Below, piece after piece: positions 1 to 64,000 of a DNA stretch of 64,000 bases (position 1 is its first letter; each line of letters opens with the position of its first letter). This stretch comes from Christensenella sp. UBA7102. GTDB taxonomy: Bacteria; Bacillota; Clostridia; Christensenellales; UBA1750. The notes beneath the pieces were generated by a model. That model did no database searches and was not told the DNA's origin. It saw nothing but the letters and a program-made list of their open reading frames with translations. The position numbers and the translations under genes were made by a program. The stretch lies in NCBI GenBank assembly GCA_002492415.1, contig DKYK01000038.1, forward strand, positions 47,028 to 111,027. Reading direction: 5' to 3'.

Positions 1-1
1 C

Positions 2-1015
2 GGCGCTTTGTACTCCAAGTCCATCACGGACAAAAACGGAGACGTGGTAGAGGATGTCGCCCTGGGCAGCGGGACGCTGGCCGTGACGGACGTTTTTACC
101 CTTGACGAACAAGACGTGACTGCGCCCCGTCCCGTAGACGAAGCTGCCCTGCTGGAAGAACTGAGGCCCTTCGGCATTGGCGGCGACGCAGACCAGATGA
201 CATACAAGGGTCAACCTGTCCGGTGCTTTGTGGATGGCGTTCCCGTGGGAGACAGTGGATATTCCATTCAATACGTCTACAGAAATCCGGACGGCGCAGT
301 GGATGTCCACACCCTGCGCTCTGTCCTTCGCCATCCGGACGGCTTCTATGACCCCATGGGAGAATTGATCGGCGTGGCTGTGGAGGGAGATGAGAACTTT
401 GACTGGGATCTGCTGGACAGCGTCCTGTCCTCCGGCGGCCTGACGCAGGCCGAGACGGAAATAACGGACGTCGAGGCGGGCGCGGGCGCACTGCTGGAAC
501 GATACGTGCCCTTTGGTCTGAATTATGAAATCATAACAAAACAAGGCGAGCCGCAGCTATGCATGCGCTGGAGGGAAAAACAGGTGCATAGCCTGTACGA
601 TACCCAGACCGAAATGTGGTTCGCCAACAATTTGCACGGCACAGAGCTGGACAATGGCGCGGTGGATCTGGAGACAGTTTACCGCGGCGGACAGCTGTGC
701 GGCTTGCAGGAGAGCCAGCCACCCCATGAAGTACTTCACGGAGTAGAAGCCGCCGCTGTGTCTGGCAGCGGTACGAAGGACGGGCAAACCTTTGAGGAAA
801 TCTTCGCACAGTACCAGCCCTATGGCCTGGTCTACTCCCCCAGGGAGAGCGGCATGGGCAGTCTCACCTGGAACGGCCGGGCCGTGCGGTCCTTTGCGGA
901 TTTGAAGCCGGATGGCGGCGCGTTCAGCTATCAGGACCCTGTTGCACAGAGTGGACTGCGGGTATATACGCAGTACGACGCTGATGGCAATCTGACCGGC
1001 CTTCGCGCAGAGTAA
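2..1015 (+). CDS. hypothetical protein, C-terminal part (5' end runs off the window), with three internal ~100-aa repeats
   Basis: The frame is open from base 2; the track starts at an alternative start at base 8. The product has three copies of a module: Y/R-x-P-[FY]-G-[IL], then G-x-x-V-[RH]-x-[FL]-x-D, then D-G-x-L-x-G-[LV] (RPFGIGG.., VPFGLNY.., QPYGLVY..). A strong hairpin follows at 1044-1084. Confidence 0.6.
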   Translation, partial: GALYSKSITDKNGDVVEDVALGSGTLAVTDVFTLDEQDVTAPRPVDEAALLEELRPFGIGGDADQMTYKGQPVRCFVDGVPVGDSGYSIQYVYRNPDGAVDVHTLRSVLRHPDGFYDPMGELIGVAVEGDENFDWDLLDSVLSSGGLTQAETEITDVEAGAGALLERYVPFGLNYEIITKQGEPQLCMRWREKQVHSLYDTQTEMWFANNLHGTELDNGAVDLETVYRGGQLCGLQESQPPHEVLHGVEAAAVSGSGTKDGQTFEEIFAQYQPYGLVYSPRESGMGSLTWNGRAVRSFADLKPDGGAFSYQDPVAQSGLRVYTQYDADGNLTGLRAE

Positions 1016-1043
1016 TGACGCGTTTTTTCACCCGCCTTACAAA

Positions 1044-1084
1044 AGCGCGCTATCAGCGTGGTTGCTGATGGCGCGCTTTTGCTT
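1044..1084 (+). terminator. rho-independent terminator
   Basis: A 14-bp stem (AGCGCGCTATCAGC / GCTGATGGCGCGCT, one G-U pair) is followed by TTTT. Confidence 0.7.
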
Positions 1085-1125
1085 GTTCGCAGCGCAGCCG
1101 CCTTTACTTAAAAATAAACTCGCGT

Positions 1126-1154
1126 TTGCACAGACCCCTTCTTCATGGTATACT
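1126..1154 (+). promoter_or_regulatory. SigA-type promoter, TTGCAC-17-TATACT
   Basis: The hexamers and the 17-nt spacer were read directly. It lies upstream of the small ORF and the CD3324-family gene. Confidence 0.5.
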
Positions 1155-1189
1155 GGCGTTAATCATTGCTGTGAAAGGGAGGTTTTCGT

Positions 1190-1312
1190 ATGGCCATTGG
1201 CAAGTTTTTTGATAGAAATCACTTCAAATATCCTTCTGCGCTCCGGGCGATGCAGCACATTGAAGGCCGCAGGGACAATCACGCATCGGAGCCGCACTGC
1301 TTTCCGCAGTAG
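1190..1312 (+). CDS. candidate 40-aa small ORF or leader peptide (MAIGKFFDRNHFKYPSALRAMQHIEGRRDNHASEPHCFPQ)
   Basis: Not in the ORF track because it is under 60 aa. The ATG at 1190 lies 7 nt after AAGGGAGG (1175-1182) and downstream of a TTGCAC-17-TATACT promoter (1126-1154). The stop TAG is at 1310-1312. I recognise no family, and third-position G+C is lower than in neighbouring genes. Confidence 0.3.
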   Translation: MAIGKFFDRNHFKYPSALRAMQHIEGRRDNHASEPHCFPQ

Positions 1313-1385
1313 AAATTGCCCCCGGCGCTTCCCGCATCGCCCCGCTCTTCATCCTCAAATCCATGAAGTGGGAGATGCAACGACC

Positions 1386-1646
1386 ATGTCATACCGAAAC
1401 GCGAAGGATCTGCTTCCGCCCGAGCTGTACGCGCGCGTACATGCCATTGTGGGCGAGGGGCTGATCTATTTCCCTGCGCGCGGTCGCAAGCCCTGGGGCG
1501 AAAACACGGGCGCGCGCGCCGAACTACACGCGCGCAACGCCAACATACGGGCTGAGGCCGCGCAGGGCGCCAGTTTGGAGGCGCTTTCCCGCCGCTATCA
1601 TCTGGCCCCGTCCACGCTGCGCCACATTCTGCGCAGAAAACGCTGA
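1386..1646 (+). CDS. CD3324-family small HTH protein (Mor-like)
   Basis: The 86-aa product is MSYRNAKDLLPPELYARVHAIVGEGLIYFPARGRKPWGENTGARAELHARNANIR...LSRRYHLAPSTLRHILRRKR. It fits my recollection of the clostridial CD3324 family (IY-x-P...WGE..G.R.EL..RN plus a C-terminal HTH). The first 108 codons of track ORF 1062-1646 do not look coding. Confidence 0.6.
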   Translation: MSYRNAKDLLPPELYARVHAIVGEGLIYFPARGRKPWGENTGARAELHARNANIRAEAAQGASLEALSRRYHLAPSTLRHILRRKR

Positions 1647-1684
1647 AAAACGCGGCGATGCCGCATCCATCAGGAGGAATCATC

Positions 1685-2089
1685 ATGGACATTCGCATCG
1701 CCGAGGTGAGCGACCTGCGGGCGCTGCTGGCGCACGACCGCCACATCTGCCGCGCGCAGCTGGAGCGCAAGATTGCGGACCAACAGGTGCTCGTGCTGCT
1801 GGACGGCGAGATCTTTGCCGGCTGGCTGCGTTGGGGGATGTTCTGGGACGAGCACCCGTTTATGAATCTGCTCTATCTGCTGGAACCCTGGCGGGGCCGG
1901 GGGTTTGGCCGCCTGCTGGTGACGGATTGGGAGCGCCGCATGAAGGCGGCGGGCCACGGCCTGGTGATGACCTCCACGCAGGCCAATGAGTGCGCGCAGT
2001 TTTTCTATCGTCGCCTGGGCTATGTGGACGCCGGTTCCTTCTCGCTGCCCGGCGATCCGCTCGAGCTTATTCTGTCCAAAGCGCTGTAA
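1685..2089 (+). CDS. GNAT family N-acetyltransferase
   Basis: The start MDIRIAEV is preceded by AGGAGG. The acetyl-CoA motif region is PWRGRGFGRLLV, with a YRRLGY tail. A hairpin terminator lies downstream. Confidence 0.8.
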   Translation: MDIRIAEVSDLRALLAHDRHICRAQLERKIADQQVLVLLDGEIFAGWLRWGMFWDEHPFMNLLYLLEPWRGRGFGRLLVTDWERRMKAAGHGLVMTSTQANECAQFFYRRLGYVDAGSFSLPGDPLELILSKAL

Positions 2090-2105
2090 ACGTCCAAAAA
2101 CACAA

Positions 2106-2147
2106 GGGCCGTCTTCCTTGCTCAAGGGAAGGCGGCTTTGTGTTCGA
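2106..2147 (+). terminator. rho-independent terminator (possibly bidirectional)
   Basis: A 10-bp stem (GCCGTCTTCC / GGAAGGCGGC) is flanked by an A-run and a T-rich tail. Confidence 0.6.
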
Positions 2148-2410
2148 ATATAAGGAAGCAGGCGAAAAGATTGGAATGGAGAGGAGGAGTCATTCGTAAA
2201 TGAAATTACGCATGTGTTTTGTTTGGATGGATTGCCTGCCGGGGTTGTCTGTAGCGATCAGAGGGTTTTTCTTCTCCCCTGTCGATGGTATTATCATAGC
2301 ACGGAATTATGTTCAAATCATGGCCCAAGAATAAACGTTTTATGAACAGCATTGCTTTTATCGGCGCATTTTGACGGCTTCCTTCAGCAGCAGCGGCATG
2401 CCGGAAAAAT

Positions 2411-2602
2411 TCAGGGGTGCTGCTCCCGCATTCTTTTCTTTGCCTCTTCTATGGTTTCTCCATCCCGGGTCAGATAGCGATTCACAAACGCGTTCTCTAT
2501 TTTTGTGTACCTCTGCACAACTGTATTTTCGACTTTCTCATAGGTTTCAGCCACCTTTTCCGCAATTTTGTCGTTCGCCTTTGCGAATTTGGATTTTGCC
2601 AT
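2411..2602 (-). CDS. small hydrophilic hypothetical protein (63 aa)
   Basis: The product MAKSKFAKANDKIAEKVAETYEKVENTVVQRYTKIENAFVNRYL.. is helical and charged. It lies 31 nt downstream of the membrane-protein gene on the same strand, and the pair is divergent from a TetR gene. Confidence 0.55.
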   Translation of the reverse strand: MAKSKFAKANDKIAEKVAETYEKVENTVVQRYTKIENAFVNRYLTRDGETIEEAKKRMREQHP

Positions 2603-2633
2603 GGTATCGCTCCTTTCGTTTCCCGTCCGCCGC

Positions 2634-3005
2634 TCACTTCTTAATTCCCTTTATCAGGGGAACCAGACACAGCAGGATGACGATGCCCACAAGGCCGACC
2701 ACGATCCCTGCGGCCATCTTGCCCCAGACCATGCTCAGGCACATTCCAACGCCTAGCGCCAATGCGCCGACGATACCGACCACCACCGCAAGCATTGTTT
2801 TTGCGGAAAAGCGGATCGGCGCCTTGTGCTCCATTCTTCTCCACGCAACTAGCGTGATCAGCCCGAGGACCAGCCCGATGCAACCCAAAGCAATTCCCGG
2901 CCGGAATGCATCCCACTCGGGCAGCAGCGCCATGCACATGCCGAGCGCAAACAACACCCCGCTGACCGTCCCCAACACCAATGCTACCAAACTGCTCTTT
3001 TTCAT
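2634..3005 (-). CDS. small integral membrane protein (about 4 TM, 123 aa)
   Basis: I use the internal start MKKSSLVALVLG (ATG at 3003-3005). Four hydrophobic segments follow. The 90 upstream codons of track ORF 2634-3275 look non-coding. Confidence 0.65.
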   Translation of the reverse strand: MKKSSLVALVLGTVSGVLFALGMCMALLPEWDAFRPGIALGCIGLVLGLITLVAWRRMEHKAPIRFSAKTMLAVVVGIVGALALGVGMCLSMVWGKMAAGIVVGLVGIVILLCLVPLIKGIKK

Positions 3006-3135
3006 TTGAATTTTCCTCCTCGCATAATTAAAACAACAGTTGTTGTTTCTGCGTAGTTTCCAGTATAATGAACGCGGGTTGGAAACACAATCACCAATCT
3101 TTATACAACTGTTGGAATAATGAAAGGCGGCCTGC

Positions 3136-3660
3136 ATGAACACGAAGAACAACCGAAGGCGGCGGGAATCCGTCGAGCGGATAGAGAAAGTTTTTACTGA
3201 AATGCTCCAGACAAAAGAGCTGCGCGAAATCACGGTTTCGGACGTCTGCAAGCGGTGCGGGCTGAACCGCAGCACCTTTTACGCGAATTTTGCCGATATT
3301 TACGAGCTGGCAGATGCGTTGCGGCGGCATCTGGAGGAGGAGGTGAGCCAGCTTTACGAAGCGGAGCGGACGCAGCAATTCAACAGCAACGACTATCTGC
3401 GCCTGTTTCGCCACATGAAGGAAAACCAGGTGCTCTACCGCACCTATTTCAAGCTCGGGTATGACAATCAGTTCCAGGTCCAGAACTACGATCTTCACCA
3501 GGCCAGACGGTACTTTTCCGGTCAGCACATCGAATACCACATAGAATTTTTCCGGAACGGCTTCAATGCCATTGTCAAAATGTGGCTGGCGGGAGGCTGC
3601 AGGGAAACGCCGGAAGAAATGGAGGAGATCATCCGGCGCGAGTATCAGGACCGCGACTGA
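3136..3660 (+). CDS. TetR/AcrR family transcriptional regulator
   Basis: The N-terminal HTH (ITVSDVCKRCGLNRSTFYANFADIYEL) is typical of TetR. The gene is divergent from two small genes. Confidence 0.9.
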   Translation: MNTKNNRRRRESVERIEKVFTEMLQTKELREITVSDVCKRCGLNRSTFYANFADIYELADALRRHLEEEVSQLYEAERTQQFNSNDYLRLFRHMKENQVLYRTYFKLGYDNQFQVQNYDLHQARRYFSGQHIEYHIEFFRNGFNAIVKMWLAGGCRETPEEMEEIIRREYQDRD

Positions 3661-3804
3661 CGCGCAGCCAGGAGCGCCCGGGCGGCTTCATCCGTGCCGC
3701 TTCAACGGTTTGCGCCTTTTTTCAGTTGAAAACACGCACTCTGCATGCTATACTGACAAAGCAACTCTTTTAGCCATTTCCGGTCCATCGAGGAGGTCCC
3801 CGGC

Positions 3805-5169
3805 ATGTCCGATACCCGTTTTCTATCCAAAGCTTTTCTCAAGAGCGCGTTTGCCATTGCGGTCCCCATCTCGCTGCAGAACTTCATCACCTCCGCCGTC
3901 AATATGATCGACGTGGTCATGCTGGGGCATTTGGGCGATGTGGACATTGCGGCGGTAGGCTGCGCCAATCAGGTCTATTTTCTGCTGACCATTATACTCT
4001 TTGGCGTAAGTTCCGGCGCGGCGGTATTCATCGCGCAGTTCTGGGGCAAGCGCGACCTGCCCGGCGTGCACCGCACCATGGGCGTGATGACGCTGCTGGC
4101 CCTGGGGGTGTCGCTGCTATTCACGGCGGGCGCACTCTTCTTCCCCGAGGCGCTGCTCTCCATTTATTCGCGCGATCCCGCAGTTGTTGCGGCGGGCGCG
4201 CCATACCTGCGCATCGTGGGCTCGAGCTACATCGTCACCGCGCTGTCGCTGGCAATGAGCTCTGCCTGCCGCTCCACGGGCGACGTGCGCCTGCCCATGA
4301 TGACCAGCCTGCTCTCAGTGTTTGTCAACACCGCCCTCAACTTCGTGCTGATCTTCGGCCTGCTGGGCTTCCCGGCGATGGGCTTGACGGGCGCCGCCGT
4401 CGCGACGGCCATCGCCCGCATCATCGAGTTTGTCGTGCTCTACCTTCTGGTCTACAGCAAAAAGCTGCCCGTCGCCGCGACGCCGCGTCAGCTCTTTTCC
4501 CGGCTGGACGGTGCGTTCCTGCGCACGTACTTCAAGACCACGCTGCCTGTTCTGCTCAACGAGACGCTCTGGTCGGTAGGCGTATCGCTGTACACGGTGG
4601 CCTATGGGCTGCTGGGCACCAACGCGCTGGCCTCTGTGCAGATCTGCTCCACGGTGTTCAACCTCTTTATGGTGCTGGTGCGCGGCGTATCCAACGCCTG
4701 TGCCATCATGATTGGCCAGACCATCGGCTCGGGCGACGAAAAGGGCGCGCTGCGCGACGGCCTGCGCTTTCTCGTCCTTGTGCCCGCCATCGGCGCGGCA
4801 ATGTGCGCGCTGCTCATCGCCTGCCGGCCGGCAGTCCTCACCCTCTTTACTGTCACCCCCGAAACCCGTTCCCTCACTATGGAGCTGATGCTGCTGCAGG
4901 CCTTTAATATCATCCCCAAGTCCTTCAGCATGGTCATTATCGTGGGCCTGTGCCGCAGCGGCGGCGACACGCTCTTTGCTTGCGTGCTGGATACCGCCAC
5001 CGTCTGGCTCGTCGCCGTTCCCCTCGCCTTTCTCGGCGCGCATCTGGGCTTTCCCCTCTGGGCGGTCTACCTGTGCGTCTGCTCGGAGGACCTGGTCAAG
5101 GCCATCATCGGCATTCCCCGCATCTTCTCCAAAAAGTGGCTGCATAACCTCGTGCAGGACATCGGCTGA
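3805..5169 (+). CDS. MATE family efflux transporter
   Basis: 454 aa with about 12 TM segments. The N-terminus (AIAVPISLQNFITSAVNMIDVVMLGHLG) is typical of MATE. GGAGG precedes the ATG. Confidence 0.9.
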   Translation: MSDTRFLSKAFLKSAFAIAVPISLQNFITSAVNMIDVVMLGHLGDVDIAAVGCANQVYFLLTIILFGVSSGAAVFIAQFWGKRDLPGVHRTMGVMTLLALGVSLLFTAGALFFPEALLSIYSRDPAVVAAGAPYLRIVGSSYIVTALSLAMSSACRSTGDVRLPMMTSLLSVFVNTALNFVLIFGLLGFPAMGLTGAAVATAIARIIEFVVLYLLVYSKKLPVAATPRQLFSRLDGAFLRTYFKTTLPVLLNETLWSVGVSLYTVAYGLLGTNALASVQICSTVFNLFMVLVRGVSNACAIMIGQTIGSGDEKGALRDGLRFLVLVPAIGAAMCALLIACRPAVLTLFTVTPETRSLTMELMLLQAFNIIPKSFSMVIIVGLCRSGGDTLFACVLDTATVWLVAVPLAFLGAHLGFPLWAVYLCVCSEDLVKAIIGIPRIFSKKWLHNLVQDIG

Positions 5170-5268
5170 CCTTTCCGAGCCCTCTTTCCGCAAACGGTTC
5201 TTGGAAGGGTTCAGATAGGCCAATCCGTTTCAGGGTATCGAGCCGACTCATTCATTGACCCGCTCACA

Positions 5269-5300
5269 GGCGGCAGGGATTTCTCCCTGCCGCTTTGATT
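5269..5300 (+). terminator. rho-independent terminator after the MATE gene
   Basis: A 10-bp stem (GCGGCAGGGA / TCCCTGCCGC) with a 4-nt loop is followed by TTTGATT. Confidence 0.7.
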
Positions 5301-5351
5301 GTCTCCATTTGACCGTTTACCGCCAATCTTCTACCGCCCGTCGAAATTCCA

Positions 5352-5380
5352 TTGAATGCGCGAGCCAGTTTTCATATAAT
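5352..5380 (+). promoter_or_regulatory. SigA-type promoter, TTGAAT-17-TATAAT, for the LytTR/DUF3021 pair
   Basis: The -10 is perfect and the -35 matches 5 of 6. It lies 25 nt upstream of the ATG at 5405. Confidence 0.55.
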
Positions 5381-5404
5381 GGCTTTGTGGGAGGGGGAAG
5401 CAGT

Positions 5405-5845
5405 ATGCGCGTTGAGATCAGGATGGATCGTTCTTGCGTTGAGCCGAAAATCATCATATTGACTGCCGCAATAACCGAGGATGTCCAGCGGATAATAGAA
5501 AAACTATCCAAGGAGGTCCCGCAGGTTATTTCTGGCAGCAAAGATAGAAAAATTGAAGTGATCGAACCGGAAGATTTGGTTCGAGTTTACGCGCATGCAG
5601 GAAAGGTGTATGCCGCCACGGACAAGGGCGAATACACTCTCCGTCTTAGGCTGTACGAAATGGAAGAGCGGTTAAACTCCAACCAATTCGTCCGCATATC
5701 CAACTCCGAGATCATCAACTTGAAAAAGGTCAGGAATTTCGATTTGAACTTTACCGGCACGATCTGCGTCGAGTTGGCCAACGGTACGACAACTTACGTT
5801 TCCAGGCGGTACGTTTCAAAAATCAAAGCGATTTTGGGGATATGA
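5405..5845 (+). CDS. LytTR-domain DNA-binding protein without a receiver domain
   Basis: The C-terminal LytTR signature is FVRISNSEIINLKKV...YVSRRY. The start at 5405 follows GGGAGGGGG and a TTGAAT-17-TATAAT promoter. Confidence 0.85.
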   Translation: MRVEIRMDRSCVEPKIIILTAAITEDVQRIIEKLSKEVPQVISGSKDRKIEVIEPEDLVRVYAHAGKVYAATDKGEYTLRLRLYEMEERLNSNQFVRISNSEIINLKKVRNFDLNFTGTICVELANGTTTYVSRRYVSKIKAILGI

Positions 5846-5856
5846 GAGGTGAGATT

Positions 5857-6327
5857 ATGAAAAAAAAGATCATTTTGCGCAGCCTTTTGGGGTTTCCGCT
5901 CGGCTTGGCGCTGGGATACGCGATTACGATTCTTCTTTCCCTCCTGCAGGCAAACGGAACCTACTTCCCGTGCGCGCCCGAGCTGACCCTCGCGTTGGGG
6001 AGCGAGATCAACGCCGTTTTGCTGCAGGCGCTTCTGTGCGGAATACTGGGCTCCGGCTTTGCCGCCGCATCCGTCATATGGGAAATGGAGGATTGGGGAC
6101 TCGTCCGGCAGACTGGCGTCTATTTCCTGTTCATTTCCGTATTCATGATGCCGATCGCATACGTCGCGCACTGGATGGAGCACAGCGTAAAGGGTGTTCT
6201 GGTTTACTTTGGATTATTCTTTGTCATCTTTGTTGCAATATGGATCGTGCAGTACGGGATCGCTGTGCGCAACGTGAAAAAGCTAAATGAGACTCTGCAC
6301 CGGAAACAGCGCGATCCATGCAAGTAA
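5857..6327 (+). CDS. DUF3021-like membrane protein, probable partner of the LytTR regulator
   Basis: About 4 TM segments. MKKKIILRSLLGFPLG follows AGGTGAG. An alternative ATG at 5842 overlaps the upstream stop (ATGA). Confidence 0.75.
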   Translation: MKKKIILRSLLGFPLGLALGYAITILLSLLQANGTYFPCAPELTLALGSEINAVLLQALLCGILGSGFAAASVIWEMEDWGLVRQTGVYFLFISVFMMPIAYVAHWMEHSVKGVLVYFGLFFVIFVAIWIVQYGIAVRNVKKLNETLHRKQRDPCK

Positions 6328-6366
6328 AGCCAGACCACATCCGTTCCGCCCGCCCATAATGAACCA

Positions 6367-6410
6367 ACGCCCGCCGAATAGCAGCTGCTTTCCGGCGGGC
6401 GTCCGCTTTC
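6367..6410. terminator. hairpin between convergent genes
   Basis: A 10-bp stem (ACGCCCGCCG / CGGCGGGCGT). The T-tracts are weak. Confidence 0.5.
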
Positions 6411-6427
6411 CTGTGGAGAACTTTCCA

Positions 6428-7663
6428 TCAGGCTTTCTTTTCTTTCTCTCTTACAAACAATGTGCTGACAAACAGCGTCACGGGGAACACCGTCCCCAGC
6501 AGCAGTCCGGCCTTGAGCCCCAGCTGCTCCGCCGACATCCCCGTCTGTGCGGCGAACTGCGCAAGCTGCGGCGCGGCCTGCACGCCGTCGGAGACCATAC
6601 CTGCCAGCCACGGCCCCACCGAGCAACCCAGATCGCCCATCACGGCCAGCACGGCAAACAGCGCCGTGCCCGCCATCGGAAACCGCGCCGCCGACATGGA
6701 CAGCGCGCCCGGCCACATGATGGAGACCGAGAAGCCGCACACCGCGCAGCCCGCCAGCGCCGCCACAGGATTCCCCGAAAGCGCCGCCGTCAGGTAACAC
6801 GCAACGCACAGCAATCCGCAGCCTATCAAGCTCCGTTTCAACGGCAGACGGCTGCCCATTTTGCCATATAGCAGCCGTCCGCAGCCCATCAGCACCGCAA
6901 ACATGCACGGCCCAGCCAGATCGCCCACTACCTTGCTGACGCCCAGCGCGCGCTCTGCAAACGTGGAGGCCCATTGGCTCATCACCAGCTCGCTCGCCCC
7001 CGCGCAGACCATGATGAGCATCGCCACCAGGAACGCGGGCGTGCGCAGCAGCGCGCCCAGCCGCATGCCTCCGCCCTCGCCGCCCACCACTGGGGCAAAG
7101 GGCGCGCGCACGAACAGCGCCGCCGCGCCCACCGGCACGATCACCCAGCACAGCGGCAGCACCTGCCACGCGCTGCGCCCGATCACAAACAGCAACAGCG
7201 TCGAACCCAGCACCGTGGCCACCTGCCCCCAGCAGTAGAAAGAGTGCAGCATACTCATCGCCGCAGCCTTTTCATCTCCGGGCATGGCCTCGATGGTGGG
7301 ACTGACCAGCACCTCGACAAGCCCGCCGCCCACCGCCATCAGGATTACCGCGATGGATAGCCCAATATAGGGCGGCAGCAACGCAGGCAGCGCCGAAAGC
7401 AGTACCAGCCCCAACGCAATGCAAATCTGCCCGCCGATCAGACAGGCGCGGTAGCCGAATTTCTCCGCCAGCTTGATGGAGATCATATCCACGCAAAGCT
7501 GGGTGAAAAAATTCATCAAAATCAATCGCCCCAGCATCTCGTAAGAGATTCCGTACTGCTGTTGAAACACCACAAACAGCAGCGCAGGCAGGTTATTCTG
7601 TATCGCCTGCGCAATAATGGCCCCGTAGCAGGCCAGCTTGGTCGTCCGGTAAGTCGGTCTCAT
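6428..7663 (-). CDS. MFS transporter
   Basis: About 12 TM segments. I prefer the start MRPTYRTTKLACYG (ATG 7661-7663), which follows GGGAGCAGAGGG. The track start at 7681 has no SD. This is the last gene of a three-gene minus-strand operon. Confidence 0.85.
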   Translation of the reverse strand: MRPTYRTTKLACYGAIIAQAIQNNLPALLFVVFQQQYGISYEMLGRLILMNFFTQLCVDMISIKLAEKFGYRACLIGGQICIALGLVLLSALPALLPPYIGLSIAVILMAVGGGLVEVLVSPTIEAMPGDEKAAAMSMLHSFYCWGQVATVLGSTLLLFVIGRSAWQVLPLCWVIVPVGAAALFVRAPFAPVVGGEGGGMRLGALLRTPAFLVAMLIMVCAGASELVMSQWASTFAERALGVSKVVGDLAGPCMFAVLMGCGRLLYGKMGSRLPLKRSLIGCGLLCVACYLTAALSGNPVAALAGCAVCGFSVSIMWPGALSMSAARFPMAGTALFAVLAVMGDLGCSVGPWLAGMVSDGVQAAPQLAQFAAQTGMSAEQLGLKAGLLLGTVFPVTLFVSTLFVREKEKKA

Positions 7664-7688
7664 ACGCCCTCTGCTCCCCATCTGTATT

Positions 7689-8807
7689 TTATTTCATCAA
7701 TGTCAACGCTTCGGCGCACTCCTCTACGCGGCGCAGCACGATCTTCACCTCTTCGTCCGTAAGCAACAGCAGGTTGAGCGTAATGCCGTTCGGGCTGTCG
7801 TCCGAGCGCGCGGCAAGGATCGCCGGGTCGCCTTTTTCCAGCATTTCCACCAGAGCCTCGGCCGAATACGATCCCAGTATGTCCAACGCCATGCGCGGAT
7901 AGTTCTGCCCCTGCGGGCCGGGGATCACCCTGCGGCACTCAAAATAGCCCGCACGCTCCACGCGATGGCTCTCCTCGCGGATGATGCGGTTGACGCGCTC
8001 GATGCGCTCGGCATAATCGTCCCCCGCCAAATACTCCTCCAGCGCCGCAAACAGCCCTACGATTTCCTCCCTGCCGATATTGGCCACGGAAGCTACGCTG
8101 TGCCGGGGCGGCGCTATGGACAGAATCGCATCGGTCAGCCATTTTTTTCCTACCACAAGCCCGCTGCCTGACGGACCGCGCAGCGCGCGCCCGCCTGCAA
8201 AAATCGCGGCGGCGGCGCCGGCCTTGGTGTACCTCCACAGGCTCTCCTTGGGCGGAATCTGTGCCGCGGCGTTGACCACCAGCGGCAGCCCCGCCTCGTT
8301 TGCCACGGACAGCGCCTCCTCAAAGGTCAGCGTATTTCTGTCGTGCAGCTCCGCGTAAAAGATCGCGCAGGTGCGCTCGGTGATGGCTGCGCGCAGTTTC
8401 TCGCACTCATGCGCGCCCGCGTCTGCCATGACCAGGCGCGCGCCCATCACGCACATCTCGCCTTCAAAATAGGCCATTTGCGACTTGAGCACGAGAATCT
8501 CATTGCGCAGGCCCTGCGCATCCGGCAGTCGCATCATCTTATCGAAATCGCCGCCCGTCATCAGCACAGCGGCGCATAGCATCAGGCCCGCGGCAGTGCC
8601 CAATACCACCACCGCACCCTCGTTGTCCGTCATCTCGGCAATGCGAGCTCCCACTGCGCGATGAAGCTCATCCATGCGCACAAAGGAGTGCGACGCTTCC
8701 TCCATCGCGTCCAGCACCGTCTGGGTGGGCAGACTGCCGCCCAGGGAGGAGAGAAAGTCCAGCGCGTTGATGTATGTTTTGACCTTCAGTTCCTTGTAGA
8801 CCGTCAC
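7689..8807 (-). CDS. SelA/DgaE-like PLP-fold protein, paralog B (Arg at the expected PLP-lysine position)
   Basis: It aligns end to end with the upstream paralog. The motif is IFAGGRALRGPSGSGLVVGKK, where SelA has FSGDKLLGGPQAGIIVGKK. The GTG start overlaps the upstream stop (GTGA at 8804-8807). Confidence 0.8.
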   Translation of the reverse strand: MTVYKELKVKTYINALDFLSSLGGSLPTQTVLDAMEEASHSFVRMDELHRAVGARIAEMTDNEGAVVVLGTAAGLMLCAAVLMTGGDFDKMMRLPDAQGLRNEILVLKSQMAYFEGEMCVMGARLVMADAGAHECEKLRAAITERTCAIFYAELHDRNTLTFEEALSVANEAGLPLVVNAAAQIPPKESLWRYTKAGAAAAIFAGGRALRGPSGSGLVVGKKWLTDAILSIAPPRHSVASVANIGREEIVGLFAALEEYLAGDDYAERIERVNRIIREESHRVERAGYFECRRVIPGPQGQNYPRMALDILGSYSAEALVEMLEKGDPAILAARSDDSPNGITLNLLLLTDEEVKIVLRRVEECAEALTLMK

Positions 8808-9943
8808 GCCTTCGCGCCCCCCTTGTTCAGCTTTTCATAGCAGGAAACCATGCCCGCCACGAGCACGGGCACCTCCTCCGGTTCCATATTGAGCGTGTTG
8901 ACGGTGACGCCGTTGTGCCACTCCCACGCCCCCACCAGGATGCCGGGATCCAGCGCCAGCAGCGCGTCCTTGAGCGCCATGGCGGGCACGTTGCCCAGCA
9001 CCTCCACGCCCAGCCACCGGTAAGTCTGGCCCGACGGCCCGGGGTAGAGCACCGAGGTCTTAAAATATCCCGTATCATCCAACGCCTGTGCGATGCGCTC
9101 GCGCATGGCGCTCATGTTCCTGAGCCGCTTTTCCATCTGCCCAGGCTGCAAAAACGCCTTGAGCGCCTGATAAACGCTGATGATCTCCTCGCGGCCCTCC
9201 TTGGTGGTACGCGCAATGCCTGTGCACGGCGGTACGACCATCTTCATCAAATCCACCAGCGCGCGGCGGCCGACGAGTATCCCGCTCTGCTGCGCCCCTC
9301 GGATGGCCTTTCCTCCGGCAAAAATCGCCAGATCTGCCCCATTGTCCACGGTGTAGCGCCACAGGTTCTCCATCGGCGGCAGCTGGCCTGACGCCTGCAC
9401 CACCATAAACGCGTCGTGCTGATGCGCCAGCAGCGTCAAGCGGCGCAACGGCGGGCACTTGGCGGAAAGATCCTGCGTATCGCAGTAAACGACGGCGCAG
9501 GTGCGCGGTGTGATGGCTGCCTCCACATCCTCAATCGTCACATGTTTTCCCAGTCCTACGTCCACCACCTTGCCGCCCGCGGCGCGTATGGCAAAGCTGA
9601 CCGAGCTTTTCCGCTCCCGGATCACAATGAATTCATTGCGCAGCCCCGTGCTGTCCGGCAGTTTGGCAAACAGTTCGGGCTCGGGGTGCCGCACCATGCA
9701 CACGGCGCTGGCGATGAGCATACTCGCCGCCGTGCCCGCAGTGACAAACGCCGCCTCGTTTCCCGTCATGTGCGCAATCTCGCGCCCCACAGCCTCCCGC
9801 AAATCCTCAATGTGCACATAAGCGGATGCTGCGTCCCGCATCGCGTCCAGCGTCTCCTTCTCCATGCGCGAGGAGCCGTAGGCCGACACCGCATCCCACG
9901 CGTTGATATACTTTTTTACCTTGAGCCGCTGATAAATATCCAT
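8804..9943 (-). CDS. SelA/DgaE-like PLP-dependent enzyme, paralog A (lysine retained)
   Basis: The motif IFAGGKAIRGAQQSGILVGRR retains the lysine (codon AAG at 9308-9310). The start MDIYQRLKVKKYINAWD at 9943 is preceded by AAAGGAGGAAAG. Confidence 0.8.
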   Translation of the reverse strand: MDIYQRLKVKKYINAWDAVSAYGSSRMEKETLDAMRDAASAYVHIEDLREAVGREIAHMTGNEAAFVTAGTAASMLIASAVCMVRHPEPELFAKLPDSTGLRNEFIVIRERKSSVSFAIRAAGGKVVDVGLGKHVTIEDVEAAITPRTCAVVYCDTQDLSAKCPPLRRLTLLAHQHDAFMVVQASGQLPPMENLWRYTVDNGADLAIFAGGKAIRGAQQSGILVGRRALVDLMKMVVPPCTGIARTTKEGREEIISVYQALKAFLQPGQMEKRLRNMSAMRERIAQALDDTGYFKTSVLYPGPSGQTYRWLGVEVLGNVPAMALKDALLALDPGILVGAWEWHNGVTVNTLNMEPEEVPVLVAGMVSCYEKLNKGGAKA

Positions 9944-9966
9944 CCGCTTTCCTCCTTTTCCCCAAA

Positions 9967-9995
9967 AGGATATCAAACCCTTCCTGTTTTGTCAA
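9967..9995 (-). promoter_or_regulatory. SigA-type promoter, TTGACA-17-TATCCT, for the SelA-like/MFS operon
   Basis: The -35 is perfect and the -10 is weak. The position is consistent with a short leader before the RBS at about 9950. Confidence 0.4.
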
Positions 9996-10106
9996 TCAAG
10001 TCCATGTTATGTACAAAAAAATACGTCAAAAAAATTAAACTTTCTCAGAACCATTCAAAAGAGACGGCCTTGGCTCCAACATCCGCCGATCCCGCAATGC
10101 AATAAT

Positions 10107-10143
10107 CCCTCCGTCCCTTCCCCTTTGGGGAGGGGACGGAGGG
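10107..10143 (-). terminator. very strong hairpin downstream of the metallophosphoesterase gene
   Basis: A 17-bp G+C-rich stem (CCCTCCGTCCCTTCCCC / GGGGAGGGGACGGAGGG) with a TTT loop. The U-tract is poor. Confidence 0.5.
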
Positions 10144-10196
10144 TCCGCCTCGCGCCCTATAACCCTATTCCGTTCTCATCCGTCCTATTCCCGCGC

Positions 10197-11237
10197 TCAT
10201 GCCTGCACCTTCCTGGTCAGCGTGATGATGGAGACCTTGGGCGGATTCCACAGCCGGAAGTTCAGCATGCCGCCGTACGTGGTGCCCAAGCCCGTGCTGA
10301 CGCATTGGTACGTCGCATTCACCTCGTGCAACCCCGTCAGGTACCGACTCTCCGGAAACCACCCGTCGCGGGGCAGCTGCTCGTTTTCCGCTTTGAGCGC
10401 CCCAATGAAAGGCAGACAGGTCTGCCCGCCCAGGTGATGCCCCGACAGGATCAGATCCGCCTCGCCGAATATCGCGGTAGAACTCTCCGACTGCAGGCTG
10501 GGGTCCAGGCAGGGCATGTGCGAGAGCATCACGGTCAAATCGTTGTGCTGCCGCTTTTCCATCTCGTCGGCAAAGGCCTGATAGCGCGCTTTTCGGTACA
10601 GTATGGACTGCACGGTCTCGTCGTCCAGCGTCTCATCCGCAAGCCTTCCATCCAGCGACGCGATGGGGCTTGCGGTATCCAGCACCAAGGCGCTTGCAGG
10701 CATCAGCCACAGCCGCGTATCCCCTTCGCTGACGGCGACGGGCACGTCCAGATACACCGCGCCCTTGCTCTGCGCCATCTCCACCCACTGCGCCGGGCCA
10801 AAGCTGCCGTCCTGCCGCGTGCACGTGGCAGGCGGGTCGTTATCGCCGGTAATGAAGTACACGGGCTTGCCCTGCGCGGCAAAATAGTCCAGCGACTGAT
10901 AAAAGCCCGTCGTATCGCCATCCGTGCCCAGCACATCGCCCGTCATCACCACCAGGTCGTAGTCGTAATCCTCCAGCGCACGCGCCAGGCTCTCGCCCTC
11001 CTCGCCAAACTGTGTGTCGCGAATGTCGCTGATGTGCAAAATAGCGGTACCCTCCATGTTCTTTGGCAGCGTGGGCATGGAGAAGCGCACCTCGTCCACC
11101 ACAATGCGGCTGTTATCATACACCACCGCGCACACCATGAGCAGAACGAGCAGCAGCGGCACCACCAGCGAAATCGGGCTGAACTTTCGCCGCACCCGGA
11201 ACAACTTTTTCGTCTCGCGCGACATCTTCAGCTTCAT
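10197..11237 (-). CDS. membrane-anchored metallophosphoesterase
   Basis: An N-terminal TM segment is followed by the motifs HISDIR, VMTGDVLG, FITGDNDP and LSGHHLGGQ. The start is uncertain (11270, 11246 or 11237). I prefer 11237 because of its spacing after GGTGGAGG. Confidence 0.8.
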   Translation of the reverse strand: MKLKMSRETKKLFRVRRKFSPISLVVPLLLVLLMVCAVVYDNSRIVVDEVRFSMPTLPKNMEGTAILHISDIRDTQFGEEGESLARALEDYDYDLVVMTGDVLGTDGDTTGFYQSLDYFAAQGKPVYFITGDNDPPATCTRQDGSFGPAQWVEMAQSKGAVYLDVPVAVSEGDTRLWLMPASALVLDTASPIASLDGRLADETLDDETVQSILYRKARYQAFADEMEKRQHNDLTVMLSHMPCLDPSLQSESSTAIFGEADLILSGHHLGGQTCLPFIGALKAENEQLPRDGWFPESRYLTGLHEVNATYQCVSTGLGTTYGGMLNFRLWNPPKVSIITLTRKVQA

Positions 11238-11281
11238 CCCGCGCATGCCTCCACCGCCCTTTTCCCGCATTCTTTCGTTTC

Positions 11282-11310
11282 ATTATATCACGTTTCACCT
11301 CTGCGGGCAA
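11282..11310 (-). promoter_or_regulatory. SigA-type promoter, TTGCCC-17-TATAAT, for the metallophosphoesterase gene
   Basis: The -10 is perfect. Its position argues against the track start at 11270. Confidence 0.4.
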
Positions 11311-11383
11311 GTCGGGGAACCTTTGGGCGTCGCGCTTCGTCCAATCCATAAAAGAACGCTGTGTATCAGGAGGCGAATACTGC

Positions 11384-11800
11384 ATGAAACGACTGCTCAT
11401 TTTACTGCTCACGCTGCTCTGCGCCCTGTGCTTGATCGGCTGCGCGGGCGCAAACACTGGGGCCGGTGAATCCATCTGCGCCCACATCGCTGCGGATGTG
11501 ACCACGGTTGAAATCACGCATCACCTCAGCGGACAGATTGTGCGCTGGACGGCAGAGGGCGACGAGCTGTCTGCGCTCCGGGACTGGGCAGCCGCCCTGG
11601 AATGTATGCCCGAACGCTTTGAAACCGGCAATACCCCTGGCGACTGCGACGGCGGCGAGGTCTACGACTTCGCGCTGACCGAGGGCGACTATCCCGGCTT
11701 TTCTTATATCGTCAACGGGCCGGATGACTGCCACTTGCTCATCGAGGGACAGTGGTACTCCGTCTCCACTCCCTCCGTGCCTCCGGTTGAAGAGCCGTAA
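11384..11800 (+). CDS. hypothetical lipoprotein
   Basis: The signal peptide has a lipobox (MKRLLILLLTLLCALCLIGC-AG). AGGAGG precedes the ATG. Confidence 0.7.
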   Translation: MKRLLILLLTLLCALCLIGCAGANTGAGESICAHIAADVTTVEITHHLSGQIVRWTAEGDELSALRDWAAALECMPERFETGNTPGDCDGGEVYDFALTEGDYPGFSYIVNGPDDCHLLIEGQWYSVSTPSVPPVEEP

Positions 11801-11861
11801 ATACATAAAAACGCCGTCCGCCAGAGGATTTTCCTCCCGGCGGGCGGCATTTTCTGTCGTC

Positions 11862-13184
11862 TCAGCGGTAGATGATGCTTTCGCGCGCAGGGCCGTTGGA
11901 GACCATGGTCACGGGCACGCCCACGCTTTTTTCGATGAACTCCACGTAGCGGCGCGCGTTCTCCGGCAGCTCTTCAAAGGACTTCGCGCCGGAGATATCG
12001 CACTTCCAGCCGGGCAACGTCTCGATGACGGGCTTGCAGTGCTCCAACAGCGGCGTGACCGGGAAGCGGTCGATGCGCTGGCCGTCCAGTTCGTAGGCCG
12101 TGCACACAGGGATCTCATCCAGATAGCTCAGCACGTCAATGTTGGTCAGCGCAACATCGGTCGCACCCTGGAGCATACAGCCATAGCGCGCCGCCACCAC
12201 GTCGAACCAGCCTACGCGGCGAGGACGACCCGTGGTCGCGCCAAATTCGCCCTTATCTCCACCCCTGCGGCGCAGCTCGTCAGCTTGAACCGGATCGAGC
12301 AGCTCGGAGACGAACGCGCCCGCGCCCACCGCCGAGGAGTAGGCCTTGAGCACTGTGATCACTTGTTTGATCTCGTAGGGTGGAATGCCGGCGCCCACGC
12401 AGGCAAAGCCCGCCAGCGGCGAGGACGAGGTAACCATGGGGTAGATGCCGTTGTCGGTGTCCTTGAGCGAACCCAGCTGCCCCTCGAGCAGGATGCGTTT
12501 ATCCTCGGCGATAGCCTGGTGCAGGAAAGCCGCCACATCACCCACCAGCGGGCGCAGCCGCTCGCGGAAGGAAACGAGGTACCGGTACATCTCCTCGGGA
12601 TCGATCAGCGAAAACAGCTTTTTTTCCTCGTCGTTGCGCGCTTTTCGCTCATTGACGTGGTAAAGATCAACCAGTTGGGCGTTTCTGAATGCGGCGATCT
12701 CCTTCAGATGCTCGCGCAGCAGCTCATCATGGAAGATCTCGCACACCTGAATGCCCTTTTTCATGGTTTTATCGGAGTAAAACGGAGCGATGCCCGACTT
12801 GGTGGAGCCATAGGCTTTGTCGGCCAGACGCATCTCCTCCAGCGTATCGAACTGAATATGGTAGGGCATCAGCACGTGCGCGCGGTCGGAGATGAGAAGC
12901 CTGGGCATGGTCACGCCCTTGGAGAGCACCTCGGCGTCCAGCTCGCGGAACAGCTTGCCCAGGTCCAGCGCCACACCCATACCGATGACATTGGTCACGT
13001 GCGGGTTGAACACGCCGCTGGGCAGTAGATGCAGTGCCGAGCGCCCGTATTCATTGATAATGGTGTGACCCGCGTTCGCGCCGCCCTGGAAGCGGACCAC
13101 GATGTCGGACTGCGCGCCGAGCATGTCCGTGATCTTGCCCTTGCCCTCGTCGCCCCAGCAGCCGCCAACAATCGCTCTTACCAT
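11862..13184 (-). CDS. purA: adenylosuccinate synthase
   Basis: The product has GDEGKGKITD, QGGANAGHT and a GATTGRPRRVGWFD-type motif. The start MVRAIVGG at 13184 follows AGGAGG. Confidence 0.95.
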   Translation of the reverse strand: MVRAIVGGCWGDEGKGKITDMLGAQSDIVVRFQGGANAGHTIINEYGRSALHLLPSGVFNPHVTNVIGMGVALDLGKLFRELDAEVLSKGVTMPRLLISDRAHVLMPYHIQFDTLEEMRLADKAYGSTKSGIAPFYSDKTMKKGIQVCEIFHDELLREHLKEIAAFRNAQLVDLYHVNERKARNDEEKKLFSLIDPEEMYRYLVSFRERLRPLVGDVAAFLHQAIAEDKRILLEGQLGSLKDTDNGIYPMVTSSSPLAGFACVGAGIPPYEIKQVITVLKAYSSAVGAGAFVSELLDPVQADELRRRGGDKGEFGATTGRPRRVGWFDVVAARYGCMLQGATDVALTNIDVLSYLDEIPVCTAYELDGQRIDRFPVTPLLEHCKPVIETLPGWKCDISGAKSFEELPENARRYVEFIEKSVGVPVTMVSNGPARESIIYR

Positions 13185-13232
13185 GGTGAAACCTCCTGTC
13201 GTACTCAAAAAGAAGGGACTTAGAACTCAAAT

Positions 13233-13261
13233 ATAATAGAAGATGCGCCGTCCAAAATCAA
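13233..13261 (-). promoter_or_regulatory. SigA-type promoter, TTGATT-17-TATTAT, for purA
   Basis: It was read on the minus strand, between the rhaD terminator and the purA RBS. Confidence 0.5.
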
Positions 13262-13305
13262 TACTTTCACCGGAAAAATCCGGGCCGTAATCAAAACTTA
13301 AACTG

Positions 13306-13352
13306 CGAAAAAGGGCGCGGAAGCGGGCAAACCTCTCCCCGCATCCGCGCCC
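13306..13352 (-). terminator. rho-independent terminator after the rhaD-like gene
   Basis: A 15-position stem with one mismatch is followed by five U on the minus strand. Confidence 0.7.
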
Positions 13353-13379
13353 CATTGCGCCTGTGTTTTTTGCGTCCCG

Positions 13380-14201
13380 TCAGTCCTTGAGGAACTTCTC
13401 CGGCAGCGTCAGCCCAAACAGCGCCGCGATGTCGATGAAGTTCTGCGTGCACATGGTCTGCCTGGCGCCGCCCGCAGCCTGCACGCGCATGTAAATATCC
13501 GCCGCCTTTTCCACGCAGTGCATCAGGCCAAAGGTGGTATCAAAGCTCTCGCCCGAGGCAAAAGTGCCGTGGAAGGCCCAGACCGCCACGTCGTACTGCT
13601 TCATCAGCTCGCTGGTGGCCTTGGCAATCTCCGCGCCGCCGCACACCATCCAGGGCAGCACGCCCACGCCGCCCGGGAACACCACCGGGCATTCCGTCAT
13701 CGCGGACCACAGCGCGCGCGTCCACTTGACGTCGTCCAGCTCCAGCACGTTGGTCATGGCGATGACTGCCGGCGTGTGCGCATGGTAAATCACGCGGTGC
13801 CTGCCGTTCGCGGCGTCGAATTTCACCGAGTGGTTCATCAGGTGCGAGGGAAACTCCGAGGTGGGCGCGCCGCCCTGCTCCAGCCCCCATACAATGCGGT
13901 ACTGATCGCCTGATTCGCTGATCTGCGCGATACAGACGTTGTTCTGTGGCTCCAGCTGCACATTGCGCAGGAATTTGCCCGTGCCCGTGGCCAGAAAATA
14001 GCTGCCGCCCAAATTCTTTACCGTCACGCCAATATCTGTCCACGGCTTAGCGTCGCGGAAATACGGCCGTGCGGCCTCCACCTCGTCGTCGGTCAGCCGG
14101 TAGGTCAGATTGCCGCCGTTGCGCTCATGCCAGCCCATGTTCACGCCGTCCGTCGCCATGCGGATATAGCCCTGCATGAAGGGCAGCTCCAGTATGCTCA
14201 T
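13380..14201 (-). CDS. rhaD: rhamnulose-1-phosphate aldolase (class II aldolase)
   Basis: 273 aa, collinear with E. coli RhaD as I recall it: GWHERNGGNLTYRL, TGTGKFLRNVQLEP, HAHTP, VVFPGGVGVLPWMV, FHGTFASG. Confidence 0.85.
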   Translation of the reverse strand: MSILELPFMQGYIRMATDGVNMGWHERNGGNLTYRLTDDEVEAARPYFRDAKPWTDIGVTVKNLGGSYFLATGTGKFLRNVQLEPQNNVCIAQISESGDQYRIVWGLEQGGAPTSEFPSHLMNHSVKFDAANGRHRVIYHAHTPAVIAMTNVLELDDVKWTRALWSAMTECPVVFPGGVGVLPWMVCGGAEIAKATSELMKQYDVAVWAFHGTFASGESFDTTFGLMHCVEKAADIYMRVQAAGGARQTMCTQNFIDIAALFGLTLPEKFLKD

Positions 14202-14242
14202 ATTTCTCCCTGCCTTTTGGTTAGAGTCGGTTTTTCCTCTTT

Positions 14243-14271
14243 ATGATACCGCGAACCGCGCCATTTTGCAA
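14243..14271 (-). promoter_or_regulatory. SigA-type promoter, TTGCAA-17-TATCAT, for the rhaD-like gene
   Basis: It was read on the minus strand, about 40 nt upstream of the ATG at 14201. Confidence 0.5.
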
Positions 14272-14286
14272 GAAAAACCGGCGCGC

Positions 14287-15081
14287 TCACGTCCTGGAGG
14301 CGTACGCCGGGTTCGCCTCCCGCACTAGGCCCGCGTAATGATCGCGCAGGCAGTCAAACGCCGTCCGCACCTCCCGCGGCACGTCCACGTGCGCGATGAA
14401 CCCCTTGCCGCACGGCCCATAACCCTGTGCGTCATCGGTCAGTCGCGGGATCTCACCCAGCAGCAGGCTGATGTACCGCTCCATCTCCCACATGCCGCGG
14501 ATGGGCTGCGCATAGGCCAGCGCCCCGTCTTGCACCACGATTTCCGCGCGGTATGATGCGTAGTTCACGATTCTCACATCCGGCGCATACTTTTGCAGTC
14601 CTGCCGCCATGCGCCGTTGCATGGCCGCATCCTGCGCCAGGATGATGCTGCCGCAATCCACATTGTTTTCTCGCAGCAGCTCCAGCAAATAGGTAATGTT
14701 GTTGCCGCAGTTGGTTGACCTGCACTCCAGCAGGTCAGCTTCCAGCCCATACTGCCGCCGCAGCACCCGCGCAAACACCTCCGCCTCGGGCAGCCCCGCC
14801 GTCTCCACGTCTGGAAACTCCCGATGCACCCGCTGCCGCAGCGCCTCGGTGGTATGCCCTTCGCCGCCCACGATGATGTATTTCTTTGCCGCTCCGCTGC
14901 GCATCGCCTGCGCCAGCACGTCCGCGCCGCAAAGGATGCTCCCGCCAAAGAGCGCCATCACATCCGCCTGCGGCGCGCCCAACACGGGTAGCAGCTGTTT
15001 CTGTGTCAGCGCCTCCACGTCTCTATAGCCGCAAAAGCGCCCCAGCGCATTGATGCTCCGCGCAATATTTTCCACCCTCAT
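14287..15081 (-). CDS. YdcF/ElyC (DUF218) family protein
   Basis: I use the internal start MRVENIARS (ATG 15079-15081), which follows AAAGGAGAGG. The motifs IIVGGEGHTTE and STNCGNN are present. The upper 216 codons of the track ORF are antisense to the peptidase gene. Confidence 0.8.
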   Translation of the reverse strand: MRVENIARSINALGRFCGYRDVEALTQKQLLPVLGAPQADVMALFGGSILCGADVLAQAMRSGAAKKYIIVGGEGHTTEALRQRVHREFPDVETAGLPEAEVFARVLRRQYGLEADLLECRSTNCGNNITYLLELLRENNVDCGSIILAQDAAMQRRMAAGLQKYAPDVRIVNYASYRAEIVVQDGALAYAQPIRGMWEMERYISLLLGEIPRLTDDAQGYGPCGKGFIAHVDVPREVRTAFDCLRDHYAGLVREANPAYASRT

Positions 15082-15220
15082 CCTCTCCTTTTTCACACTC
15101 TGCTTTCTGCATTGTACTCCTGCGCGCTCTCCCACGTCAATCTGCCCGTGTATTTCCCTTCGTGTTGTGGTATAATGTGGTATCATCCTGTCGATGTCTT
15201 TACGGAAGGGAAGGATAATC

Positions 15221-16270
15221 ATGACACAGCGCCGCATTGCGGATTTTGGCGTACGCATTGGAGAGATGGCGTGCGGCCCGCGGGACGCCATCACGGACGT
15301 TCCCGGCGTTCGCGTAGGACACGCCACGCTCAAAGAAGGGAACGCCTGCACGGGCGTGACCGTGATTCTGCCCGCACGGGGCGACCTGTTCACCCACAAG
15401 CTGGTGGGCGCGTCCTGCGTGCTCAATGGCTTTGGCAAGACCCTGGGGCTGATGCAGCTGGACGAGTTGGGCTCCATCGAGACGCCCATTGCGCTGACCA
15501 ATACGCTCAACGTCGGTCTCGTGCACGACGCGCTGGTGCAGTACGCCATTGACCAGGGCGCGGCGCATGGCACGACAGTCAAGTCCGTCAACCCCATCGT
15601 CTGCGAATGCAACGATGCGGGGCTCAACGACATCCAACACCGCGCGGTGCGCGCCGAGCACGTGTTTTCCGCCATTGAACGTGCATCCGAGGACTTTGCG
15701 CAGGGCTGCGTGGGCGCGGGCGCGGGCACGGTCTGTCACAGCTTAAAGGGCGGCATCGGTTCGGCCTCGCGCATCGTGCCCATCGACGGCCGCGACTATG
15801 TGCTGGGCGCGCTGGTGCAGACCAACCATGGCCGCCTGCACGATCTGACCATTGATGGCGACAAAGTGGGGCTGCGCATTGAGCAGGGTATCGAGCAGCT
15901 GCCGGTGGACAAGGGCAGCTGCATCGTCGTCATCGGCACCGACCTTCCCCTGTCCGACCGCCAGCTGCGCCGTGTGCTGCGCCGCAGCGCGGTGGGTCTT
16001 GCCCGGGCGGGTTCCTACATCGGCCATGGCAGCGGCGAGGTTGTGGTGGGCTTCACCACCGCCAACCGCATCCATATGGATGATCCTCACGACGTGATCC
16101 CGCAGTACGTCCTGCGCGAGGACCGAATGGACGTGCCCTTCCGCGCCTGCGCCGAGGCTGTGGAGGAGGCCATACTCAACTCCCTTGCCGCCGCCGAGAC
16201 CACTGTGGGCTATGAAGGCACAAAAAAGGTCGCGCTCTCCGACCTTTGGAAAGGAGCGCGCCATGCGTAG
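15221..16270 (+). CDS. P1 (DmpA/S58) family aminopeptidase
   Basis: The product has ITDVPGVRVGHATL..GVTVILP and the nucleophile region GAGTVCHSLKGGIGSAS. The start follows GGAAGG. Confidence 0.85.
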   Translation: MTQRRIADFGVRIGEMACGPRDAITDVPGVRVGHATLKEGNACTGVTVILPARGDLFTHKLVGASCVLNGFGKTLGLMQLDELGSIETPIALTNTLNVGLVHDALVQYAIDQGAAHGTTVKSVNPIVCECNDAGLNDIQHRAVRAEHVFSAIERASEDFAQGCVGAGAGTVCHSLKGGIGSASRIVPIDGRDYVLGALVQTNHGRLHDLTIDGDKVGLRIEQGIEQLPVDKGSCIVVIGTDLPLSDRQLRRVLRRSAVGLARAGSYIGHGSGEVVVGFTTANRIHMDDPHDVIPQYVLREDRMDVPFRACAEAVEEAILNSLAAAETTVGYEGTKKVALSDLWKGARHA

Positions 16271-17000
16271 AGTCGCGGTGGTTACGGGCGGCGCGCGAGG
16301 CATCGGCGCGGCGGTATGCGCTCAGCTTGCTCGCGACGGCTATTCCGTTGCCGTGGGATATACCGCGCACGAGGCGCAGGCGCAAGCGCTCGTCTCCGCG
16401 CTGCGCGCCGAAGGCGCCAATGCGCTGGCCGTGCGCGCCGACGTGCGCGTCCGCGAGGAGGTGAACGCGCTTTTTGCCACCGTCCGCACCCACCTGGGCG
16501 CGCCGGATACCCTCGTCTGCTGCGCCGGCATCGCCCAGCAGAAGCTCTTTCAGGACATCACCGACGCGGACTGGGACGACATGTTTGACGTCAACGTCAA
16601 GGGAGTCTACCGCTGCATCCAGGCCGCGCTGCCCGACATGCTGCGCCGCCGCCGCGGCTGCATCGTGACGCTGAGCTCCATGTGGGGACAGGTGGGCGCC
16701 TCCTGCGAGAGCCACTATGCCGCCAGCAAGGCCGCCATCATCGCGCTGACGCAGTCGCTGGCCAAGGAACTGGGCCCCTCGGGCATCCGCGTCAACTGTG
16801 TTACCCCCGGCGTCATCGAAACCGACATGACCGCCCCGCTGGGCCGCGGCGCCCTCGACGCCCTCGCGCAAGACACTCCTCTGAGCCGCAATGGCACCCC
16901 CGACGACGTCGCCTGCGCCGTCGCCTACCTCTGCTCCGACGCAGCGTCCTTCGTCACTGGCCACACCCTCTCCGTCAACGGCGGGTTTGTGATCGCCTGA
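16263..17000 (+). CDS. SDR family oxidoreductase (FabG-like)
   Basis: The product has TGGARGIG, NAG-like CCAGI and Y-x-x-x-K (YAASKAA). The ATG overlaps the upstream gene's end by 8 nt. Confidence 0.9.
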   Translation: MRRVAVVTGGARGIGAAVCAQLARDGYSVAVGYTAHEAQAQALVSALRAEGANALAVRADVRVREEVNALFATVRTHLGAPDTLVCCAGIAQQKLFQDITDADWDDMFDVNVKGVYRCIQAALPDMLRRRRGCIVTLSSMWGQVGASCESHYAASKAAIIALTQSLAKELGPSGIRVNCVTPGVIETDMTAPLGRGALDALAQDTPLSRNGTPDDVACAVAYLCSDAASFVTGHTLSVNGGFVIA

Positions 17001-17049
17001 CCGCCCAAAATCATCTGCAAAGTTCCTGTTTTCCGCCGGAATAGTCATA

Positions 17050-17103
17050 GACCCCTGTGTTCCTCTCCCTCTTGATGGGACAGGGCACAGGGGTCATTTT
17101 CTT
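17050..17103. terminator. hairpin between convergent genes
   Basis: Perfect 10-bp outer stem (GACCCCTGTG / CACAGGGGTC), then ATTTTCTTC. Confidence 0.55.
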
Positions 17104-17106
17104 CAT

Positions 17107-17709
17107 TTATGCGTCCAGCCGCACGGCCGTCTCCACTGCCACGGTCAGGATACGGCGGCTCAGGTCTTCCGGCATGGAGCCCAGTATGCGCTGGTCCCAG
17201 TCTTCTCCGTCCAGGCAGTCCGCCGTGTACAGCAGCTGATACACCTGCGCGCCCCTAAACTGCGCCACAGCCATGATCGACGCGCACTCCATCTCCACCG
17301 CAGCGCAGCCCTCCGCCCGGCGCGCCTCCATGTTGCGGCGCGTCTCGCGGTAGAAGGCGTCGGTGGTCCAGGTTTTGACGCGGGTGTGCGGCACGTGCAG
17401 CTCCTCCAGTACCTGCGAAAGCCTTTGCGCCGTGGGGACGTCGATGTAATCGCCCGGCGGCGCGTAGTGGTAGCTCACGCCCTCGTCGCGATAGGCGGCG
17501 GTGGGCACCAGCAGATGCCCGCTGGTGACCTTCGCGTCCAGCGAGCCGCAGGAGCCGACGAACAGGAATCGCTTTGCGCCCTTGCACAGCAGTTCCTCCA
17601 CCACCCCGGCGCACGCCGCACCGCCCAGCGGCGCCTGCATAAAGCCCAGCCGCGCGCCCTTGTGTACAAAAGAAAAGCGGATGCCGCACATTTTTTGCGA
17701 CATCCGCAT
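17107..17709 (-). CDS. PNP/UDP-family nucleoside phosphorylase, N-terminally short
   Basis: GGAACAGVVEELLCKGAKRFLFVGSCGSL and VEMECASIMAVA parallel E. coli Udp. The product starts at a position equivalent to about residue 45 of Udp. Confidence 0.7.
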   Translation of the reverse strand: MRMSQKMCGIRFSFVHKGARLGFMQAPLGGAACAGVVEELLCKGAKRFLFVGSCGSLDAKVTSGHLLVPTAAYRDEGVSYHYAPPGDYIDVPTAQRLSQVLEELHVPHTRVKTWTTDAFYRETRRNMEARRAEGCAAVEMECASIMAVAQFRGAQVYQLLYTADCLDGEDWDQRILGSMPEDLSRRILTVAVETAVRLDA

Positions 17710-17719
17710 TTTTGTTGCC

Positions 17720-19210
17720 TTACTTGGCCCAGAGACGCACCTCGTCGGGCATACTGGCCGGCTCCACCACGTCGTTATGACGCTTTTTCTTGGTGGGCAG
17801 CTCGCGCAGCGTGCGCGGCATGGGTAGCCCGCTGACCCGCTCCAGCTCGTCCGAGCAGGCAAACTCGTCCAGCTTTTCTGCAGCAGCCGCGCCCTCCAGC
17901 GCGGTGAGCACGCTGCGGCCGAACTTGTAGGGGCTGGCGGTGGACACAATCACCATCGGACGCGCATCGCCGGTGGCCTTCCGATACTGCTCGGCAACCG
18001 CCCAGGCAACGGCGGTATGGGGATCCATGGTATAGCCGCACTCCGCGTTCACGCGCGAGATGGCGGCAAGCGCCGTTTCGTCGCCCGCCCAGCCGGCGGA
18101 GAAGCTCTCCTGCAGCGCCGCGCGCGTGCCCGCATCCACCGTGTATTCGCCGCCGGTCCTCAGCGCCTGCATCCAGGCGCTCACCTGCGCGTCATCCCGA
18201 CCGCACAGCTCAAAGAGCAGACGCTCAAGGTTGGAGGACACCAGGATGTCCATCGAGGGCGAGGTGGTCTTGTGGAAGGGACGATTGGCGTCATACACGC
18301 CCTGCTCAATGAAATCAAACAGCACGTTGTTCGCGTTGCTGGCGCAGACGAGCCGTCCGACGGGCAGACCCATGCGCTTGGCGTAGTAGGCAGCCAGTAT
18401 GTTTCCGAAGTTGCCGGTGGGCACGCAGAAGTTGACCTCCTGGCCCATCCGGATGGCGCCGGTTTTCAGCAGATCCGCATACGCGGAGAAGTAGTACGCC
18501 ACCTGCGGCACCAGGCGTCCCCAGTTGATGGAGTTGGCACTGGAAAGCACGTAGCCCTTTTCCGCCAGCTCTTTTGCAAACGCGTCGTCACCAAAAATGC
18601 GCTTGACGCCTGTCTGTGCGTCGTCAAAGTTGCCTTTTACGGCGCAGACATGGACATTTTTCCCCTCCTGGGTGATCATCTGCAGCTTCTGCGCGGGCGA
18701 GACGCCATCCACCGGGTAGAACACGCCCACCTGGGTGCCCTCCACGTCGCAAAAGCCCTCCAGCGCGGCCTTGCCCGTGTCTCCGGATGTGGCCACGAGG
18801 ATGAACACCTGCTGATCCACGCCGGTCTTCTTCATGGCGCGGGTCATCAGGCGCGGCAGCATCTGCAGGGCCATGTCCTTAAATGCGTGGGTAGGGCCGT
18901 GCCACAGCTCCAGCACGTGCATATCGCCAACGGCTTTGAGCGGCGCGGGATCGTCGCCGAAGCGCTCGGCGGCATAGGCGCCCGCCACACACTCGTCAAT
19001 CTCCTGCCGGGTATAGTCGGTCAGGTACGCGCTCAGGACCTCCCCGGCGCGGGCGGCATAGGTCATGCCCGCCATGCTCTCAATGCGGTCGGCCGAAAAG
19101 GACGGGAAGTCCTCCGGCACGTAAAGACCACCTTCGTGGGAGAGTCCCGCGACGATGGCCTGTGCCGCATCCACTTGTCGCGCCTTATCGCGCGTGCTCA
19201 CATACTTCAT
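17720..19210 (-). CDS. thrC: threonine synthase (long form)
   Basis: 496 aa. The product has MKYVSTRD and the PLP-lysine region PTHAFKDMALQ. AAGAGGAA precedes the ATG. Confidence 0.95.
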   Translation of the reverse strand: MKYVSTRDKARQVDAAQAIVAGLSHEGGLYVPEDFPSFSADRIESMAGMTYAARAGEVLSAYLTDYTRQEIDECVAGAYAAERFGDDPAPLKAVGDMHVLELWHGPTHAFKDMALQMLPRLMTRAMKKTGVDQQVFILVATSGDTGKAALEGFCDVEGTQVGVFYPVDGVSPAQKLQMITQEGKNVHVCAVKGNFDDAQTGVKRIFGDDAFAKELAEKGYVLSSANSINWGRLVPQVAYYFSAYADLLKTGAIRMGQEVNFCVPTGNFGNILAAYYAKRMGLPVGRLVCASNANNVLFDFIEQGVYDANRPFHKTTSPSMDILVSSNLERLLFELCGRDDAQVSAWMQALRTGGEYTVDAGTRAALQESFSAGWAGDETALAAISRVNAECGYTMDPHTAVAWAVAEQYRKATGDARPMVIVSTASPYKFGRSVLTALEGAAAAEKLDEFACSDELERVSGLPMPRTLRELPTKKKRHNDVVEPASMPDEVRLWAK

Positions 19211-19247
19211 GGATGCAAATTCCTCTTTTAACGAAAGATTAGCGCTG

Positions 19248-19661
19248 TCATTCCTGGATGTACTTCTTCAGGAACTCAGGGACCTCGTCATCCTTTGCGC
19301 TGGCGGAAATGACTACGTCCACGCCATGGCGATGGGTGATCTCCTCCAGCTTGACAAAGAAAGCCTCCAGATCCGCCATGTCGCTCTTGACAAGGCGCAG
19401 GAAGCCATCGATAAACAGCTGCTTCATATCATAGTTGCCCGCCAGGATGCCGCAAATGAAGCCCATAAAGGTGTCAGGGCTGGTCACGTCGTATTCCGTG
19501 GCGTTGACAAAGCGAATTTCATGGCGCAGGTCGTACATGTAACGATTGTCATCGTCGATGAACACCAGCTCACCCGTGGAGACCTTGACTGCCTCGTTTG
19601 CCGCGTCGATGATCTTCTTGGTTTTGCCGGAGCCCTTCTTGCCGTAAATGATGCGAATCAT
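19248..19661 (-). CDS. 137-aa minimal P-loop NTPase of unknown function
   Basis: Walker A is GKKGSGKT and the Walker B-like segment is LVFIDDD. AAAGGAGGAAGG precedes the ATG. The gene lies directly upstream of thrC. Confidence 0.7.
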   Translation of the reverse strand: MIRIIYGKKGSGKTKKIIDAANEAVKVSTGELVFIDDDNRYMYDLRHEIRFVNATEYDVTSPDTFMGFICGILAGNYDMKQLFIDGFLRLVKSDMADLEAFFVKLEEITHRHGVDVVISASAKDDEVPEFLKKYIQE

Positions 19662-19845
19662 GTGACCTTCCTCCTTTCTTTTGTAGCCTTATTATACATG
19701 AATTGATAGGGTTAATCCAGTGTTAATTTGCAGTTTTTCGTAAACTTTTTTTCCGAACGAACCTTTTTCCTGCAAGCAGCGCTTTTGCGCAGGCCGAGCC
19801 GAACATATCGCCCGCCCTCACCCGCTCTCTTTGCGGAACGTACGG

Positions 19846-21243
19846 TCACAGCACGCGCTTATGCGCCATCAGCTCGTCGAAGAATCCGGGATCGGCGTCG
19901 AACACCATCTGCTCCAGTTCTTCGTCTCCCATCACGGTATTGCGGCCGCGCGCATACTCGGCGTCCACGCGCTCCCTGACCGCCATCACCAGCTCGTGAC
20001 GCTTGCTCAGCGCATGCTCGCCCTTGAGATTGAAGTAGCCGTTGATCCAGTGCGCGATGCCCGCCAGGCCCGAGTGACTGTCCACCGCGACGGTGGCAGG
20101 GCGGTTGAGAATCTTGCCCGTGTCGAATATATTGTAGATCTCCTCGTCCTTGAGCAGGCCGTCGGCGTGGATGCCGGCGCGGGTGCTGTTGAAGGATCGG
20201 CCCACAAAGGGCGTGCGCGGCGGCACCGCGTAGCCGATGTCTTTTTCAAAGAACTCCGCAATATCGGTAATGGCGGTAAAATCCATGCCGTCCTGCGTGC
20301 CGCGCAGCTGCGCGTACTCGATGGCCATGGCCTCCAGCGGGCAGTTGCCCGTGCGCTCGCCGATGCCCAGCAGCGCGCAGTTGACCGACGCGCAGCCGTA
20401 GAGCCACGCCGCGTCGGCGTTTGTGACCACCTTGTAAAAGTCGTTGTGACCGTGCCACTCCAGCCAGGCGGATGGCACGTCCGCATAATGCCGCAGGCCG
20501 TACATGATGCCCGGCACCGACCGGGGCAGCGCCACGCCCGGGAAGGACACGCCGTAACCCAGCGTATCGCACGCGCGGATCTTGATGCGGATGCCGCTCT
20601 CCTTGGCAAGGTTCATCAGCTCCGTCGCAAAGGGCACCACAAAGCCGTAGAAATCCGCCCGGGTGATGTCCTCAAAGTGGCAGCGCGGGCGAATGCCATG
20701 CTCCAGCGCGGCCTTGACAATTCCCAGATACTGATCCATCGCCTGGCGGCGCGTCATGTGCATCTTCTTGAAGATATGATAGTCCGAGCAGGACACCAAT
20801 ATGCCCGTCTCCTGCAGTCCCATCTCCTTGACCAGCTCAAAATCCTTTTCGTTTGCGCGGATCCACGAGGTGATCTCGGGGAACTCCAGCCCCAGCTCCA
20901 TGCAGCGACGCACGGCCTCTTTGTCCTTTTCCGTATAGAGAAAGAACTCGCTCTGCCGCACGATGCCTTTGGGTCCGCCCAGGCGCGAGAGGAGCTTGAA
21001 AAGCGTGACGATCTGATCCACCGTAAAGGGCGAGCAGCTCTGCTGTCCATCGCGGAAAGTCGTGTCGGTGATCCAGATTTCCTCGGGCATATGCAGCGGC
21101 ACGACGCGATGGTTAAACGCGATTTTGGGCACGGACTCATAATCGTACAGCTCACGGTAGAGGTTGGGTTCAGCCACATCCTGCAGCTGATACTTATAGT
21201 TGGCCTGCTCCAGCAGGTTGGACTTTGCGTCAAATTCCAGCAT
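19846..21243 (-). CDS. isopropylmalate/homocitrate synthase-family enzyme, probable Re-citrate synthase
   Basis: The HMGL-like barrel signature is WITDTTFRDGQQ and HGHNDFY. The length and N-terminal extension resemble the Clostridium kluyveri Re-citrate synthase family as I recall it. The specific function is less certain than the CDS call. Confidence 0.8.
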   Translation of the reverse strand: MLEFDAKSNLLEQANYKYQLQDVAEPNLYRELYDYESVPKIAFNHRVVPLHMPEEIWITDTTFRDGQQSCSPFTVDQIVTLFKLLSRLGGPKGIVRQSEFFLYTEKDKEAVRRCMELGLEFPEITSWIRANEKDFELVKEMGLQETGILVSCSDYHIFKKMHMTRRQAMDQYLGIVKAALEHGIRPRCHFEDITRADFYGFVVPFATELMNLAKESGIRIKIRACDTLGYGVSFPGVALPRSVPGIMYGLRHYADVPSAWLEWHGHNDFYKVVTNADAAWLYGCASVNCALLGIGERTGNCPLEAMAIEYAQLRGTQDGMDFTAITDIAEFFEKDIGYAVPPRTPFVGRSFNSTRAGIHADGLLKDEEIYNIFDTGKILNRPATVAVDSHSGLAGIAHWINGYFNLKGEHALSKRHELVMAVRERVDAEYARGRNTVMGDEELEQMVFDADPGFFDELMAHKRVL

Positions 21244-21280
21244 CGTTTTGCCTCCTCTTTCTGCGCATGCGCCAGGGTAA

Positions 21281-21309
21281 TCAAACGGGGAGAGCGATGC
21301 GCCCTCCCC
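21281..21309 (-). terminator. weak terminator after the aminotransferase gene
   Basis: GGGGAG / CTCCCC stem followed by GTTTGATT on the minus strand. Confidence 0.4.
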
Positions 21310-21330
21310 GGTAAAAGTAACGCTACAAAA

Positions 21331-22530
21331 TCAATCCTCCAGGCTCAGCGCAAACTCGCGGATGCGCCCCAGACCCTTTTCAATGTTTTCCATGTTCGTG
21401 GCGTAGGACAGGCGCACGTACTGATCCGCGCCAAAGCCCACGCCGGGCACCACGGCCACCTGCTTGCTCTCCAGCAGCAGCTCGGTAAAGGACATCGAGC
21501 CCGTCACCGGCACGCCGTTCAGTTTCTTGCCGATGAGACCGGAGATGTTCATCATCACGTAGAACGCACCCTTGGGCGGCTTACAGGACAGGCCGGGGAT
21601 GGCATTGATGAGTTCCACCATGCGCCGCCTTCTGCAGTCAAACTCCGCCACCATGTTCTTGAGCTGGTCGTCGGGGCCGGAGAGCGCCGCCAGCGCCGCC
21701 CACTGGGCGATGGAGTTGGGATTGGAGGTGGAGTGGCTCTGGAAATTGGTCATGGCCTTGGCCACGTGCAGGGGGCTTGCGGTGTAGCCGATGCGCCAGC
21801 CCGTCATAGCATACGCCTTGGACATGCCGTTGATGACAATGGTGCGCTCCTGAAGCTCGGGAGAGAGCGACGCGATGGACACGTGCTCCGCGCCGTCGTA
21901 GACCAGGTATTCATAGATTTCATCCGATACGATGGTCAGATCGTGGCGGATAGCGATATCTCCGATGGCCTGCAACTCCTGTCGGGTGTAGACAAAGCCA
22001 TTGGGATTGTTGGGCGAATTGAGCACAATGGCGCGCGTGCGATCCGTGACGGCGGCCTCGATGCGTTCCGGTGTGAGCTTAAAGCAATTCTCTTCCTCCG
22101 CCTGAACCACCACGGGCACACCGCCCGCCATGATCACCAGCTCCGGATAGCTGACCCAGTAGGGGCCGGGCACGATCACCTCGTCGCCCTCATCCAGCAG
22201 CGCCTGAAAAGAGTTGAACAGCGAATGCTTCGCGCCGTTGGATACCACGATCTGCTGGGGCTGGTACACAAGCCCGTTGTCGCGCCTGAGCTTTTCGCAC
22301 ACCGCTTTTTTCAGCTCCAGCATGCCCGATGCGGGCGTATACCGCGTCATGCCCCGATCCAGCGCTTCCTTAGCCGCGTTGCGGATGTGCTCGGGCGTAT
22401 CAAAGTCCGGTTCTCCAGCGCCAAAACCCACCACATCCAGGCCTCTTGCCTTCATTTCCTTCGCCTTTGCGTCAATCTCGAGCGTCAGCGAGCCCGTCAC
22501 GGCCTGACAGCGCTTGGAAATCCTCATCAT
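21331..22530 (-). CDS. aspartate aminotransferase (class I PLP aminotransferase)
   Basis: The product has GAGEPDFDTP, NSPNNPNG and SKAYAMTGWRIGY. I place the start at MMRISKR (22530). The track's upstream 44 codons are unsupported. Confidence 0.9.
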   Translation of the reverse strand: MMRISKRCQAVTGSLTLEIDAKAKEMKARGLDVVGFGAGEPDFDTPEHIRNAAKEALDRGMTRYTPASGMLELKKAVCEKLRRDNGLVYQPQQIVVSNGAKHSLFNSFQALLDEGDEVIVPGPYWVSYPELVIMAGGVPVVVQAEEENCFKLTPERIEAAVTDRTRAIVLNSPNNPNGFVYTRQELQAIGDIAIRHDLTIVSDEIYEYLVYDGAEHVSIASLSPELQERTIVINGMSKAYAMTGWRIGYTASPLHVAKAMTNFQSHSTSNPNSIAQWAALAALSGPDDQLKNMVAEFDCRRRRMVELINAIPGLSCKPPKGAFYVMMNISGLIGKKLNGVPVTGSMSFTELLLESKQVAVVPGVGFGADQYVRLSYATNMENIEKGLGRIREFALSLED

Positions 22531-22633
22531 GGTAATTGCATCGCCTTTCTTCACTATATGCAGCGTCATTGCAGCAGCTTGTATGTTTCTCTGTTCTCCC
22601 CACGCGGCTTCTGCCCGCAGAGACGATGATTGC

Positions 22634-22662
22634 ATTGTACCCCATCGCCCATTTTTTTGCAA
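22634..22662 (-). promoter_or_regulatory. SigA-type promoter, TTGCAA-17-TACAAT, for the aminotransferase gene
   Basis: It was read on the minus strand and implies a leader of about 100 nt. Confidence 0.5.
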
Positions 22663-22871
22663 GAGGTTTCATCCGAAAATTCAAAAATTAACTTCATCGC
22701 GCACAATCAGTTTCTCATTCTCTTTTTTTTGCAAGTTTTCTTTTCGTGTCCCCATCAAAACACAGCGCGTACGACTGCCGATTCCGTTTGAGGCTTTCCC
22801 CGGTCAGAAGCGGCGGTCGCCCGCGCTGCCATGAAAGTTTATTCAATCCGCCCTGCAATGCGTCCTTCCCG

Positions 22872-24053
22872 CTATTCGCGCGTTCTGCGGAACCAACGCT
22901 TTTTCTTCGGCTCCGTCGGCTTGGGTCCCACGCGCGCAGCCGTAAAGCGCGAGAGCTGCGCACCGATAAACGCCGCCACCGGCACGCCCAGCACCATGCC
23001 CGCCAGCCCAAACGCGCCGCCCGCCGATACCGCCAGCAGCACCCAGAAGGGCCGCAGGTTCACGCCCTCGCCCATCACCTTCGGGCCGATGACGTAGCCG
23101 TCCAGCTGCTGCAGCACCAGTATGAACAGGCCGGCAAACAGCGCCTTTGCAGGGCTGATGAGCAGCACCAGCAGCACAGTGATGAGAAAGCCCACGATGG
23201 GCCCATAGAAGGGCACAATATTGGTAATGGCTCCCACCAGCGCAAAGAGCACCGCGTAGGGCACATTGTAGGCGGAATACCCGGCCAGCGTCACCACGAA
23301 CACCATCAGCGACTCAAACAGCCGCGCGCGGATGTACTGGCCAAAGATGCGGTCGGCGTCGTGTGCGAACAGAAACAGCTTCTCAGCCCGCTCATTTTGG
23401 AACAGCGAACGCGTCAAACGCTTGACACTCTGCTTGATGCGCTCCATGTCCATCAGCAGGTAGACGCTGGTCATGAACGCGATAAAGCTGTCCGTCAGCA
23501 CACCCGTGACCTTCTTGACCGTGCCGGGCACGGCCTGCACGATCTGCTGCGTGCCCTCCTCCAGCAGCAGGCCCACGCGCTCCATCCCGCTCTCAATGGC
23601 CCTGCGCACCGCGGGCTGGCTGAGAATGGCATTCTCGTCCAGCAACCTGACGGCAATTCCGTTGCCCTTTTCCAGATAAGCGGGCAGATTGGCCGCAAAG
23701 TCCTGCACATTGCTGACCAGTATAGGCACAAGGTAGCTCAGCAGCCAACCCACGCACGTCAACAGCAGCACATAGACCGCCAGCACCGACGCACCCCGGC
23801 GCAGCCTGTCCCTCCGGATAAAGCGGAACACGCGTCGGTCCATCGTGCGCACCAGCGGCAGCAGGATGTAGCTGACCGCCGCGCCCACCACAAAGGGAAG
23901 CAGCACCGTGCCCGCCTGTCCCAGCCCCGTGCGCATCGCGCCCAGCAGGTCGTCGATGTCGTCTATGACGCGGTAGAAGATGATGATAGCCGCAACGGTC
24001 ACAAATACCCAGATCGCCGTTCGCGCCTCTTTGGACTTCCAATCGATCTTCAT
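22872..24053 (-). CDS. AI-2E (PerM) family transporter
   Basis: About 8 TM segments with the family's typical C-terminal region (LDGYVIGPKVMGEGVNLRPFWVLLAV). I prefer the start MKIDWKS. Confidence 0.85.
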   Translation of the reverse strand: MKIDWKSKEARTAIWVFVTVAAIIIFYRVIDDIDDLLGAMRTGLGQAGTVLLPFVVGAAVSYILLPLVRTMDRRVFRFIRRDRLRRGASVLAVYVLLLTCVGWLLSYLVPILVSNVQDFAANLPAYLEKGNGIAVRLLDENAILSQPAVRRAIESGMERVGLLLEEGTQQIVQAVPGTVKKVTGVLTDSFIAFMTSVYLLMDMERIKQSVKRLTRSLFQNERAEKLFLFAHDADRIFGQYIRARLFESLMVFVVTLAGYSAYNVPYAVLFALVGAITNIVPFYGPIVGFLITVLLVLLISPAKALFAGLFILVLQQLDGYVIGPKVMGEGVNLRPFWVLLAVSAGGAFGLAGMVLGVPVAAFIGAQLSRFTAARVGPKPTEPKKKRWFRRTRE

Positions 24054-24176
24054 GAGTCCCACCGCTTTCCAAATTTTGTATCTCAGGTTCTGTATCTGTA
24101 CAGTCTTACTTTATCATCGACATGCCGTCCTTGTCTATACCTGCAAAATATATTTTGTGCTTGCACGCCTTTTCCC

Positions 24177-24205
24177 TTGCGCCCGCGGCCCTTCAATGCT
24201 ATCAT
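24177..24205 (+). promoter_or_regulatory. SigA-type promoter, TTGCGC-17-TATCAT, for the three-gene sugar-isomerase operon
   Basis: It was read directly, about 50 nt upstream of the ATG at 24257. Confidence 0.45.
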
Positions 24206-24256
24206 GGAGGTACCGGAGCACTTTTTCTCATCATCTATCGAAGGGGGTCCAAGCCC

Positions 24257-25012
24257 ATGCGCTTCTCGCTCAACCTCCCCGGTCTGTTCCCCGGTCTCTC
24301 CTTTGAAGAGGCCTTCCGCATCATGCAGCAGTACCGATTTGACACGCTGGAAACCTGGACGCTGACCGATGCCGACGTCCCCGCGCTGCGCAGCGCGCTG
24401 GAAACCTTTGGCATGAAGCTGTCCACCTGCTGCCCTTCCTTCTTCATACTCAACGACCCTGATCGCCGTGACGAGTATGAGGCCTCTCTGTGCAAGGCGC
24501 TGCGCACCGTCGACGCGTTGGGCTGCCCTTCGCTCATCACACAGGTGGGGCAGGACACCGGCGCGCCGCGTGAGGCTCAGCACCAGTCCATCGTAGACGG
24601 CCTGCGCCGCATGGCGCCGCTGCTGGAAAAGGCGGGCGTCACGCTGCTGGTGGAGCCGCTCAACGACGTCAAGGACCACAAGGGTTATTACCTGACTGAC
24701 TCTAACGAGGGCTTTTCCATCATCCGGGAGGTAAACTCTCCCCGCGTGCGGCTTCTCTACGACGTCTATCACCAGCTGCACATGGGCGAGGACGTGCTGA
24801 CCCGCATCGAGCAGAACCTGCCGCTCATCGGTCACTTCCACATCGCCGGTTTCCCCAACCGCGACGACCGCATCTTTGAAAACTTCGACTATGCGTCCCT
24901 GTTTGAACTGCTGGGCAAGCACAACGTGCAGGCTCCCATCGGGGTGGAACTCTTCCCCAAGAGCCTGGAGGCCACGTGCGCACTGCTTCAGCAGCTTCAG
25001 CCCTATTGCTAA
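24257..25012 (+). CDS. hydroxypyruvate isomerase-like TIM-barrel protein
   Basis: MRFSLNL.., LLVEPLN, LLYDVYHQ and IGHFHIAGFPNR parallel the Hyi family. The start follows GAAGGGGG. Confidence 0.8.
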   Translation: MRFSLNLPGLFPGLSFEEAFRIMQQYRFDTLETWTLTDADVPALRSALETFGMKLSTCCPSFFILNDPDRRDEYEASLCKALRTVDALGCPSLITQVGQDTGAPREAQHQSIVDGLRRMAPLLEKAGVTLLVEPLNDVKDHKGYYLTDSNEGFSIIREVNSPRVRLLYDVYHQLHMGEDVLTRIEQNLPLIGHFHIAGFPNRDDRIFENFDYASLFELLGKHNVQAPIGVELFPKSLEATCALLQQLQPYC

Positions 25013-25101
25013 AAAACTGTGCATTGAAGAAAACTGCCACATGCGCTATACTATGAATGGAATAAAACCATACACACGCGATCTTAGGAGGCTCAATCAT
25101 T

Positions 25102-25929
25102 ATGGACATCAAACTGGGTTATCAAATCTATTCCGCCCGCGAGGAGGCCGAAAAGGATCTTGCCAGCGTCTGCGCCAAGCTCAAGGAGTTCGGCTATGAC
25201 GGCGTGGAGTTTGCCGGCTTCTACGGCTATACCGCCGCGCAGATCAGCGACATTCTCAAGGCAAACGGCCTGGCCGCTGTTTCCTCTCACGTCCCCTATG
25301 TCTCCATCATTGAGGATATGGAGGGCACCATCGCCTTCCACAAGGCCATCGGCTGCAAGTTCATCGCCGTGCCCTACCTCGACGAGCAGACCCGTCCCGG
25401 CGCGCCCGGCTTTGCCGCCGCCATCCGCAATATCGCCAAGTTTGGCGCACTGTGCAAGGCCGAGGGCATCCAGCTGCTCTACCACAACCATGACTTTGAG
25501 TTTGTAACCCTCAGCGGCGAGTATGGTCTGGACTTCCTCTACGACGCCATTCCGGCGGACCTGCTGGCCACCGAGCTGGATACCTGCTGGGTCAACGTCG
25601 CGGGTGAGAACCCCGCCGCCTATATCCGCAAGTACGCCGGCCGCTGCCCCGTGGTTCACCTGAAGGATTTCATCGGCGCCAAAAAGGACGGCGAGGCGCT
25701 CTACGCGCTGATCCAGGCCGACGGCTCCGATGATGTTAAGGTCGAGCAGAAGGAGGAGCCCGCGTTCGATTTCCGTCCCGTGGGTTATGGCAAGCAGGAC
25801 ATCCCCGGCATCATCGCCGCAGGCCTGGAGTCGGGCGCGCAGTGGTTCATCGTCGAACAGGACCGCTCCTCCGAGCGTCCGCCGCTGGATGCCGCTAAGA
25901 TGAGCTGCGGCTATGTGCGCGGCCTGTAA
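25102..25929 (+). CDS. sugar phosphate isomerase/epimerase (xylose-isomerase-like TIM barrel)
   Basis: YDGVEF, LLYHNHDFEF, ELDTCW and VHLKD are typical of this family. AGGAGG precedes the ATG. Confidence 0.85.
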   Translation: MDIKLGYQIYSAREEAEKDLASVCAKLKEFGYDGVEFAGFYGYTAAQISDILKANGLAAVSSHVPYVSIIEDMEGTIAFHKAIGCKFIAVPYLDEQTRPGAPGFAAAIRNIAKFGALCKAEGIQLLYHNHDFEFVTLSGEYGLDFLYDAIPADLLATELDTCWVNVAGENPAAYIRKYAGRCPVVHLKDFIGAKKDGEALYALIQADGSDDVKVEQKEEPAFDFRPVGYGKQDIPGIIAAGLESGAQWFIVEQDRSSERPPLDAAKMSCGYVRGL

Positions 25930-25966
25930 ATCGCGTCAATCACCGTTGATTTAGGAGGAAATTCTC

Positions 25967-26818
25967 ATGGCAAACAAGCCCTTTCCCCGTACAGAGGTCG
26001 CGGGCGTTTCACTTCCCCGCATGCTGATGGGCACCAACTGGGTCTACGGCTGGTCGCATACAGGCGCCGCCGCTGACCAGAACATCCAGCGGCTGAACGC
26101 CAACGCCCCCGCCATTCAGGAGATGCTCGAGGCCTACCTCGCCTACGACATCAACGCCATCATGGGTCCCATCTCCGATAAGCCCTTTACCTACGACGCC
26201 ATCCACGCCGCCGAGGACAAGACGGGCAAGGGCATCATCATCATCGACACGCCCATCATCAACGTGGACGATACCGCCGAGGGCCGCAAAGAGGCCGAGC
26301 GCGTGCTGGATAAGGTCAAGGCGGGCGGCGCGACCTTCTGCCTCATCCATCATTCCTCCGCCGAGCAGCTGGTCAACAAGAATAAGCAGATCATCGACCG
26401 CCTGCCCGACTACCTGTCCATGATCCGTGACCGCGGCATGATCCCCGGCTTGTCCGCGCACATGCCTGAGCTGGTCATCTACTCCGATCAGAACGAGTAC
26501 GACGTGCAGACCTACATCCAGATCTACAACTGCATGGGCTTCCTGATGCAGATTGAGGTTGAGTCCGTGCACAAGACCATCTGGAATGCCAAGAAGCCCG
26601 TGATGACCATTAAGTCCATGGCCGCCGGCCGCTGCTCGCCCTTTGTGGGCCTGACTTTCTCCTACAACACCATCCGTCCCTGCGATATGGTCACCGTCGG
26701 CGCGATGACCGCCGCCGAGGTGCATGAGGACGTGGAGATCGCCATGGCCGCCATTGAGCGCCGCTATCCCGACCTGGAGGGCCGCAGCAGCCCCAACAAG
26801 ACCGTCATCATGAAGTAA
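25967..26818 (+). CDS. conserved-looking hypothetical protein (283 aa), last gene of the sugar-isomerase operon
   Basis: The start has a strong RBS (AGGAGGAA), third-position G+C is high, and a strong terminator follows. I recognise no family. Confidence 0.75.
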   Translation: MANKPFPRTEVAGVSLPRMLMGTNWVYGWSHTGAAADQNIQRLNANAPAIQEMLEAYLAYDINAIMGPISDKPFTYDAIHAAEDKTGKGIIIIDTPIINVDDTAEGRKEAERVLDKVKAGGATFCLIHHSSAEQLVNKNKQIIDRLPDYLSMIRDRGMIPGLSAHMPELVIYSDQNEYDVQTYIQIYNCMGFLMQIEVESVHKTIWNAKKPVMTIKSMAAGRCSPFVGLTFSYNTIRPCDMVTVGAMTAAEVHEDVEIAMAAIERRYPDLEGRSSPNKTVIMK

Positions 26819-26835
26819 TGCTGTTTTTCTGCAGC

Positions 26836-26874
26836 AACGCCCCGCGCAGTTTCTCTGCAGCGGGGCGTTTTTTG
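26836..26874 (+). terminator. rho-independent terminator after the sugar-isomerase operon
   Basis: A 10-bp stem (AACGCCCCGC / GCGGGGCGTT) runs into a T6 tract. Confidence 0.75.
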
Positions 26875-26892
26875 TCTCTCTCCGCATCCTGT

Positions 26893-26910
26893 TAAGGATT
26901 CATAAGGATT
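26893..26910 (+). repeat. direct repeat TAAGGATT-N2-TAAGGATT (10-nt period) upstream of the DUF1538 gene
   Basis: The copies are at 26893-26900 and 26903-26910. The first overlaps a short inverted repeat (ATCCT-N4-AGGAT). Confidence 0.4.
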
Positions 26911-27009
26911 TTTGGCGTCAAAGGAAACAACTCCCGCCGCGTCGAATAGCTTATTGTATATATTTTATTCCGTTTCACTCTGGTCGTTTGCGGAAGGGAG
27001 CAGGATGCG

Positions 27010-28539
27010 TTGAGTCGAAAAATGAAGGAAAAAATACTGGAGTCACTGGCGGCCGTGCTGCCCGTGACGGCGATCGTGCTGCTGCTGTCCATCACGCTCA
27101 CGCCCATGCCTCTTGCCACCGTCTCGCTCTTCCTCACGGGCGCTGTGCTGCTCGTTCTGGGCATGGGGCTGTTCACCTTGGGTGCGGACATGGCCATGAT
27201 GCCCATCGGCGAAAAGGTGGGCGCGCAGCTGACGCACACCAAGCGTCTGGGGTTGATTGCGCTGAGCTGCTTTGTTATCGGCGTCATCATCACCATGGCC
27301 GAGCCCGATCTGTCCGTGCTGGCCAATCAAACCCCCGGCGTGCCCAATCTGGTGCTGATTCTGTGCGTGGCCGTGGGCGTCGGGCTATTTCTGGTGCTGG
27401 CCTTTCTGCGCAGTCTGTTTGGATGGGATTTGAGCCGTATCCTGATTGTGTGCTATGCCGCGGTGTTCCTGATCGCGTTCTTTGTACCCGGCAGCTTTCT
27501 CGCCGTTGCCTTTGACGCGGGCGGCGTGACCACCGGCCCCATCACGGTGCCCTTCATCATGGCGCTGGGCGTGGGCCTTGCGGCAATAGGCAAATCCGGC
27601 AAGTCCGGTGAGGAGAACAATTTCGGCCTCATCGCGCTCTGTTCGGTGGGTCCTATCCTCTCGGTGCTGATTCTGGGAATGGTCTACGGCGCATCGGGCG
27701 GCAGCTATACGCCGCTGACCATTCCCGAGGTGCCCACCACGCGCGAGCTGTGGCTGCAGTTCCAGCCCGCTTTTCTCCAATACGCCCGGGAGGTCGCCGC
27801 CGCACTCGCTCCCATCCTGCTGTTTTTCCTGATTTTCCAGATCTTTTTTCTCAAGCTGCGCCGCGTGCACCTGCTGCGCATCCTCGTGGGCATCGTCTAT
27901 ACCTTCACAGGGCTTACGCTGTTCCTCACGGGCGTCAACGTAGGCTTCATGCCCGCGGGCTATACGCTGGGCGCGATGCTTGCCGGCTTGGACATCAACT
28001 GGATCCTCGTGCCGCTGGGCATGCTCATCGGTTTCTTCATCGTCAAGGCGGAGCCCGCGGTCGCGGTGCTCAACAAGCAGGTAGAAACCGTCACCGAGGG
28101 CGTCATTTCACAGAAGATGATGATGTCGGGCCTATCAGTAGGCATGGCCATTTCAGTGGGGCTGTCTATGGTGCGCGTGCTGACGGGCTTGCCAGTACTC
28201 TGGCTGCTGATCCCCGGCTATCTGATCGCGCTGGGATTGACCTTCGTGGTGCCCAAAGTGTTTACCTCCATCGCGTTTGACTCGGGAGGCGTCGCTTCCG
28301 GCCCCATGACGGCCACCTTTCTGCTGCCCTTTGCGATGGGCGCCTGCGACGCGGTGGGCGGGAGCATACTGACCGACGCATTCGGCATCGTGGCAATGGT
28401 CGCCATGACGCCGCTGATCATCATACAGCTCATCGGCCTGCTCTATCGCATCCGCACCGCGCACGCGCACGGGCCGCAGCCCGTCTATGAGCAGGAGGAG
28501 ATCATTGAGCTGGATTGGAACGAGGAGGTGTCGGCATAA
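27010..28539 (+). CDS. membrane protein with two DUF1538 repeats (fused pair)
   Basis: An internal duplication is visible: AFDAGGVTTGPITVPFIMALGVG matches AFDSGGVASGPMTATFLLPFAMG, and ITMAEPDLSVLANQ matches IVKAEPAVAVLNKQ. The start is TTG 27010 (10 nt after GGGAG) or ATG 27022. Confidence 0.8.
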   Translation: MSRKMKEKILESLAAVLPVTAIVLLLSITLTPMPLATVSLFLTGAVLLVLGMGLFTLGADMAMMPIGEKVGAQLTHTKRLGLIALSCFVIGVIITMAEPDLSVLANQTPGVPNLVLILCVAVGVGLFLVLAFLRSLFGWDLSRILIVCYAAVFLIAFFVPGSFLAVAFDAGGVTTGPITVPFIMALGVGLAAIGKSGKSGEENNFGLIALCSVGPILSVLILGMVYGASGGSYTPLTIPEVPTTRELWLQFQPAFLQYAREVAAALAPILLFFLIFQIFFLKLRRVHLLRILVGIVYTFTGLTLFLTGVNVGFMPAGYTLGAMLAGLDINWILVPLGMLIGFFIVKAEPAVAVLNKQVETVTEGVISQKMMMSGLSVGMAISVGLSMVRVLTGLPVLWLLIPGYLIALGLTFVVPKVFTSIAFDSGGVASGPMTATFLLPFAMGACDAVGGSILTDAFGIVAMVAMTPLIIIQLIGLLYRIRTAHAHGPQPVYEQEEIIELDWNEEVSA

Positions 28540-29231
28540 TGATAAAACTGCTCATCACCATCGTCGCGCGCGGCCTCGCGCAGGATGTGGCCGACGTGCT
28601 GACCGAGCACGGCCTCACCGTGCAGTACATCACGCAGGGGCGCGGCACCGCCAGCTCCGAGATCCGCCATATGCTGGGCCTGGGCTCCTCGGAAAAGGAT
28701 ATTGTGCTCACCCTCGCGCCGCATTCCCGGCTGCAGCATGCGCTGCCGCAGCTCACCTCGCGGCTCCACCTGCCCAAGGCGGGCCACGGTATCGCGTTTG
28801 CCATTCCGCTGACCAGCATCGCTGCGAACACACTACGTCGGGCCACAGAAACGCTTCCCGATCTACAGGACTCCAAGGAGGACGCGCCCATGCTCAAAGA
28901 ACCCACGCACGATCTCATCCTCGCCGTCGTCGATAGCGAAAATTCCGATCTTGCCTTTGACGCGGCCAAGGAGGCGGGCTGCCGCGGCGGCACCGTGCTC
29001 AAATCCCGCCAAGTCAGTGTCGAGCAGGCGCGCAAGGTGTTCGGCATCACCATCCAGCCGGAAAAAGAGATCCTGATGATCCTCGTGCCCCGGCAGGATA
29101 AGCAGGCCATCCTCAAGGCAATCTGCAATAAGGTGCTGCAGTCCACCGGCGAACATGTCACGGCCTTTGCCCTGCCCGTCACCGACGTCATGGGTCTTAC
29201 CGACTACGATCTGATGAACGAAGGCCGATAA
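28539..29231 (+). CDS. tandem P-II-like (GlnB-fold) protein, two domains fused
   Basis: The ATG overlaps the upstream stop (TAATG). Two beta-alpha-beta halves are visible: MIKLLITIVARGLAQDVADVLTEHGLTVQYITQGRG... and HDLILAVVDSENSDLAFDAAKEAGCRGGTVLKSR... Confidence 0.75.
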   Translation: MIKLLITIVARGLAQDVADVLTEHGLTVQYITQGRGTASSEIRHMLGLGSSEKDIVLTLAPHSRLQHALPQLTSRLHLPKAGHGIAFAIPLTSIAANTLRRATETLPDLQDSKEDAPMLKEPTHDLILAVVDSENSDLAFDAAKEAGCRGGTVLKSRQVSVEQARKVFGITIQPEKEILMILVPRQDKQAILKAICNKVLQSTGEHVTAFALPVTDVMGLTDYDLMNEGR

Positions 29232-29235
29232 ACTG

Positions 29236-29278
29236 GGGGCTGTCTCCTGCCGAGCGGGAGACAGCCCCTTATTCTGTT
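29236..29278. terminator. hairpin between convergent genes
   Basis: Perfect 12-bp stem (GGGGCTGTCTCC / GGAGACAGCCCC), then TTATTCTGTT. Confidence 0.65.
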
Positions 29279-29288
29279 CCGAGAGAGG

Positions 29289-29831
29289 TCACTCGCGCAG
29301 CTGCCGCTCTTTTTCCAGCGCCACGCGCATCGCGCCAACGCGGTACAATCCATAGCCCATCATTGCCGTCACAGCAGCGACAAACGCTGCGCACCACAGT
29401 AGCCCGCTGTACCCGTTGCGAATGTAGTTCGTCACCTGCAGAGGGAGGTTGCATATATTACATACCGCCAGCGGCAGCAGCAGCGCCTGAATGCGCTTGA
29501 CATGACGGATGCGCGAATCCAGGTCGGAATACAGATTAAAAGCTCCCTCCGATACGTCCTTGCGGAAGTATGCCCAGCGCATCACATGCCCGACGTACTG
29601 CGCGCCTGTTTCCTCCACAAAGCCGATATACTGCAGCCCCTCGGCGCTGGACGGCATCGCGTCAAGCATCTCAAGCCGAATCGCACAGCTGCCCGGCTCG
29701 CATGACTCGAATTCGTACCGACAATAGGATACGCTCACCAGCGCCCAGCCCTGCGCGGCCATGCTGTTGAGCCACCTCTCTTCCTTCTCAAAGTCCCACA
29801 CCCAGAACCATTTGTATTTCGTCTTCCTCAT
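29289..29831 (-). CDS. DUF2812 domain-containing membrane protein
   Basis: MRKTKYKWFWVWDFEKEERWLNSMAAQGWAL is a typical DUF2812 N-terminus, with 2 C-terminal TM segments. The start overlaps the PadR stop by 4 nt. Confidence 0.75.
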   Translation of the reverse strand: MRKTKYKWFWVWDFEKEERWLNSMAAQGWALVSVSYCRYEFESCEPGSCAIRLEMLDAMPSSAEGLQYIGFVEETGAQYVGHVMRWAYFRKDVSEGAFNLYSDLDSRIRHVKRIQALLLPLAVCNICNLPLQVTNYIRNGYSGLLWCAAFVAAVTAMMGYGLYRVGAMRVALEKERQLRE

Positions 29832-30190
29832 TCTTTTCGCCTCCCTAGCACGCACCGTCCGTTTTCCACCAGCTCCTCCAGCCGGCGCAGGTCCGCCTCC
29901 AGCACGACACGGCCTTCTTCCGTCAGTACATATTCCTTCCTGCGGCCCTCTTGCGCACCCGCGCTGCGAATCCAGCCCTTCTCCTGCAGGCTGTTCAGCG
30001 CGCCGTACAGCGTACCCGCCGCCATGCGCAGCCGTCCGGCCGTCATCTCATCCACCCGTTGCATGATGCCGTATCCATGCAGCGGTCGCGTCAGTGCCAG
30101 CAGAATATAGTACACACCCTCTGTCAGCACAATGTTTTCCTGTTCCGCCACGTCTTTCCTCCCTTCCATCGTCGAACGATATATCGTCAT
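29828..30190 (-). CDS. PadR family transcriptional regulator
   Basis: The winged HTH is YYILLALTRPLHGYGIMQRV...GTLYGALNSLQEKGWI. The start is uncertain (30190 or 30169). Confidence 0.85.
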   Translation of the reverse strand: MTIYRSTMEGRKDVAEQENIVLTEGVYYILLALTRPLHGYGIMQRVDEMTAGRLRMAAGTLYGALNSLQEKGWIRSAGAQEGRRKEYVLTEEGRVVLEADLRRLEELVENGRCVLGRRKE

Positions 30191-30209
30191 TCGTTATATC
30201 GTTCGACGA
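30169..30209 (-). promoter_or_regulatory. operator-like perfect 15-bp inverted repeat (TCGTCGAACGATATA-N11-TATATCGTTCGACGA)
   Basis: The arms are at 30169-30183 and 30195-30209. The repeat overlaps the predicted transcription start and both candidate PadR start codons. Confidence 0.5.
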
Positions 30210-30211
30210 AT

Positions 30212-30240
30212 ATTATATCGCAGTCCGATACTCCTGTCAA
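30212..30240 (-). promoter_or_regulatory. consensus SigA promoter, TTGACA-17-TATAAT, for padR-DUF2812
   Basis: Both hexamers are perfect and the spacer is 17 nt. It lies immediately upstream of the inverted repeat. Confidence 0.65.
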
Positions 30241-30264
30241 TTCTTTTTCGCACGAAAAAGAAAA

Positions 30265-30290
30265 ATCCCCCCGTCCCGGGAGGGATTTTT
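30265..30290 (-). terminator. modest terminator after the response-regulator gene
   Basis: An imperfect stem (ATCCCTCC / GGGGGGAT) is flanked by A5 and T5 runs. Confidence 0.45.
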
Positions 30291-30298
30291 CTCTCTTC

Positions 30299-30973
30299 TC
30301 AGCCCTCAAACCGATACCCCACGCCCCGCATGGTAACAATCTGCCGTGCATAGGGGCCCAGACGCCGCCGCAGCAGCTTGATATGGGTATCCAACGTGCG
30401 TTCGTCGCCGGAAAAACCCGGCCCCCATACCTCGCCCAGCAACTGCTGGCGGGTCAGCGCCACATTGCGGTTGCGTACCAAGTAGAACAGCAGGTCGTAC
30501 TCCTTGGGCGACAAATCGATGCGCTTGCCCTCTATGCTCACCTTGCGCGCGGTAAAATCCACAACCAGCGCCCCGCAGGCATATGTATCCACAGGCGCAT
30601 TCTCGCTGTCCTGCTCCACGCGCTTGCGGATGGCGGCGGCGCGCATCATCAACTCGCGCGGGCTAAAGGGCTTGGGCACAAAATCATCCGCACCCAGTGA
30701 AAAGCAGCGCAGCCGGTCATGCTCTTCGGCCATCGCTGAGCAAACGATGATGGGCGCACTGCTGAACGTGCGAATGGTCCGAATGGCCTCAAACCCATCC
30801 ATTTCCGGCATCAGCAGGTCCATCACCACCAGGTCAAACGCCGTCTGCCGGCACTGCGCCACCGCCTGCGCGCCATCCTGTGCCTCCGTCACCACATATC
30901 CCTCATATTCCGCATATTTGCGTATGTATTCCCGTATGCCCGTCTCATCGTCCACGATCAGCATCCTTGGCAT
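30299..30973 (-). CDS. OmpR-family response regulator (no adjacent histidine kinase)
   Basis: The receiver domain (LIVDDE...VVMDLLMPEMDG...KPF) is joined to a winged-helix output domain (LSPKEYDLLFYL...TLDTHIKLLRRRL...RGVGYRF). Confidence 0.9.
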   Translation of the reverse strand: MPRMLIVDDETGIREYIRKYAEYEGYVVTEAQDGAQAVAQCRQTAFDLVVMDLLMPEMDGFEAIRTIRTFSSAPIIVCSAMAEEHDRLRCFSLGADDFVPKPFSPRELMMRAAAIRKRVEQDSENAPVDTYACGALVVDFTARKVSIEGKRIDLSPKEYDLLFYLVRNRNVALTRQQLLGEVWGPGFSGDERTLDTHIKLLRRRLGPYARQIVTMRGVGYRFEG

Positions 30974-31065
30974 CTTGCGCTTTCCCCCCTATTTCTCTTT
31001 TCTTTCATTATGGATGCAGAACTTGTACAATCTATGAACGCGGCGAAACAAACTTGTTTCAACCC

Positions 31066-31102
31066 TAAACAATAACACCCTCTCCGCACAATAGAGAGGG
31101 TG
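31066..31102 (-). terminator. terminator after the AAC(3)-like gene
   Basis: A 9-bp stem (CACCCTCTC / GAGAGGGTG), then TTATTGTTT on the minus strand. Confidence 0.55.
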
Positions 31103-31133
31103 TATGTGATGAATATGTGTCTTCTTTTGTCAA

Positions 31134-31883
31134 TTACTTCCGGAACATTCCAAAAATTTGCGGGTCGCGCGCAAGGATCTTCAACAATTCGTCCGCAGAC
31201 TTTCTTGCAGAGAGCAGGCGCACAGTCGCGTCGCCCAGGCGGTGCAGCGTCATCGCGCCGCAGCGCAGCATATCGCTCTCCACCTTGGGGAACAGCTGGG
31301 AAGAATCGGCGCAATGCGGGTAATACCCATGAATGATGCGCGGTCCCTCCGGCGGGATCACCACATAGCGGTTGGGATGCTCCATGTCCACGCGCCCAGG
31401 GACATTTGCCCACTCCTCCACACCATGGAAATAGGTCATGCGGTTAAGCTCCACGCCCACCAGCATCACGTAGGCGTCGCGGTCGTACAGCCGTCCCCAC
31501 GCGGACTCGCGCGCGCATGGCGTCAGGCACTCCTCGTCGCCGCGCAGGAATTCCCACGCGTCCGCGCCATAGGCCGCGATGGAGTGCGTGGGGTGCCAGG
31601 AACGCACCACACCCTCCCGCTTGCGGAACAGCTCGGTTAAAATCCCCACATTGGAGGGCGTCTCCAGCACGTCGTAGACGGGCTGTTTCTTGCCCACCAG
31701 CGCCCAGGTGTGCGTGGGCAGCGCCACCAGGCCGTCCGAAAAATACGCACACAGCGCGTCCAGCAGCGTATCGCCGCCGTTTTCCATCGGCCCCAGGCTC
31801 TTGCACGAGGAGTGCATCAGCACCGTGGCGTTTGCGGGCAGCATGTCCCGCAGCTGCCCGATGAGATGATCCCTGGTGTACAT
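31134..31883 (-). CDS. AAC(3)-family aminoglycoside N-acetyltransferase-like protein
   Basis: VLMHSSCKSLG..GGDTLLDAL...LPTHTW...WHPTHS fit the AAC(3) fold family. The gene lies 3 nt after the upstream SDR gene. Confidence 0.8.
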   Translation of the reverse strand: MYTRDHLIGQLRDMLPANATVLMHSSCKSLGPMENGGDTLLDALCAYFSDGLVALPTHTWALVGKKQPVYDVLETPSNVGILTELFRKREGVVRSWHPTHSIAAYGADAWEFLRGDEECLTPCARESAWGRLYDRDAYVMLVGVELNRMTYFHGVEEWANVPGRVDMEHPNRYVVIPPEGPRIIHGYYPHCADSSQLFPKVESDMLRCGAMTLHRLGDATVRLLSARKSADELLKILARDPQIFGMFRK

Positions 31884-31886
31884 GCG

Positions 31887-32738
31887 TTACTCCTTCTCGG
31901 CGTTCTCCTTGATCATGGCCATCGCCTTTTCGTACTGGTCCTTCTTCCACTCCTCACGCACCCACGGAATCTTGTCGTGGCCCTCGAGCATGCCGGGCAG
32001 GATCAGGCCGCCGTCCACGCGCACGGTGATGCCGGTGATGTAAGAAGCGTTTTCACTGGCCAGGAAGGCCACCACTTCGCCGTTCTCGCGGGGGGTGCCC
32101 ACGCGGTGCAGCGGGATGGACTCTGCCACAAAGGGCGACTTGACCAGGTCCTCGCGGCCGGGCCGGGGCGTCCAGGTGGCGCCGGGCGCAACGCAGTTGA
32201 CACGGATATTATAGGCGGACAGGTCCAGCGCCATGGACTCGGTGGCGCGCTTGACGCAGGCCTTGAAGCCGCCGTAGAGATAATCGTCCGGATAAGCCAT
32301 TTCCGCGCGGGAGGAGGTGATGAAGATGATGTTGCCCTCAATCTTGTCGGCGACCATGTGCCGCGCGGCAGCGCCTGCGCACAGCATGTAGTTGCGGAAG
32401 TTGACGGTGTAGACCTCGTCCACGTTCTCGGGCGTGATGGTCAGAATGGAGCCGCGGAAACCGCCGTTGCCCGCGTTGCACACCATCAGGTCCAGACGTC
32501 CGCCCAGATCCTTGTGCGCCTGATCAACGATGCGCTGAGGCACCTCGGCCTTTTCCAGGCTGGCCTGGTAGATGAAGCACTTGCGGCCCAGGGCCTCGAT
32601 CTGCTTCTGCGTATCTTCCGCACCCTCTCTGCGGCTGTTGTAGGTGATGGCAACGTCATAGCCGTGCTCCGCCAGCACGATGGCAATGCCCTGACCGATG
32701 TTGTGGCTTCCGCCCGTGACCAAAGCTGTCTTGTTCAT
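31887..32738 (-). CDS. SDR family oxidoreductase
   Basis: The product has TGGSHNIGQGIA, NAG and a Y-x-x-x-K region. TAGGAGGG precedes the ATG. Confidence 0.9.
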   Translation of the reverse strand: MNKTALVTGGSHNIGQGIAIVLAEHGYDVAITYNSRREGAEDTQKQIEALGRKCFIYQASLEKAEVPQRIVDQAHKDLGGRLDLMVCNAGNGGFRGSILTITPENVDEVYTVNFRNYMLCAGAAARHMVADKIEGNIIFITSSRAEMAYPDDYLYGGFKACVKRATESMALDLSAYNIRVNCVAPGATWTPRPGREDLVKSPFVAESIPLHRVGTPRENGEVVAFLASENASYITGITVRVDGGLILPGMLEGHDKIPWVREEWKKDQYEKAMAMIKENAEKE

Positions 32739-32792
32739 GTGAAAACCCTCCTAAATAGATGTGCAAAATTGTCTATGGTTCTGCTTAATCAA

Positions 32793-32820
32793 AGTATAAC
32801 ACAAACCTTTCTATTGTCAA
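32793..32820 (-). promoter_or_regulatory. SigA-type promoter, TTGACA-16-TATACT with a TG extension, for the SDR/AAC(3) pair
   Basis: It was read on the minus strand in the divergent region. Confidence 0.55.
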
Positions 32821-32860
32821 TATCATGCTTTTATAGGATTTCAGTGTATAAGGATTCTAG

Positions 32861-32890
32861 TTGAATTTCCCACGGCAGATGCTGTATAAT
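32861..32890 (+). promoter_or_regulatory. SigA-type promoter, TTGAAT-18-TATAAT, for the lactonase gene
   Basis: It was read directly, about 45 nt upstream of the ATG at 32935. Confidence 0.55.
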
Positions 32891-32934
32891 AAATGCAGAA
32901 AGACCCACGCAACGGCATAAGGAGGCACACCACT

Positions 32935-33981
32935 ATGGCAAAAATCATGGCCTATATCGGCACCTATTCCAAGGGCGAACACGGCGGCATCTTCCGCGCG
33001 CTCGTGGACGATGAGGCGGGTACGCTGGAGATCATCGATACCACGGATGTTGAAAACCCTTCGCACCTGGCCCTCTCCCCCGACGGCAAATTCCTCTACG
33101 CCGCGTCCGAGACCGGTGAGTTTCGCGGGCGCAACGGCGGCGCGGTAGCAGCCTGCGCAGTGGCGCCCGACGGCGCGCTGTCTCTGCTCAACCTGGCGGG
33201 CACACAGGGCAAACATCCCTGCTATGCCGCCGTTTCCCCCGATGGCAAATTCGTCTACGCGGCCAACTATTCCGAGGGCACGGCAACTGTATTTGCCACA
33301 GAAAACGGCGCGCTCAAAGAGGATCCCATGGTGGTCGTCCATCAAGGCAAGGGGGCCAATCCCAAGCGTCAGGAGAAGCCGCATGTCCACATCACTCGCG
33401 TCACGCCTGACGGCAAGTATCTGGCCGTGTGCGATCTGGGCATCGACGCGGTGGTGCTCTATCCGCTGTGCGCTGCCTGCGGCCTGAATAAAAACACAGG
33501 CTCCTTCGTGCGCACGCCTGATGGCGACGGTCCCCGTCACATCGAATTTTCTCCCGATGGTAAGTTCGCCTATGTCGTGACCGAGATGGGCTGCACCGTG
33601 CGCGCCTACGCCTACGAGGACGGCCGTCTCACCTTCCTGTCCGCCACGCCCACGCTGCCCGCAGATTTTGACGGCTTCAACATCGACGCCGCCATCCACT
33701 TCGCGCCCGACGGCAAGACGCTGGTCGTCTCCAATCGCGGTCACGACAGCCTGGCGCTGTTCGACGCAGACGGCGGCACGCTCACGCTCAAGCAGATTGT
33801 CAAGGTAGGCGGCAAGACTCCGCGCGAGTTCGCCTACACGCCCAACGGCAAGTTCGTGTTTGTCTGCAACCAGGATTCCGCGGACATCACTGTGCTGCGC
33901 GCCTGCCCCGAGACCGGCGAGCTCACCCTCACCGATGCAAAATACGACCTTCCCAAGCCCGTCAGCCTCATCTGGCGTTAA
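32935..33981 (+). CDS. beta-propeller lactonase (6-phosphogluconolactonase-like)
   Basis: YIGTYS..GIF is followed by a repeated SPDGKF[LVA]Y motif. The start MAKIMAY follows AAGGAGG. Confidence 0.85.
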   Translation: MAKIMAYIGTYSKGEHGGIFRALVDDEAGTLEIIDTTDVENPSHLALSPDGKFLYAASETGEFRGRNGGAVAACAVAPDGALSLLNLAGTQGKHPCYAAVSPDGKFVYAANYSEGTATVFATENGALKEDPMVVVHQGKGANPKRQEKPHVHITRVTPDGKYLAVCDLGIDAVVLYPLCAACGLNKNTGSFVRTPDGDGPRHIEFSPDGKFAYVVTEMGCTVRAYAYEDGRLTFLSATPTLPADFDGFNIDAAIHFAPDGKTLVVSNRGHDSLALFDADGGTLTLKQIVKVGGKTPREFAYTPNGKFVFVCNQDSADITVLRACPETGELTLTDAKYDLPKPVSLIWR

Positions 33982-34005
33982 GCCGCTTGGCCGCTTGCCC
34001 AGGAT

Positions 34006-34060
34006 ATAGGCCCCTGTCTGCAAGGCCGTTTCGTCGCGCAGACAGGGGCCTATGCTTTCC
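34006..34060 (+). terminator. strong hairpin after the lactonase gene
   Basis: Perfect 16-bp stem (ATAGGCCCCTGTCTGC / GCAGACAGGGGCCTAT). The T-tract is weak. Confidence 0.6.
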
Positions 34061-34302
34061 ATGCCCTAACTTTTTTTCGGAATCGTGTATCCATGGGATC
34101 AATCTGGTAATACGGATAACATTCGTTGCAAGCGGGTGCAGCAACCTCCTGTGAAAAATAGGCGCAGCAGCCTGAGCACAAGAATTATGAAGAAAACTAT
34201 ATCAAGATGTCAAACAACAGGCAGAATCTTTTTAAGTACACAGGAAAATTCGCAAAGACGCATCTTCCTACAACCGCAACTCGGCTGAGCAAAGCATTGA
34301 TC

Positions 34303-34332
34303 TTGACGGACAGGCCATTGAAGTGCTATGAT
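34303..34332 (+). promoter_or_regulatory. SigA-type promoter, TTGACG-18-TATGAT, for the GNAT gene in the lower-G+C islet
   Basis: It was read directly and implies a leader of about 100 nt. Confidence 0.45.
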
Positions 34333-34441
34333 CAGCTACTGTATCGAAGCAGGCAAACAGTGGTGGCGCAGATCAGTACGTAAATCAAAAGCTTTCGGTG
34401 GAATCGATTTCCAAATCCAAATTTGCAGGAGGTATTTTGTC

Positions 34442-34888
34442 ATGAAAGTATTACGGGGAACGGCATCTGATATAGAGCCCTGGATGGAATTGGTCCGGCG
34501 CGTAAGCTGGAATTTTCCCGGGCTGGAAACCGAGGAGAGCATAGCGGAGCACGCGCAGACCGTATTGGGGTTTATGAGTAAGAGACAAGCGTTGTGCGTA
34601 AAATGCGGCAGTAGGATTGCAGGCGTAATCCTGTTTTCCCGAAGTCATAATATGATCTGCTGCCTGGCCGTAGCGCCGGAATACAGGCAGCGCGGCATCG
34701 GTTCGCTTCTTCTGAAAGAAGCGCTTGATGAATTGGACAGAAGCAAGGAGATTTCCGTATCAACATTTCGCGAAAATGATGAAAAGGGAGCGGCTCCAAG
34801 AGCGTTGTACAAAAAATTCGGGTTTCAAGAAGCCGAACTCATCGAGGAGTTCGGCTATCCAAACCAAAGATTCATTCTGTATCCCTGA
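34442..34888 (+). CDS. GNAT family N-acetyltransferase (in a lower-G+C islet)
   Basis: The product has YRQRGIGSLLLKEAL and YKKFGF. The start follows GCAGGAGG. Confidence 0.8.
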   Translation: MKVLRGTASDIEPWMELVRRVSWNFPGLETEESIAEHAQTVLGFMSKRQALCVKCGSRIAGVILFSRSHNMICCLAVAPEYRQRGIGSLLLKEALDELDRSKEISVSTFRENDEKGAAPRALYKKFGFQEAELIEEFGYPNQRFILYP

Positions 34889-34916
34889 AAGGTTCTCCCC
34901 TGCTTGGGGACAATCC

Positions 34917-34956
34917 GACAAAGGAGCCCCTGCCTCATTGCAAGGGCTCCTTTGTC
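34917..34956. terminator. hairpin between convergent genes
   Basis: Perfect 13-bp stem (GACAAAGGAGCCC / GGGCTCCTTTGTC). Confidence 0.6.
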
Positions 34957-34965
34957 ATGTTCAAA

Positions 34966-37900
34966 TCACTCGACGCTCTTCAGGCTCTCCACCATGTCGA
35001 TTTTCTTCAAGCTGAAATACATGAAAAAATTGACGATCACGGCGAATACGCCCGTGAGCGCGGCGCTGTACAGGTAGGACAACGCGCCGATCTCCTGGCC
35101 GAACATGATCATATCCACCTCACAGGTGCGGATCACGAACTGGTGCAGCACCACGCCGATGGCCATGCCCAGCAGGATGCCGATGCCCGTCAGCCAGATG
35201 TTTTCGCGGTAGACGTACATCGCCACTTCGCCGTCGTGGCAGCCCAGCACCTTGAGCGTCGCCAGCTCCCTTCTGCGCTCGATGATGGCGATGTTGTTCA
35301 GATTGTACAGCACCACGAACGCCAGCAGCGCCGCGGCCGCGACCAGCACCCACACCACCAGGTCCAGGCTGTGCATCATGTTGGCCACCTGCTCCTCCAG
35401 GTCGCTGACGAAAGACACGCCGCCCACATCCGGTATGCACAGCAACGCCTTGCCCAGCGCGTCCTGTCCTTCCATGCCTGTATTCGTTCGCAGAAACACC
35501 GTATCGTACTCCGGCGTCTCGCCGTACAACGTCTCATACAGCTCCGGCGTGATGTAGACGTAGTGGTACAGGTAGTTCTCGGCAACGCCCGTCACCGTCG
35601 CGCGCACTGCCTGCGTCTCGTCCCGCATCAACTCGATCTCATCGCCGATGGAGACCTCCAGCAGCCGTGCCGCCTTCTCGGTGAGCACCACGCCCTCCCC
35701 GGTCAGCTGTACGGGCTGCCCTCTTCGCGTCTGCAGGCTCACGATCTGCCCCAGGTCCTCCGACCTTTCGGGCACGAACAGGTTGACGGACTTGGTTACG
35801 CCGTTCGCCCGCGCGTCGATCACCGTCACCTGTGCCGACAGCTGTGCATCTACCGCATCCAGCTGCGCGATGTTGCGCTCCACTTCGGGCAGCTGATCCA
35901 ACTCGCCCGCATCCACGTTCACACTCGCATCGTAAGTCCACACGGTGCTGTACTGCTTGTTGACGATCTCCGCGATAGAGTCCCGCAGGCCAAATCCCAC
36001 CAGCAGCAGCCCCATGCAGGCGCCAATGCCGAACAGCGTCATCAGCAGCCGTTTTTTGTACCGGAACAGGTTACGGAAGGTGGCCTTTGCGGTAAAGCTC
36101 ATGCGCCGCCAAAGTGCGGGAATGTACTCCAGCACCACGCGCTTGCCCTCGGGCGGCGCCGCGGGGCGCATCAGCTGCGCGGGCGTCTCGGACAGCTGTG
36201 CATAGCAGGCCACGAGCGTCGCGCCCGCTACGCACGCCACTGCAAGGGCCACCGCCGACAGCGATAGACCCCATTGCACCGGCATCAGCATCACCGTGAG
36301 GTTGACATACAGCATGCGATAGGCCGTCATGATCACATAGGGGAACAGCGCCGACCCCACCGGGATTCCGATCAGGCCGCCCAGCACCGCCGCCAGCAGC
36401 GCATAGCCAAGATACTTACCTGCAATGGCCGCCTTGGAGTAGCCCAGCGCCTTCATTGTGCCCACCTGCAGACGGCCTTCCTCCACCATGCGCGTCATGG
36501 TCGTCAGCGCCACCAGCGCTGCCACCAGGAAGAAGATCGCGGGGAATACCCTGCCCAGCGCGCCGATGCGCTCGGCATCCAGGCCAAACTCCACATAGGA
36601 CTGTATGGACTCCCGATCCAGCACATACCACTCGGGTCTTTCCAGATCTGCAAGCTCCTGCTCGGCGTCTTCCACCTTGCGCTTGGCATCGTCAATGTCA
36701 TGCTGTGCGTCTGCGCTCTTTTCGTCGAATTCTGTCCTGGCCTCCTCGTACTCCGCCAGCGCATCCTCGTATTCCTTTCGACCGTCTTCGAGTTCCTGTC
36801 GGCCCTCTTCCAGTTCCTTTTCCGCCTTGTTCACCTCGGCCCAGCCCTTGTCGATCTCTGTCTGCCCATCCAGCAGCTGCTGTTCGCTCTGCTGAATCTG
36901 CTGCAGCGCATCGTCGTACTCGGTCTGCGCATCGGCGAGCTGCGCGCGCCCGCTCGAAATTCTTTGATCGGCGGCGTTCAGCTGCGCATAGCCATCGGCA
37001 ATGGCGTCGCGCGTGGGCTGCAATGCGCCGTCGATCACCGCGGTCAGCGTCTCATCGGTTGCAGGCGTCCCTTGCAGCGCACCGTCCACCTGCGGCAGAA
37101 TCTGCCCATAAAACTGCAGGGCACTGTTCTGCTCGTCGGTCAGTGAATAGCCCGCGTCCTGCGCCGCCTTCAGCGCGCCATAGTTGGTTTGCGCCTGGGT
37201 ATAGCCTTCTGCGCTCTTGAGCGCCTCCGCTTGCGCAGCATAGGCGTTGAACTGCGCGCTCTGCTCATCCAGCTGACGGCGGCTGTTGCTCGCCTGCGCC
37301 TCGCCGCTGCTCAGCTCGCTGCGCGCGTCGGCCAGCTCCTGCGCCGCAATGCCCAACTCCTCCTTGGCGGCGTTCAGCTCTTCCCAGCCCTCGTCAACCT
37401 TCTTCTGCTGCTTTCTCAGCTCATGCTTAGCATCGGCAATCTCTGCTTCGCCGTCCGCGATTTCCTGCTCGCCGTCGGCAATCTCCTGCGCCGCGTCGTC
37501 CAGCTTGACCTGCGCGTCGGCCAGCTTCTGTTCGGCGTCTGCAAGCTCCGCCTCGCCGTCGGCAATCTCCTGCTTTGCATCGGCGATCTTCTCCGCCGCC
37601 TCTGTCTGCACCTGTTGGTAGCGGATCTCACACCGTTCCCCGGCGATGGCCTCAATGCGGTCCTGCACATTATCAATATAGCTCTTATATCCGTCCTCAT
37701 AGCAGTTCAGTCCGTCCGCACCGTCGCACGTCAGGTACGCCACGGTATAGACCTCCATGGAGAAGCTCTCCGGCGGCACGCAAAGGAAGTACTGTACGTC
37801 GCCATTGCTGATGTCGGCAGTTCCGCGGTCAAAATTCAGGTACCAGGCATAGCTGCCCGCGCCCACCACGGTAAAACTCTCCTCCGCCAGCGTGTCGGAC

Positions 37901-38379
37901 AGCGCCTCATCTTCTCTGCCCGACGACAGCTGAATGCGGTCGCCCAGCGAAATGCCCGCGCTGTCCATAATCCGCTCATCCAGAAAGCATTCGTCGGGCG
38001 CGCTGGGCAGGCGGCCCTGCGTCAGCGTCACCTGGTTCATGTCCCCCGCCAGCGAGATCACGTTGACCACGGACTGCACGCCGTCGCGCTCGCTCAGCGC
38101 AAAGGCCGTATAGCCGCCTACAGCCTGCGTCACGCCCTCGATGCGCCCGAGCGCCTCTACATCCTCCTGCGTGATGCCCATCTCGCCCAGCACGCGGACG
38201 TCCATCAGGTTGATGTCGTCATAGAGCGCATCGGCGCTCATCTGCATGTCGGGCTGGGAAGACCGGATGCCCGTGTAAAATGCCACGCCCAGCGCCACGA
38301 TGCACAGTATGGAGAGAAACCGGTTCAGACTGCCACGGATCTCCCGGAAAAAATCCTTGCCCAACGCATTTTTCTTCAT
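34966..38379 (-). CDS. double-FtsX (MacB-type) ABC transporter permease with a very long coiled-coil ectodomain
   Basis: 1137 aa. TM1 is followed by an ectodomain of about 600 aa that includes a long Ala/Glu/Gln/Asp-rich heptad-like stretch. Then come FtsX TM bundle 1, a second ectodomain and FtsX TM bundle 2. The gene lies 8 nt after the ATPase gene. Confidence 0.9.
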   Translation of the reverse strand: MKKNALGKDFFREIRGSLNRFLSILCIVALGVAFYTGIRSSQPDMQMSADALYDDINLMDVRVLGEMGITQEDVEALGRIEGVTQAVGGYTAFALSERDGVQSVVNVISLAGDMNQVTLTQGRLPSAPDECFLDERIMDSAGISLGDRIQLSSGREDEALSDTLAEESFTVVGAGSYAWYLNFDRGTADISNGDVQYFLCVPPESFSMEVYTVAYLTCDGADGLNCYEDGYKSYIDNVQDRIEAIAGERCEIRYQQVQTEAAEKIADAKQEIADGEAELADAEQKLADAQVKLDDAAQEIADGEQEIADGEAEIADAKHELRKQQKKVDEGWEELNAAKEELGIAAQELADARSELSSGEAQASNSRRQLDEQSAQFNAYAAQAEALKSAEGYTQAQTNYGALKAAQDAGYSLTDEQNSALQFYGQILPQVDGALQGTPATDETLTAVIDGALQPTRDAIADGYAQLNAADQRISSGRAQLADAQTEYDDALQQIQQSEQQLLDGQTEIDKGWAEVNKAEKELEEGRQELEDGRKEYEDALAEYEEARTEFDEKSADAQHDIDDAKRKVEDAEQELADLERPEWYVLDRESIQSYVEFGLDAERIGALGRVFPAIFFLVAALVALTTMTRMVEEGRLQVGTMKALGYSKAAIAGKYLGYALLAAVLGGLIGIPVGSALFPYVIMTAYRMLYVNLTVMLMPVQWGLSLSAVALAVACVAGATLVACYAQLSETPAQLMRPAAPPEGKRVVLEYIPALWRRMSFTAKATFRNLFRYKKRLLMTLFGIGACMGLLLVGFGLRDSIAEIVNKQYSTVWTYDASVNVDAGELDQLPEVERNIAQLDAVDAQLSAQVTVIDARANGVTKSVNLFVPERSEDLGQIVSLQTRRGQPVQLTGEGVVLTEKAARLLEVSIGDEIELMRDETQAVRATVTGVAENYLYHYVYITPELYETLYGETPEYDTVFLRTNTGMEGQDALGKALLCIPDVGGVSFVSDLEEQVANMMHSLDLVVWVLVAAAALLAFVVLYNLNNIAIIERRRELATLKVLGCHDGEVAMYVYRENIWLTGIGILLGMAIGVVLHQFVIRTCEVDMIMFGQEIGALSYLYSAALTGVFAVIVNFFMYFSLKKIDMVESLKSVE
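37468..37573 (-). repeat. exact 22-nt repeat (84-nt period) inside the coiled-coil coding region
   Basis: CTCGCCGTCGGCAATCTCCTGC occurs at 37468-37489 and 37552-37573. It encodes the repeated EIADGE motif of the ABC permease. Confidence 0.8.
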
Positions 38380-38386
38380 GCCGCTC

Positions 38387-39088
38387 TCACCACTCTATAT
38401 TCTCCACGGGTGTGGGATGCTCGTTCAGCCGCATGCGCACGCACTTGCCGTTCTTGATCTCAATCACGCGGTCGGCCATGGGCGCGATGGCGGAGTTGTG
38501 CGTGATGACCACCACCGTCATGCCTTTGAGCCGGCAGGTATCCTGCAAAAGCTTTAAGATCGCCTTGCCCGTCTGGTAGTCCAGCGCGCCGGTGGGTTCG
38601 TCGCACAGCATCAGCTTGGGGTTCTTTGCCAGCGCACGCGCGATGGACACCCTCTGCTGCTCGCCGCCCGACAGTCGCGCCGGAAAATTGCCCGCGCGCT
38701 CGGCCAGCCCCACCTCGCGCAGCACCTCCTGCGCGTCCAACGGATCCTTGCAGATCTGCAGCGCCAGCTCCACGTTCTCCAACGCCGTCAGGTTCTGCAC
38801 CAAATTGTAGAACTGAAACACGAAACCAATATCGTCGCGGCGGTACTGTGTCAGCTGCCGGGGCGTGAACTGCGCCACATCCTGTCCGTCCACGATCACC
38901 TTGCCCGAGGTCGCCGCATCCATGCCGCCCAATATGTTGAGCACCGTGGTCTTGCCCGCGCCGCTGGGTCCGAGGATCACCGCGAATTCGCCCCTTTCAA
39001 TCTCAAAGCTCACGCCGTCGGCTGCCTTGATGACCATCTCGCCCATCTTATAGGTCTTAGTCACATTTTCCAGGCTGACAAACGCCAT
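38387..39088 (-). CDS. ABC transporter ATP-binding protein (MacB/LolD-like)
   Basis: Walker A is GPSGAGKTT, the signature is LSGGEQQR and Walker B is LMLCDEPT. I prefer the start MAFVSLENV (39088) because of its spacing after GGGGAGGG. Confidence 0.9.
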
Positions 39089-39137
39089 GACCATCCCTCC
39101 CCGTCGCTCTTTTTACAGTTTGATTATACATCAAACA

Positions 39138-39168
39138 AAGCGGCTGGGGAAAGCCTCTCCAGCCGCTT
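39138..39168 (-). terminator. terminator after hflC
   Basis: A 10-bp stem (AAGCGGCTGG / CCAGCCGCTT), then TGTTTGATG on the minus strand. Confidence 0.6.
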
Positions 39169-39226
39169 TTGTCCACTATTTACACTTTATTCACGTCTCG
39201 GAAACAAACTCCGTTCTGCGGATTTC

Positions 39227-40282
39227 TCACTGCGCACCGGCTGCGTGGACATCGTCCACTTCGCTGGCCCACCTGAGCACATCCGCCCACAGCGGATGGT
39301 CCTCGTCCAGCACCAGCGTGGCGTTTTCCTCCAGCATGTTCTCCAGCGCCTGCAGCGAGCGCCAGTAGGTGTAGAACTCCGCATCCTTGCCATAAGCCTC
39401 GGCGTAAATGCGCAGCGCTTCGGCGTCGCCCTCACCTTTGATGCGCTCGGCGTCGCGGATGGCGTCGGACTTGATCACGCGCGCCTCCTTGTCAGCCTCC
39501 GCCACCGCTTTCTGATAGGCCTCCTCGCCCTCGCTGCGCAGCTGCTGCGCCACCTTGGCGCGATTGGCGATCATGCGCTCGTAGGTGGACTGCATATTGT
39601 TCTCGGGCAGCAGCGTGCGGTTGATCTGAATATCCGCAAAGCGAATACCGCTCTCGCGCACCGTGTCGTTGATCTGCGAAAGCGCCTGCGCCATCGTCTC
39701 GTTGAGCACGTCCTTATTGCTTACAAAGTCCTCTGCCGTCAGGTTGTTGATGTTCTGCACGATCACCGGGAAGACCAGATTGTCCAGATACTGCCGCGCC
39801 TTGGTCATATTCTGCTGTGTGATGGAGAACAGCGCCGGGTTGCTGATCTGCCACTGGCCGTAGATGGTGACATAATACTGCTTTTTATCCTTGGTATTGA
39901 CGGGCTCGGCGTTGGATGTAAAGGTGTTGAGCCTGCCGTCGTAGATGTTCACCTGCGTCACGAAGGGCAGCTTGAAGCGCAAGCCCTTGTCCTTGACCAC
40001 CCTGACATCCTGCAGCTTGGCGCCCGGCGCGTTCATCAGGTCGGGATTCTCGTCCACAAACGTATTCGTGGGCGTCAGCACCACCTCGCGGATTACACCG
40101 AACTGCGAAACCACCGCCTGTTCGTTCTCACCGATGGTGTAGGTGCATGCGCCAAAGAGTATGCCCGCTGTGATCAGCACTGCAAGGAAGATGGTCACGC
40201 TCTTGGCCGTACGCATGGCGTTGCGCCGGTTCAGGTCCACCGGCGGCTTCTGATAGGTATTCGTAGCATGGTTCTGTTCCAT
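39227..40282 (-). CDS. hflC: SPFH/band-7 protein, HflC-like
   Basis: An N-terminal TM segment is followed by an SPFH domain and a coiled coil (RAKVAQQLRSEGEEAYQKAVAEADKEA). It is paired with an HflK-like gene 5 nt upstream. Confidence 0.8.
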   Translation of the reverse strand: MEQNHATNTYQKPPVDLNRRNAMRTAKSVTIFLAVLITAGILFGACTYTIGENEQAVVSQFGVIREVVLTPTNTFVDENPDLMNAPGAKLQDVRVVKDKGLRFKLPFVTQVNIYDGRLNTFTSNAEPVNTKDKKQYYVTIYGQWQISNPALFSITQQNMTKARQYLDNLVFPVIVQNINNLTAEDFVSNKDVLNETMAQALSQINDTVRESGIRFADIQINRTLLPENNMQSTYERMIANRAKVAQQLRSEGEEAYQKAVAEADKEARVIKSDAIRDAERIKGEGDAEALRIYAEAYGKDAEFYTYWRSLQALENMLEENATLVLDEDHPLWADVLRWASEVDDVHAAGAQ

Positions 40283-40287
40283 AATGT

Positions 40288-41226
40288 TTATTCCCCCTTT
40301 GCAGGCTCAATGGGCAGCAGCCGCAGCGTATCCCCGTCGCCGTCGATGACGATCTTGTTTTCGGCCTTTTCCAGTATGCGTTCCATGGTCTCGATCATCA
40401 GGCGCTTGCGCGTGATGGACTGGGAGGAGACATATTCCTCATAGACGGAATTGAAGTTGGCCACATCGCCCGTCGCCTGCGAAATTACCTCGGACTTGTA
40501 GGCCTCGGCCTCCTGCACCATCTGGTACGCCTCCGACCGCGCCGCCGGAATCACCTCGTTGGAATACTTCTCCGCTTCATCCAGCTTGCGGGTCTTTTCA
40601 TTTTTCGCGTTGTTGACATCTTCATATGCGGCGTTGACCTCAGTGGGCACCGTGATGTTCTGGATGCGGATCTCCCGTACCGTCACACCGATGCCGTAGC
40701 TGTCCAGCATCCGCTGAAAATCCGGAATCACTTCCTGTTCGATGGTGGCCTTGTTCAGCAGCGCGTCGTCGAGCGCTTTGTTCTGTATATTGCGGCGCAG
40801 CGCCGTCTCAAAGGCCAGTTTCATCGTGGATTCGGGCTTGTCCACCTCATACAGGTAACTCTGCGCGTCCTGCACCGAATACTGGCACACCGCCTCGACG
40901 CGCACCAGGTTGTCGTCGCCCGTGAGCATCAGCGCCTCGTCATTGACGTCGGTGTAGCCGCTCGGATCATCAATGCTCACGCCCGTCTGTGTGCGGAAGC
41001 CCAGCTCCAGCGTGTGGATCTGCGAGGTGGAAACCTTGTCCACCGTCTGCACAAAGGGCACGCGCCAGTAGATGCCCGGCTCCTTCTTGTCGGTCATCTC
41101 CCGAAAAGTCAGCAAAATGGCCTCCTCGCCTTCGTTGACCCGGTAAAAGCCCGAAAGGCCGATCACCGCCGCCACCGCGACCAGAGCGCACAGCGCGATG
41201 GTCCGCCCCAGTTTTTTCTTCTTCAT
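40288..41226 (-). CDS. hflK: SPFH/band-7 protein, HflK-like
   Basis: An N-terminal TM segment is followed by an SPFH domain (GIGVTVREIRIQNITVP) and a coiled coil. AGAGGAGGAAAAG precedes the ATG. Confidence 0.8.
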   Translation of the reverse strand: MKKKKLGRTIALCALVAVAAVIGLSGFYRVNEGEEAILLTFREMTDKKEPGIYWRVPFVQTVDKVSTSQIHTLELGFRTQTGVSIDDPSGYTDVNDEALMLTGDDNLVRVEAVCQYSVQDAQSYLYEVDKPESTMKLAFETALRRNIQNKALDDALLNKATIEQEVIPDFQRMLDSYGIGVTVREIRIQNITVPTEVNAAYEDVNNAKNEKTRKLDEAEKYSNEVIPAARSEAYQMVQEAEAYKSEVISQATGDVANFNSVYEEYVSSQSITRKRLMIETMERILEKAENKIVIDGDGDTLRLLPIEPAKGE

Positions 41227-41265
41227 ATCTCTTTTCCTCCTCTTATCGGTTCATACCGTGTATCC

Positions 41266-41294
41266 AGTATAGCAAGGCCCGGATGACCAGGCAA
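41266..41294 (-). promoter_or_regulatory. SigA-type promoter, TTGCCT-17-TATACT, for hflK-hflC
   Basis: It was read on the minus strand, about 40 nt upstream of the ATG at 41226. Confidence 0.5.
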
Positions 41295-41564
41295 CCGATT
41301 TCGTCCCATTTCCGCTTCTTGATGTCCGAAATCCTCGCGCGCGCTGTTGAATTGGCCGCCGAGGTGTGTCCTGCGAAGCCATCTGCAGCGACGACGGCCA
41401 ACCCCAACGTTCCCGCCGCTTGCAACTGGAACGCACGGGGCACGTCTTTTTCGCAGCAAGTAGGAAAAGCCGTGCCCCTACACCCCATCCGTCACACGCC
41501 GCTAAAGCGGCGCGCGCCACCTTCCCCTCCCAGGGGAAGGCTCCGAAGCCCATCCTGCCTCCAC

Positions 41565-41592
41565 AAAACAAAAAGGGCCGATTTCCCGACCC
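41565..41592 (-). terminator. terminator after the GNAT gene
   Basis: A 6-bp stem that pairs better in the minus-strand RNA (G-U rather than C-A), followed by a U-run. Confidence 0.5.
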
Positions 41593-41600
41593 TTTTGTCT

Positions 41601-42020
41601 TTATTCTTCCTTGCCCAGGTAGTAAAACGCGGTCATCCCCATTTGCCCGACAGGGCAAAAGCCTAAGCTCTCGTAAAAGCCGTGCATCTCCGGCGTCTCA
41701 TCCGTCATGAGCGCCTTCTGGCGCACGTCCGGAAAAGTGGAAATCGCCATCTCCATCATTCTGCGGCCAACGCCCGCACGCCGATGCGCATGCTCTACCA
41801 GAATATCCTGGATATAAAGAATCGTGCAGCCATCGCCCACTGCGCGCAGCAACCCGCACAGCTGCCCGTCCTCATAGGCGCATACCAAATACAGCGATCG
41901 CTCCAGCGCCTGCATCAGCTGCTCGGGCTTCTCGGTATATGCCAGCCAGCCCGCATCGTTGTACAAACGAAGCACCTGCTCAAGCTCCGGCACCTTTCCC
42001 TCGATGTATTCCAAACACAT
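41601..42020 (-). CDS. GNAT family N-acetyltransferase
   Basis: I use the internal start MCLEYIEGK, which overlaps the upstream stop (TGATG). The product has HRRAGVGRRMMEMA and YESLGF. Confidence 0.8.
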   Translation of the reverse strand: MCLEYIEGKVPELEQVLRLYNDAGWLAYTEKPEQLMQALERSLYLVCAYEDGQLCGLLRAVGDGCTILYIQDILVEHAHRRAGVGRRMMEMAISTFPDVRQKALMTDETPEMHGFYESLGFCPVGQMGMTAFYYLGKEE

Positions 42021-42532
42021 CACTCCTCTCCGCTCTTCGGCTCCGTTTCTTCGCATTCTTCCTTTACTGGATCCAGGCACGGCAGCGCCAGCTTTTCCAG
42101 CACGGCCCGCGCTTTGTCCGCCTCGTCTGCGGCCACGGGAATGCTCACCGTCTCGCCCGCTCTCCCGCCGCGCTTGGCATAAAAGCTATACGCAAAACGC
42201 AGCCGCTCCCCGTCGAACTCCGCGCCGTTTAGCTGCGCGCCGAAGGTGGAAAAGTCGTACAGCACGCCGTCGATCTTGAGCCCGTTTTCATACACCGCAT
42301 CGCCGCATGCGAACTGCGCAATCACATTTTTCTGCATTCTGGCCGCGCTGCGCAGCCGCACTCCCGTCGCGCCCGCGATGAACACCGTCACGACCACCAT
42401 CAGCCAGCCCAGCCAGGAAATGCCCGCCAGCCACGGCTGCACAATCAGTGCGATGCCGATCAAAAGAAACAGCAGCCCCTTGAGCAGCTGCATGTGCAGG
42501 GGCGACAGTCTGTTCTTAGCTTTTTTCGCCAT
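42020..42532 (-). CDS. hypothetical membrane protein (2 TM plus a soluble C-terminal domain)
   Basis: The start MAKKAKNRL lies 7 nt after AGGGAGGTG. Two hydrophobic helices are followed by a soluble domain and an acidic tail. Confidence 0.65.
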   Translation of the reverse strand: MAKKAKNRLSPLHMQLLKGLLFLLIGIALIVQPWLAGISWLGWLMVVVTVFIAGATGVRLRSAARMQKNVIAQFACGDAVYENGLKIDGVLYDFSTFGAQLNGAEFDGERLRFAYSFYAKRGGRAGETVSIPVAADEADKARAVLEKLALPCLDPVKEECEETEPKSGEE

Positions 42533-42620
42533 CGTCACGCACCTCCCTGCGCTCTTGCCTTCTTTTTACACAAAAGGCCCCCGACGGCACTCGCGCCGAA
42601 GGCCCCTTTGCCCATCCCGA

Positions 42621-43712
42621 TCAGTCAAAATAAACGGGCTTGCCAGTCTCTGCGGAGGTGTAGATGGCCTCCAGTATCTTGGTCACCACGATGGCCTGCT
42701 CGGGCTTGGTGATCAGCGGCGCGCTGTCATCCAGCACGTGGTTGATCCACATGCGCGCCTCCACATCCGCCGCCTTCGCCGTTTTTCCGTCGAAGAAGGC
42801 CACGCCGCCCGCGCTCATGTCCGGCTCGGTCACAAACAGCTTGGAGTACTTTTCGCCGTTGATGCGCAGACCGCCGTTCTTGCCCATCATGTCCGCGCCG
42901 CCCTTGTCGCCGCAGAGGATGGTCTTGGCTTCGTTTACATCCAGCGAATTGAGCGCCCAACTGGCCTCCAAGTAAATGGTCGCTCCGTTCTTCATGCGCA
43001 CAAAGCCAAACGCGGAGTCCTCCACGGTGAACTTCTCAGGATCCCAGGGTCCCCAGGCGTTGGCAGCGTTCTTGTGATCCGCCAGCTTGTGGTACTTGGT
43101 GCCCACCACCATCTCAGGCTCATAGTTGTCCATCATCCACAGCGTCAGGTCCAGCGCATGGGTGCCGATATCAATCAGCGGGCCGCCGCCCTGCTTCTCT
43201 GCGTCCAGAAACACGCCCCAGGTGGGCACGGCTCTGCGGCGGATGGCCTGCGCGCGCGCATAGTAGATCTCGCCCAGCTCGCCATCCTCACACGCCTGCT
43301 TGAGGTACATGCTGTCCGGACGGAAGCGGTTCTGGTAGCCGATGGTCAGCTTTTTGCCAGTTCGCTTAGCGGCGTCCACCATCTTCTGTGCCTCGGCGGT
43401 ATTGATGGCCATGGGCTTTTCACACATCACGTGCTTGCCCGCCTCCAGTGCGTCCACCGTGATATAGCTGTGGTCGCGGTTGGGGGTCAGTACGTGCACA
43501 ACCTCAATGCTCTCATCCTTGAGCAGCTCCTTATAATCGACGTAAACCTTGGCATCCGGCGTGCCGTATTCAGCGGCCGCTTTGACCGCGCGCTCCTCCA
43601 CGATGTCGCAAAACGCGACCATCTCCACCTCAGGGATCCCGCTCAGCGCGGGCATGTGCTTGTTGTTGGCAATGCCACCGCAGCCGATGATACCAATGCG
43701 AACCTTTCTCAT
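42621..43712 (-). CDS. Gfo/Idh/MocA family oxidoreductase
   Basis: The Rossmann N-terminus is MRKVRIGIIGCGGIANNKH, with an EKP motif (MCEKPMA). AAAGGAGGA precedes the ATG. Confidence 0.9.
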   Translation of the reverse strand: MRKVRIGIIGCGGIANNKHMPALSGIPEVEMVAFCDIVEERAVKAAAEYGTPDAKVYVDYKELLKDESIEVVHVLTPNRDHSYITVDALEAGKHVMCEKPMAINTAEAQKMVDAAKRTGKKLTIGYQNRFRPDSMYLKQACEDGELGEIYYARAQAIRRRAVPTWGVFLDAEKQGGGPLIDIGTHALDLTLWMMDNYEPEMVVGTKYHKLADHKNAANAWGPWDPEKFTVEDSAFGFVRMKNGATIYLEASWALNSLDVNEAKTILCGDKGGADMMGKNGGLRINGEKYSKLFVTEPDMSAGGVAFFDGKTAKAADVEARMWINHVLDDSAPLITKPEQAIVVTKILEAIYTSAETGKPVYFD

Positions 43713-43810
43713 GTCAAAACATCCTCCTTTTCTTGGTGCGCTCTTTCACCCCCCCCATTCTACACCCAAACCCAGCCCATGGCAATACATCAGTTTTCGG
43801 CTGTGTGAAT

Positions 43811-43845
43811 GCAAAAAGGGGCGCTCCTCACAGCAGGAGCGCCCC
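43811..43845 (-). terminator. rho-independent terminator after the surface-protein gene
   Basis: Perfect 11-bp stem (GGGGCGCTCCT / AGGAGCGCCCC), followed by five U on the minus strand. Confidence 0.8.
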
Positions 43846-43942
43846 ACTTTTCTGCAGGCAGTTGGATTCACAGCTTGGTCTTTGGGGAAAACCACAATGC
43901 TATTTTTCGCATGCAGAAACTGTTTGACTGATGTTTTTTAGA

Positions 43943-45502
43943 TTACTTGGTCAGGTACTTGGAGGCAACGTAGGTGCCGTTGCTCAGCTTGGCCCAGCCG
44001 CCGGAGATGGACTCCACCTGGACGGCGGCGTTGCGGGACAGGGTGCCCACCTTGGAGTAGGAGGTGCCCGCGCCGGAGCGCACGTTCAGGGTGCGGCAGG
44101 TGACGTACATGGTGGTGGCGCCAGAGCTGCTGCCATTCTCAGCGCGCAGATACTGCGCGGAGACGTAGTTGCCGTTGCTCAGCTTAGCCCAGCCGTTGGA
44201 GATGGAGGCGACCTCCACCGTGACGCCGTAGGACAGCGTGCCGGCCTTCGCATAGGAGGTGCCGGGGCCCTTGCGGACGTTCAGGGTGCTTGCGGTCACA
44301 ACGTACTTGGTGGCGTTGTTGACCGGGGGCACGACGTCATCCGCCGTCTTGCCGGTGACGGTGATCTTCATGGAAGAAGTGTTGTAGGTCTTGCCGTTCT
44401 TGGTGGTGTAGGAAGCGGTGATGTAGGCCACGCCCTCACGGGTACCGGTGACAACGGAACCGTTGACATCGATGACCTGCGCATCGGTGTTGGAGCCGGG
44501 CGTCAGGGTGGCGCTGACCGCGCGGCCAGTGGCCACGCCCATCACGACGGGAGAGTACTTCTCACCGATGGCGATGGTCTTGGAGGTCTCGGCAAAGTAG
44601 ATGCCCTTGGGATCGGTCTCCGTGATGCCGGTGCGGACCACCAGGTCGTACTTCTTGGTCTCGTAGTTCGCAGAAGCGGTCTCGAGCTTGAAGATAACGT
44701 CGCTGTCGGAGTTGCCGTTGAAGTAGTAAGGAGCGGCGGAGGCGTCGAGCTTCTGCTCCTTGTTGTCCTTCAGGCACAGAGCGCCCTTGTCAGAGGTGGG
44801 GTTGTAGGCCCAGGTGATCGCGGAGAAAGCCTTGCCGTTTTCATCGCCAAAGGTGATCTTCGCGATGGCGTCGGCCGCGGATTCGGTGTAGAAATCCAGG
44901 TAGATCTTGGAGCCCACGATGTAAGCGTCCACCTTGTTGTTGTACTTGTCGTCCACCACGATGTTGGTGATGGTCGCGGTCTTGGTGTTCTTGGAGTCCG
45001 CGGTGTTGACCAGCTTGAGGGAAACCTTGGCGGTCTCGGTGATGGTCTTGCCGTTGGTGGTCTCGGTCACCTGCACCAGATAGGTGTCGGAGTAGCCGGC
45101 CTTGGTCAGCTCAACAGGGAACTTGACGGCCTTGTTGCCGTTGTCCCAGCCGACGGTGTAAGCGGCCAGGGGGTCCACGGACAGCGTCTTGCCGTCGATG
45201 GTGACCTTGGCGTCCGCCGTAAAGTCGGCGTCAAAGCCGGTCAGGGTCACGACCGCCATGCGGGCGTCGCCGCTGAACTTGCCGGTGACGTCGGCCTTCA
45301 GCTTTGTGTAGTCGTACTCGTAGGTGAGGGAATTGGTCTTGGATGTAGATGCCTTGCCGGGCACTTCTTCGCCGACACTGTTGATGGCGATGTCATAGGA
45401 CTTGTCGCTGATGGTCTTGGACTCAGTGACCTCTGCAGACATCGCGGGGATCATGCACAGCACCATTACCAGCGCCAGCACGACCGCAAGAGTCTTCTTC
45501 AT
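43943..45502 (-). CDS. secreted surface protein with a Big_2-like Ig domain and two C-terminal SH3b domains
   Basis: The signal peptide is MKKTLAVVLALVMVLCMIPAMSA. The Ig-like segment is ...IDVNGSVVTGTREGVAYITASY... Two SH3b copies follow (TLNVR[KS]G[PA]GTSY[AS]K[AV]GTLS...GWAKLSNG[NT]YV). A strong terminator lies downstream. Confidence 0.85.
   Translation of the reverse strand: MKKTLAVVLALVMVLCMIPAMSAEVTESKTISDKSYDIAINSVGEEVPGKASTSKTNSLTYEYDYTKLKADVTGKFSGDARMAVVTLTGFDADFTADAKVTIDGKTLSVDPLAAYTVGWDNGNKAVKFPVELTKAGYSDTYLVQVTETTNGKTITETAKVSLKLVNTADSKNTKTATITNIVVDDKYNNKVDAYIVGSKIYLDFYTESAADAIAKITFGDENGKAFSAITWAYNPTSDKGALCLKDNKEQKLDASAAPYYFNGNSDSDVIFKLETASANYETKKYDLVVRTGITETDPKGIYFAETSKTIAIGEKYSPVVMGVATGRAVSATLTPGSNTDAQVIDVNGSVVTGTREGVAYITASYTTKNGKTYNTSSMKITVTGKTADDVVPPVNNATKYVVTASTLNVRKGPGTSYAKAGTLSYGVTVEVASISNGWAKLSNGNYVSAQYLRAENGSSSGATTMYVTCRTLNVRSGAGTSYSKVGTLSRNAAVQVESISGGWAKLSNGTYVASKYLTK
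43952..44312 (-). repeat. intragenic duplication of about 190 nt encoding two SH3b domains
   Basis: The two DNA copies share long identical runs (GTTGCTCAGCTTrGCCCAGCC..GGAGATGGA...). Both are in frame within the surface-protein gene. Confidence 0.7.
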
Positions 45503-45805
45503 GGTTTCAAACCCCTTTCCATTATTTTGAGCCACTCTTTAGCTCGAAAAAAGCATATCATACCAGAATCCATTTCGTAAAGAGTTTGAACCAAAAAGAA
45601 ACAGTTTTGCAATAACTTTTGATATATTTACGCTTTTTCATTCACTTTGTTTTCATTTTCCAATCAAAATTCCGTCACATTACGCATTTTTATCCATATA
45701 TGGATTTTTTTGATGGAGTTGTAAACATAAGCTGAAATATTTTCTTCATCCATTCATCACCATTTATTCACGATTTTTCCATATATTCCTTTTCTCCCCA
45801 GCGCA

Positions 45806-45848
45806 CAAAAAAAGCGCCTTCGCGGCTTGTTCTTCCGCGAAAGCGCCC
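45806..45848 (-). terminator. rho-independent terminator after the acidic zinc-ribbon gene
   Basis: A 12-bp stem (GCGCTTTCGCGG / CCGCGAAGGCGC, one wobble), followed by seven U on the minus strand. Confidence 0.75.
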
Positions 45849-45873
45849 TCTTTTCAGTAAGGCAATCTGCGCA

Positions 45874-46332
45874 TTATTCGTCGTCGCTGGTGGGGAACAG
45901 CTCCTTGCCGCATTCGGGGCACAGGTGCTCCTCTTCCAGGTCAAAGGCCTCCTGGTCGTAGTAGACGCTGGTCTTGCAGTGCGGGCACTCGTACTCAATA
46001 AAGTCGATCCCCTCACCGTCGTCTTCTTCGTCGTCCTCGTACTCTTCGTCCTCGTCGCCATGATGGTGATGGCCGCAACCGCAGTCGCAGTCGTCCTCGT
46101 CATCTTCATCGGCAAAGAGGAATTCTTCCACATCGCCCAGATCGGAGTCCAGCTCGTCGATATACTGCTCGGCCTCATCCTGCCGCGCCTCGATGGCCTC
46201 CAGCTCCTCGGAGATCTCCTCCAGCGCCTCCAGCATGCGCAGGATCAGCCGGTTCTGCAGGGTATCCTCCTTCAGGTCCATGCCCTCGGCCATGCCCTTT
46301 AAGTATGCAACCTTCTTGGAAACCTCGCTCAT
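45874..46332 (-). CDS. acidic zinc-ribbon protein (CD1247 N-terminal-domain-like)
   Basis: MSEVSKKVAYLKGMAEGMDL.. is followed by a coiled-coil, Asp/Glu-rich region, a CDCGCGHHHHGD cluster and a C-terminal CPHC..(17)..CPEC ribbon. The gene lies 54 nt after efp. Confidence 0.75.
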   Translation of the reverse strand: MSEVSKKVAYLKGMAEGMDLKEDTLQNRLILRMLEALEEISEELEAIEARQDEAEQYIDELDSDLGDVEEFLFADEDDEDDCDCGCGHHHHGDEDEEYEDDEEDDGEGIDFIEYECPHCKTSVYYDQEAFDLEEEHLCPECGKELFPTSDDE

Positions 46333-46386
46333 GTTTGCATTGCCTCCTTCCGCAGCGGCTCGCGCCGTGCTTTCAGTATGCCCGGA

Positions 46387-46944
46387 TTACGCGCGCTCCA
46401 TGTACTCGCCGGTGCGGGTATCCACGCGAATCTTCTCGCCCTGGTTGATGAAGATCGGCACCGCGACCACGCAGCCGGTCTCCAGGGTGGCGGGCTTGGT
46501 GACGTTGGTTGCCGTGTCGCCGCGGACGCCGGGCTCGGTCTCCACGACCTCCAGCACCACGAAGTTGGGGGCTTCTACGGAGAAGGGAGAGCCCTTGAAG
46601 AAGCGCACGGTGCAGTTGGTGTTCTCCTTGACATAGGGGATGGCATCCTCCACCACGTCGTGGTTCATGGGGATCTGCTCAAACGTATCCACGTCCATGA
46701 AGTAGTAGAAGTCGCCGTCGGTGTACAGATAGGTCATTTCCTTGGTCTCGATGGTGGCACGGGTGCAGGAGTCCGTGGGGTTGAACGTGCGCTCAAGCAC
46801 CTGACCGGTCATGACATTCTTCATCTTGGTGCGCACGAACGCAGCGCCCTTGCCGGGCTTGACGTGCTGGAAGTCAACGATGGTGAACACGTTGCCGTCG
46901 ATCTCGATGGTCGTGCCCTTGCGGATATCGCCAGCCTTGATCAT
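46387..46944 (-). CDS. efp: elongation factor P
   Basis: The product is [43 protein letters not shown]... The start follows GGAGG. Confidence 0.95.
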
Positions 46945-47079
46945 GAGTAAAACCTCCATTTGAGTAAGTAAAAGGTGTATTCAGCGGTCCGCCTGGCGGC
47001 GGATCCCGCAGCCATGACGCCATTATCTGAATTATTTTAGCATATTCGCCGCACTTTGGCTAGTATGCGGCACAATGTA

Positions 47080-47949
47080 TTACACATTTTTCACGAAAGA
47101 CAGGTATTTTTCCCGCATCTGCTTCGCGTCCTGCGCCTGCGTGCCCGCCGATTCGCAGATCACCACGGGACGCAGTCCCCTGCGCACAAGACAAGGTGCC
47201 AGATGCGCAAAATCCGGCCCGAATCCCTCCTCCGCAAAAGTACGGTGGCGCTTTTCACCGGCGCCGGTGTATTCGATGTGCGAAAAATGCACGTGAAAGT
47301 TCTCCATCCGCGCATGTCCCAGCGCCCTCTCGGCCTCCCCGAGCAGCGCGTCAAAGTCCGCTTCGCCGTTTATACATCCGCAGCCCGCCGCGTGCAGGTG
47401 CGCAAAGTCGATGCAGGGCGTCACCTGTTCGCCGTAGGGCGCGCACAGCGCCAGCACCTCGGAAAGCGTGCCGTACTGGTTTCTCTTGCCCAGCGTCTCA
47501 GGGCAGAGCACGACATCCGGATAGGCGGAGAGCACCTCTTCCACAGCGCGGTGCATCAGCGCCTCAGCACGTTCCCGCGCCGCCGGCCGCGTGCTCTTCA
47601 TCAGCGCGCCCGGATGGAAGATCACCCGCCTGCCGCCCATCCAACGCACCGCCTGCGCCGCCTGCATCAAATAGCGCACCGTAGCCGCCTGTTTTTCCGG
47701 GTCCGGGTTGCACAGATTGGTGAAATACGGCGCATGGATAGAGAGCTCCACACCGTTCTCCGCAGCCGCCTCCCCGATGCGCCGCGCCGTGTCTTCCTTT
47801 AGCATGACGCCGCGCCCACAGGAGTATTCGTAGGCGTCCAAGCCCATCTTCTTCAAATACTCCGGCGCCTGTACGGTGGATTTGTATCCTTTTTCATAGA
47901 AATCCTCGCAGTTCCCCGCGGGGCCGAAGCGCGCTATGCGATCTTCCAT
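47080..47949 (-). CDS. AP-endonuclease-2/xylose-isomerase-like TIM-barrel protein (endonuclease IV-like)
   Basis: I use the internal start MEDRIARFGPAG. LSIHAPYFTNL, VIFHPG and metal-ligand-like HVHFSHIEY are present. The specific function is uncertain. The gene overlaps the yqeG-like gene by 16 nt. Confidence 0.75.
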   Translation of the reverse strand: MEDRIARFGPAGNCEDFYEKGYKSTVQAPEYLKKMGLDAYEYSCGRGVMLKEDTARRIGEAAAENGVELSIHAPYFTNLCNPDPEKQAATVRYLMQAAQAVRWMGGRRVIFHPGALMKSTRPAARERAEALMHRAVEEVLSAYPDVVLCPETLGKRNQYGTLSEVLALCAPYGEQVTPCIDFAHLHAAGCGCINGEADFDALLGEAERALGHARMENFHVHFSHIEYTGAGEKRHRTFAEEGFGPDFAHLAPCLVRRGLRPVVICESAGTQAQDAKQMREKYLSFVKNV

Positions 47950-48425
47950 AATTTTTTGATCACCCTTTCCATCGCGCGGTTGATGCGCGTGCCCAAAAAC
48001 TCGCTGTTCCCGTCGATGGGTTCGAGCAGCACCGTGTGCATGCCCGCAAGATTGCCAGCCACAACGTCGGTCATCAGCTGGTCGCCGATCATCGCGCACT
48101 GTCTGGGCGCAAGGCCCAGCGTCTTGGCCGCCCTTCTCAGCTTAAAGGGCAGCGGCTTGCCCGCGCGCGGCACCGCGCCGATGCGCAGTGTTTCGGTCAG
48201 CGGCATCAGGCGCCTGAGCGAGTTGTTGGACGCCACCAGCACCGCAAAGCCTGCGGTCTTGGCGCTCTCCACCCACTCCACCACCTCCGGTGAAAGCTCC
48301 GGGCTGTTCCACGGACTGAGCGTATTGTCCGCGTCCAGCAGCAGCGCCTTGACGCCCACGTGCCGCAGGCAGTAGAGGTTTACGTTCTGCAGGCGCAGCG
48401 CCTGCGTATCGGGTCTGAAGCACAT
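47934..48425 (-). CDS. YqeG-family HAD-IIIA phosphatase
   Basis: The product has LLLDADNTL, VASNN and GDQLMTDV. Confidence 0.85.
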   Translation of the reverse strand: MCFRPDTQALRLQNVNLYCLRHVGVKALLLDADNTLSPWNSPELSPEVVEWVESAKTAGFAVLVASNNSLRRLMPLTETLRIGAVPRAGKPLPFKLRRAAKTLGLAPRQCAMIGDQLMTDVVAGNLAGMHTVLLEPIDGNSEFLGTRINRAMERVIKKLWKIA

Positions 48426-48652
48426 ATCGCGCAGTTCTCCCTCGGTATATTTATTTTGTTTATTTTACACGAAAATACACCGCTCGTAAAGTATGGATTG
48501 TATTTTTTCGATGTTTAGGCAGAAAATTGCACATTACGTTCGTTTTGATGTTAAAAATTATGTAAAGAATGCTTAGGCCGCCTGTTTTGGTGCAGAATTT
48601 TGACGGAGATTGTGTTATACTGTGATCCAGAAAGATCAGGAGGTGTCCCTTC

Positions 48653-49852
48653 ATGCAAGACAGTCTCTCTCGCCCGGGCTACGAGCCCCAGTCCGTTGCC
48701 CCTCTGGGTATCATTGCCATGGATGGTTGCCCCGAACTGGGCAAAAAGGTCAACGACTACCTCGTCAAATGGGAGAAGGAGCCCGAAAACGCCGACCAGG
48801 TGCTGCTCACCCACCCCGGCTATCAGAACGACGGTTTTCTGCTGGACGCCGACTGCCCGCGCTTTTCCTCCGGTGAAGGCAAGGGCGTCATCCGCCAGTC
48901 GGTGCGCGGCTATGATCTCTACATTCTCTGCGACGTGACCAATTACTCCAAGACCTACCGCATGTACGGCATGGACGTGCCCATGTCTCCCGACGATTAT
49001 TTTCAGGATCTCAAGCGCATCATCGCCGCCGAAGGCAAAAAGGCAAAGCGCGTCTCCGTCATCATGCCCTATCTCTACGAAGGGCGTCAGCATCGCAGGG
49101 CCGCGCGCGAGTCTCTGGACTGCGCCATGATGCTCCAGGAGCTGACCACGCTGGGCATCGACAACATCATCACCTTTGACGCGCACGATCCCCGCGTGCA
49201 GAACGCCATCCCCCACTCGGGCTTTGAGAACGTCATGCCCACCTATCAGATGCTCAAAGCGCTGCTGCGCAAGCTGCCCGATCTGCGCATCGACCGCGAT
49301 CACATGATGATCATCTCCCCCGACGAGGGCGCCGCGGGCCGCAACATCTATTACGCCACCATGCTGGGCCTGGATATGGGCCTGTTCTACAAGCGGCGCG
49401 ACTACTCCGTCGTGGTCAACGGCCGCAACCCCATCGTAGCGCATGAGTACATGGGCGAGTCCGTTGAGGGCAAGGACGTGCTCATCGCGGACGACATCCT
49501 GGCCACGGGCGATTCCATGTTGGACCTGGCGCGCGAGCTCAAGCGCCGCAAGTGCGGCCGCATCTTCATGGCCACCACCTTTGCCATGTTCACCAACGGC
49601 ATCGAGGTGTTCAAAAAGGCGTATGCCGAGGGCCTGTTCGATTACATACTCGCCACCAACCTGAGCTATCTGCGTCCCGAGTTGCGCGAGCAGCCCTGGT
49701 TCGTTGAGGTGGATATGTCCAAGTACATCGCGCTGATCATCGCCACGCTGAACCACGATCGCTCCATCTCTCCACTGCTCAATCCGCTGCAGCGCATCCA
49801 GAAGCTGCTTACCCGTCACCGCGCCGCGCTGATGGAGCAGAATATCAAGTAA
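48653..49852 (+). CDS. prs: ribose-phosphate pyrophosphokinase (long form)
   Basis: The product has MPYLYEGRQHR, TFDAHD and the PRPP loop VLIADDILATGDS. AGGAGG precedes the ATG. Confidence 0.9.
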   Translation: MQDSLSRPGYEPQSVAPLGIIAMDGCPELGKKVNDYLVKWEKEPENADQVLLTHPGYQNDGFLLDADCPRFSSGEGKGVIRQSVRGYDLYILCDVTNYSKTYRMYGMDVPMSPDDYFQDLKRIIAAEGKKAKRVSVIMPYLYEGRQHRRAARESLDCAMMLQELTTLGIDNIITFDAHDPRVQNAIPHSGFENVMPTYQMLKALLRKLPDLRIDRDHMMIISPDEGAAGRNIYYATMLGLDMGLFYKRRDYSVVVNGRNPIVAHEYMGESVEGKDVLIADDILATGDSMLDLARELKRRKCGRIFMATTFAMFTNGIEVFKKAYAEGLFDYILATNLSYLRPELREQPWFVEVDMSKYIALIIATLNHDRSISPLLNPLQRIQKLLTRHRAALMEQNIK

Positions 49853-49883
49853 TTTCCATCCGCCCCTTTCCAGGCCGTTTTTC

Positions 49884-49914
49884 GCCGCTTTTTGTGCGAA
49901 GAGCGGCCTTTTTG
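49884..49914 (+). terminator. weak terminator after prs
   Basis: A 6-bp stem (GCCGCT / AGCGGC), then CTTTTTG. Confidence 0.4.
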
Positions 49915-49926
49915 TCCATGCTGCGC

Positions 49927-49955
49927 TTTACATCGCCGCGCGCATGCTTTATAAT
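49927..49955 (+). promoter_or_regulatory. SigA-type promoter, TTTACA-17-TATAAT
   Basis: It lies upstream of the 107-aa ORF and the lyxose isomerase/Cof/DUF362 genes. Confidence 0.5.
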
Positions 49956-49997
49956 GGAACTGCACTGAAAAAAGTCGAAAAGGGAGGGATCGCGCCG

Positions 49998-50321
49998 ATG
50001 GAACAGCCCGCCCGCGCCTGCTCGCCCGAGGCCTTCCGCACCGTCTATCGCCTGTGCGTGCGCCTGTCGCGCAAAACGCGCTTTCTCCCCTATCTGTGTG
50101 CTGTGCACACCCCCGACGCCCCGCGTGCCGTCCAGTCGCTGCTCGGCGCGCTGCACGGCGGCGAGGTGGTCAGCGCCGTGTGTCCTGACCTCGTCTATGT
50201 GCTGCTGCTCGTCACCGCCGAAGAGACCGCGCAGGCCGTGCAGCGCGGCGTCTGCCGTGCGCTGCCCCGCGCGCAGGTTCGCCTGCAGTGCGTCCGTGCA
50301 GACCTCTCAGCGTCGGACTGA
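49998..50321 (+). CDS. hypothetical protein (107 aa)
   Basis: The internal start MEQPARA lies 8 nt after AGGGAGGG and downstream of a TTTACA-17-TATAAT promoter. Third-position G+C is high, as in real genes here. I recognise no family. Confidence 0.5.
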   Translation: MEQPARACSPEAFRTVYRLCVRLSRKTRFLPYLCAVHTPDAPRAVQSLLGALHGGEVVSAVCPDLVYVLLLVTAEETAQAVQRGVCRALPRAQVRLQCVRADLSASD

Positions 50322-50360
50322 TGCCTTCAAAAACGCCGTCAGGCAAAGGAGGAAGCCCCC

Positions 50361-50906
50361 ATGATCACCCGTGCCCAGCAAAGCGACGCCGTTCGCGCTG
50401 CGCTTGCGCTTTACGAAAAGGCGTGCATCGCCGTCACACCTGAAGAGGCCGCCCGCATCGAAGTGGCGGACTTCGGTCTGTCCGATCTGCCCGCCATCGG
50501 CCTGCAGCTGCTCATCTACATCAACACCCCGCGCGTGTGCGCCAAGGAGATGGCGCTGCTGCCCCACCAAACCTGCCCCGAGCATCTCCATCCGGAAATC
50601 GACGGTCAGCCCGGCAAGGAGGAGACCTTCCGCTGCCGTTGGGGCGTGTGCCACCTGTTCGTCTATGACAAGGCCTGCAAGTGCCCCTCTCCGCTGACCC
50701 CCGCAGGCTATGAAGCGGGCTTTACTGCCTTCCGCCATATCGAGCTGCGCCCGGGCGAGCAGTACACCATCTACCCCGGCACGCTGCACTGGTTCACCGC
50801 GGGCGACGAGGGCGCGGTAATCTCTGAGTTTTCCACCACGAGCCGTGACGAATTCGATGTCTTCACCGACCCGCGCATCCAGCGCGCCACCCTTGTCACC
50901 GGCTGA
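50361..50906 (+). CDS. D-lyxose/D-mannose family sugar isomerase (cupin)
   Basis: IEVADFGL, CAKEM.L.P.QTCPEHLHP, GKEETFRC, HWFTAG and SEFST fit the YdaE-type lyxose isomerase family. Confidence 0.8.
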   Translation: MITRAQQSDAVRAALALYEKACIAVTPEEAARIEVADFGLSDLPAIGLQLLIYINTPRVCAKEMALLPHQTCPEHLHPEIDGQPGKEETFRCRWGVCHLFVYDKACKCPSPLTPAGYEAGFTAFRHIELRPGEQYTIYPGTLHWFTAGDEGAVISEFSTTSRDEFDVFTDPRIQRATLVTG

Positions 50907-51044
50907 GTTTGGAACAAGCACCGCCCTGCGCACCCGCGCAGCGGCGGTCTTTTTCGCAGTTCTGCAAACTTTATGTAGAAATCTGGTGTGCAGATGTGGT
51001 ATGATAAAGTGAATATCAGTGCACTGATCTGTAAGGAGTCCGTC

Positions 51045-51875
51045 ATGCAACAGATTCGCCTCATCGCCATCGACCTGGACGGCACGCTGCTCAATTCTGA
51101 CAAGGACATTTCCGCCTATAACCTTGCGGTGCTGCGCCGTGCCATCGCCGCGGGCGTGTACGTCGCCATCTCCAGCGGCCGCCGCTATGCCGACGTGACG
51201 GCCATCTCCGAGCGCATCGCGCCCGGGCAGCCCATCATCTGCTCCAACGGCGCCATGGCCTGCACGCAGAATCCGTTCGAACTGGTCTATTGCGAATGCC
51301 TAAGCAAGGAAAAACTGCGCGCCGTGGTGGGTGTACTGGAAAAGGAGTCCTGCTATTATCATGTCTACTGCGACGACGGCTCCGTGATGGAGAGCCGCAC
51401 CGCCAACCCTGGCAAAAAACGTAAGCTCAATTGCTACGACTATGCAGGCGACATCCTCACCGGCGATGAAATGCCCAAGTACGTAGGCGACGGCGCGCTC
51501 AAGGTGGTGTGCTTCACCCCCGATATTGAAAAACTCCAGCGCATCCGCGCCGGCATGGAGACCGTAGGCGGTCTGGAGGTCAGTTCTTCCTGGTGGGACA
51601 ATCTGGAAATGCTGGCCGGCGGCGTTCATAAAGGCGCCGCGCTGCACGCGCTGGCCGATAAGCTGGGGATTCCCATCGGGCAGACCATGGCCATTGGCGA
51701 TAACGAGAACGACTTGAGCATGCTGCGCGCCGCGGGCCTGTCCGTCGCCATGGGCAACGCCTCCGATGCCATCAAAGCTCAAGTGAATTACGTCACCGCC
51801 ACCAACGACGAGGATGGCGTGGGCAGGGCCATCGCTAAGCTGGTCCTGAATTCGGAAGAGGGGGAAACCCCATGA
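51045..51875 (+). CDS. Cof-type HAD-IIB hydrolase
   Basis: The product has IAIDLDGTLL, SGR and GDNENDLSML. The start follows AAGGAG. Confidence 0.9.
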   Translation: MQQIRLIAIDLDGTLLNSDKDISAYNLAVLRRAIAAGVYVAISSGRRYADVTAISERIAPGQPIICSNGAMACTQNPFELVYCECLSKEKLRAVVGVLEKESCYYHVYCDDGSVMESRTANPGKKRKLNCYDYAGDILTGDEMPKYVGDGALKVVCFTPDIEKLQRIRAGMETVGGLEVSSSWWDNLEMLAGGVHKGAALHALADKLGIPIGQTMAIGDNENDLSMLRAAGLSVAMGNASDAIKAQVNYVTATNDEDGVGRAIAKLVLNSEEGETP

Positions 51876-52981
51876 CAAAGGTCATCCTGCGGCGCTGTGA
51901 AGAATACGATTTGAAAGAAATCCAGCGCATACTGCACGAGTCCATCGAGCAGCTCGGCGGCATCCCGGCACTTCGCCCCGGCGCAAAGGTGCTGGTCAAG
52001 CCCAATCTTCTGATGCGCCGCGATCCCGACCGCCACACCACCACCCACCCCGTCGTGGTGGAAGCCGTGGTGCGTCAGCTGCAGGCCATGGGGTGCAGCG
52101 TCATCCTGGCCGACAGCCCCGGCGGTCCCTTCACCGAAGGGCTGCTGCGCGGCCTGTACGCGCTGACCGGCATGGAGGATGTCGCAAACCGCACTGGCGC
52201 CAGCCTGAACTGCTCCACCGAAAGCGTCGAGGTGGAGCTCCCCGACGCCTATCAGAGCCATATGCTCACAGTCATGCGCTGCGCGGCCGAGGCCGACTGC
52301 ATCGTCAGCGTAGGCAAGATTAAGACCCACGGTTTGACTGCCTACACCGGCGCGGTCAAGAATCTGTTCGGTCTGGTGCCGGGCATGCTCAAGGTGGACG
52401 CGCACGCTCGCTATCCCGACATTTCCGAGTTTTCCAAGCTGCTGCTGGACATTGAGCGCTGGGCGCAGCCCTGTCTGAGCGTGTTGGATGGAATCTTCGG
52501 CATGGAGGGCGCGGGGCCCTCGGGCGGCAGCCCGCGGCGTCTGAATGCGCTCGTCGTCTCCGACAATGCTCACGCCTGTGACGTGGTGGGCGCCGCCCTC
52601 ATCGGTTTTGCGCCCGAGGAGGTCGCAACGCTCAAGTGCGCCGCGAATCTGGGCGTGCTGCCCGTGCCCGTGGTTGTGGGCGATAGCGTGGACAGCCTTG
52701 CTCAACGTTTCCGCCGCGCCCCTGCGGACGCCGCCGCGCGCGGTATTTTGACCAACCCGATCTTTGCCCGCATGGTGCGTTCCAAGCCCGTGGTCAAAAA
52801 GAGCAGGTGCGTGGGCTGCGGCGCGTGCATGCGCTCCTGTCCCGGCAAGGCCATCGAACTGGTGGACAAAAGGCCCCGCTTCCATTACGAAAACTGTATC
52901 CGCTGCTACTGTTGTCAGGAGCTCTGCCCGCAGACGGCGATAGAAGTATGGCAGCCATTCTTCATGAAATGGCTGCGGTAA
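51872..52981 (+). CDS. DUF362 domain protein with a C-terminal 2x[4Fe-4S] ferredoxin domain
   Basis: VLVKPN and KTHGLT are DUF362-type motifs. The cluster motifs are CVGCGACMRSCP and CIRCYCCQELCP. The start overlaps the upstream stop (ATGA). Confidence 0.85.
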   Translation: MTKVILRRCEEYDLKEIQRILHESIEQLGGIPALRPGAKVLVKPNLLMRRDPDRHTTTHPVVVEAVVRQLQAMGCSVILADSPGGPFTEGLLRGLYALTGMEDVANRTGASLNCSTESVEVELPDAYQSHMLTVMRCAAEADCIVSVGKIKTHGLTAYTGAVKNLFGLVPGMLKVDAHARYPDISEFSKLLLDIERWAQPCLSVLDGIFGMEGAGPSGGSPRRLNALVVSDNAHACDVVGAALIGFAPEEVATLKCAANLGVLPVPVVVGDSVDSLAQRFRRAPADAAARGILTNPIFARMVRSKPVVKKSRCVGCGACMRSCPGKAIELVDKRPRFHYENCIRCYCCQELCPQTAIEVWQPFFMKWLR

Positions 52982-53014
52982 CATATTATTTTATATCTGG
53001 AGGTGTCGTTGATC

Positions 53015-53434
53015 ATGTTCTGTCCTCATTGTGGTTCTCAAATTGCAGATGGTTCGGCCTTCTGCCCTTCCTGCGGCGTTCAACTGAACGCGTCCGCCCC
53101 TGCCGCTGTGTCCGAGCAGCCCGCAGCATCTTCGAGCTATAAGGATTACCAGACCTTTAGCATCATCGTCTCCATCGTCTCCTTTCTGTGCTGCGGCGGC
53201 TGGTTGGGCGTGATCTTCGGCGTGCTGGGCATCGTGTTCAGCTCACAGGCCAAGACCGCCTTTAACGCAGGCGACATGGTCCAGGCGGAGTCCAAGTCCA
53301 AAAACGCCCGCCTGATGTGTATCCTGGGCCTGGTCATGATCGGCATCGGCGCCATCACCAGTGTTATCATCCTTGCCCTTTATGGCGCGTCCATTGCCGC
53401 CATGTTCTCTGAACTCTACGCACTGGCGCTGTAA
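53015..53434 (+). CDS. zinc-ribbon plus CD225/dispanin-like membrane protein, paralog 1
   Basis: MFCPHCGSQIADGSAFCPSCG is followed by a linker and then YQTFSIIVSIVSFLCCGGWLGVIFGVLGIVFSSQAKTAFNAGDMVQAESKSKNARLM plus a second TM segment. GGAGGTG lies upstream. Confidence 0.8.
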   Translation: MFCPHCGSQIADGSAFCPSCGVQLNASAPAAVSEQPAASSSYKDYQTFSIIVSIVSFLCCGGWLGVIFGVLGIVFSSQAKTAFNAGDMVQAESKSKNARLMCILGLVMIGIGAITSVIILALYGASIAAMFSELYALAL

Positions 53435-53464
53435 AGCGCGCACTGCACAGGGGAGGTGCCCTCC

Positions 53465-53893
53465 ATGCTCTGCCCACACTGCGGCTCTGAACTCGCGTCC
53501 GACGCGGCCTTTTGCATTCGTTGCGGCGCGATCCTCGCGCCCGCCGTCTCTCCGCCTGATCTCCCACCCGTCAAGGACTATCTGACGGTCAACATCGTGC
53601 TGCTGGCGCTGACAGCGCTGTGCTGCAGCTGCACGCCCGCCCTGGTCACAGGCATTCTGGGCGTGGTGTTTGCCTCGCAGGTCAAGTCCCTTGTTCAGGA
53701 GGGCAAGCGCGCGCAGGCCGAGGAAAAGTCCCGCCTGGCCAAATCTCTGGCCATCGCGACAGGTGTGCTGATGGGCGTCACCGCGCTGCTGCTCATCGCC
53801 TATCTGTTGTTCTTCTTCTGCTTCTACGGCGTGGCGTTCGCGTCGCTGCTGAACCAGATGAGCTTCTCCGCGCTTGCGGCGCTGCTACTGTAG
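53465..53893 (+). CDS. zinc-ribbon plus CD225/dispanin-like membrane protein, paralog 2
   Basis: MLCPHCGSELASDAAFCIRCG is followed by YLTVNIVLLALTALCCSC..GILGVVFASQVKSLVQEGKRAQAEEKSRLAKS plus a second TM segment. GGGGAGGTG lies 6 nt upstream. Confidence 0.8.
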   Translation: MLCPHCGSELASDAAFCIRCGAILAPAVSPPDLPPVKDYLTVNIVLLALTALCCSCTPALVTGILGVVFASQVKSLVQEGKRAQAEEKSRLAKSLAIATGVLMGVTALLLIAYLLFFFCFYGVAFASLLNQMSFSALAALLL

Positions 53894-53962
53894 TCCCTGT
53901 CCATTCTTCCGGCGGATCATTCCGCCCATCCCATACTCATCTGTGAATAGGAGGTATCCATC

Positions 53963-54529
53963 ATGTTCTGTCCCAACTGCGGAACCAAGCTCCCAGACGG
54001 CGCAGTCTTCTGCTCCAACTGCGGCGCTAAGGTCCAGGCTGAGTCCGCTCCCGTCGTCGAACCCGTGACCGAGCCTGTCACCGAACCCGTAACTGAACCT
54101 ATCGCGGAACCTGCGGTCGAGCCCATCGCGGAACCTGTCACCGAGCCCTTCACCGCCCAGCCCGCCGGCGAGACCTTCGAGGGCGAGTATACTGCGCAGC
54201 CCGTGCAGGAGTCCCCCGTTCAGAGAGCGCCTGAGCAGGCGCCTGCCGACTATGTGACCATCAACATCATACTGTGCGTAGCCTCGGTGCTCACCTGTTG
54301 CGGCTGCATCAGCATTGCCTCTCTGGTCACCTCCATCATCGGCATCGTGGCGGGCAGCGCGTGCAAGAAGGCCATTGCCGCCGGTGACTGGGCCACCGCC
54401 GAGGCCAAGAGCAAGACTGCCAAGACCATGTGGATCGTATCCGCGGTCATCGTGGGCGTGTCCATCCTCTCGGCCATCGTGCTCTTCCTGACTGGCGCCG
54501 CCGCCAGTATGCTCGGCTCCGACTGGTAA
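53963..54529 (+). CDS. zinc-ribbon plus CD225/dispanin-like membrane protein, paralog 3 (long EP-repeat linker)
   Basis: MFCPNCGTKLPDGAVFCSNCG is followed by (EPxx)x8 and then YVTINIILCVASVLTCCGC..IIGIVAGSACKKAIAAGDWATAEAKSKTAKT plus a second TM segment. AGGAGG lies upstream. Confidence 0.8.
   Translation: MFCPNCGTKLPDGAVFCSNCGAKVQAESAPVVEPVTEPVTEPVTEPIAEPAVEPIAEPVTEPFTAQPAGETFEGEYTAQPVQESPVQRAPEQAPADYVTINIILCVASVLTCCGCISIASLVTSIIGIVAGSACKKAIAAGDWATAEAKSKTAKTMWIVSAVIVGVSILSAIVLFLTGAAASMLGSDW
54059..54154 (+). repeat. eight tandem 12-nt units encoding (E-P-x-x)8
   Basis: GAACCCGTGACC GAGCCTGTCACC GAACCCGTAACT GAACCTATCGCG GAACCTGCGGTC GAGCCCATCGCG GAACCTGTCACC GAGCCCTTCACC. The repeat is in frame within CD225 paralog 3. 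Confidence 0.85.
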
Positions 54530-54536
54530 GCGCGTC

Positions 54537-54947
54537 ATGCGCTCCTCTGCAAAAGATACCCGCTTCAAGGGTGTGGGGATGCGCGTGCTGGCCTGGAGCA
54601 TCGTGGCCGCGGCCGCGGGCTTTACGCTGTACGTCTACTTCCACAACCCTTTCGAGGGCGGGGTGACGCTGTGCATGTTTCACGCGCTGACGGGGCTGGA
54701 CTGCCCGGGCTGCGGCATGACCCGCGCAGCCTGGCTGCTCATGCACGGCCATCCCATCCAGTCCCTTGCGCAGAACCCCTTTCTGTTTGTCATCTTTATC
54801 GCAGCCTATATGGGGATTGCAGAGCTGTCCCCCTATCTCATCGGACGGCGACTGCCGCAGCTGCACATCCCCAACTGGATGCTCATCGTGTTGTGCGCGC
54901 TGCTGTTCGTGTTCACCATCGCGCGCAATGTCATAAAATTTCTGTGA
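54537..54947 (+). CDS. DUF2752 domain-containing membrane protein
   Basis: CMFHALTGLDCPGCGMTRAAWLLMHG...NPF fits the DUF2752 signature. The gene starts 7 nt after paralog 3. An alternative start is at 54579. Confidence 0.8.
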   Translation: MRSSAKDTRFKGVGMRVLAWSIVAAAAGFTLYVYFHNPFEGGVTLCMFHALTGLDCPGCGMTRAAWLLMHGHPIQSLAQNPFLFVIFIAAYMGIAELSPYLIGRRLPQLHIPNWMLIVLCALLFVFTIARNVIKFL

Positions 54948-54969
54948 TTCATCCCCCCAAGGGGGAAAT

Positions 54970-55485
54970 TTGCGCATCATAACAAAAAAAGAGGCGTATC
55001 CGTTGCATATCGTACTGGTTGAACCCGAGATCCCGCAGAATACCGGCAACATCGCCCGTACCTGCGCCGCCACGCACACCACGCTGCACCTGGTGCATCC
55101 CCTGGGCTTTTCCATCGATGAAAAGCAGGTCAGGCGGGCGGGCCTGGACTACTGGCATCTGGTCACCATCGAGGAGCATCCCTCCTTTGACCAGCTGCGG
55201 CAGCAGTATCCTGACGCACAGTTTTTCTACGCTTCCACCAAGGCGCCGCGCTCTTACGCGCAGGTTTCCTACCCCGAAGATGCCTTTTTGGTGTTCGGCA
55301 AGGAGACGCGCGGCCTGCCGGAGGATCTTCTGCACGAAAATTACGACCGCTGCGTGCGCATCCCGATGATTGAAGGTGCGCGCTCGCTCAATCTTGGCAA
55401 TTCCGTGGCCATTGTGCTCTATGAGGCGCTGCGCCAGCAGGGCTTTGCGGGCCTTTCGTCTGCGGGGCATCTTACGCAGTACTAA
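54970..55485 (+). CDS. trmL: tRNA (cytidine/uridine-34 2'-O)-methyltransferase TrmL
   Basis: The SPOUT motifs are HIVLVEPEIPQNTGNIARTCAA, LVFGKETRGLP and RSLNLGNSVAIVLYEA. The true start may be TTG at 55004. Confidence 0.85.
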   Translation: MRIITKKEAYPLHIVLVEPEIPQNTGNIARTCAATHTTLHLVHPLGFSIDEKQVRRAGLDYWHLVTIEEHPSFDQLRQQYPDAQFFYASTKAPRSYAQVSYPEDAFLVFGKETRGLPEDLLHENYDRCVRIPMIEGARSLNLGNSVAIVLYEALRQQGFAGLSSAGHLTQY

Positions 55486-55519
55486 ATTATACGGTTTAAC
55501 GAAGGAGAGAGAATCCGCT

Positions 55520-57139
55520 ATGACGTGGCAAGACTTTGTCCTGCTGGGGGGCGGCCTGGGCCTATTCCTGTTCGGCATGAAGCTGATGGGCGACGAGCTG
55601 GAGCGCGCCGCCGGCAACAGCTTGCGCCATCTGCTGGAAGTGCTCACGCGCAACCGCATCATGGGTCTGCTGATGGGTATGCTCTTTACCATGCTGGTGC
55701 AGTCCTCGTCGGCGACCACCGTCATGGTCGTGGGCTTTGTCAACGCAGGGCTCATGGACCTGTATCAGGCCGCAGGCGTCATCTTCGGCTCCAACATCGG
55801 CTCCACCATCACCGCGCAGCTGATCGCCTTTAAGCTGACGGACATCGCCCCCGCCTTCGTGTTGGTGGGCATGATCCTGTATTCCTTCGGCAAAAAAGCG
55901 TCGCTTCGCCAGGTGGGCGGCGTGCTGCTGGGCTTTGGCGTACTGTTCGTTGGCCTGGACCTGATGAGCGACTCCGTCTCCAAGTTGCGGGAAATGCCCG
56001 AGGTCGCCCAGGTCATGGCTTCCTTTTCCAGGACGCCCGTCCTGGGGATCCTGGCGGGCCTGGTCATCACCGCCATCATCCAGTCCTCGGCGGCCTCGGT
56101 CGGTATTCTGCAGCTGCTCGCCTCCCAGGGCCTCATCGGCCTTGACGCCGCGGTCTACGTGGTCATGGGCCAGAATATCGGCACCTGCGCCACGGCGCTG
56201 CTCGCCTCCATCGGCAGCAACAAGAACGCCCGCCGTACCGCCGTGCTGCACGTGCTGTTCAACGTGCTGGGTACGCTGGTGTTCTACATTGTGGTGCAGT
56301 TCCTCCCCGTCACCGACTGGGTGGCCTCCCTCACCCCCGGCGACCCCATGCGCCAGATTGCCAACATGCATCTGCTGTTCAACGTCTTTGGCGTCGCGCT
56401 CTTCTTCCCCTTCATCAATCAGTTGGTGGCGCTGGTCAACAAGATCGTCCCCGGCGAGGATCCTGCCGCCAACGCCAAGCGCCTGCAGTATCTCAATCAG
56501 AACATACTCAAAACCCCGCCCGTCGCGCTCAACCACGCCATCATGGAGTGCAAGCGCATGCAGCAGCTGGCCTATGACAACATAGAGCTTGCGATGCAGT
56601 GTTTCCTCGCGGGCAAGGCGACAGAAAGCCAGCGAACCGACCTGGCCGAGCAGGAGGATGTCATCAACTTCCTCAATCATGAGATCACAAAATACCTCGT
56701 GCTCATCAACCAGACCGAGCTTTCCGAGCACGAGGGTGTGCTGGTGGGCGAGCTGTTCCATGTGGTCAATGACGTCGAGCGCATCGGCGACCATGCGGAA
56801 AACATCATCGAATACGCTGTCTCGCGTGAGGCGGGTAAATTTGCGCTCTCCGAGGCTGCCCTGCTGGAGCTGCGCGATATGTATTCCTCCGTTCACGACC
56901 TGCTGAACATGGCCCTGACCTCCTTTGACACCCACGATGAGAACCGCATCGTGCGCGCCTACGCGCTGGAGGCCCGCGTCGACGACATGGCCGACCTGCT
57001 GCACGACCGCCACATCGAGCGCCTGACGCGCGGCCTGTGCACCCCCAACTCGGGCATGCTCTTCTCCGACACCGTCTCCAATCTAGAGCGCGTCGCCGAC
57101 CACGCCATCAACATCATCAATTCGGCCGATATGGACTGA
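55520..57139 (+). CDS. Na/Pi cotransporter family protein with a PhoU-like C-terminal domain
   Basis: MTWQDFVLLGGGLGLFLFGMKLMG is followed by a repeated QSSSATT/QSSAASV motif and C-terminal PhoU-like repeats (ERIGDHAENI, ERVADHAINI). The start follows GAAGGAGAG. Confidence 0.9.
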   Translation: MTWQDFVLLGGGLGLFLFGMKLMGDELERAAGNSLRHLLEVLTRNRIMGLLMGMLFTMLVQSSSATTVMVVGFVNAGLMDLYQAAGVIFGSNIGSTITAQLIAFKLTDIAPAFVLVGMILYSFGKKASLRQVGGVLLGFGVLFVGLDLMSDSVSKLREMPEVAQVMASFSRTPVLGILAGLVITAIIQSSAASVGILQLLASQGLIGLDAAVYVVMGQNIGTCATALLASIGSNKNARRTAVLHVLFNVLGTLVFYIVVQFLPVTDWVASLTPGDPMRQIANMHLLFNVFGVALFFPFINQLVALVNKIVPGEDPAANAKRLQYLNQNILKTPPVALNHAIMECKRMQQLAYDNIELAMQCFLAGKATESQRTDLAEQEDVINFLNHEITKYLVLINQTELSEHEGVLVGELFHVVNDVERIGDHAENIIEYAVSREAGKFALSEAALLELRDMYSSVHDLLNMALTSFDTHDENRIVRAYALEARVDDMADLLHDRHIERLTRGLCTPNSGMLFSDTVSNLERVADHAINIINSADMD

Positions 57140-57163
57140 CCCTGCGGCGTCCATCACACAGCA

Positions 57164-57196
57164 AAAAAGGCGTGGCCTTCGCGGTCACGCCTTTTG
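57164..57196. terminator. bidirectional terminator between the Na/Pi transporter gene and the AT-rich islet
   Basis: The stem (GGCGTGGCC / GGTCACGCC) is flanked by A6 and T4 runs. Confidence 0.65.
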
Positions 57197-57234
57197 CTGT
57201 AAGAAAGGCCGCCCCTTTTTTCGCAAGCCGGTAT

Positions 57235-57723
57235 TCAGCGTCTCAATTCATACCAGACATCTATCTCAGCTTTATCAGGTAGTTCGAACATCGAAAGCAG
57301 CTTATTTAGCAAACCTTCATCCACATAAAAGTCTGAACCGCCATTTCCTTCTTCAATTCTTTTATTGCGCTCTTCTATATTACGATTCCAAGTATCATCA
57401 TCAACATCAATATAATGCCATTCATAGCTAATATCACATGATTGTAAATATGATGAAATATCAATTCTGTTATCTTTTGTCCAAAATCCCCAATCCAATA
57501 TTACGTGGGCGCCTGCTTTGCAGATTTCCACAGCTTTCTTTTTCAGATAATCATTGACACGCTGAGCGAATATATTATAAAATTCTCCCTGCTCATTCGC
57601 AATCAAATCATACGTCGCCTCATCTGTTGACAGAATGACTGCATTGTGTTTTTCCTTAAGTGATTTCGCATAACAGGATTTCCCGCTGCATATTTTTCCA
57701 CATATCAAGTAAACTTTTCCCAT
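57235..57723 (-). CDS. P-loop kinase-like protein (AAA_33/zeta-toxin-like fold class), in an AT-rich islet
   Basis: Walker A is GKICSGKS, followed by ILSTDE and HVILDWGFW. The composition is strikingly AT-rich compared with the flanks. Confidence 0.8.
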   Translation of the reverse strand: MGKVYLICGKICSGKSCYAKSLKEKHNAVILSTDEATYDLIANEQGEFYNIFAQRVNDYLKKKAVEICKAGAHVILDWGFWTKDNRIDISSYLQSCDISYEWHYIDVDDDTWNRNIEERNKRIEEGNGGSDFYVDEGLLNKLLSMFELPDKAEIDVWYELRR

Positions 57724-57757
57724 AAATTCTCTCCATAATCATTGATGTGACTTAATC

Positions 57758-57976
57758 TTATTCTTTAGGCGTATCCTTATCTTGCTTGGAGCTGACTTTT
57801 GAAACAATGATACCCGTGCAGGTAACAACCACCACGCAAAGATACATCCCCATTCCCAATACACAACCGCTTGCATGATCCATACCATTTAAGAAATCGC
57901 CGCAGTTGACCGAAAAGAACAGCCCCGCGATTGCGACCGCACAGCCTGCCGCGAAATATATCCACACCTTTTTCAT
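57758..57976 (-). CDS. 72-aa small membrane protein
   Basis: MKKVWIYFAAGCAVAIAGLFFSV...GMGMYLCVVVVTCTGIIVS has 2 TM segments. The ATG lies 8 nt after GAAGGAG. The rest of track ORF 57758-58861 is antisense to the amidohydrolase gene. Confidence 0.5.
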   Translation of the reverse strand: MKKVWIYFAAGCAVAIAGLFFSVNCGDFLNGMDHASGCVLGMGMYLCVVVVTCTGIIVSKVSSKQDKDTPKE

Positions 57977-58192
57977 GCAATTCTGCTCCTTCGTCAAATT
58001 CCGGTATGCGAACCTTCTGTGTTCCAGATTATCACAGTACGGAATGAACTGCAACCCCTTCACCGGCACGTTTGCAGCCAGCCGTCGCGCGGCGCTGCCC
58101 GCAATGCGATTCGGCGGCGGTTTTGCTTGCGGACGCCCCCGGATGCGTGTATAATTGATATAATACAAAAGCTGTGCAGGAGGCGGGAGCGC

Positions 58193-59017
58193 ATGCCCAT
58201 CGTCGATTTTCACGTACACCTTTTTCCCGACGCGCTGGCCGGGCGCACGCTGCCCAAGCTGTCGCACACCGCGGCGGACGCGCACGGAGACGCGCCGTAT
58301 TTTACCGACGGTACGCTCTCTGGGACCCTGGCCTCTCTCCAGCGCTGGGGCGTGACCGCCGCCGTCACGCAGCACATCGCCACCTCTGTGCACTCTATGC
58401 ACAAGGTCAACGACTTTGCCGCCTCCGTGCGCGGTCCGCAGCTGTACGCGTTCGGCTCCGTGCACCCCGACGCGCCCGACGCGCTTGAGGAGCTGGAGCG
58501 CATCAAATCTCTGGGGCTGGACGGCGTCAAGCTCCACCCCGACTATCAGTGCTTCTTCGTGGACGAGAGCCGCATGGCTCCCTTGTATGAGAAGATGGCG
58601 CAGTTGCAGCTGCCCGTGCTCTTCCACTCTGGCTGGGACCCTCTCTCCCCTGATCTGGTCCATGCCGAGCCCGAGCGCCTCAAGGCCGTGGTGGAGGGTT
58701 ATCCAGGCCTGACCGTCATCGCCGCGCACCTGGGCGGCATGCAGCGCTATGATCAGGTGGAACGATATCTGCTCGGCCATCAGAATCTCTATATTGATAC
58801 CGCCATGACTTCGCCCTACCTGCACGACCCGGCACAGTACACCCGCATTCTGCGCGGTCACGGCCTGTCCCGCGTGCTCTTTGCCACCGACTGTCCTTGG
58901 TCCACCCCCGCCCGCGAGCTTCCCCTGCTGGACTGGGCGGAGTTGACTGCACAGGAGCGGGAGATGGTGCTCTGGGGCAACGCGCTGCGCCTGCTCGGTC
59001 CCCTGCCCGACGCCTGA
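58193..59017 (+). CDS. amidohydrolase-2 family metal-dependent hydrolase (TIM barrel)
   Basis: The product has MPIVDFHVHLFP, LFHSG and FATDCPW. The start follows CAGGAGG. Confidence 0.85.
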   Translation: MPIVDFHVHLFPDALAGRTLPKLSHTAADAHGDAPYFTDGTLSGTLASLQRWGVTAAVTQHIATSVHSMHKVNDFAASVRGPQLYAFGSVHPDAPDALEELERIKSLGLDGVKLHPDYQCFFVDESRMAPLYEKMAQLQLPVLFHSGWDPLSPDLVHAEPERLKAVVEGYPGLTVIAAHLGGMQRYDQVERYLLGHQNLYIDTAMTSPYLHDPAQYTRILRGHGLSRVLFATDCPWSTPARELPLLDWAELTAQEREMVLWGNALRLLGPLPDA

Positions 59018-59064
59018 CCTGCGCGGCGTCTATCCTCTTCGCCCATTTGGAAAGGAGATGCGGT

Positions 59065-59853
59065 ATGTCCGAACATGAAGGCCACAGAAAGCGCCTGCGT
59101 GAGCGCGCCGCTCAAACGGGCCTGGAGGGTTTCCAGCCGCATGAGGTGCTGGAACTGTTGCTGAGCGAAACCATTCCGCGCAAGGACGTCAATCCGCTGG
59201 CGCACGCGCTGATCGACCGTTTCGGCTCTTTTTCCGGCGTGCTCAACGCAGCGCGCGAGGAGCTGCTGCAGGTCCCCGGAGTTGGAGAGCGCACCGCCGA
59301 TCATCTGTCCATGCAGGTGGCTTTCTTTCGCTATTATCGCCACGACCGCTGGCGCGGCCGTCCCCGCCTGAACACCCGCCGTGATGCAGGCGAGTACTGC
59401 ACCACGCTTTACGACCGCCAGCTGACCGAGCGCATGTATCTCATCTGTCTGGACGTGCACAAGGCCGTGCTGGCCAGCGAGATACTGGCCATCGGCACGG
59501 TGGATGAAACGCCCGTCTATCCTCGCGCCGTTGTGGAGTGCGCGCTGCGCCACCACGCCCATTCGGCAATCCTGGTGCACAATCATCCCGGTGGTTCGCT
59601 CGATCCTTCGCAGGGCGACATTCGCATCACCGCGCTGCTGGAACAGGCGCTGGGCGTAGTGGGCATTGAACTGCTCGATCACATCATCGTAGCGGGAGAG
59701 AGTTATGCCAGTATGCGCACGCTGGGCCTGGTGCCCGCGGGCGGCGTTCCCGGCCACCCGGATCCCTCGCGCGATCGCATTCAGCGCATGCACGCCGTCA
59801 CCCCGCTGCCCCAGCGGAACACCGCCGAGGACGACAGCTTCCCCCTCTCCTAA
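59065..59853 (+). CDS. radC: RadC-family JAB-domain protein
   Basis: The product has GHRKRLRER, an HhH region (LLQVPGVGERTA) and the JAMM motif HNHPGGSLDPSQGD. The start follows GGAAAGGAG. Confidence 0.9.
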   Translation: MSEHEGHRKRLRERAAQTGLEGFQPHEVLELLLSETIPRKDVNPLAHALIDRFGSFSGVLNAAREELLQVPGVGERTADHLSMQVAFFRYYRHDRWRGRPRLNTRRDAGEYCTTLYDRQLTERMYLICLDVHKAVLASEILAIGTVDETPVYPRAVVECALRHHAHSAILVHNHPGGSLDPSQGDIRITALLEQALGVVGIELLDHIIVAGESYASMRTLGLVPAGGVPGHPDPSRDRIQRMHAVTPLPQRNTAEDDSFPLS

Positions 59854-61293
59854 GGCCGCTCGCCCGACAGCCATTGCGCCGCCCGCTGCGCTCCCTGCTC
59901 ACCCAGCGCCGTAAAAAAATCCTCCGGCCGCGCAAGAGTAAATAAATTGTCGCGGTAGTAGCGCCGCATCGCCTCCAGAAAAGTATCGTTGCCCAGCGCG
60001 ACGCGCAGATCGTGCAGCATCGCCGCTCCCTTCCGGTATACCAGCGCGTCATAGGTTGCCGCGCTCTCGAATTTGTCCAGGCTCTGCCCCACGCCCACGC
60101 CCGCAAGCGCCATATTCTCCGTCGCGGGCCGTACCATGGATTGATACAGCGAGTCAAACGACTCCGCGCCGTACACCGCTTCGTAGTACAGCAGCGTAGA
60201 GTATTCCGCCAGCGCTTCGTCCTGCCACGGCGCGCGAATCTGGTCGCTGCCCACGCCCGCGTACCACCACTGGTGTGCCGTCTCGTGCGCAATCACAAAC
60301 TCCAGCATGCCGTCCCCGCTGCGGTACAGCGCGTCGTCGATCAGCACCACCCCCGGGTATTCCATCCCCCCGATGCAGAATTGCCCTGCGCATACCGAGT
60401 AATCGTCATACGGATACGCGCCGTACAGCCCTTCGTATACCGTGAGCGCCTGCACCGCGGTGTCCAGTGCCTGCTCCGCACCCTCCTGCGTAAAGGCAAA
60501 GGAGCGCACCGTCACATCGCCCGCTTTCTGCTGCGCCACACAATAGTCTTTGCTCAAAAACAGCGCAAAATCCCGCAGGTGTTCGCCTGCAAAGCGCCAT
60601 ACGCCCTGATCGGTTTCCGCAAGTCCCGTTCCTGCCGCCACATAGCTCTGCGGCGCGGTCAGCGTCACCTGCCAGTTCGCGCATTCCGACACAAAGGGAT
60701 CGCCCAGCGGCGCATACGCATCGGTGCGGAATTCTCCGTCCTCAAACGCGCACAGCGTCGCAAATACCCCGGACAGCCGCACATCCGTGTCCGATACCCC
60801 CATGCGCAGGCACGTGCGCGGCAGCGCCACCGTGTAGCGCAGTTCCACCTCTACGCTGCCCATCGGCCGCAGCGTGAAGGGGAGCTGTACCTTGAGCAGC
60901 GTGCGCTGTGCGCCCTCCAGCCGGTATCCCGTCTCCTTTCCCGCGGCCCGCACTTCTTCCACCCGCGCGCTTCCCGCAGAAAAGCCGTCCGGATAGGCTT
61001 GCTGGCGCTCGCTGTTCGCCACGGGCGCGCTCTTCTCCTCCGCGTAGGCGTTGGGCCACAGATTGAAACACAGCGCTTCCAGCGCCTGCCCTGTTCGGTT
61101 GGTGTACTTGAAAACCTCTCGCACGCGCAATTCCTGCGCTGTCTCGTCGTATTCCGCCTCCACGATGTATCGGTCGCTGCGGCCGCCCGCGCGCGCCAGC
61201 AATGCCGAGAGCGCCGCCAGCAGCAGCACGCCCGCCAGCAGCGCCTTGCGCTTTTTCAAAAACCCCACAAGCGCTTCTCTCTTATCCGTCAAT
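59850..61293 (-). CDS. M1-family zinc metallopeptidase, membrane-anchored
   Basis: HETAHQWWY is followed by the distal glutamate region WQDEALAEY. The probable TTG start at 61291-61293 lies 7 nt after GAGGGGAGG. The track start at 61361 is unsupported. Confidence 0.8.
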
Positions 61294-61386
61294 GCGCATC
61301 CTCCCCTCTGTGCCGGGCGTATTGCCCTGCTACATGGGTATGAAGCGCACCTCCCCACCATTCTGTCTCAAGAGGAAAGTTTTGCT

Positions 61387-62919
61387 ATGGCCATGTGTTC
61401 ATTTGCCGATCCCTTCTCCATGTTCGACGTCACCCCCGTGGAGAATCTGTTCATCGAGGAATATATGCTCCGCGCTCCTGGCGACTTTGTCAAGGTCTAC
61501 ATCTATGGCCTGCGCCTGTGCTACCATCCCGTGCCCGGCGCCTCCCTGACCACCATCGCCAGCGCCTTGGGTCTGGAGGAAAAGACCGTGGCCGACGCCT
61601 TTGCCTACTGGGAGCGGCAGCACGTGCTGCGCCGCACGGGGGATAACCCGCCCACCTATAGCTACAACAACCTCAAGGCTTTGATGGTCAGCGGCTGCAA
61701 TACCCAGGACGAGATCCCTCAGTCCAACCGCAGCTTTAACGCCGCGCTGCAGGACCTGTTCGGCACGCGCCTGCTGCAGGCACAGGATTATGAGCGCGTC
61801 TACAACTGGATTGAGGACATGCACTTCAAACCGGAAGTGGTGCTGATGCTGGTAAAGCACTGCATCTCTACCAGCGGCAAAGGCGCCGCCGTCACCTTTG
61901 CCTCCATGGAGAAGGAGGCCGTCCGCTGGGCCAAGAAGGGCGCCACCACGCTGACCGCCGCCGAGGAGTATCTGCGCACGCTGGCCGCCAGCTATGAGGG
62001 CGCGCAAAGAGTGCTGCGTCGCTTCGGCCTGCGCCGCGCTCCTTCTGTCGACGAGGAAAAGCTCTATGCCAAGTGGACGGAGGATTGGGGCTTCTCTCTG
62101 GATGCTATCCTTTTTGCCTGTGCCGAAACCACCAAGATCTCCCAGCCAAACTTCGCCTATCTGGACAAGGTGCTGGAAAACATGCACAAAAAGCAGGCCA
62201 ACACCAGTGCGGATATTGCCCGGGTGCAAAAGACGCGCACCGACGCCATGGCTCCCGTGCGCGAGGTGCTCGAGACGCTGGGGCAGAAGGGCGCCTCCGC
62301 AACCGAGGACTTCGCCGTGCTCTATGCTGGCTGGCTGCGCATGGGCTTCTCGCATGATGCCATACTCATCGCCGCCCGCCGCATTGCCAGCAGCCGGTCG
62401 TCCAAGACCATGGACAGCGTGTCCGAGCTGCTGCAGAGCTGGGCGCGCCGGTCGCTCTACACGCCCGAGGCCATCCAGGCCTTCCTGCGCAGACGCAAGG
62501 AGAGCACCGCGCAGCTCTCCCGCATCTTTGAGGCGGCGGGCGTCGATCGCGGCATTGCCGATTCCGACCGTCAGCTGTTGGATGCCTGGCTGAGCCGCGG
62601 ACATTCCATGGATCTCATCCTCTTTGCCGCCGAGAGCGCCAAAAACGCTGGCGATGCCATGAGCTACATCAATCGCGTGCTGGATTCCTGGGCGGAGCAG
62701 GGTATCCGCACCCCACAGGCCGCCCGCGCCGAGCGCGCTCGCCGCATCCAGGGGCGCGCAGCCGCGCCGACCGCTGCTCCCGCGCAGTCCTCTTCTTCTC
62801 CAGCACCGGCCGCTCCCCGCCCCTCCAAGGAGGTGGGCGCCCATCGCTTCGGCCAGCGCGCCTATACCGACGAGGACCTGGAGTCCATCTATTCCGACCT
62901 GGACGAGCTCGACCCGTGA
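61387..62919 (+). CDS. DnaD-domain replication initiation/helicase-loading protein (Bacillus DnaB/DnaD type)
   Basis: The internal start MAMCSFADPFSMF follows AGAGGAAAG. The product has repeated DnaD-like segments and is followed by an ATPase loader gene. Confidence 0.8.
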   Translation: MAMCSFADPFSMFDVTPVENLFIEEYMLRAPGDFVKVYIYGLRLCYHPVPGASLTTIASALGLEEKTVADAFAYWERQHVLRRTGDNPPTYSYNNLKALMVSGCNTQDEIPQSNRSFNAALQDLFGTRLLQAQDYERVYNWIEDMHFKPEVVLMLVKHCISTSGKGAAVTFASMEKEAVRWAKKGATTLTAAEEYLRTLAASYEGAQRVLRRFGLRRAPSVDEEKLYAKWTEDWGFSLDAILFACAETTKISQPNFAYLDKVLENMHKKQANTSADIARVQKTRTDAMAPVREVLETLGQKGASATEDFAVLYAGWLRMGFSHDAILIAARRIASSRSSKTMDSVSELLQSWARRSLYTPEAIQAFLRRRKESTAQLSRIFEAAGVDRGIADSDRQLLDAWLSRGHSMDLILFAAESAKNAGDAMSYINRVLDSWAEQGIRTPQAARAERARRIQGRAAAPTAAPAQSSSSPAPAAPRPSKEVGAHRFGQRAYTDEDLESIYSDLDELDP

Positions 62920-62942
62920 TTGCATCATAAAGGAGAATTCCT

Positions 62943-63929
62943 ATGGACATCGTATCCCGCAAGGCCATATTGCGCCAGCTGCTGGCTGAGACGCGCGCGA
63001 ACAAGGAGCGCGCCGAGGACGAGGCCGACCGTGTGCGCATGCGCATCGCCCAGCAGGTGCCCGTCTACGCCGATCTGAGCGGAACCATCTCGCGCCTGCT
63101 GATGGACGCTTCCCGCCGCGTGCTGGACGATCCGGCCCACGCCAAAGAGCTGTCCGCGCAGGCGCAGCAGCGCGTGCTCGACCTGCAAAAGCAGTGCGAA
63201 GCGGCGCTGCGAGCCGCCGGCCACAGCCCTGAGGAACTGCAGCCCCACTATCATTGCCCTCTGTGCAAGGACACGGGCTTTGTCGGCTCGCCCATTCACG
63301 AGTACTGCTCCTGCATCCGCGTCGCGCTGATGCGCCGCCTCTACGACGCCGCCAACATCGGCGACGAGACCTTCGAGCACTTCAACCTGAACCTGTTTTC
63401 CGATGTTCCCGATCCCAAGACCGGTCGCTCCCCACGCCAGATCATGGAGACCTACCGCAATTACTGCGAGGCGTACGCCGACCGCTTCCCCAACGTCAAG
63501 CGCCGCGATCTGCTGCTGACGGGGCCCACCGGCCTGGGCAAAAGTTTCATGCTCAACTGCATCGCCGCCCGCGCGCTGGATCGGGGCATCCCCGTGCTGC
63601 ACCTGACGGCCTACAAAATGCTCGACGCAATGCGCCGCTACCATATGGGCCAGGATCTAGACGGCATGGACATGATGCTGCACGCCGACTTGCTCATCAT
63701 CGACGACTTGGGCACCGAGCCCATGCTGGAGAACATCACCATCGAATACCTCTTTACGCTGCTCAACGAGCGCCGCGCCGGGCGCCTGGCCACGCTGATT
63801 GCCACCAATCTCTCCCTGCGCGAGCTGCAGGCCCGCTACACCGAGCGCATTCTCTCCCGTCTGGTGGATCGCAGCCAAACCGAAGTGCTGCGCTTCATCG
63901 GCTCCGACCTTCGCCTGCAGGATCGCTGA
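62943..63929 (+). CDS. DnaC/DnaI-like helicase-loader ATPase
   Basis: The zinc motif is CPLCKDTGF..C.C, Walker A is GPTGLGKS and Walker B is LLIIDDLG. AAAGGAGAA precedes the ATG. Confidence 0.85.
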   Translation: MDIVSRKAILRQLLAETRANKERAEDEADRVRMRIAQQVPVYADLSGTISRLLMDASRRVLDDPAHAKELSAQAQQRVLDLQKQCEAALRAAGHSPEELQPHYHCPLCKDTGFVGSPIHEYCSCIRVALMRRLYDAANIGDETFEHFNLNLFSDVPDPKTGRSPRQIMETYRNYCEAYADRFPNVKRRDLLLTGPTGLGKSFMLNCIAARALDRGIPVLHLTAYKMLDAMRRYHMGQDLDGMDMMLHADLLIIDDLGTEPMLENITIEYLFTLLNERRAGRLATLIATNLSLRELQARYTERILSRLVDRSQTEVLRFIGSDLRLQDR

Positions 63930-64000
63930 TTTTTTGCATCAGCCGCCCTCTTGCCGCATATCCATCCTGTAAAGGAGAGATGGATCATGGGGCTTTCGGT

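Follow-up and report, generated by a model that had tools for sequence, protein, structure and literature searches.

The closest described relatives of the gene pair considered here are SelA, DgaE and Cap15. The active sites of SelA sit at the dimer interface. Its residue S282 contacts the PLP phosphate (PMC4607533). DgaE is octameric and a homo-oligomer according to work cited in PMC9529869. Its substrate is a 6-phosphate that arrives via a PTS, its gene occurs in an operon with that of an aldolase, and His162-His163 are strictly conserved in DGL (PMC9529869). Cap15 (8T7J), from capuramycin biosynthesis, is a monooxygenase-decarboxylase that depends on O2 and PLP and needs phosphate too. Residues K262 and K265 of Cap15 are reported to be essential, and its K230A variant is reported to be active. 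The original prediction for this locus took DgaE to be the only characterised non-selenium member of the fold; Cap15 is also characterised, is the best structural match to both of the proteins described below, and shows that the fold supports chemistry beyond selenium transfer or deamination.

The gene pair and its fold

We analysed a stretch of DNA of 64,000 nucleotides, which as a whole is called the window. Two neighbouring minus-strand genes in it, here called A and B, had been predicted to encode full-length paralogs with a SelA-like fold (Table 1). Both open reading frames are present, and a full-length alignment of their products gives 36% identity (BLASTP E = 2e-69). Gene A starts with ATG, preceded by AAAGGAGG, and gene B starts with GTG, preceded by a G-rich SD. 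The TGA of A at 8806-8804 overlaps the GTG of B at 8807-8805, so the predicted GTGA can be read directly in the sequence, and a 4-nt overlap is kept in all of the related loci. In the eight loci inspected, and also in L019, it takes the form of GTGA or ATGA with GGGAGG or GGGGG upstream. The promoter-like site upstream of A has 10/12 matches in addition to the TG extension, and five other species keep the motif CTTGATTGACAAA...GTTTGGTAT(G/C)CT upstream of A. The interval between the promoter-like site and the ATG of A is too short for a leader or riboswitch, and an Rfam search at the A-B locus gave no matches.

Table 1. Features of the A-B locus, in coordinates of the window
Feature	Position	Strand	Remarks
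Gene A, 379 aa	8804-9943	minus	SelA/DgaE/Cap15 fold, Schiff-base Lys kept; proposed catalytic subunit
Gene B, 372 aa	7689-8807	minus	Fold as A, catalytic residues gone; proposed non-catalytic partner
GTGA, overlap of B start and A stop	8804-8807	minus	Translational coupling
Promoter-like site TTGACA-17 nt-TG-TATCCT	9967-9995	minus	About 24 nt upstream of the ATG of A
AAG codon, A K212	9308-9310	minus	Aligns with DgaE K213, Cap15 K230, SelA K285/K295
CGC codon, B R207	8187-8189	minus	Takes the place of the Schiff-base Lys
CAG codon, A Q183	9395-9397	minus	Where the family has its invariant Asp, the partner of the PLP pyridine nitrogen
AAC codon, B N179	8271-8273	minus	N1-Asp position
B loop H236-N243 (HSVASVAN)	8079-8102	minus	Remodelled; the family has invariant Arg and Lys there
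MFS transporter, 411 aa	6428-7663	minus	From the conserved ATG at 7663; probable importer

The AF2 models of A and B (pLDDT 94.4 and 93.0) confidently predict the fold-type-I fold of SelA, DgaE and Cap15. In Foldseek comparisons the TM score to Cap15 (8T7J) was 0.88 for A and 0.88 for B, with an rmsd of 2.2-2.4 Å and 26% identity, and that to DgaE (7LC0) was 0.83 for A and 0.84 for B, with a sequence identity of about 25% from end to end; E values for these matches were 1e-25 to 1e-28. A scored 35.7 bits against the Pfam SelA family PF03841, above its cut-off of 22.8 bits, and B matched no Pfam family. With TIGR01437 (selA_rel/DgaE) A and B scored 140 and 170 bits, well under the 385-bit cut-off, and with the DgaE equivalog profile they scored 145 and 132 bits against a cut-off of 600 bits.

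SelA itself (PF03841, TIGR00474; 3W1H, 8UZW) shares with A and B a core domain and a C-terminal domain, the SelA-like fold-type-I architecture, and homologous positions for its Ser-x-x-Lys motif and for Arg312/Arg315. However, SelA is about 450-460 aa long and has an N-terminal tRNA-binding domain, whereas A and B begin at the core domain. A and B are not selenocysteine synthases, given the missing tRNA-binding domain, their low scores with TIGR00474 (43.7 bits for A and 19.5 bits for B against a cut-off of 267.9 bits), and TM scores to SelA structures of only about 0.62-0.67.

Catalytic positions in the A and B clades

The lysine-to-arginine replacement had been correctly located. K212 of A, within FAGGKAIRG, and R207 of B, within FAGGRALRG (codons read directly), both occupy the alignment column of the Schiff-base Lys of DgaE (residue 213 of the 7LC0 chain) and of Cap15. 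This column is Lys in 123/123 other family members; of 147 further members, every full-length sequence has Lys there too. All A-clade sequences have Lys, encoded by AAG or AAA. All those of the B-clade, which reach down to 66% identity, have Arg, with CGC, CGG or CGT as the codon. The same asymmetry, with A directly upstream of B and the 4-nt overlap, recurs in 19/19 B-clade loci, which represent seven lineages of Christensenellales (Ca. Spyradocola and relatives). Among the 1.84 billion representatives of the library searched, the A-clade and the B-clade each make up one 50%-identity cluster, with about 400 member sequences apiece. The asymmetry is thus not decay confined to one strain, with Arg throughout the B-clade and purifying selection on B.

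At the N1-Asp position, 123/123 other family members have Asp, while the A-clade has Gln (13/14) or Asn (1/14) and the B-clade has Asn in 12/14 sequences, with one His and one Cys. Q183 of A aligns with the Asp of the vDgaQ motif of cysteine desulfurases, with that of yyDa in A. aeolicus SelA, and with D189 of DgaE. From the general fold-type-I pattern and the cysteine desulfurase alignment it follows that an Asp at the Q183/N179 position is the likely partner of N1. Asn occurs there in only two of 147 further representatives, P0176 and P0210. P0176 is a single-copy relative that sits with genes for a KDPG aldolase and a PfkB kinase, an operon context that makes loss of the Asp compatible with a working pathway.

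At the position three residues ahead of the Lys, 123/123 other members have Ser, and A and B both have Ala (2/14 A-clade sequences have Ser). The N1 Asp and this phosphate Ser are kept in about 146/147 further members. An Arg/Lys anion pair about 29-32 residues past the Lys corresponds to SelA R312/R315, DgaE R242/K245 and Cap15 K262, and does not vary among about 270 other family members. The A protein of the window has R245 and K248 at these positions, but the A-clade varies, with Tyr or His at the first and Ser or Arg at the second; the pair has become Tyr/Ser in the Ca. S. merdavium-type lineage. In B these positions are Ser240 and Asn243, and all 14/14 sequences agree.

B therefore lacks five family-invariant residues, namely the N1 Asp, the phosphate Ser, the Lys, and both members of the Arg/Lys pair. 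The carboxylate-binding Arg226 and K212 are kept in every A sequence, and their equivalents in B are a variable residue and Arg. The glycine-rich G-T-A-A loop is retained in both proteins. The original prediction regarded B as a pseudo-enzyme because of its missing lysine. Since Cap15 K230A is reported to be active, loss of the Lys says little by itself, and inactivity of B is better argued from the lost N1 Asp, phosphate Ser and Arg/Lys pair. The proposal that A is the catalytic subunit agrees with its retained Lys, although A is itself non-canonical, with Gln for Asp and Ala for Ser. Binding of PLP by A is not certain, judging from the absence of these two contacts that are invariant elsewhere.

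A proposed two-subunit enzyme and its alternatives

We propose, with a probability of roughly one half, that A and B together form one heteromeric fold-type-I PLP enzyme as its two subunits, with one composite active site and an imported, unphosphorylated amino compound as its substrate. A would carry the cofactor through Schiff-base Lys212 and bind the substrate carboxylate through Arg226. B would be a catalytically dead paralog, retained as the obligatory dimer partner and made in step with A by means of the overlapping stop and start codons. The loop H236-N243 of B would probably complete the active site of A across the dimer interface, by analogy with the alpha-oxoamine synthases.

The gene downstream of B bears on the nature of the substrate. 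It had been placed 8 nt after B; the first ATG of its reading frame, 7681, lies 7 nt past the B stop, and the start common to the orthologues, ATG 7663, has a GGGGAG SD and lies 25 nt past that stop. The product is an MFS protein (Pfam MFS_1, E = 2e-20) that is weakly FucP-like (FucP 3O7Q, E = 1.6e-4; PRK10133, E = 1.3e-4). An orthologue follows B in 5/7 lineages, but it is absent beside the pair in 2/7 and so does not belong to the module in every lineage. No PTS, kinase, aldolase or RidA gene is linked to the A-B pair, whose neighbours are the MFS gene and unrelated genes. The closest canonical relatives adjoin RidA/YjgF-like genes, an arrangement that fits enamine- or imine-forming elimination chemistry.

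The substrate of the two-subunit enzyme is probably an amino compound without a phosphate group, for example an amino acid or amino-sugar acid, because the phosphate-binding Arg/Lys pair of the family is gone in B and unconstrained in A, the transporter, in lineages where one is linked, is an MFS symporter and not a PTS, and no kinase is linked. The chemistry would most likely be a DgaE-like elimination or deamination. Given the Gln in place of Asp in A, the reaction would run with an unprotonated pyridine nitrogen.

A and B could also act separately, A as a homo-oligomeric enzyme and B in an independent new function, for example as an enzyme with non-covalently bound PLP or PMP or as a substrate-binding protein, the two genes being co-transcribed for one pathway. 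We consider this unlikely, but it accounts for several observations. The activity of Cap15 K230A implies that Lys loss alone does not inactivate the fold, and the pocket loop and R207 of B are strongly conserved. A and B are not sister clades, and so not each other's nearest relatives, in our tree, where B groups with the canonical P0017/P0163 (92% bootstrap) and A with P0164. Against separate functions, B has no equivalent of the reportedly essential K262 of Cap15 and is also without the Asp and Ser, and its residues N179, A204 and K222, which align with cofactor and carboxylate contacts, vary within the clade. The 4-nt overlap and a strict 1:1 co-occurrence are kept everywhere.

The pattern of conservation in the two proteins is reciprocal, which would be unexpected for two independent homo-oligomers. 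In the lysine strand 20/24 sites are invariant in A and 14/25 in B. In the loop about 29 residues past the Lys, the invariant sites number 14/17 in B and 7/17 in A (nine lineages). The B loop differs from B overall, at 48% invariant sites, with p = 0.005, and from the A loop with p = 0.03. The statistics on the reciprocal pattern, for which p is about 0.03-0.06, come from no more than nine related lineages.

It is less probable that neither A nor B uses PLP and that the pair uses the old fold for a complex that binds a ligand, regulates or serves as a scaffold. Such a complex could explain why both clades are without the otherwise invariant N1 Asp and phosphate Ser, why the Arg/Lys pair of A is relaxed, why B matches no Pfam family, and why downstream pathway genes are not linked. 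It would not explain why Lys212 and R226 persist in every A sequence, why the lysine strand is the best-conserved segment of A, or why the G-T-A-A loop is kept in both proteins; the single-copy relative with Asn for Asp, moreover, lies in a clear catabolic operon.

Also unlikely is a rebuilt SelA-fold enzyme, with a neutral Gln at the pyridine nitrogen, the loop of the pseudo-enzyme as the substrate half of the active site, and a reaction or substrate class new to fold type I. Like fold-type-II enzymes, this enzyme would lack a protonated electron sink, and the radical version of the idea would dispense with PLP and give the pair a non-enzymatic role.

The possibility that B is a decaying duplicate, or incipient pseudogene, with its Arg as recent damage, is already refuted by the data. 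The evolution of B is indeed somewhat faster (overall, 48% of sites are invariant in B and 60% in A, in nine lineages), but B has a full-length reading frame in all lineages, dN/dS values for close pairs (0.08-0.14, against 0.08-0.12 for A) that indicate purifying selection as in A, an Arg kept through synonymous codon changes, a loop conserved at 14/17 sites, and a confident AF2 model (pLDDT 93).

Comparison with known systems

If the heteromer of A and B is confirmed, it would be the first heteromer to be described in the SelA/DgaE/Cap15 family, as far as the literature we found extends, and a clean bacterial case of a PLP enzyme kept with a dead paralog. The pair has no bearing on any long-standing open question. 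It points to a metabolic function, as yet uncharacterised, that is specific to a small group of Christensenellales common in the gut, and it offers a natural experiment in how far a fold-type-I site can lose its N1 Asp and phosphate Ser and yet stay under selection, and in how an active site at an interface is divided, one half to each, between duplicated subunits.

DgaE resembles A and B in its fold and in the position of the Schiff-base Lys, and resembles A in the position of the carboxylate Arg226. DgaE has the Asp, the Ser, Arg242/Lys245 and His162-His163, whereas A and B are without the Asp, the Ser and the His pair, whose positions hold a gap and Gln in A and gaps in B. The genomic contexts also differ, with a PTS and the DgaF aldolase for DgaE and an MFS gene, with no PTS, kinase or aldolase, at the A-B locus. 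Cap15 is a single-gene biosynthetic enzyme of actinomycetes, and B has Asn at the position of its K262. The host of the A-B pair, an uncultured bacterium, belongs to a lineage of gut Clostridia presumed to be anaerobic, which makes an O2-dependent reaction of the Cap15 type unlikely here.

For the proposed heteromer itself, the nearest parallels lie in other fold-type-I families. The eukaryotic serine palmitoyltransferase LCB1/LCB2 and the two-chain P-protein of glycine decarboxylase, GcvPA/GcvPB, are heteromers with a lysine-less paralogous subunit. In these enzymes a duplicated subunit has lost its Lys and stays as an obligatory partner, leaving one active site per heterodimer. The paralogous A and B are encoded together, with one of them lacking the Lys, in 19/19 loci. 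In LCB1/LCB2 and GcvPA/GcvPB the heteromer was shown biochemically, whereas that of A and B is inferred; and in the A-B pair the Lys-bearing subunit is also without the N1 Asp. A two-subunit enzyme, the most likely reading of A and B, would be new for the SelA/DgaE/Cap15 family, and the principle that it would follow is already known from these two enzymes.

The coupled genes and their family

Reading of the open reading frames bore out the overlapping genes of the original prediction, with lysine in A, the proposed catalytic subunit, and arginine at the aligned position in B, its proposed non-catalytic partner. The TGA stop of A and the GTG start of B share bases in a GTGA overlap, and over their whole length the two proteins share 36% identity (E = 2e-69). 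A K212 and B R207 both align with the Schiff-base lysine of DgaE, the ammonia-lyase of D-glucosaminate 6-phosphate (PDB 7LC0, chain residue 213), and with that of the 8T7J protein; A K212 also aligns with the HK/DK lysine of the cysteine desulfurases and of A. aeolicus SelA. E. coli SelA K295 is, as had been stated, the PLP lysine (PMC11047290). The predicted MFS transporter gene is present after B, but the gap is not the 8 nt proposed: the first ATG of the frame (7681) is 7 nt past the B stop, and the start common to the orthologues is the ATG at 7663, with a GGGGAG Shine-Dalgarno (SD) sequence. A tRNA scan of the window found no tRNA genes.

A matches the Pfam SelA family (35.7 bits, cut-off 22.8), and a profile search matched B to no Pfam family. 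Against NCBIfam TIGR01437 (the selA_rel/DgaE family) and against the DgaE equivalog, both score far under the cut-offs, and the profile for SelA proper hardly matches either. AlphaFold2 gave confident models of A (pLDDT 94.4) and of B (93.0), and for both the top PDB match is 8T7J (TM 0.88), with further matches to DgaE (7LC0, TM 0.83-0.84), SelA (TM ~0.62-0.67), and then the alpha-oxoamine synthases. The 8T7J entry describes the holoenzyme of Cap15 as dependent on oxygen and PLP. Since Cap15 acts in capuramycin biosynthesis as a monooxygenase-decarboxylase (PMC6411801), DgaE is not, as had been supposed, the only characterised non-selenium relative. A and B are members of the SelA/DgaE/Cap15 structural superfamily and are orthologues of neither DgaE, SelA nor Cap15, since neither the cut-offs nor the signature residues nor the gene context fit. 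Some family representatives are far above the usual 370-400 aa (P0169, 671 aa; P0187, 762 aa; P0248, 876 aa; P0287, 1468 aa; P0302, 827 aa), which suggests that their SelA/DgaE-like domain is fused to other domains.

Active-site residues and their conservation

A, B and their close orthologues (the A and B clades) were aligned with 123 other family members and then with 147 further representatives; the family survey covered the top 150 of 3,788 representatives. Invariant in the family are an Asp (D189 in DgaE numbering, used throughout for the family), Ser-Gly-x-Lys (S210, K213), Arg242 and Lys245. On the pattern of fold-type-I enzymes the Asp would pair with the pyridine nitrogen; in the alignment it falls on the vDgaQ Asp of the cysteine desulfurases and on yyDa of SelA. 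The SelA counterparts of the other residues are S282, which contacts the PLP phosphate, K285, and R312/R315, which bind selenophosphate (PMC4607533); DgaE Arg226 contacts the carboxylate (PMC9529869).

Residues of A and B at family positions
Family position	A	B
Asp189 (presumed N1 partner)	Gln183 in 13/14 of clade, Asn once	Asn179 in 12/14 of clade, His once, Cys once
Ser210 (phosphate contact)	Ala209 in clade, Ser twice	Ala204 in 13/14 of clade, Glu once
Lys213 (Schiff base)	Lys212 in all of clade	Arg207 in 14/14 of clade
Arg226 (carboxylate)	Arg226 in all of clade	mostly Lys in clade, else variable
Arg242/Lys245 (anion pair)	Arg245/Lys248 in the window	Ser240/Asn243 in 14/14 of clade

The predicted lysine/arginine asymmetry thus holds across the relatives of both proteins. 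One sub-lineage of A, the Ca. S. merdavium type, which a 151-sequence cluster represents, has Tyr/Ser in place of the Arg/Lys pair, and in the remaining A clade His is possible at its first position and Arg at its second. Among the 147 further representatives there was no lysine-less full-length member, and only two, P0176 and P0210, have Asn at the Asp position. P0176 is neighboured by KDPG aldolase, PfkB kinase and amidohydrolase genes, so a neutral residue at this position fits a working pathway. In Cap15, K230A, at the aligned Schiff-base lysine, is reported to retain activity, and K262A and K265A to be inactive (PMC6411801); our alignment puts K262 opposite DgaE K245, A K248 and B N243. 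With K230A reported active, the best argument that B is probably catalytically dead is the loss of five invariant residues together, and not the Lys-to-Arg change alone.

Invariant sites were counted over nine genomes, each of which supplied both A and B. They make up 228/379 (60%) of A and 179/372 (48%) of B over the whole protein, 20/24 and 14/25 in the lysine-strand segment (Fisher p = 0.06), and 7/17 and 14/17 in the loop with the family Arg/Lys pair (p = 0.03), which in B is also better conserved than the remainder of the protein (p = 0.005). The remodelled loop of B, IAPPxHSxASVANIGREE, is almost fixed, while its residues aligned with those for cofactor and carboxylate drift; A holds the latter residues and varies at the family-invariant positions of the same loop. 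In the structurally neighbouring alpha-oxoamine synthases, residues ~30 after the lysine reach the partner's site. On that geometry, and with the active sites of SelA at the dimer interface (PMC11047290), the reciprocal pattern is what would be expected if A and B formed a heterodimer whose single composite site joined the lysine side of A to the loop of B. That A and B act independently seems rather unlikely beside this reciprocity. We give somewhat less credence still to a pair that no longer uses PLP at all; A has lost the family Asp and, in most members, the Ser, and keeps the Schiff-base lysine and the carboxylate Arg throughout its clade.

For close pairs, dN/dS is 0.08-0.12 in A and 0.08-0.14 in B, rising to 0.2-0.4 where dS saturates. 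Decay of B is refuted by its low dN/dS and by an arginine kept in 14/14 of the clade through CGC, CGG or CGT, according to lineage. By these codon comparisons, B is kept by selection.

Distribution, flanking signals and descent

The A-type and B-type proteins form one tight clade each, with identities to the window's proteins of at least 69% for A (next relatives at most 36%) and at least 66% for B (at most 47%). Each clade is a single cluster at 50% identity in the library of 1.84 billion representatives from which the family count was taken. Among GTDB species genomes the pair was found in MAGs of six species, every one of them of the Christensenellales type of Clostridia (Ca. Spyradocola spp. 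and 'uncultured Christensenella/Catabacter'). Ca. Spyradocola sp. SUG2607 shares ~93% identity with the window. A metagenome scan gave three further B-clade loci only. The A-clade gene is directly upstream of the B-clade gene in 19/19 loci, and the junction is a 4-nt GTGA or ATGA overlap with an SD in the 8/8 that were read. The MFS gene, predicted to belong to the operon, follows B in five of seven lineages and is missing beside it in two (L008; L011/L032/L033), where either a terminator-like hairpin comes after B or ComEC follows it directly. A-B is therefore the part that stays together, and the transporter is a common but not constant attachment to it. The flanks differ by species (metallophosphoesterase, polysaccharide deacetylase, ComEC) and gave no functional clue and no other linked pathway gene.

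Coordinates of features in the window and in related loci
Feature	Locus	Position	Strand	Remark
Gene A, 379 aa	window	9943-8804	minus	ATG start, AAAGGAGG just before
Lys212 codon of A	window	9310-9308	minus	AAG, within FAGGKAIRG
Gene B, 372 aa	window	8807-7689	minus	GTG start, G-rich SD before
Arg207 codon of B	window	8189-8187	minus	CGC, within FAGGRALRG
MFS transporter gene	window	ends 6428	minus	co-oriented with A and B
Promoter-like site	window	~24 nt upstream of A's ATG		TTGACA, 17 nt, TG-TATCCT
Conserved promoter region	window	9960-10000
	L022	7950-8000
	L001	8810-8864
	L007	3535-3590
	L008	6810-6864
Divergent SpoOB-type-domain gene	L001	7982-8611
	L007	2718-3410
	L022	7130-7753
Metallophosphoesterase-to-A spacer	L006	6114-6864
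GC-rich hairpin	window	10105-10150	minus
GC-rich inverted repeat	window	6361-6401	minus
DNA downstream of P0014	L019	1171-1452
Cluster with P0163	L028	435-9147		likewise L029

The promoter-like site is the only regulatory signal seen upstream of A in the window. Its region carries CTTGATTGACAAA, ~10 nt, GTTTGGTAT(G/C)CT, kept across species well past the two hexamers, and could be an operator overlapping the promoter. A riboswitch or leader is ruled out by the closeness of the promoter to the ATG, and there was no Rfam match upstream of A at permissive or gathering thresholds. Most relatives have a divergent gene ~250 nt upstream of A; of ~207-230 aa, it carries a weak SpoOB-type sensor-kinase helical domain. 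For this gene tblastn found no homologue in the window, which rules it out as a linked regulator and places it outside the A-B module. The spacer between metallophosphoesterase and A, ~250 nt in the window, is ~750 nt in the closest relative (L006, 93% identical), filled by repeated GC-rich units such as GGGAGCGCGGGGG...CCTCATCCGG...CTTCTCCT(C/T)(A/G)AGGAGAAGG. The long perfect hairpin after the window's metallophosphoesterase gene, CCCTCCGTCCCCTCCCCAAAGGGGAAGGGACGGAGGG, is probably the terminator of that gene, parting it from the A-B-MFS operon. Just past the MFS stop, the repeat CGCCCGCCG...CGGCGGGCG, then TTGGTTCATT, may be the operon terminator; it has a long loop and was uncalled by the terminator scan.

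An NJ tree, whose long branches call for caution over topology, joined B to P0014 at 100% bootstrap and then to the canonical P0017 and P0163 at 92%. A+B monophyly had ~5%, the nearest relative of A being canonical P0164, and on these values a recent tandem duplication is ruled out as the origin of the pair. P0014 shares 58% identity with B, and its residues at the five key positions are Asn, Thr, Lys, Ala and Gly; ahead of its gene, on a 1.45-kb contig (L019), stand the final 11 codons of an A-like gene (YYLLREGGVGA*), with an ATGA overlap. A search with P0014 found it to be a singleton, and no more lysine-bearing B-type intermediates. By its sequence, then, one deep-branching B-type partner keeps the lysine and is already without the Asp and the Arg/Lys pair, so that lysine appears, from this single contig, to have been lost last in the B line. 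The ~280 nt downstream of P0014 is of lower GC, with no ORF, no MFS gene and no Rfam match.

The canonical P0017, P0163 and P0164 lie within clusters of short-chain dehydrogenases, YjgF/RidA-like proteins, amidohydrolases and a lactonase, a setting that fits DgaE-type enamine- or imine-forming elimination. The uncharacterised cluster with P0163, B's closest canonical relative, holds two SelA/DgaE-like genes, one fused to a short-chain dehydrogenase (676 aa), with three YjgF/RidA-like genes, one Amidohydro_3, three more short-chain dehydrogenase genes and a lactonase.

Proposed function and comparable systems

In the mechanism that we propose, translational coupling would give A and B in a fixed ratio, joined as a fold-type-I heteromer. 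A would bind PLP at K212, its Gln183 would keep the pyridine nitrogen from being protonated, and the loop of the non-catalytic B would complete the site. The family phosphate- or anion-binding pair would go unused, which fits uptake of an unphosphorylated substrate by the weakly FucP-like MFS symporter and the finding of neither PTS nor kinase. The chemistry would most likely be elimination or deamination of an amino acid or amino-sugar acid.

That A-B is a real, selected and unusual gene pair is well supported; its taxonomic range is narrow, and it does not touch directly on any major open question. In the literature we found no heteromeric SelA-like pair or PLP pseudo-enzyme described for the SelA/DgaE/Cap15 family. 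Elsewhere in fold type I, the pairing of an active subunit with a paralogue that lacks the lysine has precedents in LCB1/LCB2 of serine palmitoyltransferase and in GcvPA/GcvPB, which resemble the logic proposed for A and B but belong to different fold-type-I families.

What the first reader, a model, noticed from the sequence alone, without database searches (positions are those of the whole stretch)
53015..54947. Tandem triplet of zinc-ribbon/CD225 (IFITM-like) membrane proteins followed by a DUF2752 protein
Three consecutive same-strand genes share one architecture.
- Each has an N-terminal CxxC-x(11)-CxxC ribbon: MFCPHCGSQIADGSAFCPSCG, MLCPHCGSELASDAAFCIRCG, MFCPNCGTKLPDGAVFCSNCG.
- A Pro/Ala/Glu-rich linker follows.
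- Then comes a two-helix membrane module. A first helix containing a CC motif runs into G-[IV]-[LVI]-G-[IV]-V-[FA]-[SA]-[SG], then a basic amphipathic loop (..K...[AQ].G[DK]...A[EQ]..S[KR].A[KR]..), then a second TM helix.

This layout parallels the CD225/dispanin fold of eukaryotic IFITM proteins. As I recall it, IFITM3 reads ...[37 protein letters not shown]...

Outside the motif the three copies differ at most positions, so this is an old duplication that has been maintained, not a recent one. The intergenic gaps are 30, 69 and 7 nt. The fourth gene encodes a DUF2752-type protein (TGLDCPGCGMTRAAWLLMHG...NPF).

Eukaryotic IFITMs restrict viral membrane fusion; the role of bacterial CD225 proteins is unknown. 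A four-gene membrane module built from these parts has no assigned function. Envelope-remodelling and phage-exclusion roles are hypotheses only.
Basis: partly seen in the sequence, partly recalled or inferred. Interest (0 to 1): 0.65.

Follow-up and report, generated by a model that had tools for sequence, protein, structure and literature searches.

The report
Bacterial IFITM-like genes with DUF2752 partner
Three diverged copies of a bacterial relative of the human IFITM/dispanin membrane proteins sit directly in front of a small cysteine-motif membrane protein (DUF2752), a pairing that recurs across at least five bacterial phyla, has no known function, and offers a testable route to what dispanins originally did.

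Summary
Four same-strand genes encode three Zn-ribbon + CD225 (dispanin) proteins (W1–W3) and one DUF2752 protein (W4), with gaps of 30, 69 and 7 nt.

Pfam places W1, W2 and W4 above the curated cut-offs. W3 falls below it (18 vs 27.1 bits), but all its orthologs match CD225.

The paralogs are old: 33–37% identical to each other, with W1 and W3 orthologs in a related species under purifying selection.

CD225→DUF2752 is a conserved two-gene unit.
- 17 of 19 non-actinobacterial DUF2752 genome loci have a hairpin-protein gene directly upstream.
- So do 55 of 72 independent metagenome loci.
- 8 of 8 sampled CD225 genes have DUF2752 downstream.

Single-copy relatives with the same flanking genes show that W3+W4 is the ancestral pair. 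W1 and W2 are lineage additions.

A bacterial CD225 profile hits the solved dispanin PRRT1 at E=3e-11. DUF2752 has no structural relative and is mentioned in no paper in the searched library.

Most likely this is a membrane complex in which the dispanins act as auxiliary subunits of DUF2752. The biochemical role is unknown, and a phage-defence role is weakly disfavoured.

The parts
53015..53434 (+). W1: Zn-ribbon + CD225 (dispanin) protein, 139 aa. A lineage-restricted paralog.
   Evidence: ORF. Pfam CD225 38.6 bits and Zn_Ribbon_1 34.6 bits. Only 25 clusters in the 5.8-billion-protein search. Its ortholog in L008 is 73-75% identical, dN/dS 0.23. GGAGG at 52999-53003.
53465..53893 (+). W2: Zn-ribbon + CD225 protein, 142 aa. 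The middle and most divergent copy; its loop has G-K instead of G-D.
   Evidence: ORF. Pfam CD225 37.4 bits and Zn_Ribbon_1 32.3 bits. GGAGG at 53452-53456, 8 nt before the ATG. Only 38% identical to the positional counterpart in L008, but 45-51% to the first copy in L009 and L011.
53963..54529 (+). W3: Zn-ribbon + long acidic/Pro linker + divergent CD225 domain, 188 aa. The ancestral partner copy, which abuts the DUF2752 gene.
   Evidence: Pfam Zn_Ribbon_1 42.6 bits; CD225 18.0 bits, below the cut-off. All 7 W3-type orthologs hit CD225. A W3-type-only profile hits PRRT1 at E=0.006. This is the only copy present in single-copy relatives L005, L010 and L012. The AF2 model shows a Zn ribbon, a disordered linker, helix 97-111, a break at CCGCI, helix 117-139, a break at AGD and helix 143-184. 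AGGAGG at 53949-53954.
54537..54947 (+). W4: DUF2752 protein, 136 aa, three predicted TM helices. Predicted topology: N-terminus in, Cys-motif loop outside.
   Evidence: Pfam DUF2752 64.7 bits. AF2 pLDDT 82.4 with helices 5-35, 47-52, 57-69, 73-79, 83-101 and 113-135. Charge counts over 17 homologs: N-terminus 50 K/R vs 12 D/E, Cys loop 60 vs 47, loop 2 53 vs 5. No Shine-Dalgarno sequence, and the start is 7 nt after the W3 stop, which suggests translational coupling.
54702..54716 (+). Codons for the CPGCG motif of W4 (C56-P-G-C59-G). This is the only motif that never varies in any DUF2752 aligned here.
   Evidence: Alignments A1, A3 and A10. Other conserved positions: R63, N80, R130-N131. C46 is nearly invariant; it is Ser in L097.
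53162..53350 (+). CD225 domain of W1 (aa 50-112): CC motif, AGD and A-x6-A loop motifs, and the second TM helix.
   Evidence: Pfam envelope. Motifs as described for bacterial dispanins in PMC3282796.
53606..53788 (+). CD225 domain of W2 (aa 48-108).
   Evidence: Pfam envelope.
54242..54469 (+). CD225-like domain of W3 (aa 94-169), with a TCCGC apex.
   Evidence: Sub-threshold Pfam envelope, supported.
54058..54155 (+). Tandem DNA repeat of 12/24 nt that encodes the (EPVT/EPIA)n part of the W3 linker.
   Evidence: Tandem Repeats Finder: period 24, 4.1 copies, 71% matches.

Best explanation
The locus encodes a conserved two-component cytoplasmic-membrane module.

**The core pair**
- The core unit is one dispanin-type hairpin protein (here W3) whose gene is translationally coupled to a 3-TM DUF2752 protein (W4).
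- This lineage has added two older, diverged dispanin paralogs (W1 and W2).

**Dispanin layout (inferred from homology and a moderate-confidence model)**
- Each dispanin probably adopts the CD225 fold solved in 2026.
- That fold has a cytoplasmic head and a disordered acidic/Pro-rich linker.
- A re-entrant helix pair carries the Cys-Cys motif at its apex, pointing toward the bilayer centre.
- A basic cytosolic loop carries the G-D and A-x6-A motifs, followed by one long transmembrane helix.

**DUF2752 layout (inferred from charge bias)**
- The N-terminus and second loop face the cytoplasm.
- The invariant CPGCG, Arg, Asn-Pro and Arg-Asn residues cluster at the outer face of the membrane.

**Proposed mechanism**
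- I propose that the dispanins dock through their membrane helices onto DUF2752. They would act as auxiliary or adaptor subunits, as eukaryotic dispanins do for polytopic partners (PRRT1 with CNIH2/GluA1).
- In this view the interchangeable cytoplasmic head (Zn ribbon, GYF_2, none, rarely TIR) couples an outward-facing thiol, metal or lipid-headgroup site on DUF2752 to cytoplasmic inputs.
- The three paralogs would give alternative or mixed subunits.

**What is shown and what is inferred**
- Shown: family membership, an old duplication with W1 and W3 maintained under purifying selection, the conserved gene pair with tight spacing, and its chromosomal, vertically inherited context.
- Inferred: physical complex formation, the topology, and the adaptor role.
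- Unknown: the biochemical activity.
For: **Pairing, starting from DUF2752**
- 17 of 19 non-actinobacterial genome loci have an immediately upstream same-strand gene for a head + Cys-motif hairpin protein. Ten are CD225, five are DUF4190 and two are a third type.
- 55 of 72 metagenome loci from a different DUF2752 clade have the same arrangement. Pfam labels the 54 distinct partners as CD225 in 43 cases and DUF4190 in 12.

**Pairing, starting from CD225**
- 8 of 8 proteins chosen only for contig length have DUF2752 directly downstream, within unrelated flanking genes.
- A ninth example lies in a mislabelled 'phage' fragment.

**Coupling**
- Gaps from the partner's stop codon to the DUF2752 start are mostly -4 to +10 nt.
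- W4 has no Shine-Dalgarno sequence of its own.

**Ancestral pair**
- Relatives with the same flanks (HAD hydrolase, DUF362 ... TrmL, Na/Pi transporter) carry one W3-type gene plus DUF2752.

**Constraint**
- dN/dS is 0.23-0.29 for W1, W3 and W4.

**Dispanin fold and partner-binding precedent**
- The CD225 profile hits PRRT1 (9zks_M) at E=3e-11.
- The 2026 cryo-EM papers describe the re-entrant M1a/M1b helices with conserved Cys at the apex, a cytosolic G-D loop, and docking onto CNIH2/GluA1.
- The W3 model has breaks exactly at CCGCI and AGD.

**Relation between partner types**
- DUF4190 partners resemble CD225 in a profile-profile comparison: 82.5% probability, E=1e-5.
Against: - No direct evidence of a physical interaction. 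A complex prediction could not be run, and no CD225-DUF2752 fusion was found among the 10 longest family members.
- About 20% of non-actinobacterial DUF2752 genes lack a recognisable partner next to them.
- None of the 61 actinobacterial DUF2752 loci has a CD225 or DUF4190 neighbour. DUF2752 can therefore work without an adjacent dispanin.
- The reverse test is biased, because the CD225 profile was built from DUF2752-linked members.
- The predicted topology puts the dispanin Cys-Cys apex toward the bilayer centre and the DUF2752 CxxC at the outer face. A direct Cys-to-Cys interplay is therefore not supported.
- The W3 model is only of moderate confidence (pLDDT 68.9).
- Neither fold search found anything.
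Confidence: 0.45

Rival explanations
1. An IFITM-like antiviral module. The dispanin hairpins, together with DUF2752, would alter the membrane so that phage genome entry or superinfection is blocked. The variable cytoplasmic heads would act as sensors or effectors.
For: - Homology to the IFITM/dispanin family.
- Copy number varies from 1 to 3 among close relatives.
- The middle copy W2 is only 38% identical to its positional counterpart in a genome where W4 is 85% identical, with a rough dN/dS of 0.69.
- One context lies beside an integrase, GmrSD_N and a methylase.
- One partner carries a TIR_2 head fused to CD225.
- Mycobacterial homologs gave moderate influenza resistance when expressed in human cells (PMC4488726).
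Against: - No PADLOC model matches any of the four proteins.
- DUF2752 is almost absent from plasmids (3 of 72,556). It appears in 4 of 50,697 phage records, all labelled UNVERIFIED, and the one inspected is clearly bacterial. The DUF2752 motif found nothing in IMG/VR.
- Within Christensenellales the pair keeps the same housekeeping flanks down to 45% protein identity. That is unlike a defence island.
- The family is very large and broadly conserved, with about 25,500 clusters.
- The TIR head is 1 of 54.
Confidence: 0.17
2. DUF2752 is a dedicated enzyme or maturation factor that acts on the conserved Cys-Cys apex of the hairpin proteins. It could be a thiol lipidation, thiol-disulfide or metal-insertion activity, a bacterial counterpart of the palmitoylation that eukaryotic dispanins need.
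For: - All three partner types carry a CC, CCC or CxCC motif in the first hydrophobic segment. CC is invariant or nearly so in the partner alignments.
- DUF2752 has an absolutely conserved CPGCG plus conserved Arg and Asn residues, which looks like an active site or metal site rather than a scaffold.
- The 2012 dispanin paper noted that conservation of the CC motif in bacteria is unexplained, because bacteria are not known to S-palmitoylate (PMC3282796).
Against: - Charge-based topology puts the DUF2752 motif outside, while the dispanin Cys apex projects from the cytoplasmic side toward the bilayer centre.
- Some DUF2752-linked paralogs have lost the CC motif, for example L008_1926 'FSCAG' and L064_2118 'ICI'.
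- DUF2752 resembles no known transferase or oxidoreductase by sequence or fold.
- Actinobacterial DUF2752 genes have no such neighbour.
Confidence: 0.13
3. The two families work independently, and the adjacency reflects only co-regulation or the clustering of small membrane-protein genes.
For: - Other small membrane families with the same GYF_2 or Zn-ribbon heads cluster in the same neighbourhoods: TM2, DUF4190, DUF975/GPDPase_memb and MamF_MmsF.
- Actinobacterial DUF2752 stands alone.
Against: - Fixed order and strand, gaps of a few nucleotides, and recurrence in at least five phyla within unrelated flanking genes.
- This goes well beyond what loose clustering would produce.
Confidence: 0.1

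Closest known systems
PRRT1/SynDIG4 and other eukaryotic dispanins (CD225 family, PF04505; solved in AMPA-receptor complexes 9zks/9zkt/9zku)
   Same: - Sequence homology across the whole domain, E=3e-11.
- A disordered Pro-rich cytoplasmic N-terminal region, a hydrophobic segment with a Cys-Cys motif, a cytosolic loop with G-D and A-x6-A motifs, and one long TM helix.
- Eukaryotic members act by docking onto polytopic membrane partners. That is the model proposed here for DUF2752.
   Different: - The bacterial proteins carry a folded Zn-ribbon head (GYF_2 or none in other lineages).
- They are encoded in an operon with a dedicated partner gene, and are triplicated here.
- Their partner DUF2752 has no eukaryotic counterpart identified here.
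- S-palmitoylation of the CC motif is not established in bacteria.
IFITM1-3 (the interferon-induced antiviral subfamily of dispanins)
   Same: The same Pfam family and the same motif layout.
   Different: - No interferon context, no endocytic YxxPhi motif, and no evidence of antiviral activity.
- These proteins belong to the wider family, not to this subfamily.
Mycobacterial 'IFITM' homologs (PMC4488726)
   Same: They are bacterial CD225 proteins of unknown native function. The di-Cys motif is present in some of them.
   Different: - The paper reports no Zn-ribbon head and no genomic context.
- In the actinobacterial DUF2752 loci examined here, no CD225 gene lies next to DUF2752.
DUF2752 (PF10825)
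   Same: W4 is a typical member: 64.7 bits, all conserved residues present, three predicted TM helices.
   Different: Nothing distinguishes W4 from the family. The family itself has no function, no solved relative and no mention in the searched literature.
NCBIfam NF040945 'CCC motif membrane protein'
   Same: A small membrane protein with a Cys-rich first helix. It gives weak hits to W1-W3.
   Different: Scores of 18-34 bits are far below the 65-bit cut-off, so these are not members.

Membership tests
CD225 / dispanin (PF04505) | Pfam HMM score at or above the gathering cut-off (27.1 bits) | tested here: met
   W1 scores 38.6 and W2 37.4 bits. W3 alone scores 18.0, which is not met. All 7 W3-type orthologs hit CD225, best E=5e-11. 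The precomputed Pfam hit on the L005 ortholog is unmarked.
CD225 / dispanin (PF04505) | Significant sequence similarity to a dispanin of solved structure | tested here: met
   Profile A2 against PDB sequences hits PRRT1 9zks_M at E=3e-11 over 80 profile positions. The W3-type-only profile A9 gives E=0.0059.
CD225 / dispanin (PF04505) | Double-Cys motif in the first hydrophobic segment | tested here: met
   W1 has LCCGG, W2 has LCCSC and W3 has TCCGC. The motif is described in PMC3282796.
CD225 / dispanin (PF04505) | G-D and A-x(6)-A motifs in a basic loop between the two hydrophobic segments | tested here: met
   W1 has AGD and AESKSKNA. W3 has AGD and AEAKSKTA. W2 has AEEKSRLA but EGK in place of G-D, so it only partly meets the feature.
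CD225 / dispanin (PF04505) | Re-entrant helix pair plus one TM helix, with type-II topology (N-terminus and loop cytoplasmic) | tested here: inconclusive
   The AF2 model of W3 has helix breaks at the Cys apex and at AGD, but pLDDT is only 68.9. Charge counts favour a cytoplasmic loop, 59 K/R vs 30 D/E. Foldseek found no match, probably because its PDB library cuts off at April 2026.
IFITM subfamily (antiviral) | Restriction of virus entry, S-palmitoylation of the CC motif, endocytic targeting | not testable with these tools
   These need experiments. No YxxPhi-type N-terminal motif is evident, and the N-terminus is a Zn ribbon instead.
Zn_Ribbon_1 (PF13240) | HMM score above the cut-off (25 bits) and four Cys arranged as two CxxC knuckles | tested here: met
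   Scores of 34.6, 32.3 and 42.6 bits. CxxC-x10-CxxC is present in all three. The ribbon is modelled at pLDDT 89. Zn binding itself was not tested.
DUF2752 (PF10825) | HMM score above the cut-off (27 bits) and the conserved TGLxCPGCG...R...NP...RN residues | tested here: met
   64.7 bits. All conserved positions are present in W4.
NCBIfam NF040945 CCC motif membrane protein | HMM score above the cut-off (65 bits) | tested here: not met
   33.7, 18.1 and 26.4 bits.
Known anti-phage defence systems (PADLOC-DB 2.0) | A match to any defence-protein model | tested here: not met
   No hit better than E=0.011 for any of the four proteins.

The most novel reading that the evidence does not exclude
The CD225-DUF2752 pair could be the ancestral prokaryotic form of the IFITM/dispanin system: a membrane-level barrier or signalling module. 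DUF2752 would be the missing partner that explains why bacterial dispanins conserve the di-Cys apex, and swappable cytoplasmic heads (Zn ribbon, GYF_2, TIR) would provide sensing or effector functions, for example against phage entry.
Probability: 0.12. Interest if true: 0.85.

Novelty: new variant of a known kind. Interest (0 to 1): 0.55.

Why it matters
**Open question.** Dispanins (IFITMs, PRRT1/2, TUSC5) matter for antiviral immunity, synaptic function and trafficking. They are thought to have entered eukaryotes from bacteria, yet their bacterial role has never been studied.

**What this adds.** A large share of bacterial dispanins and related DUF4190 hairpins come with a dedicated, translationally coupled partner from a very large uncharacterised family, DUF2752, which has about 25,500 clusters at 50% identity. 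That gives a concrete two-protein system to test for complex formation, Cys chemistry and phenotypes. It could assign a function to two DUF-level families at once.

**Why this window is useful.** The three diverged paralogs in this window are a natural experiment in subunit diversification.

**Limits on the claim.** Every gene here is already catalogued and auto-annotated, and the association can probably be seen in gene-neighbourhood databases. The new element is the documented, quantified pairing and the model it suggests, not a new kind of protein.

Tried and rejected
1. **Complex prediction.** Block alignments led by a W4+W3 or W3+W4 concatenation were unusable, because MAFFT aligned the partners' Zn-ribbon CPxCG onto DUF2752's CPGCG. 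I abandoned this.
3. **DUF2752 profile against PDB sequences.** The only match was a non-significant one to the eS27 Zn ribbon (E=7).
4. **Rosetta-stone fusions.** The 10 longest DUF2752 representatives have only low-complexity extensions.
5. **Promoter and terminator scan.** Counts were no better than in shuffled sequence, so operon boundaries remain undetermined.
6. **Viral contigs.** The DUF2752 motif found nothing. The CD225 alignment was too variable to scan with.
7. **Phage-database hits.** All are UNVERIFIED faecal fragments. The one inspected is bacterial (pyrD/pyrK/pyrF), so I rejected it as evidence of phage carriage.
8. **NCBIfam 'CCC_membrane' membership.** Rejected because the scores are far below the cut-off.
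9. **Direct Cys-to-Cys chemistry between the two proteins.** I considered this as the main model and demoted it to a rival, because the predicted topologies place the motifs at different depths and faces of the membrane.
Full report
**1. What is in the sequence**

Window 53015-54947 holds four + strand ORFs: W1 53015-53434 (139 aa), W2 53465-53893 (142 aa), W3 53963-54529 (188 aa) and W4 54537-54947 (136 aa). They are separated by 30, 69 and 7 nt.

W1, W2 and W3 each have a GGAGG-type ribosome-binding site. W4 has none and starts 7 nt after the W3 stop, which suggests translational coupling.

The four genes lie in a longer same-strand run: a HAD/Cof hydrolase, a DUF362/Fer4 protein, W1-W4, a SpoU/TrmL methylase and a Na/Pi cotransporter. 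Promoter and terminator scans were no better than shuffles, so transcript boundaries are not known.

The closest genomes are Candidatus Spyradocola and Christensenella-like MAGs, in the order Christensenellales. Near-identical human-associated metagenome contigs carry the same four genes.

**2. Family placement**

Pfam gives Zn_Ribbon_1 above the cut-off for all three proteins. CD225 is above the cut-off for W1 (38.6 bits) and W2 (37.4 bits) against 27.1. W4 scores 64.7 bits for DUF2752 against 27.

W3 scores only 18.0 bits for CD225 and fails the curated threshold. Three results still place it in the family:
- It aligns with W1 and W2 along its whole membrane module.
- All seven W3-type orthologs match CD225, best E=5e-11.
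- A profile made only of W3-type sequences hits the solved dispanin PRRT1 at E=0.006.

A profile of 13 bacterial CD225 domains hits PRRT1/SynDIG4 (9zks chain M) at E=3e-11.

The motifs described for bacterial dispanins in 2012 are present: the CC motif, G-D and A-x6-A (PMC3282796). The exception is W2, which has G-K instead of G-D.

NCBIfam's 'CCC motif membrane protein' model is far below its cut-off. No PADLOC defence model matches.

**3. Age of the triplication**

- W1, W2 and W3 are 33-37% identical to each other.
- In the Spyradocola genome L008, where DUF2752 is 85% identical, three copies are also present. W1 and W3 have orthologs at 73-76% identity.
- dN/dS against L008 is 0.23 (W1), 0.29 (W3) and 0.24 (W4).
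- Strain-level contigs differ by 14 synonymous and 5 non-synonymous changes across the four genes.
- More distant relatives have two copies (L009, L011) or one (L010, L012, L005), always with the same flanking genes.
- The single copy is always the W3 type: a long acidic linker, CC-x-C, and a position abutting DUF2752. W3+W4 is therefore the ancestral pair, and W1 and W2 were added within the lineage.
- W1-type proteins are rare, with only 25 clusters in the 5.8-billion-protein search.
- The middle copy is the least stable. W2 is only 38% identical to its positional counterpart in L008, with a rough dN/dS of 0.69.

**4. The adjacency is general**

*Starting from DUF2752, genome set.* A scan of species-representative genomes returned 80 loci. 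Of these, 61 are actinobacterial, and none has a CD225 or DUF4190 gene nearby. In Brachybacterium the gene sits inside the trp operon.

Of the 19 non-actinobacterial loci, 17 have an immediately upstream same-strand gene for a small head domain plus a Cys-motif hairpin:
- CD225 in Christensenellales, Verrucomicrobiota, Bacteroidota and Acidobacteriota.
- DUF4190 in other Verrucomicrobiota.
- A third hairpin type without a Pfam domain, with the C-terminal motif IPCISPCC..GLP.GIWA.VVLN, in a verrucomicrobial locus and a planctomycete locus.

*Starting from DUF2752, metagenome set.* A second, independent sample was led by the most divergent DUF2752 in my alignment. Of its 80 metagenome loci, 72 had enough upstream DNA, and 55 of those (76%) have such a gene. 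A few of the remaining loci have the third partner type or a partner displaced by one gene.

Pfam labels the 54 distinct partners as follows:

| Pfam family | Partners matching |
|---|---|
| CD225 | 43 |
| DUF4190 | 12 |
| GYF_2 head | 24 |
| Zn_Ribbon_1 head | 9 |
| TIR_2 head | 1 |

Seven of the 55 loci have two tandem copies.

*Starting from CD225.* Eight proteins chosen only for long contigs all have DUF2752 directly downstream, among unrelated flanking genes. This reverse test is biased, because the query profile was built from DUF2752-linked sequences.

*Spacing and family sizes.*
- Gaps from the partner's stop codon to the DUF2752 start are mostly -4 to +10 nt.
- DUF2752 is a very large family, with 25,523 clusters at 50% identity at E<=0.001.
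- Zn-ribbon+CD225 proteins number in the thousands of clusters and are already auto-named by JGI and NCBI.

**5. Structure and topology**

*DUF2752.*
- The model has pLDDT 82.4 and three long helices. The region between the first two has three short helices and carries C46, C56-P-G-C59-G, R63 and N80.
- R130-N131 lies near the C-terminal end of the last helix.
- Across all alignments only CPGCG never varies. C46 is Ser in one homolog (L097), and H70 is replaced in several.
- Charge counts put the N-terminus (50 K/R vs 12 D/E) and the second loop (53 vs 5) in the cytoplasm. The Cys loop and the R-N end therefore face outside. This is an inference from the positive-inside rule.
- No solved structure resembles it, by fold or by sequence.

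*W3.*
- The model has pLDDT 68.9. It shows a confident Zn ribbon and a disordered linker, then helix 97-111, a break at CCGCI, helix 117-139, a break at AGD, and helix 143-184.
- This matches the CD225 fold described in two 2026 cryo-EM papers (PMC13262616; bioRxiv 10.64898/2026.06.24.734257).
- According to those papers the fold is a type-II protein with a cytoplasmic Pro-rich N-terminus and a re-entrant M1a/M1b helix pair. Two conserved Cys sit at the apex, pointing toward the bilayer centre.
- The fold also has a cytosolic loop with G-D and a long tilted TM2. The CD225 domain docks onto CNIH2 and GluA1.

**6. Interpretation**

The evidence establishes a conserved, co-expressed gene pair. 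The best-supported mechanism is a membrane hetero-complex in which the dispanin hairpins are auxiliary or adaptor subunits of DUF2752, by analogy with how eukaryotic dispanins work. This step is inferred. I could not run a complex prediction and found no fusions.

The outward-facing CxxC/Arg/Asn cluster of DUF2752 looks like a functional site for redox chemistry, metal binding or lipid headgroups. I cannot say which.

- **Cys-modifying enzyme rival.** This reading is attractive, because all partner types share the CC apex. It is weakened by the predicted topologies and by paralogs that lost the CC motif.
- **Phage-defence rival.** It gains a little from copy-number variation, the fast-changing middle copy, one island-like context and one TIR-headed partner. 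It is disfavoured by the absence of PADLOC hits, near-absence from plasmids and phages, and stable housekeeping synteny.

**7. Novelty**

All four proteins are ordinary members of catalogued families, and the Zn-ribbon+CD225 architecture is common.

Two things are missing from the searched literature: DUF2752 itself (0 papers; DUF4190 appears in 1 paper) and the dispanin-DUF2752 pairing. A 2015 paper states that the bacterial function of IFITM homologs has not been studied.

I rate this a new variant of a known kind, of moderate interest.

Noticed in passing
window 54058-54155: The W3 linker is encoded by a 12/24-nt tandem repeat that gives (EPVT/EPIA)n. Linker length differs among orthologs (180-218 aa proteins), so this stretch may expand and contract.
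   Followed up: partly
window 53465-53893 (W2) vs L008:1926-2315: The middle paralog is only 38% identical to its positional counterpart in a genome where W1, W3 and W4 are 75-85% identical (rough dN/dS 0.69). W2 is closer (45-51%) to the first copy in the more distant L009 and L011. This points to fast evolution or replacement at this position.
   Followed up: partly
L168:1676-2479 and 2486-2884: A TIR_2 domain (aa 10-150) is fused to a CD225 domain (aa 186-253), 6 nt upstream of a DUF2752 gene. The contig is low-GC with housekeeping-like flanks, including an RluD-type pseudouridine synthase. This was the only TIR head among the 54 partners.
   Followed up: partly
L022:1008-1634, L084:2056-2835, L127:1846-2463, L133:1311-2081: A third kind of DUF2752 partner: a GYF_2 or Zn-ribbon head plus a membrane domain that has no Pfam match. 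In L022 and L084 this domain ends in '..KLESY....IPCISPCC..GLP.GIWA.VVLN'; the ORFs printed for L127 and L133 were cut at the shared 'KLESYGM' stretch.
   Followed up: no
L095/L096, L099/L100, L088, L089, L022, L053, L084: Other small membrane families cluster around the pair: TM2, DUF4190, DUF975/GPDPase_memb and MamF_MmsF. Several of them carry the same GYF_2 or Zn-ribbon heads.
   Followed up: no
L088, L089/L090, L091/L092, L099/L100, L101; window 51872-52981: Iron- or Fe-S-related neighbours recur near the pair in several contexts. They include a cysteine desulfurase-NifU-FeS_assembly_P run, FUR, FecR and MamF_MmsF, and in this window a DUF362/4Fe-4S protein. The pattern is suggestive but was not tested statistically.
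   Followed up: no
L093/L094: One CD225-DUF2752 pair lies next to phage-type integrases, a GmrSD_N protein and an EcoRI-type methylase. This is a mobile or defence-island-like context, unlike the others.
   Followed up: no
L102 (MT839860.1, 'UNVERIFIED: Bacteriophage sp.'): This phage-labelled 7.5-kb record encodes PyrD, PyrK, PyrF and an ABC transporter, so it is evidently a bacterial chromosomal fragment. It carries a CD225 (94 aa) and DUF2752 (154 aa) pair.
   Followed up: yes
L007/L023 (Brachybacterium), genes at L007 3765-4004 and 4001-4429: In Brachybacterium, DUF2752 sits inside the trp operon. It is preceded, with a 4-nt overlap, by a 79-aa two-TM protein with a Pro-rich N-terminus that is not CD225 by Pfam. 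In Micromonosporaceae, the DUF2752 ORFs themselves extend into a long Pro-rich N-terminal region.
   Followed up: partly
W4 aa 46-60 (window 54672-54716): MAFFT repeatedly aligned the partners' Zn-ribbon knuckle CPxCG onto DUF2752's CPGCG. The only PDB sequence match for the DUF2752 profile, which is not significant, is the Zn ribbon of ribosomal protein eS27. The motif looks like a zinc knuckle even though it is predicted to face outside the cell.
   Followed up: partly
window 2001-4000, 34001-36000, 56001-58000: G+C content dips to 0.52-0.55 against a background of about 0.60. The last dip covers an AAA_33 kinase gene on the opposite strand (57235-57723).
   Followed up: no
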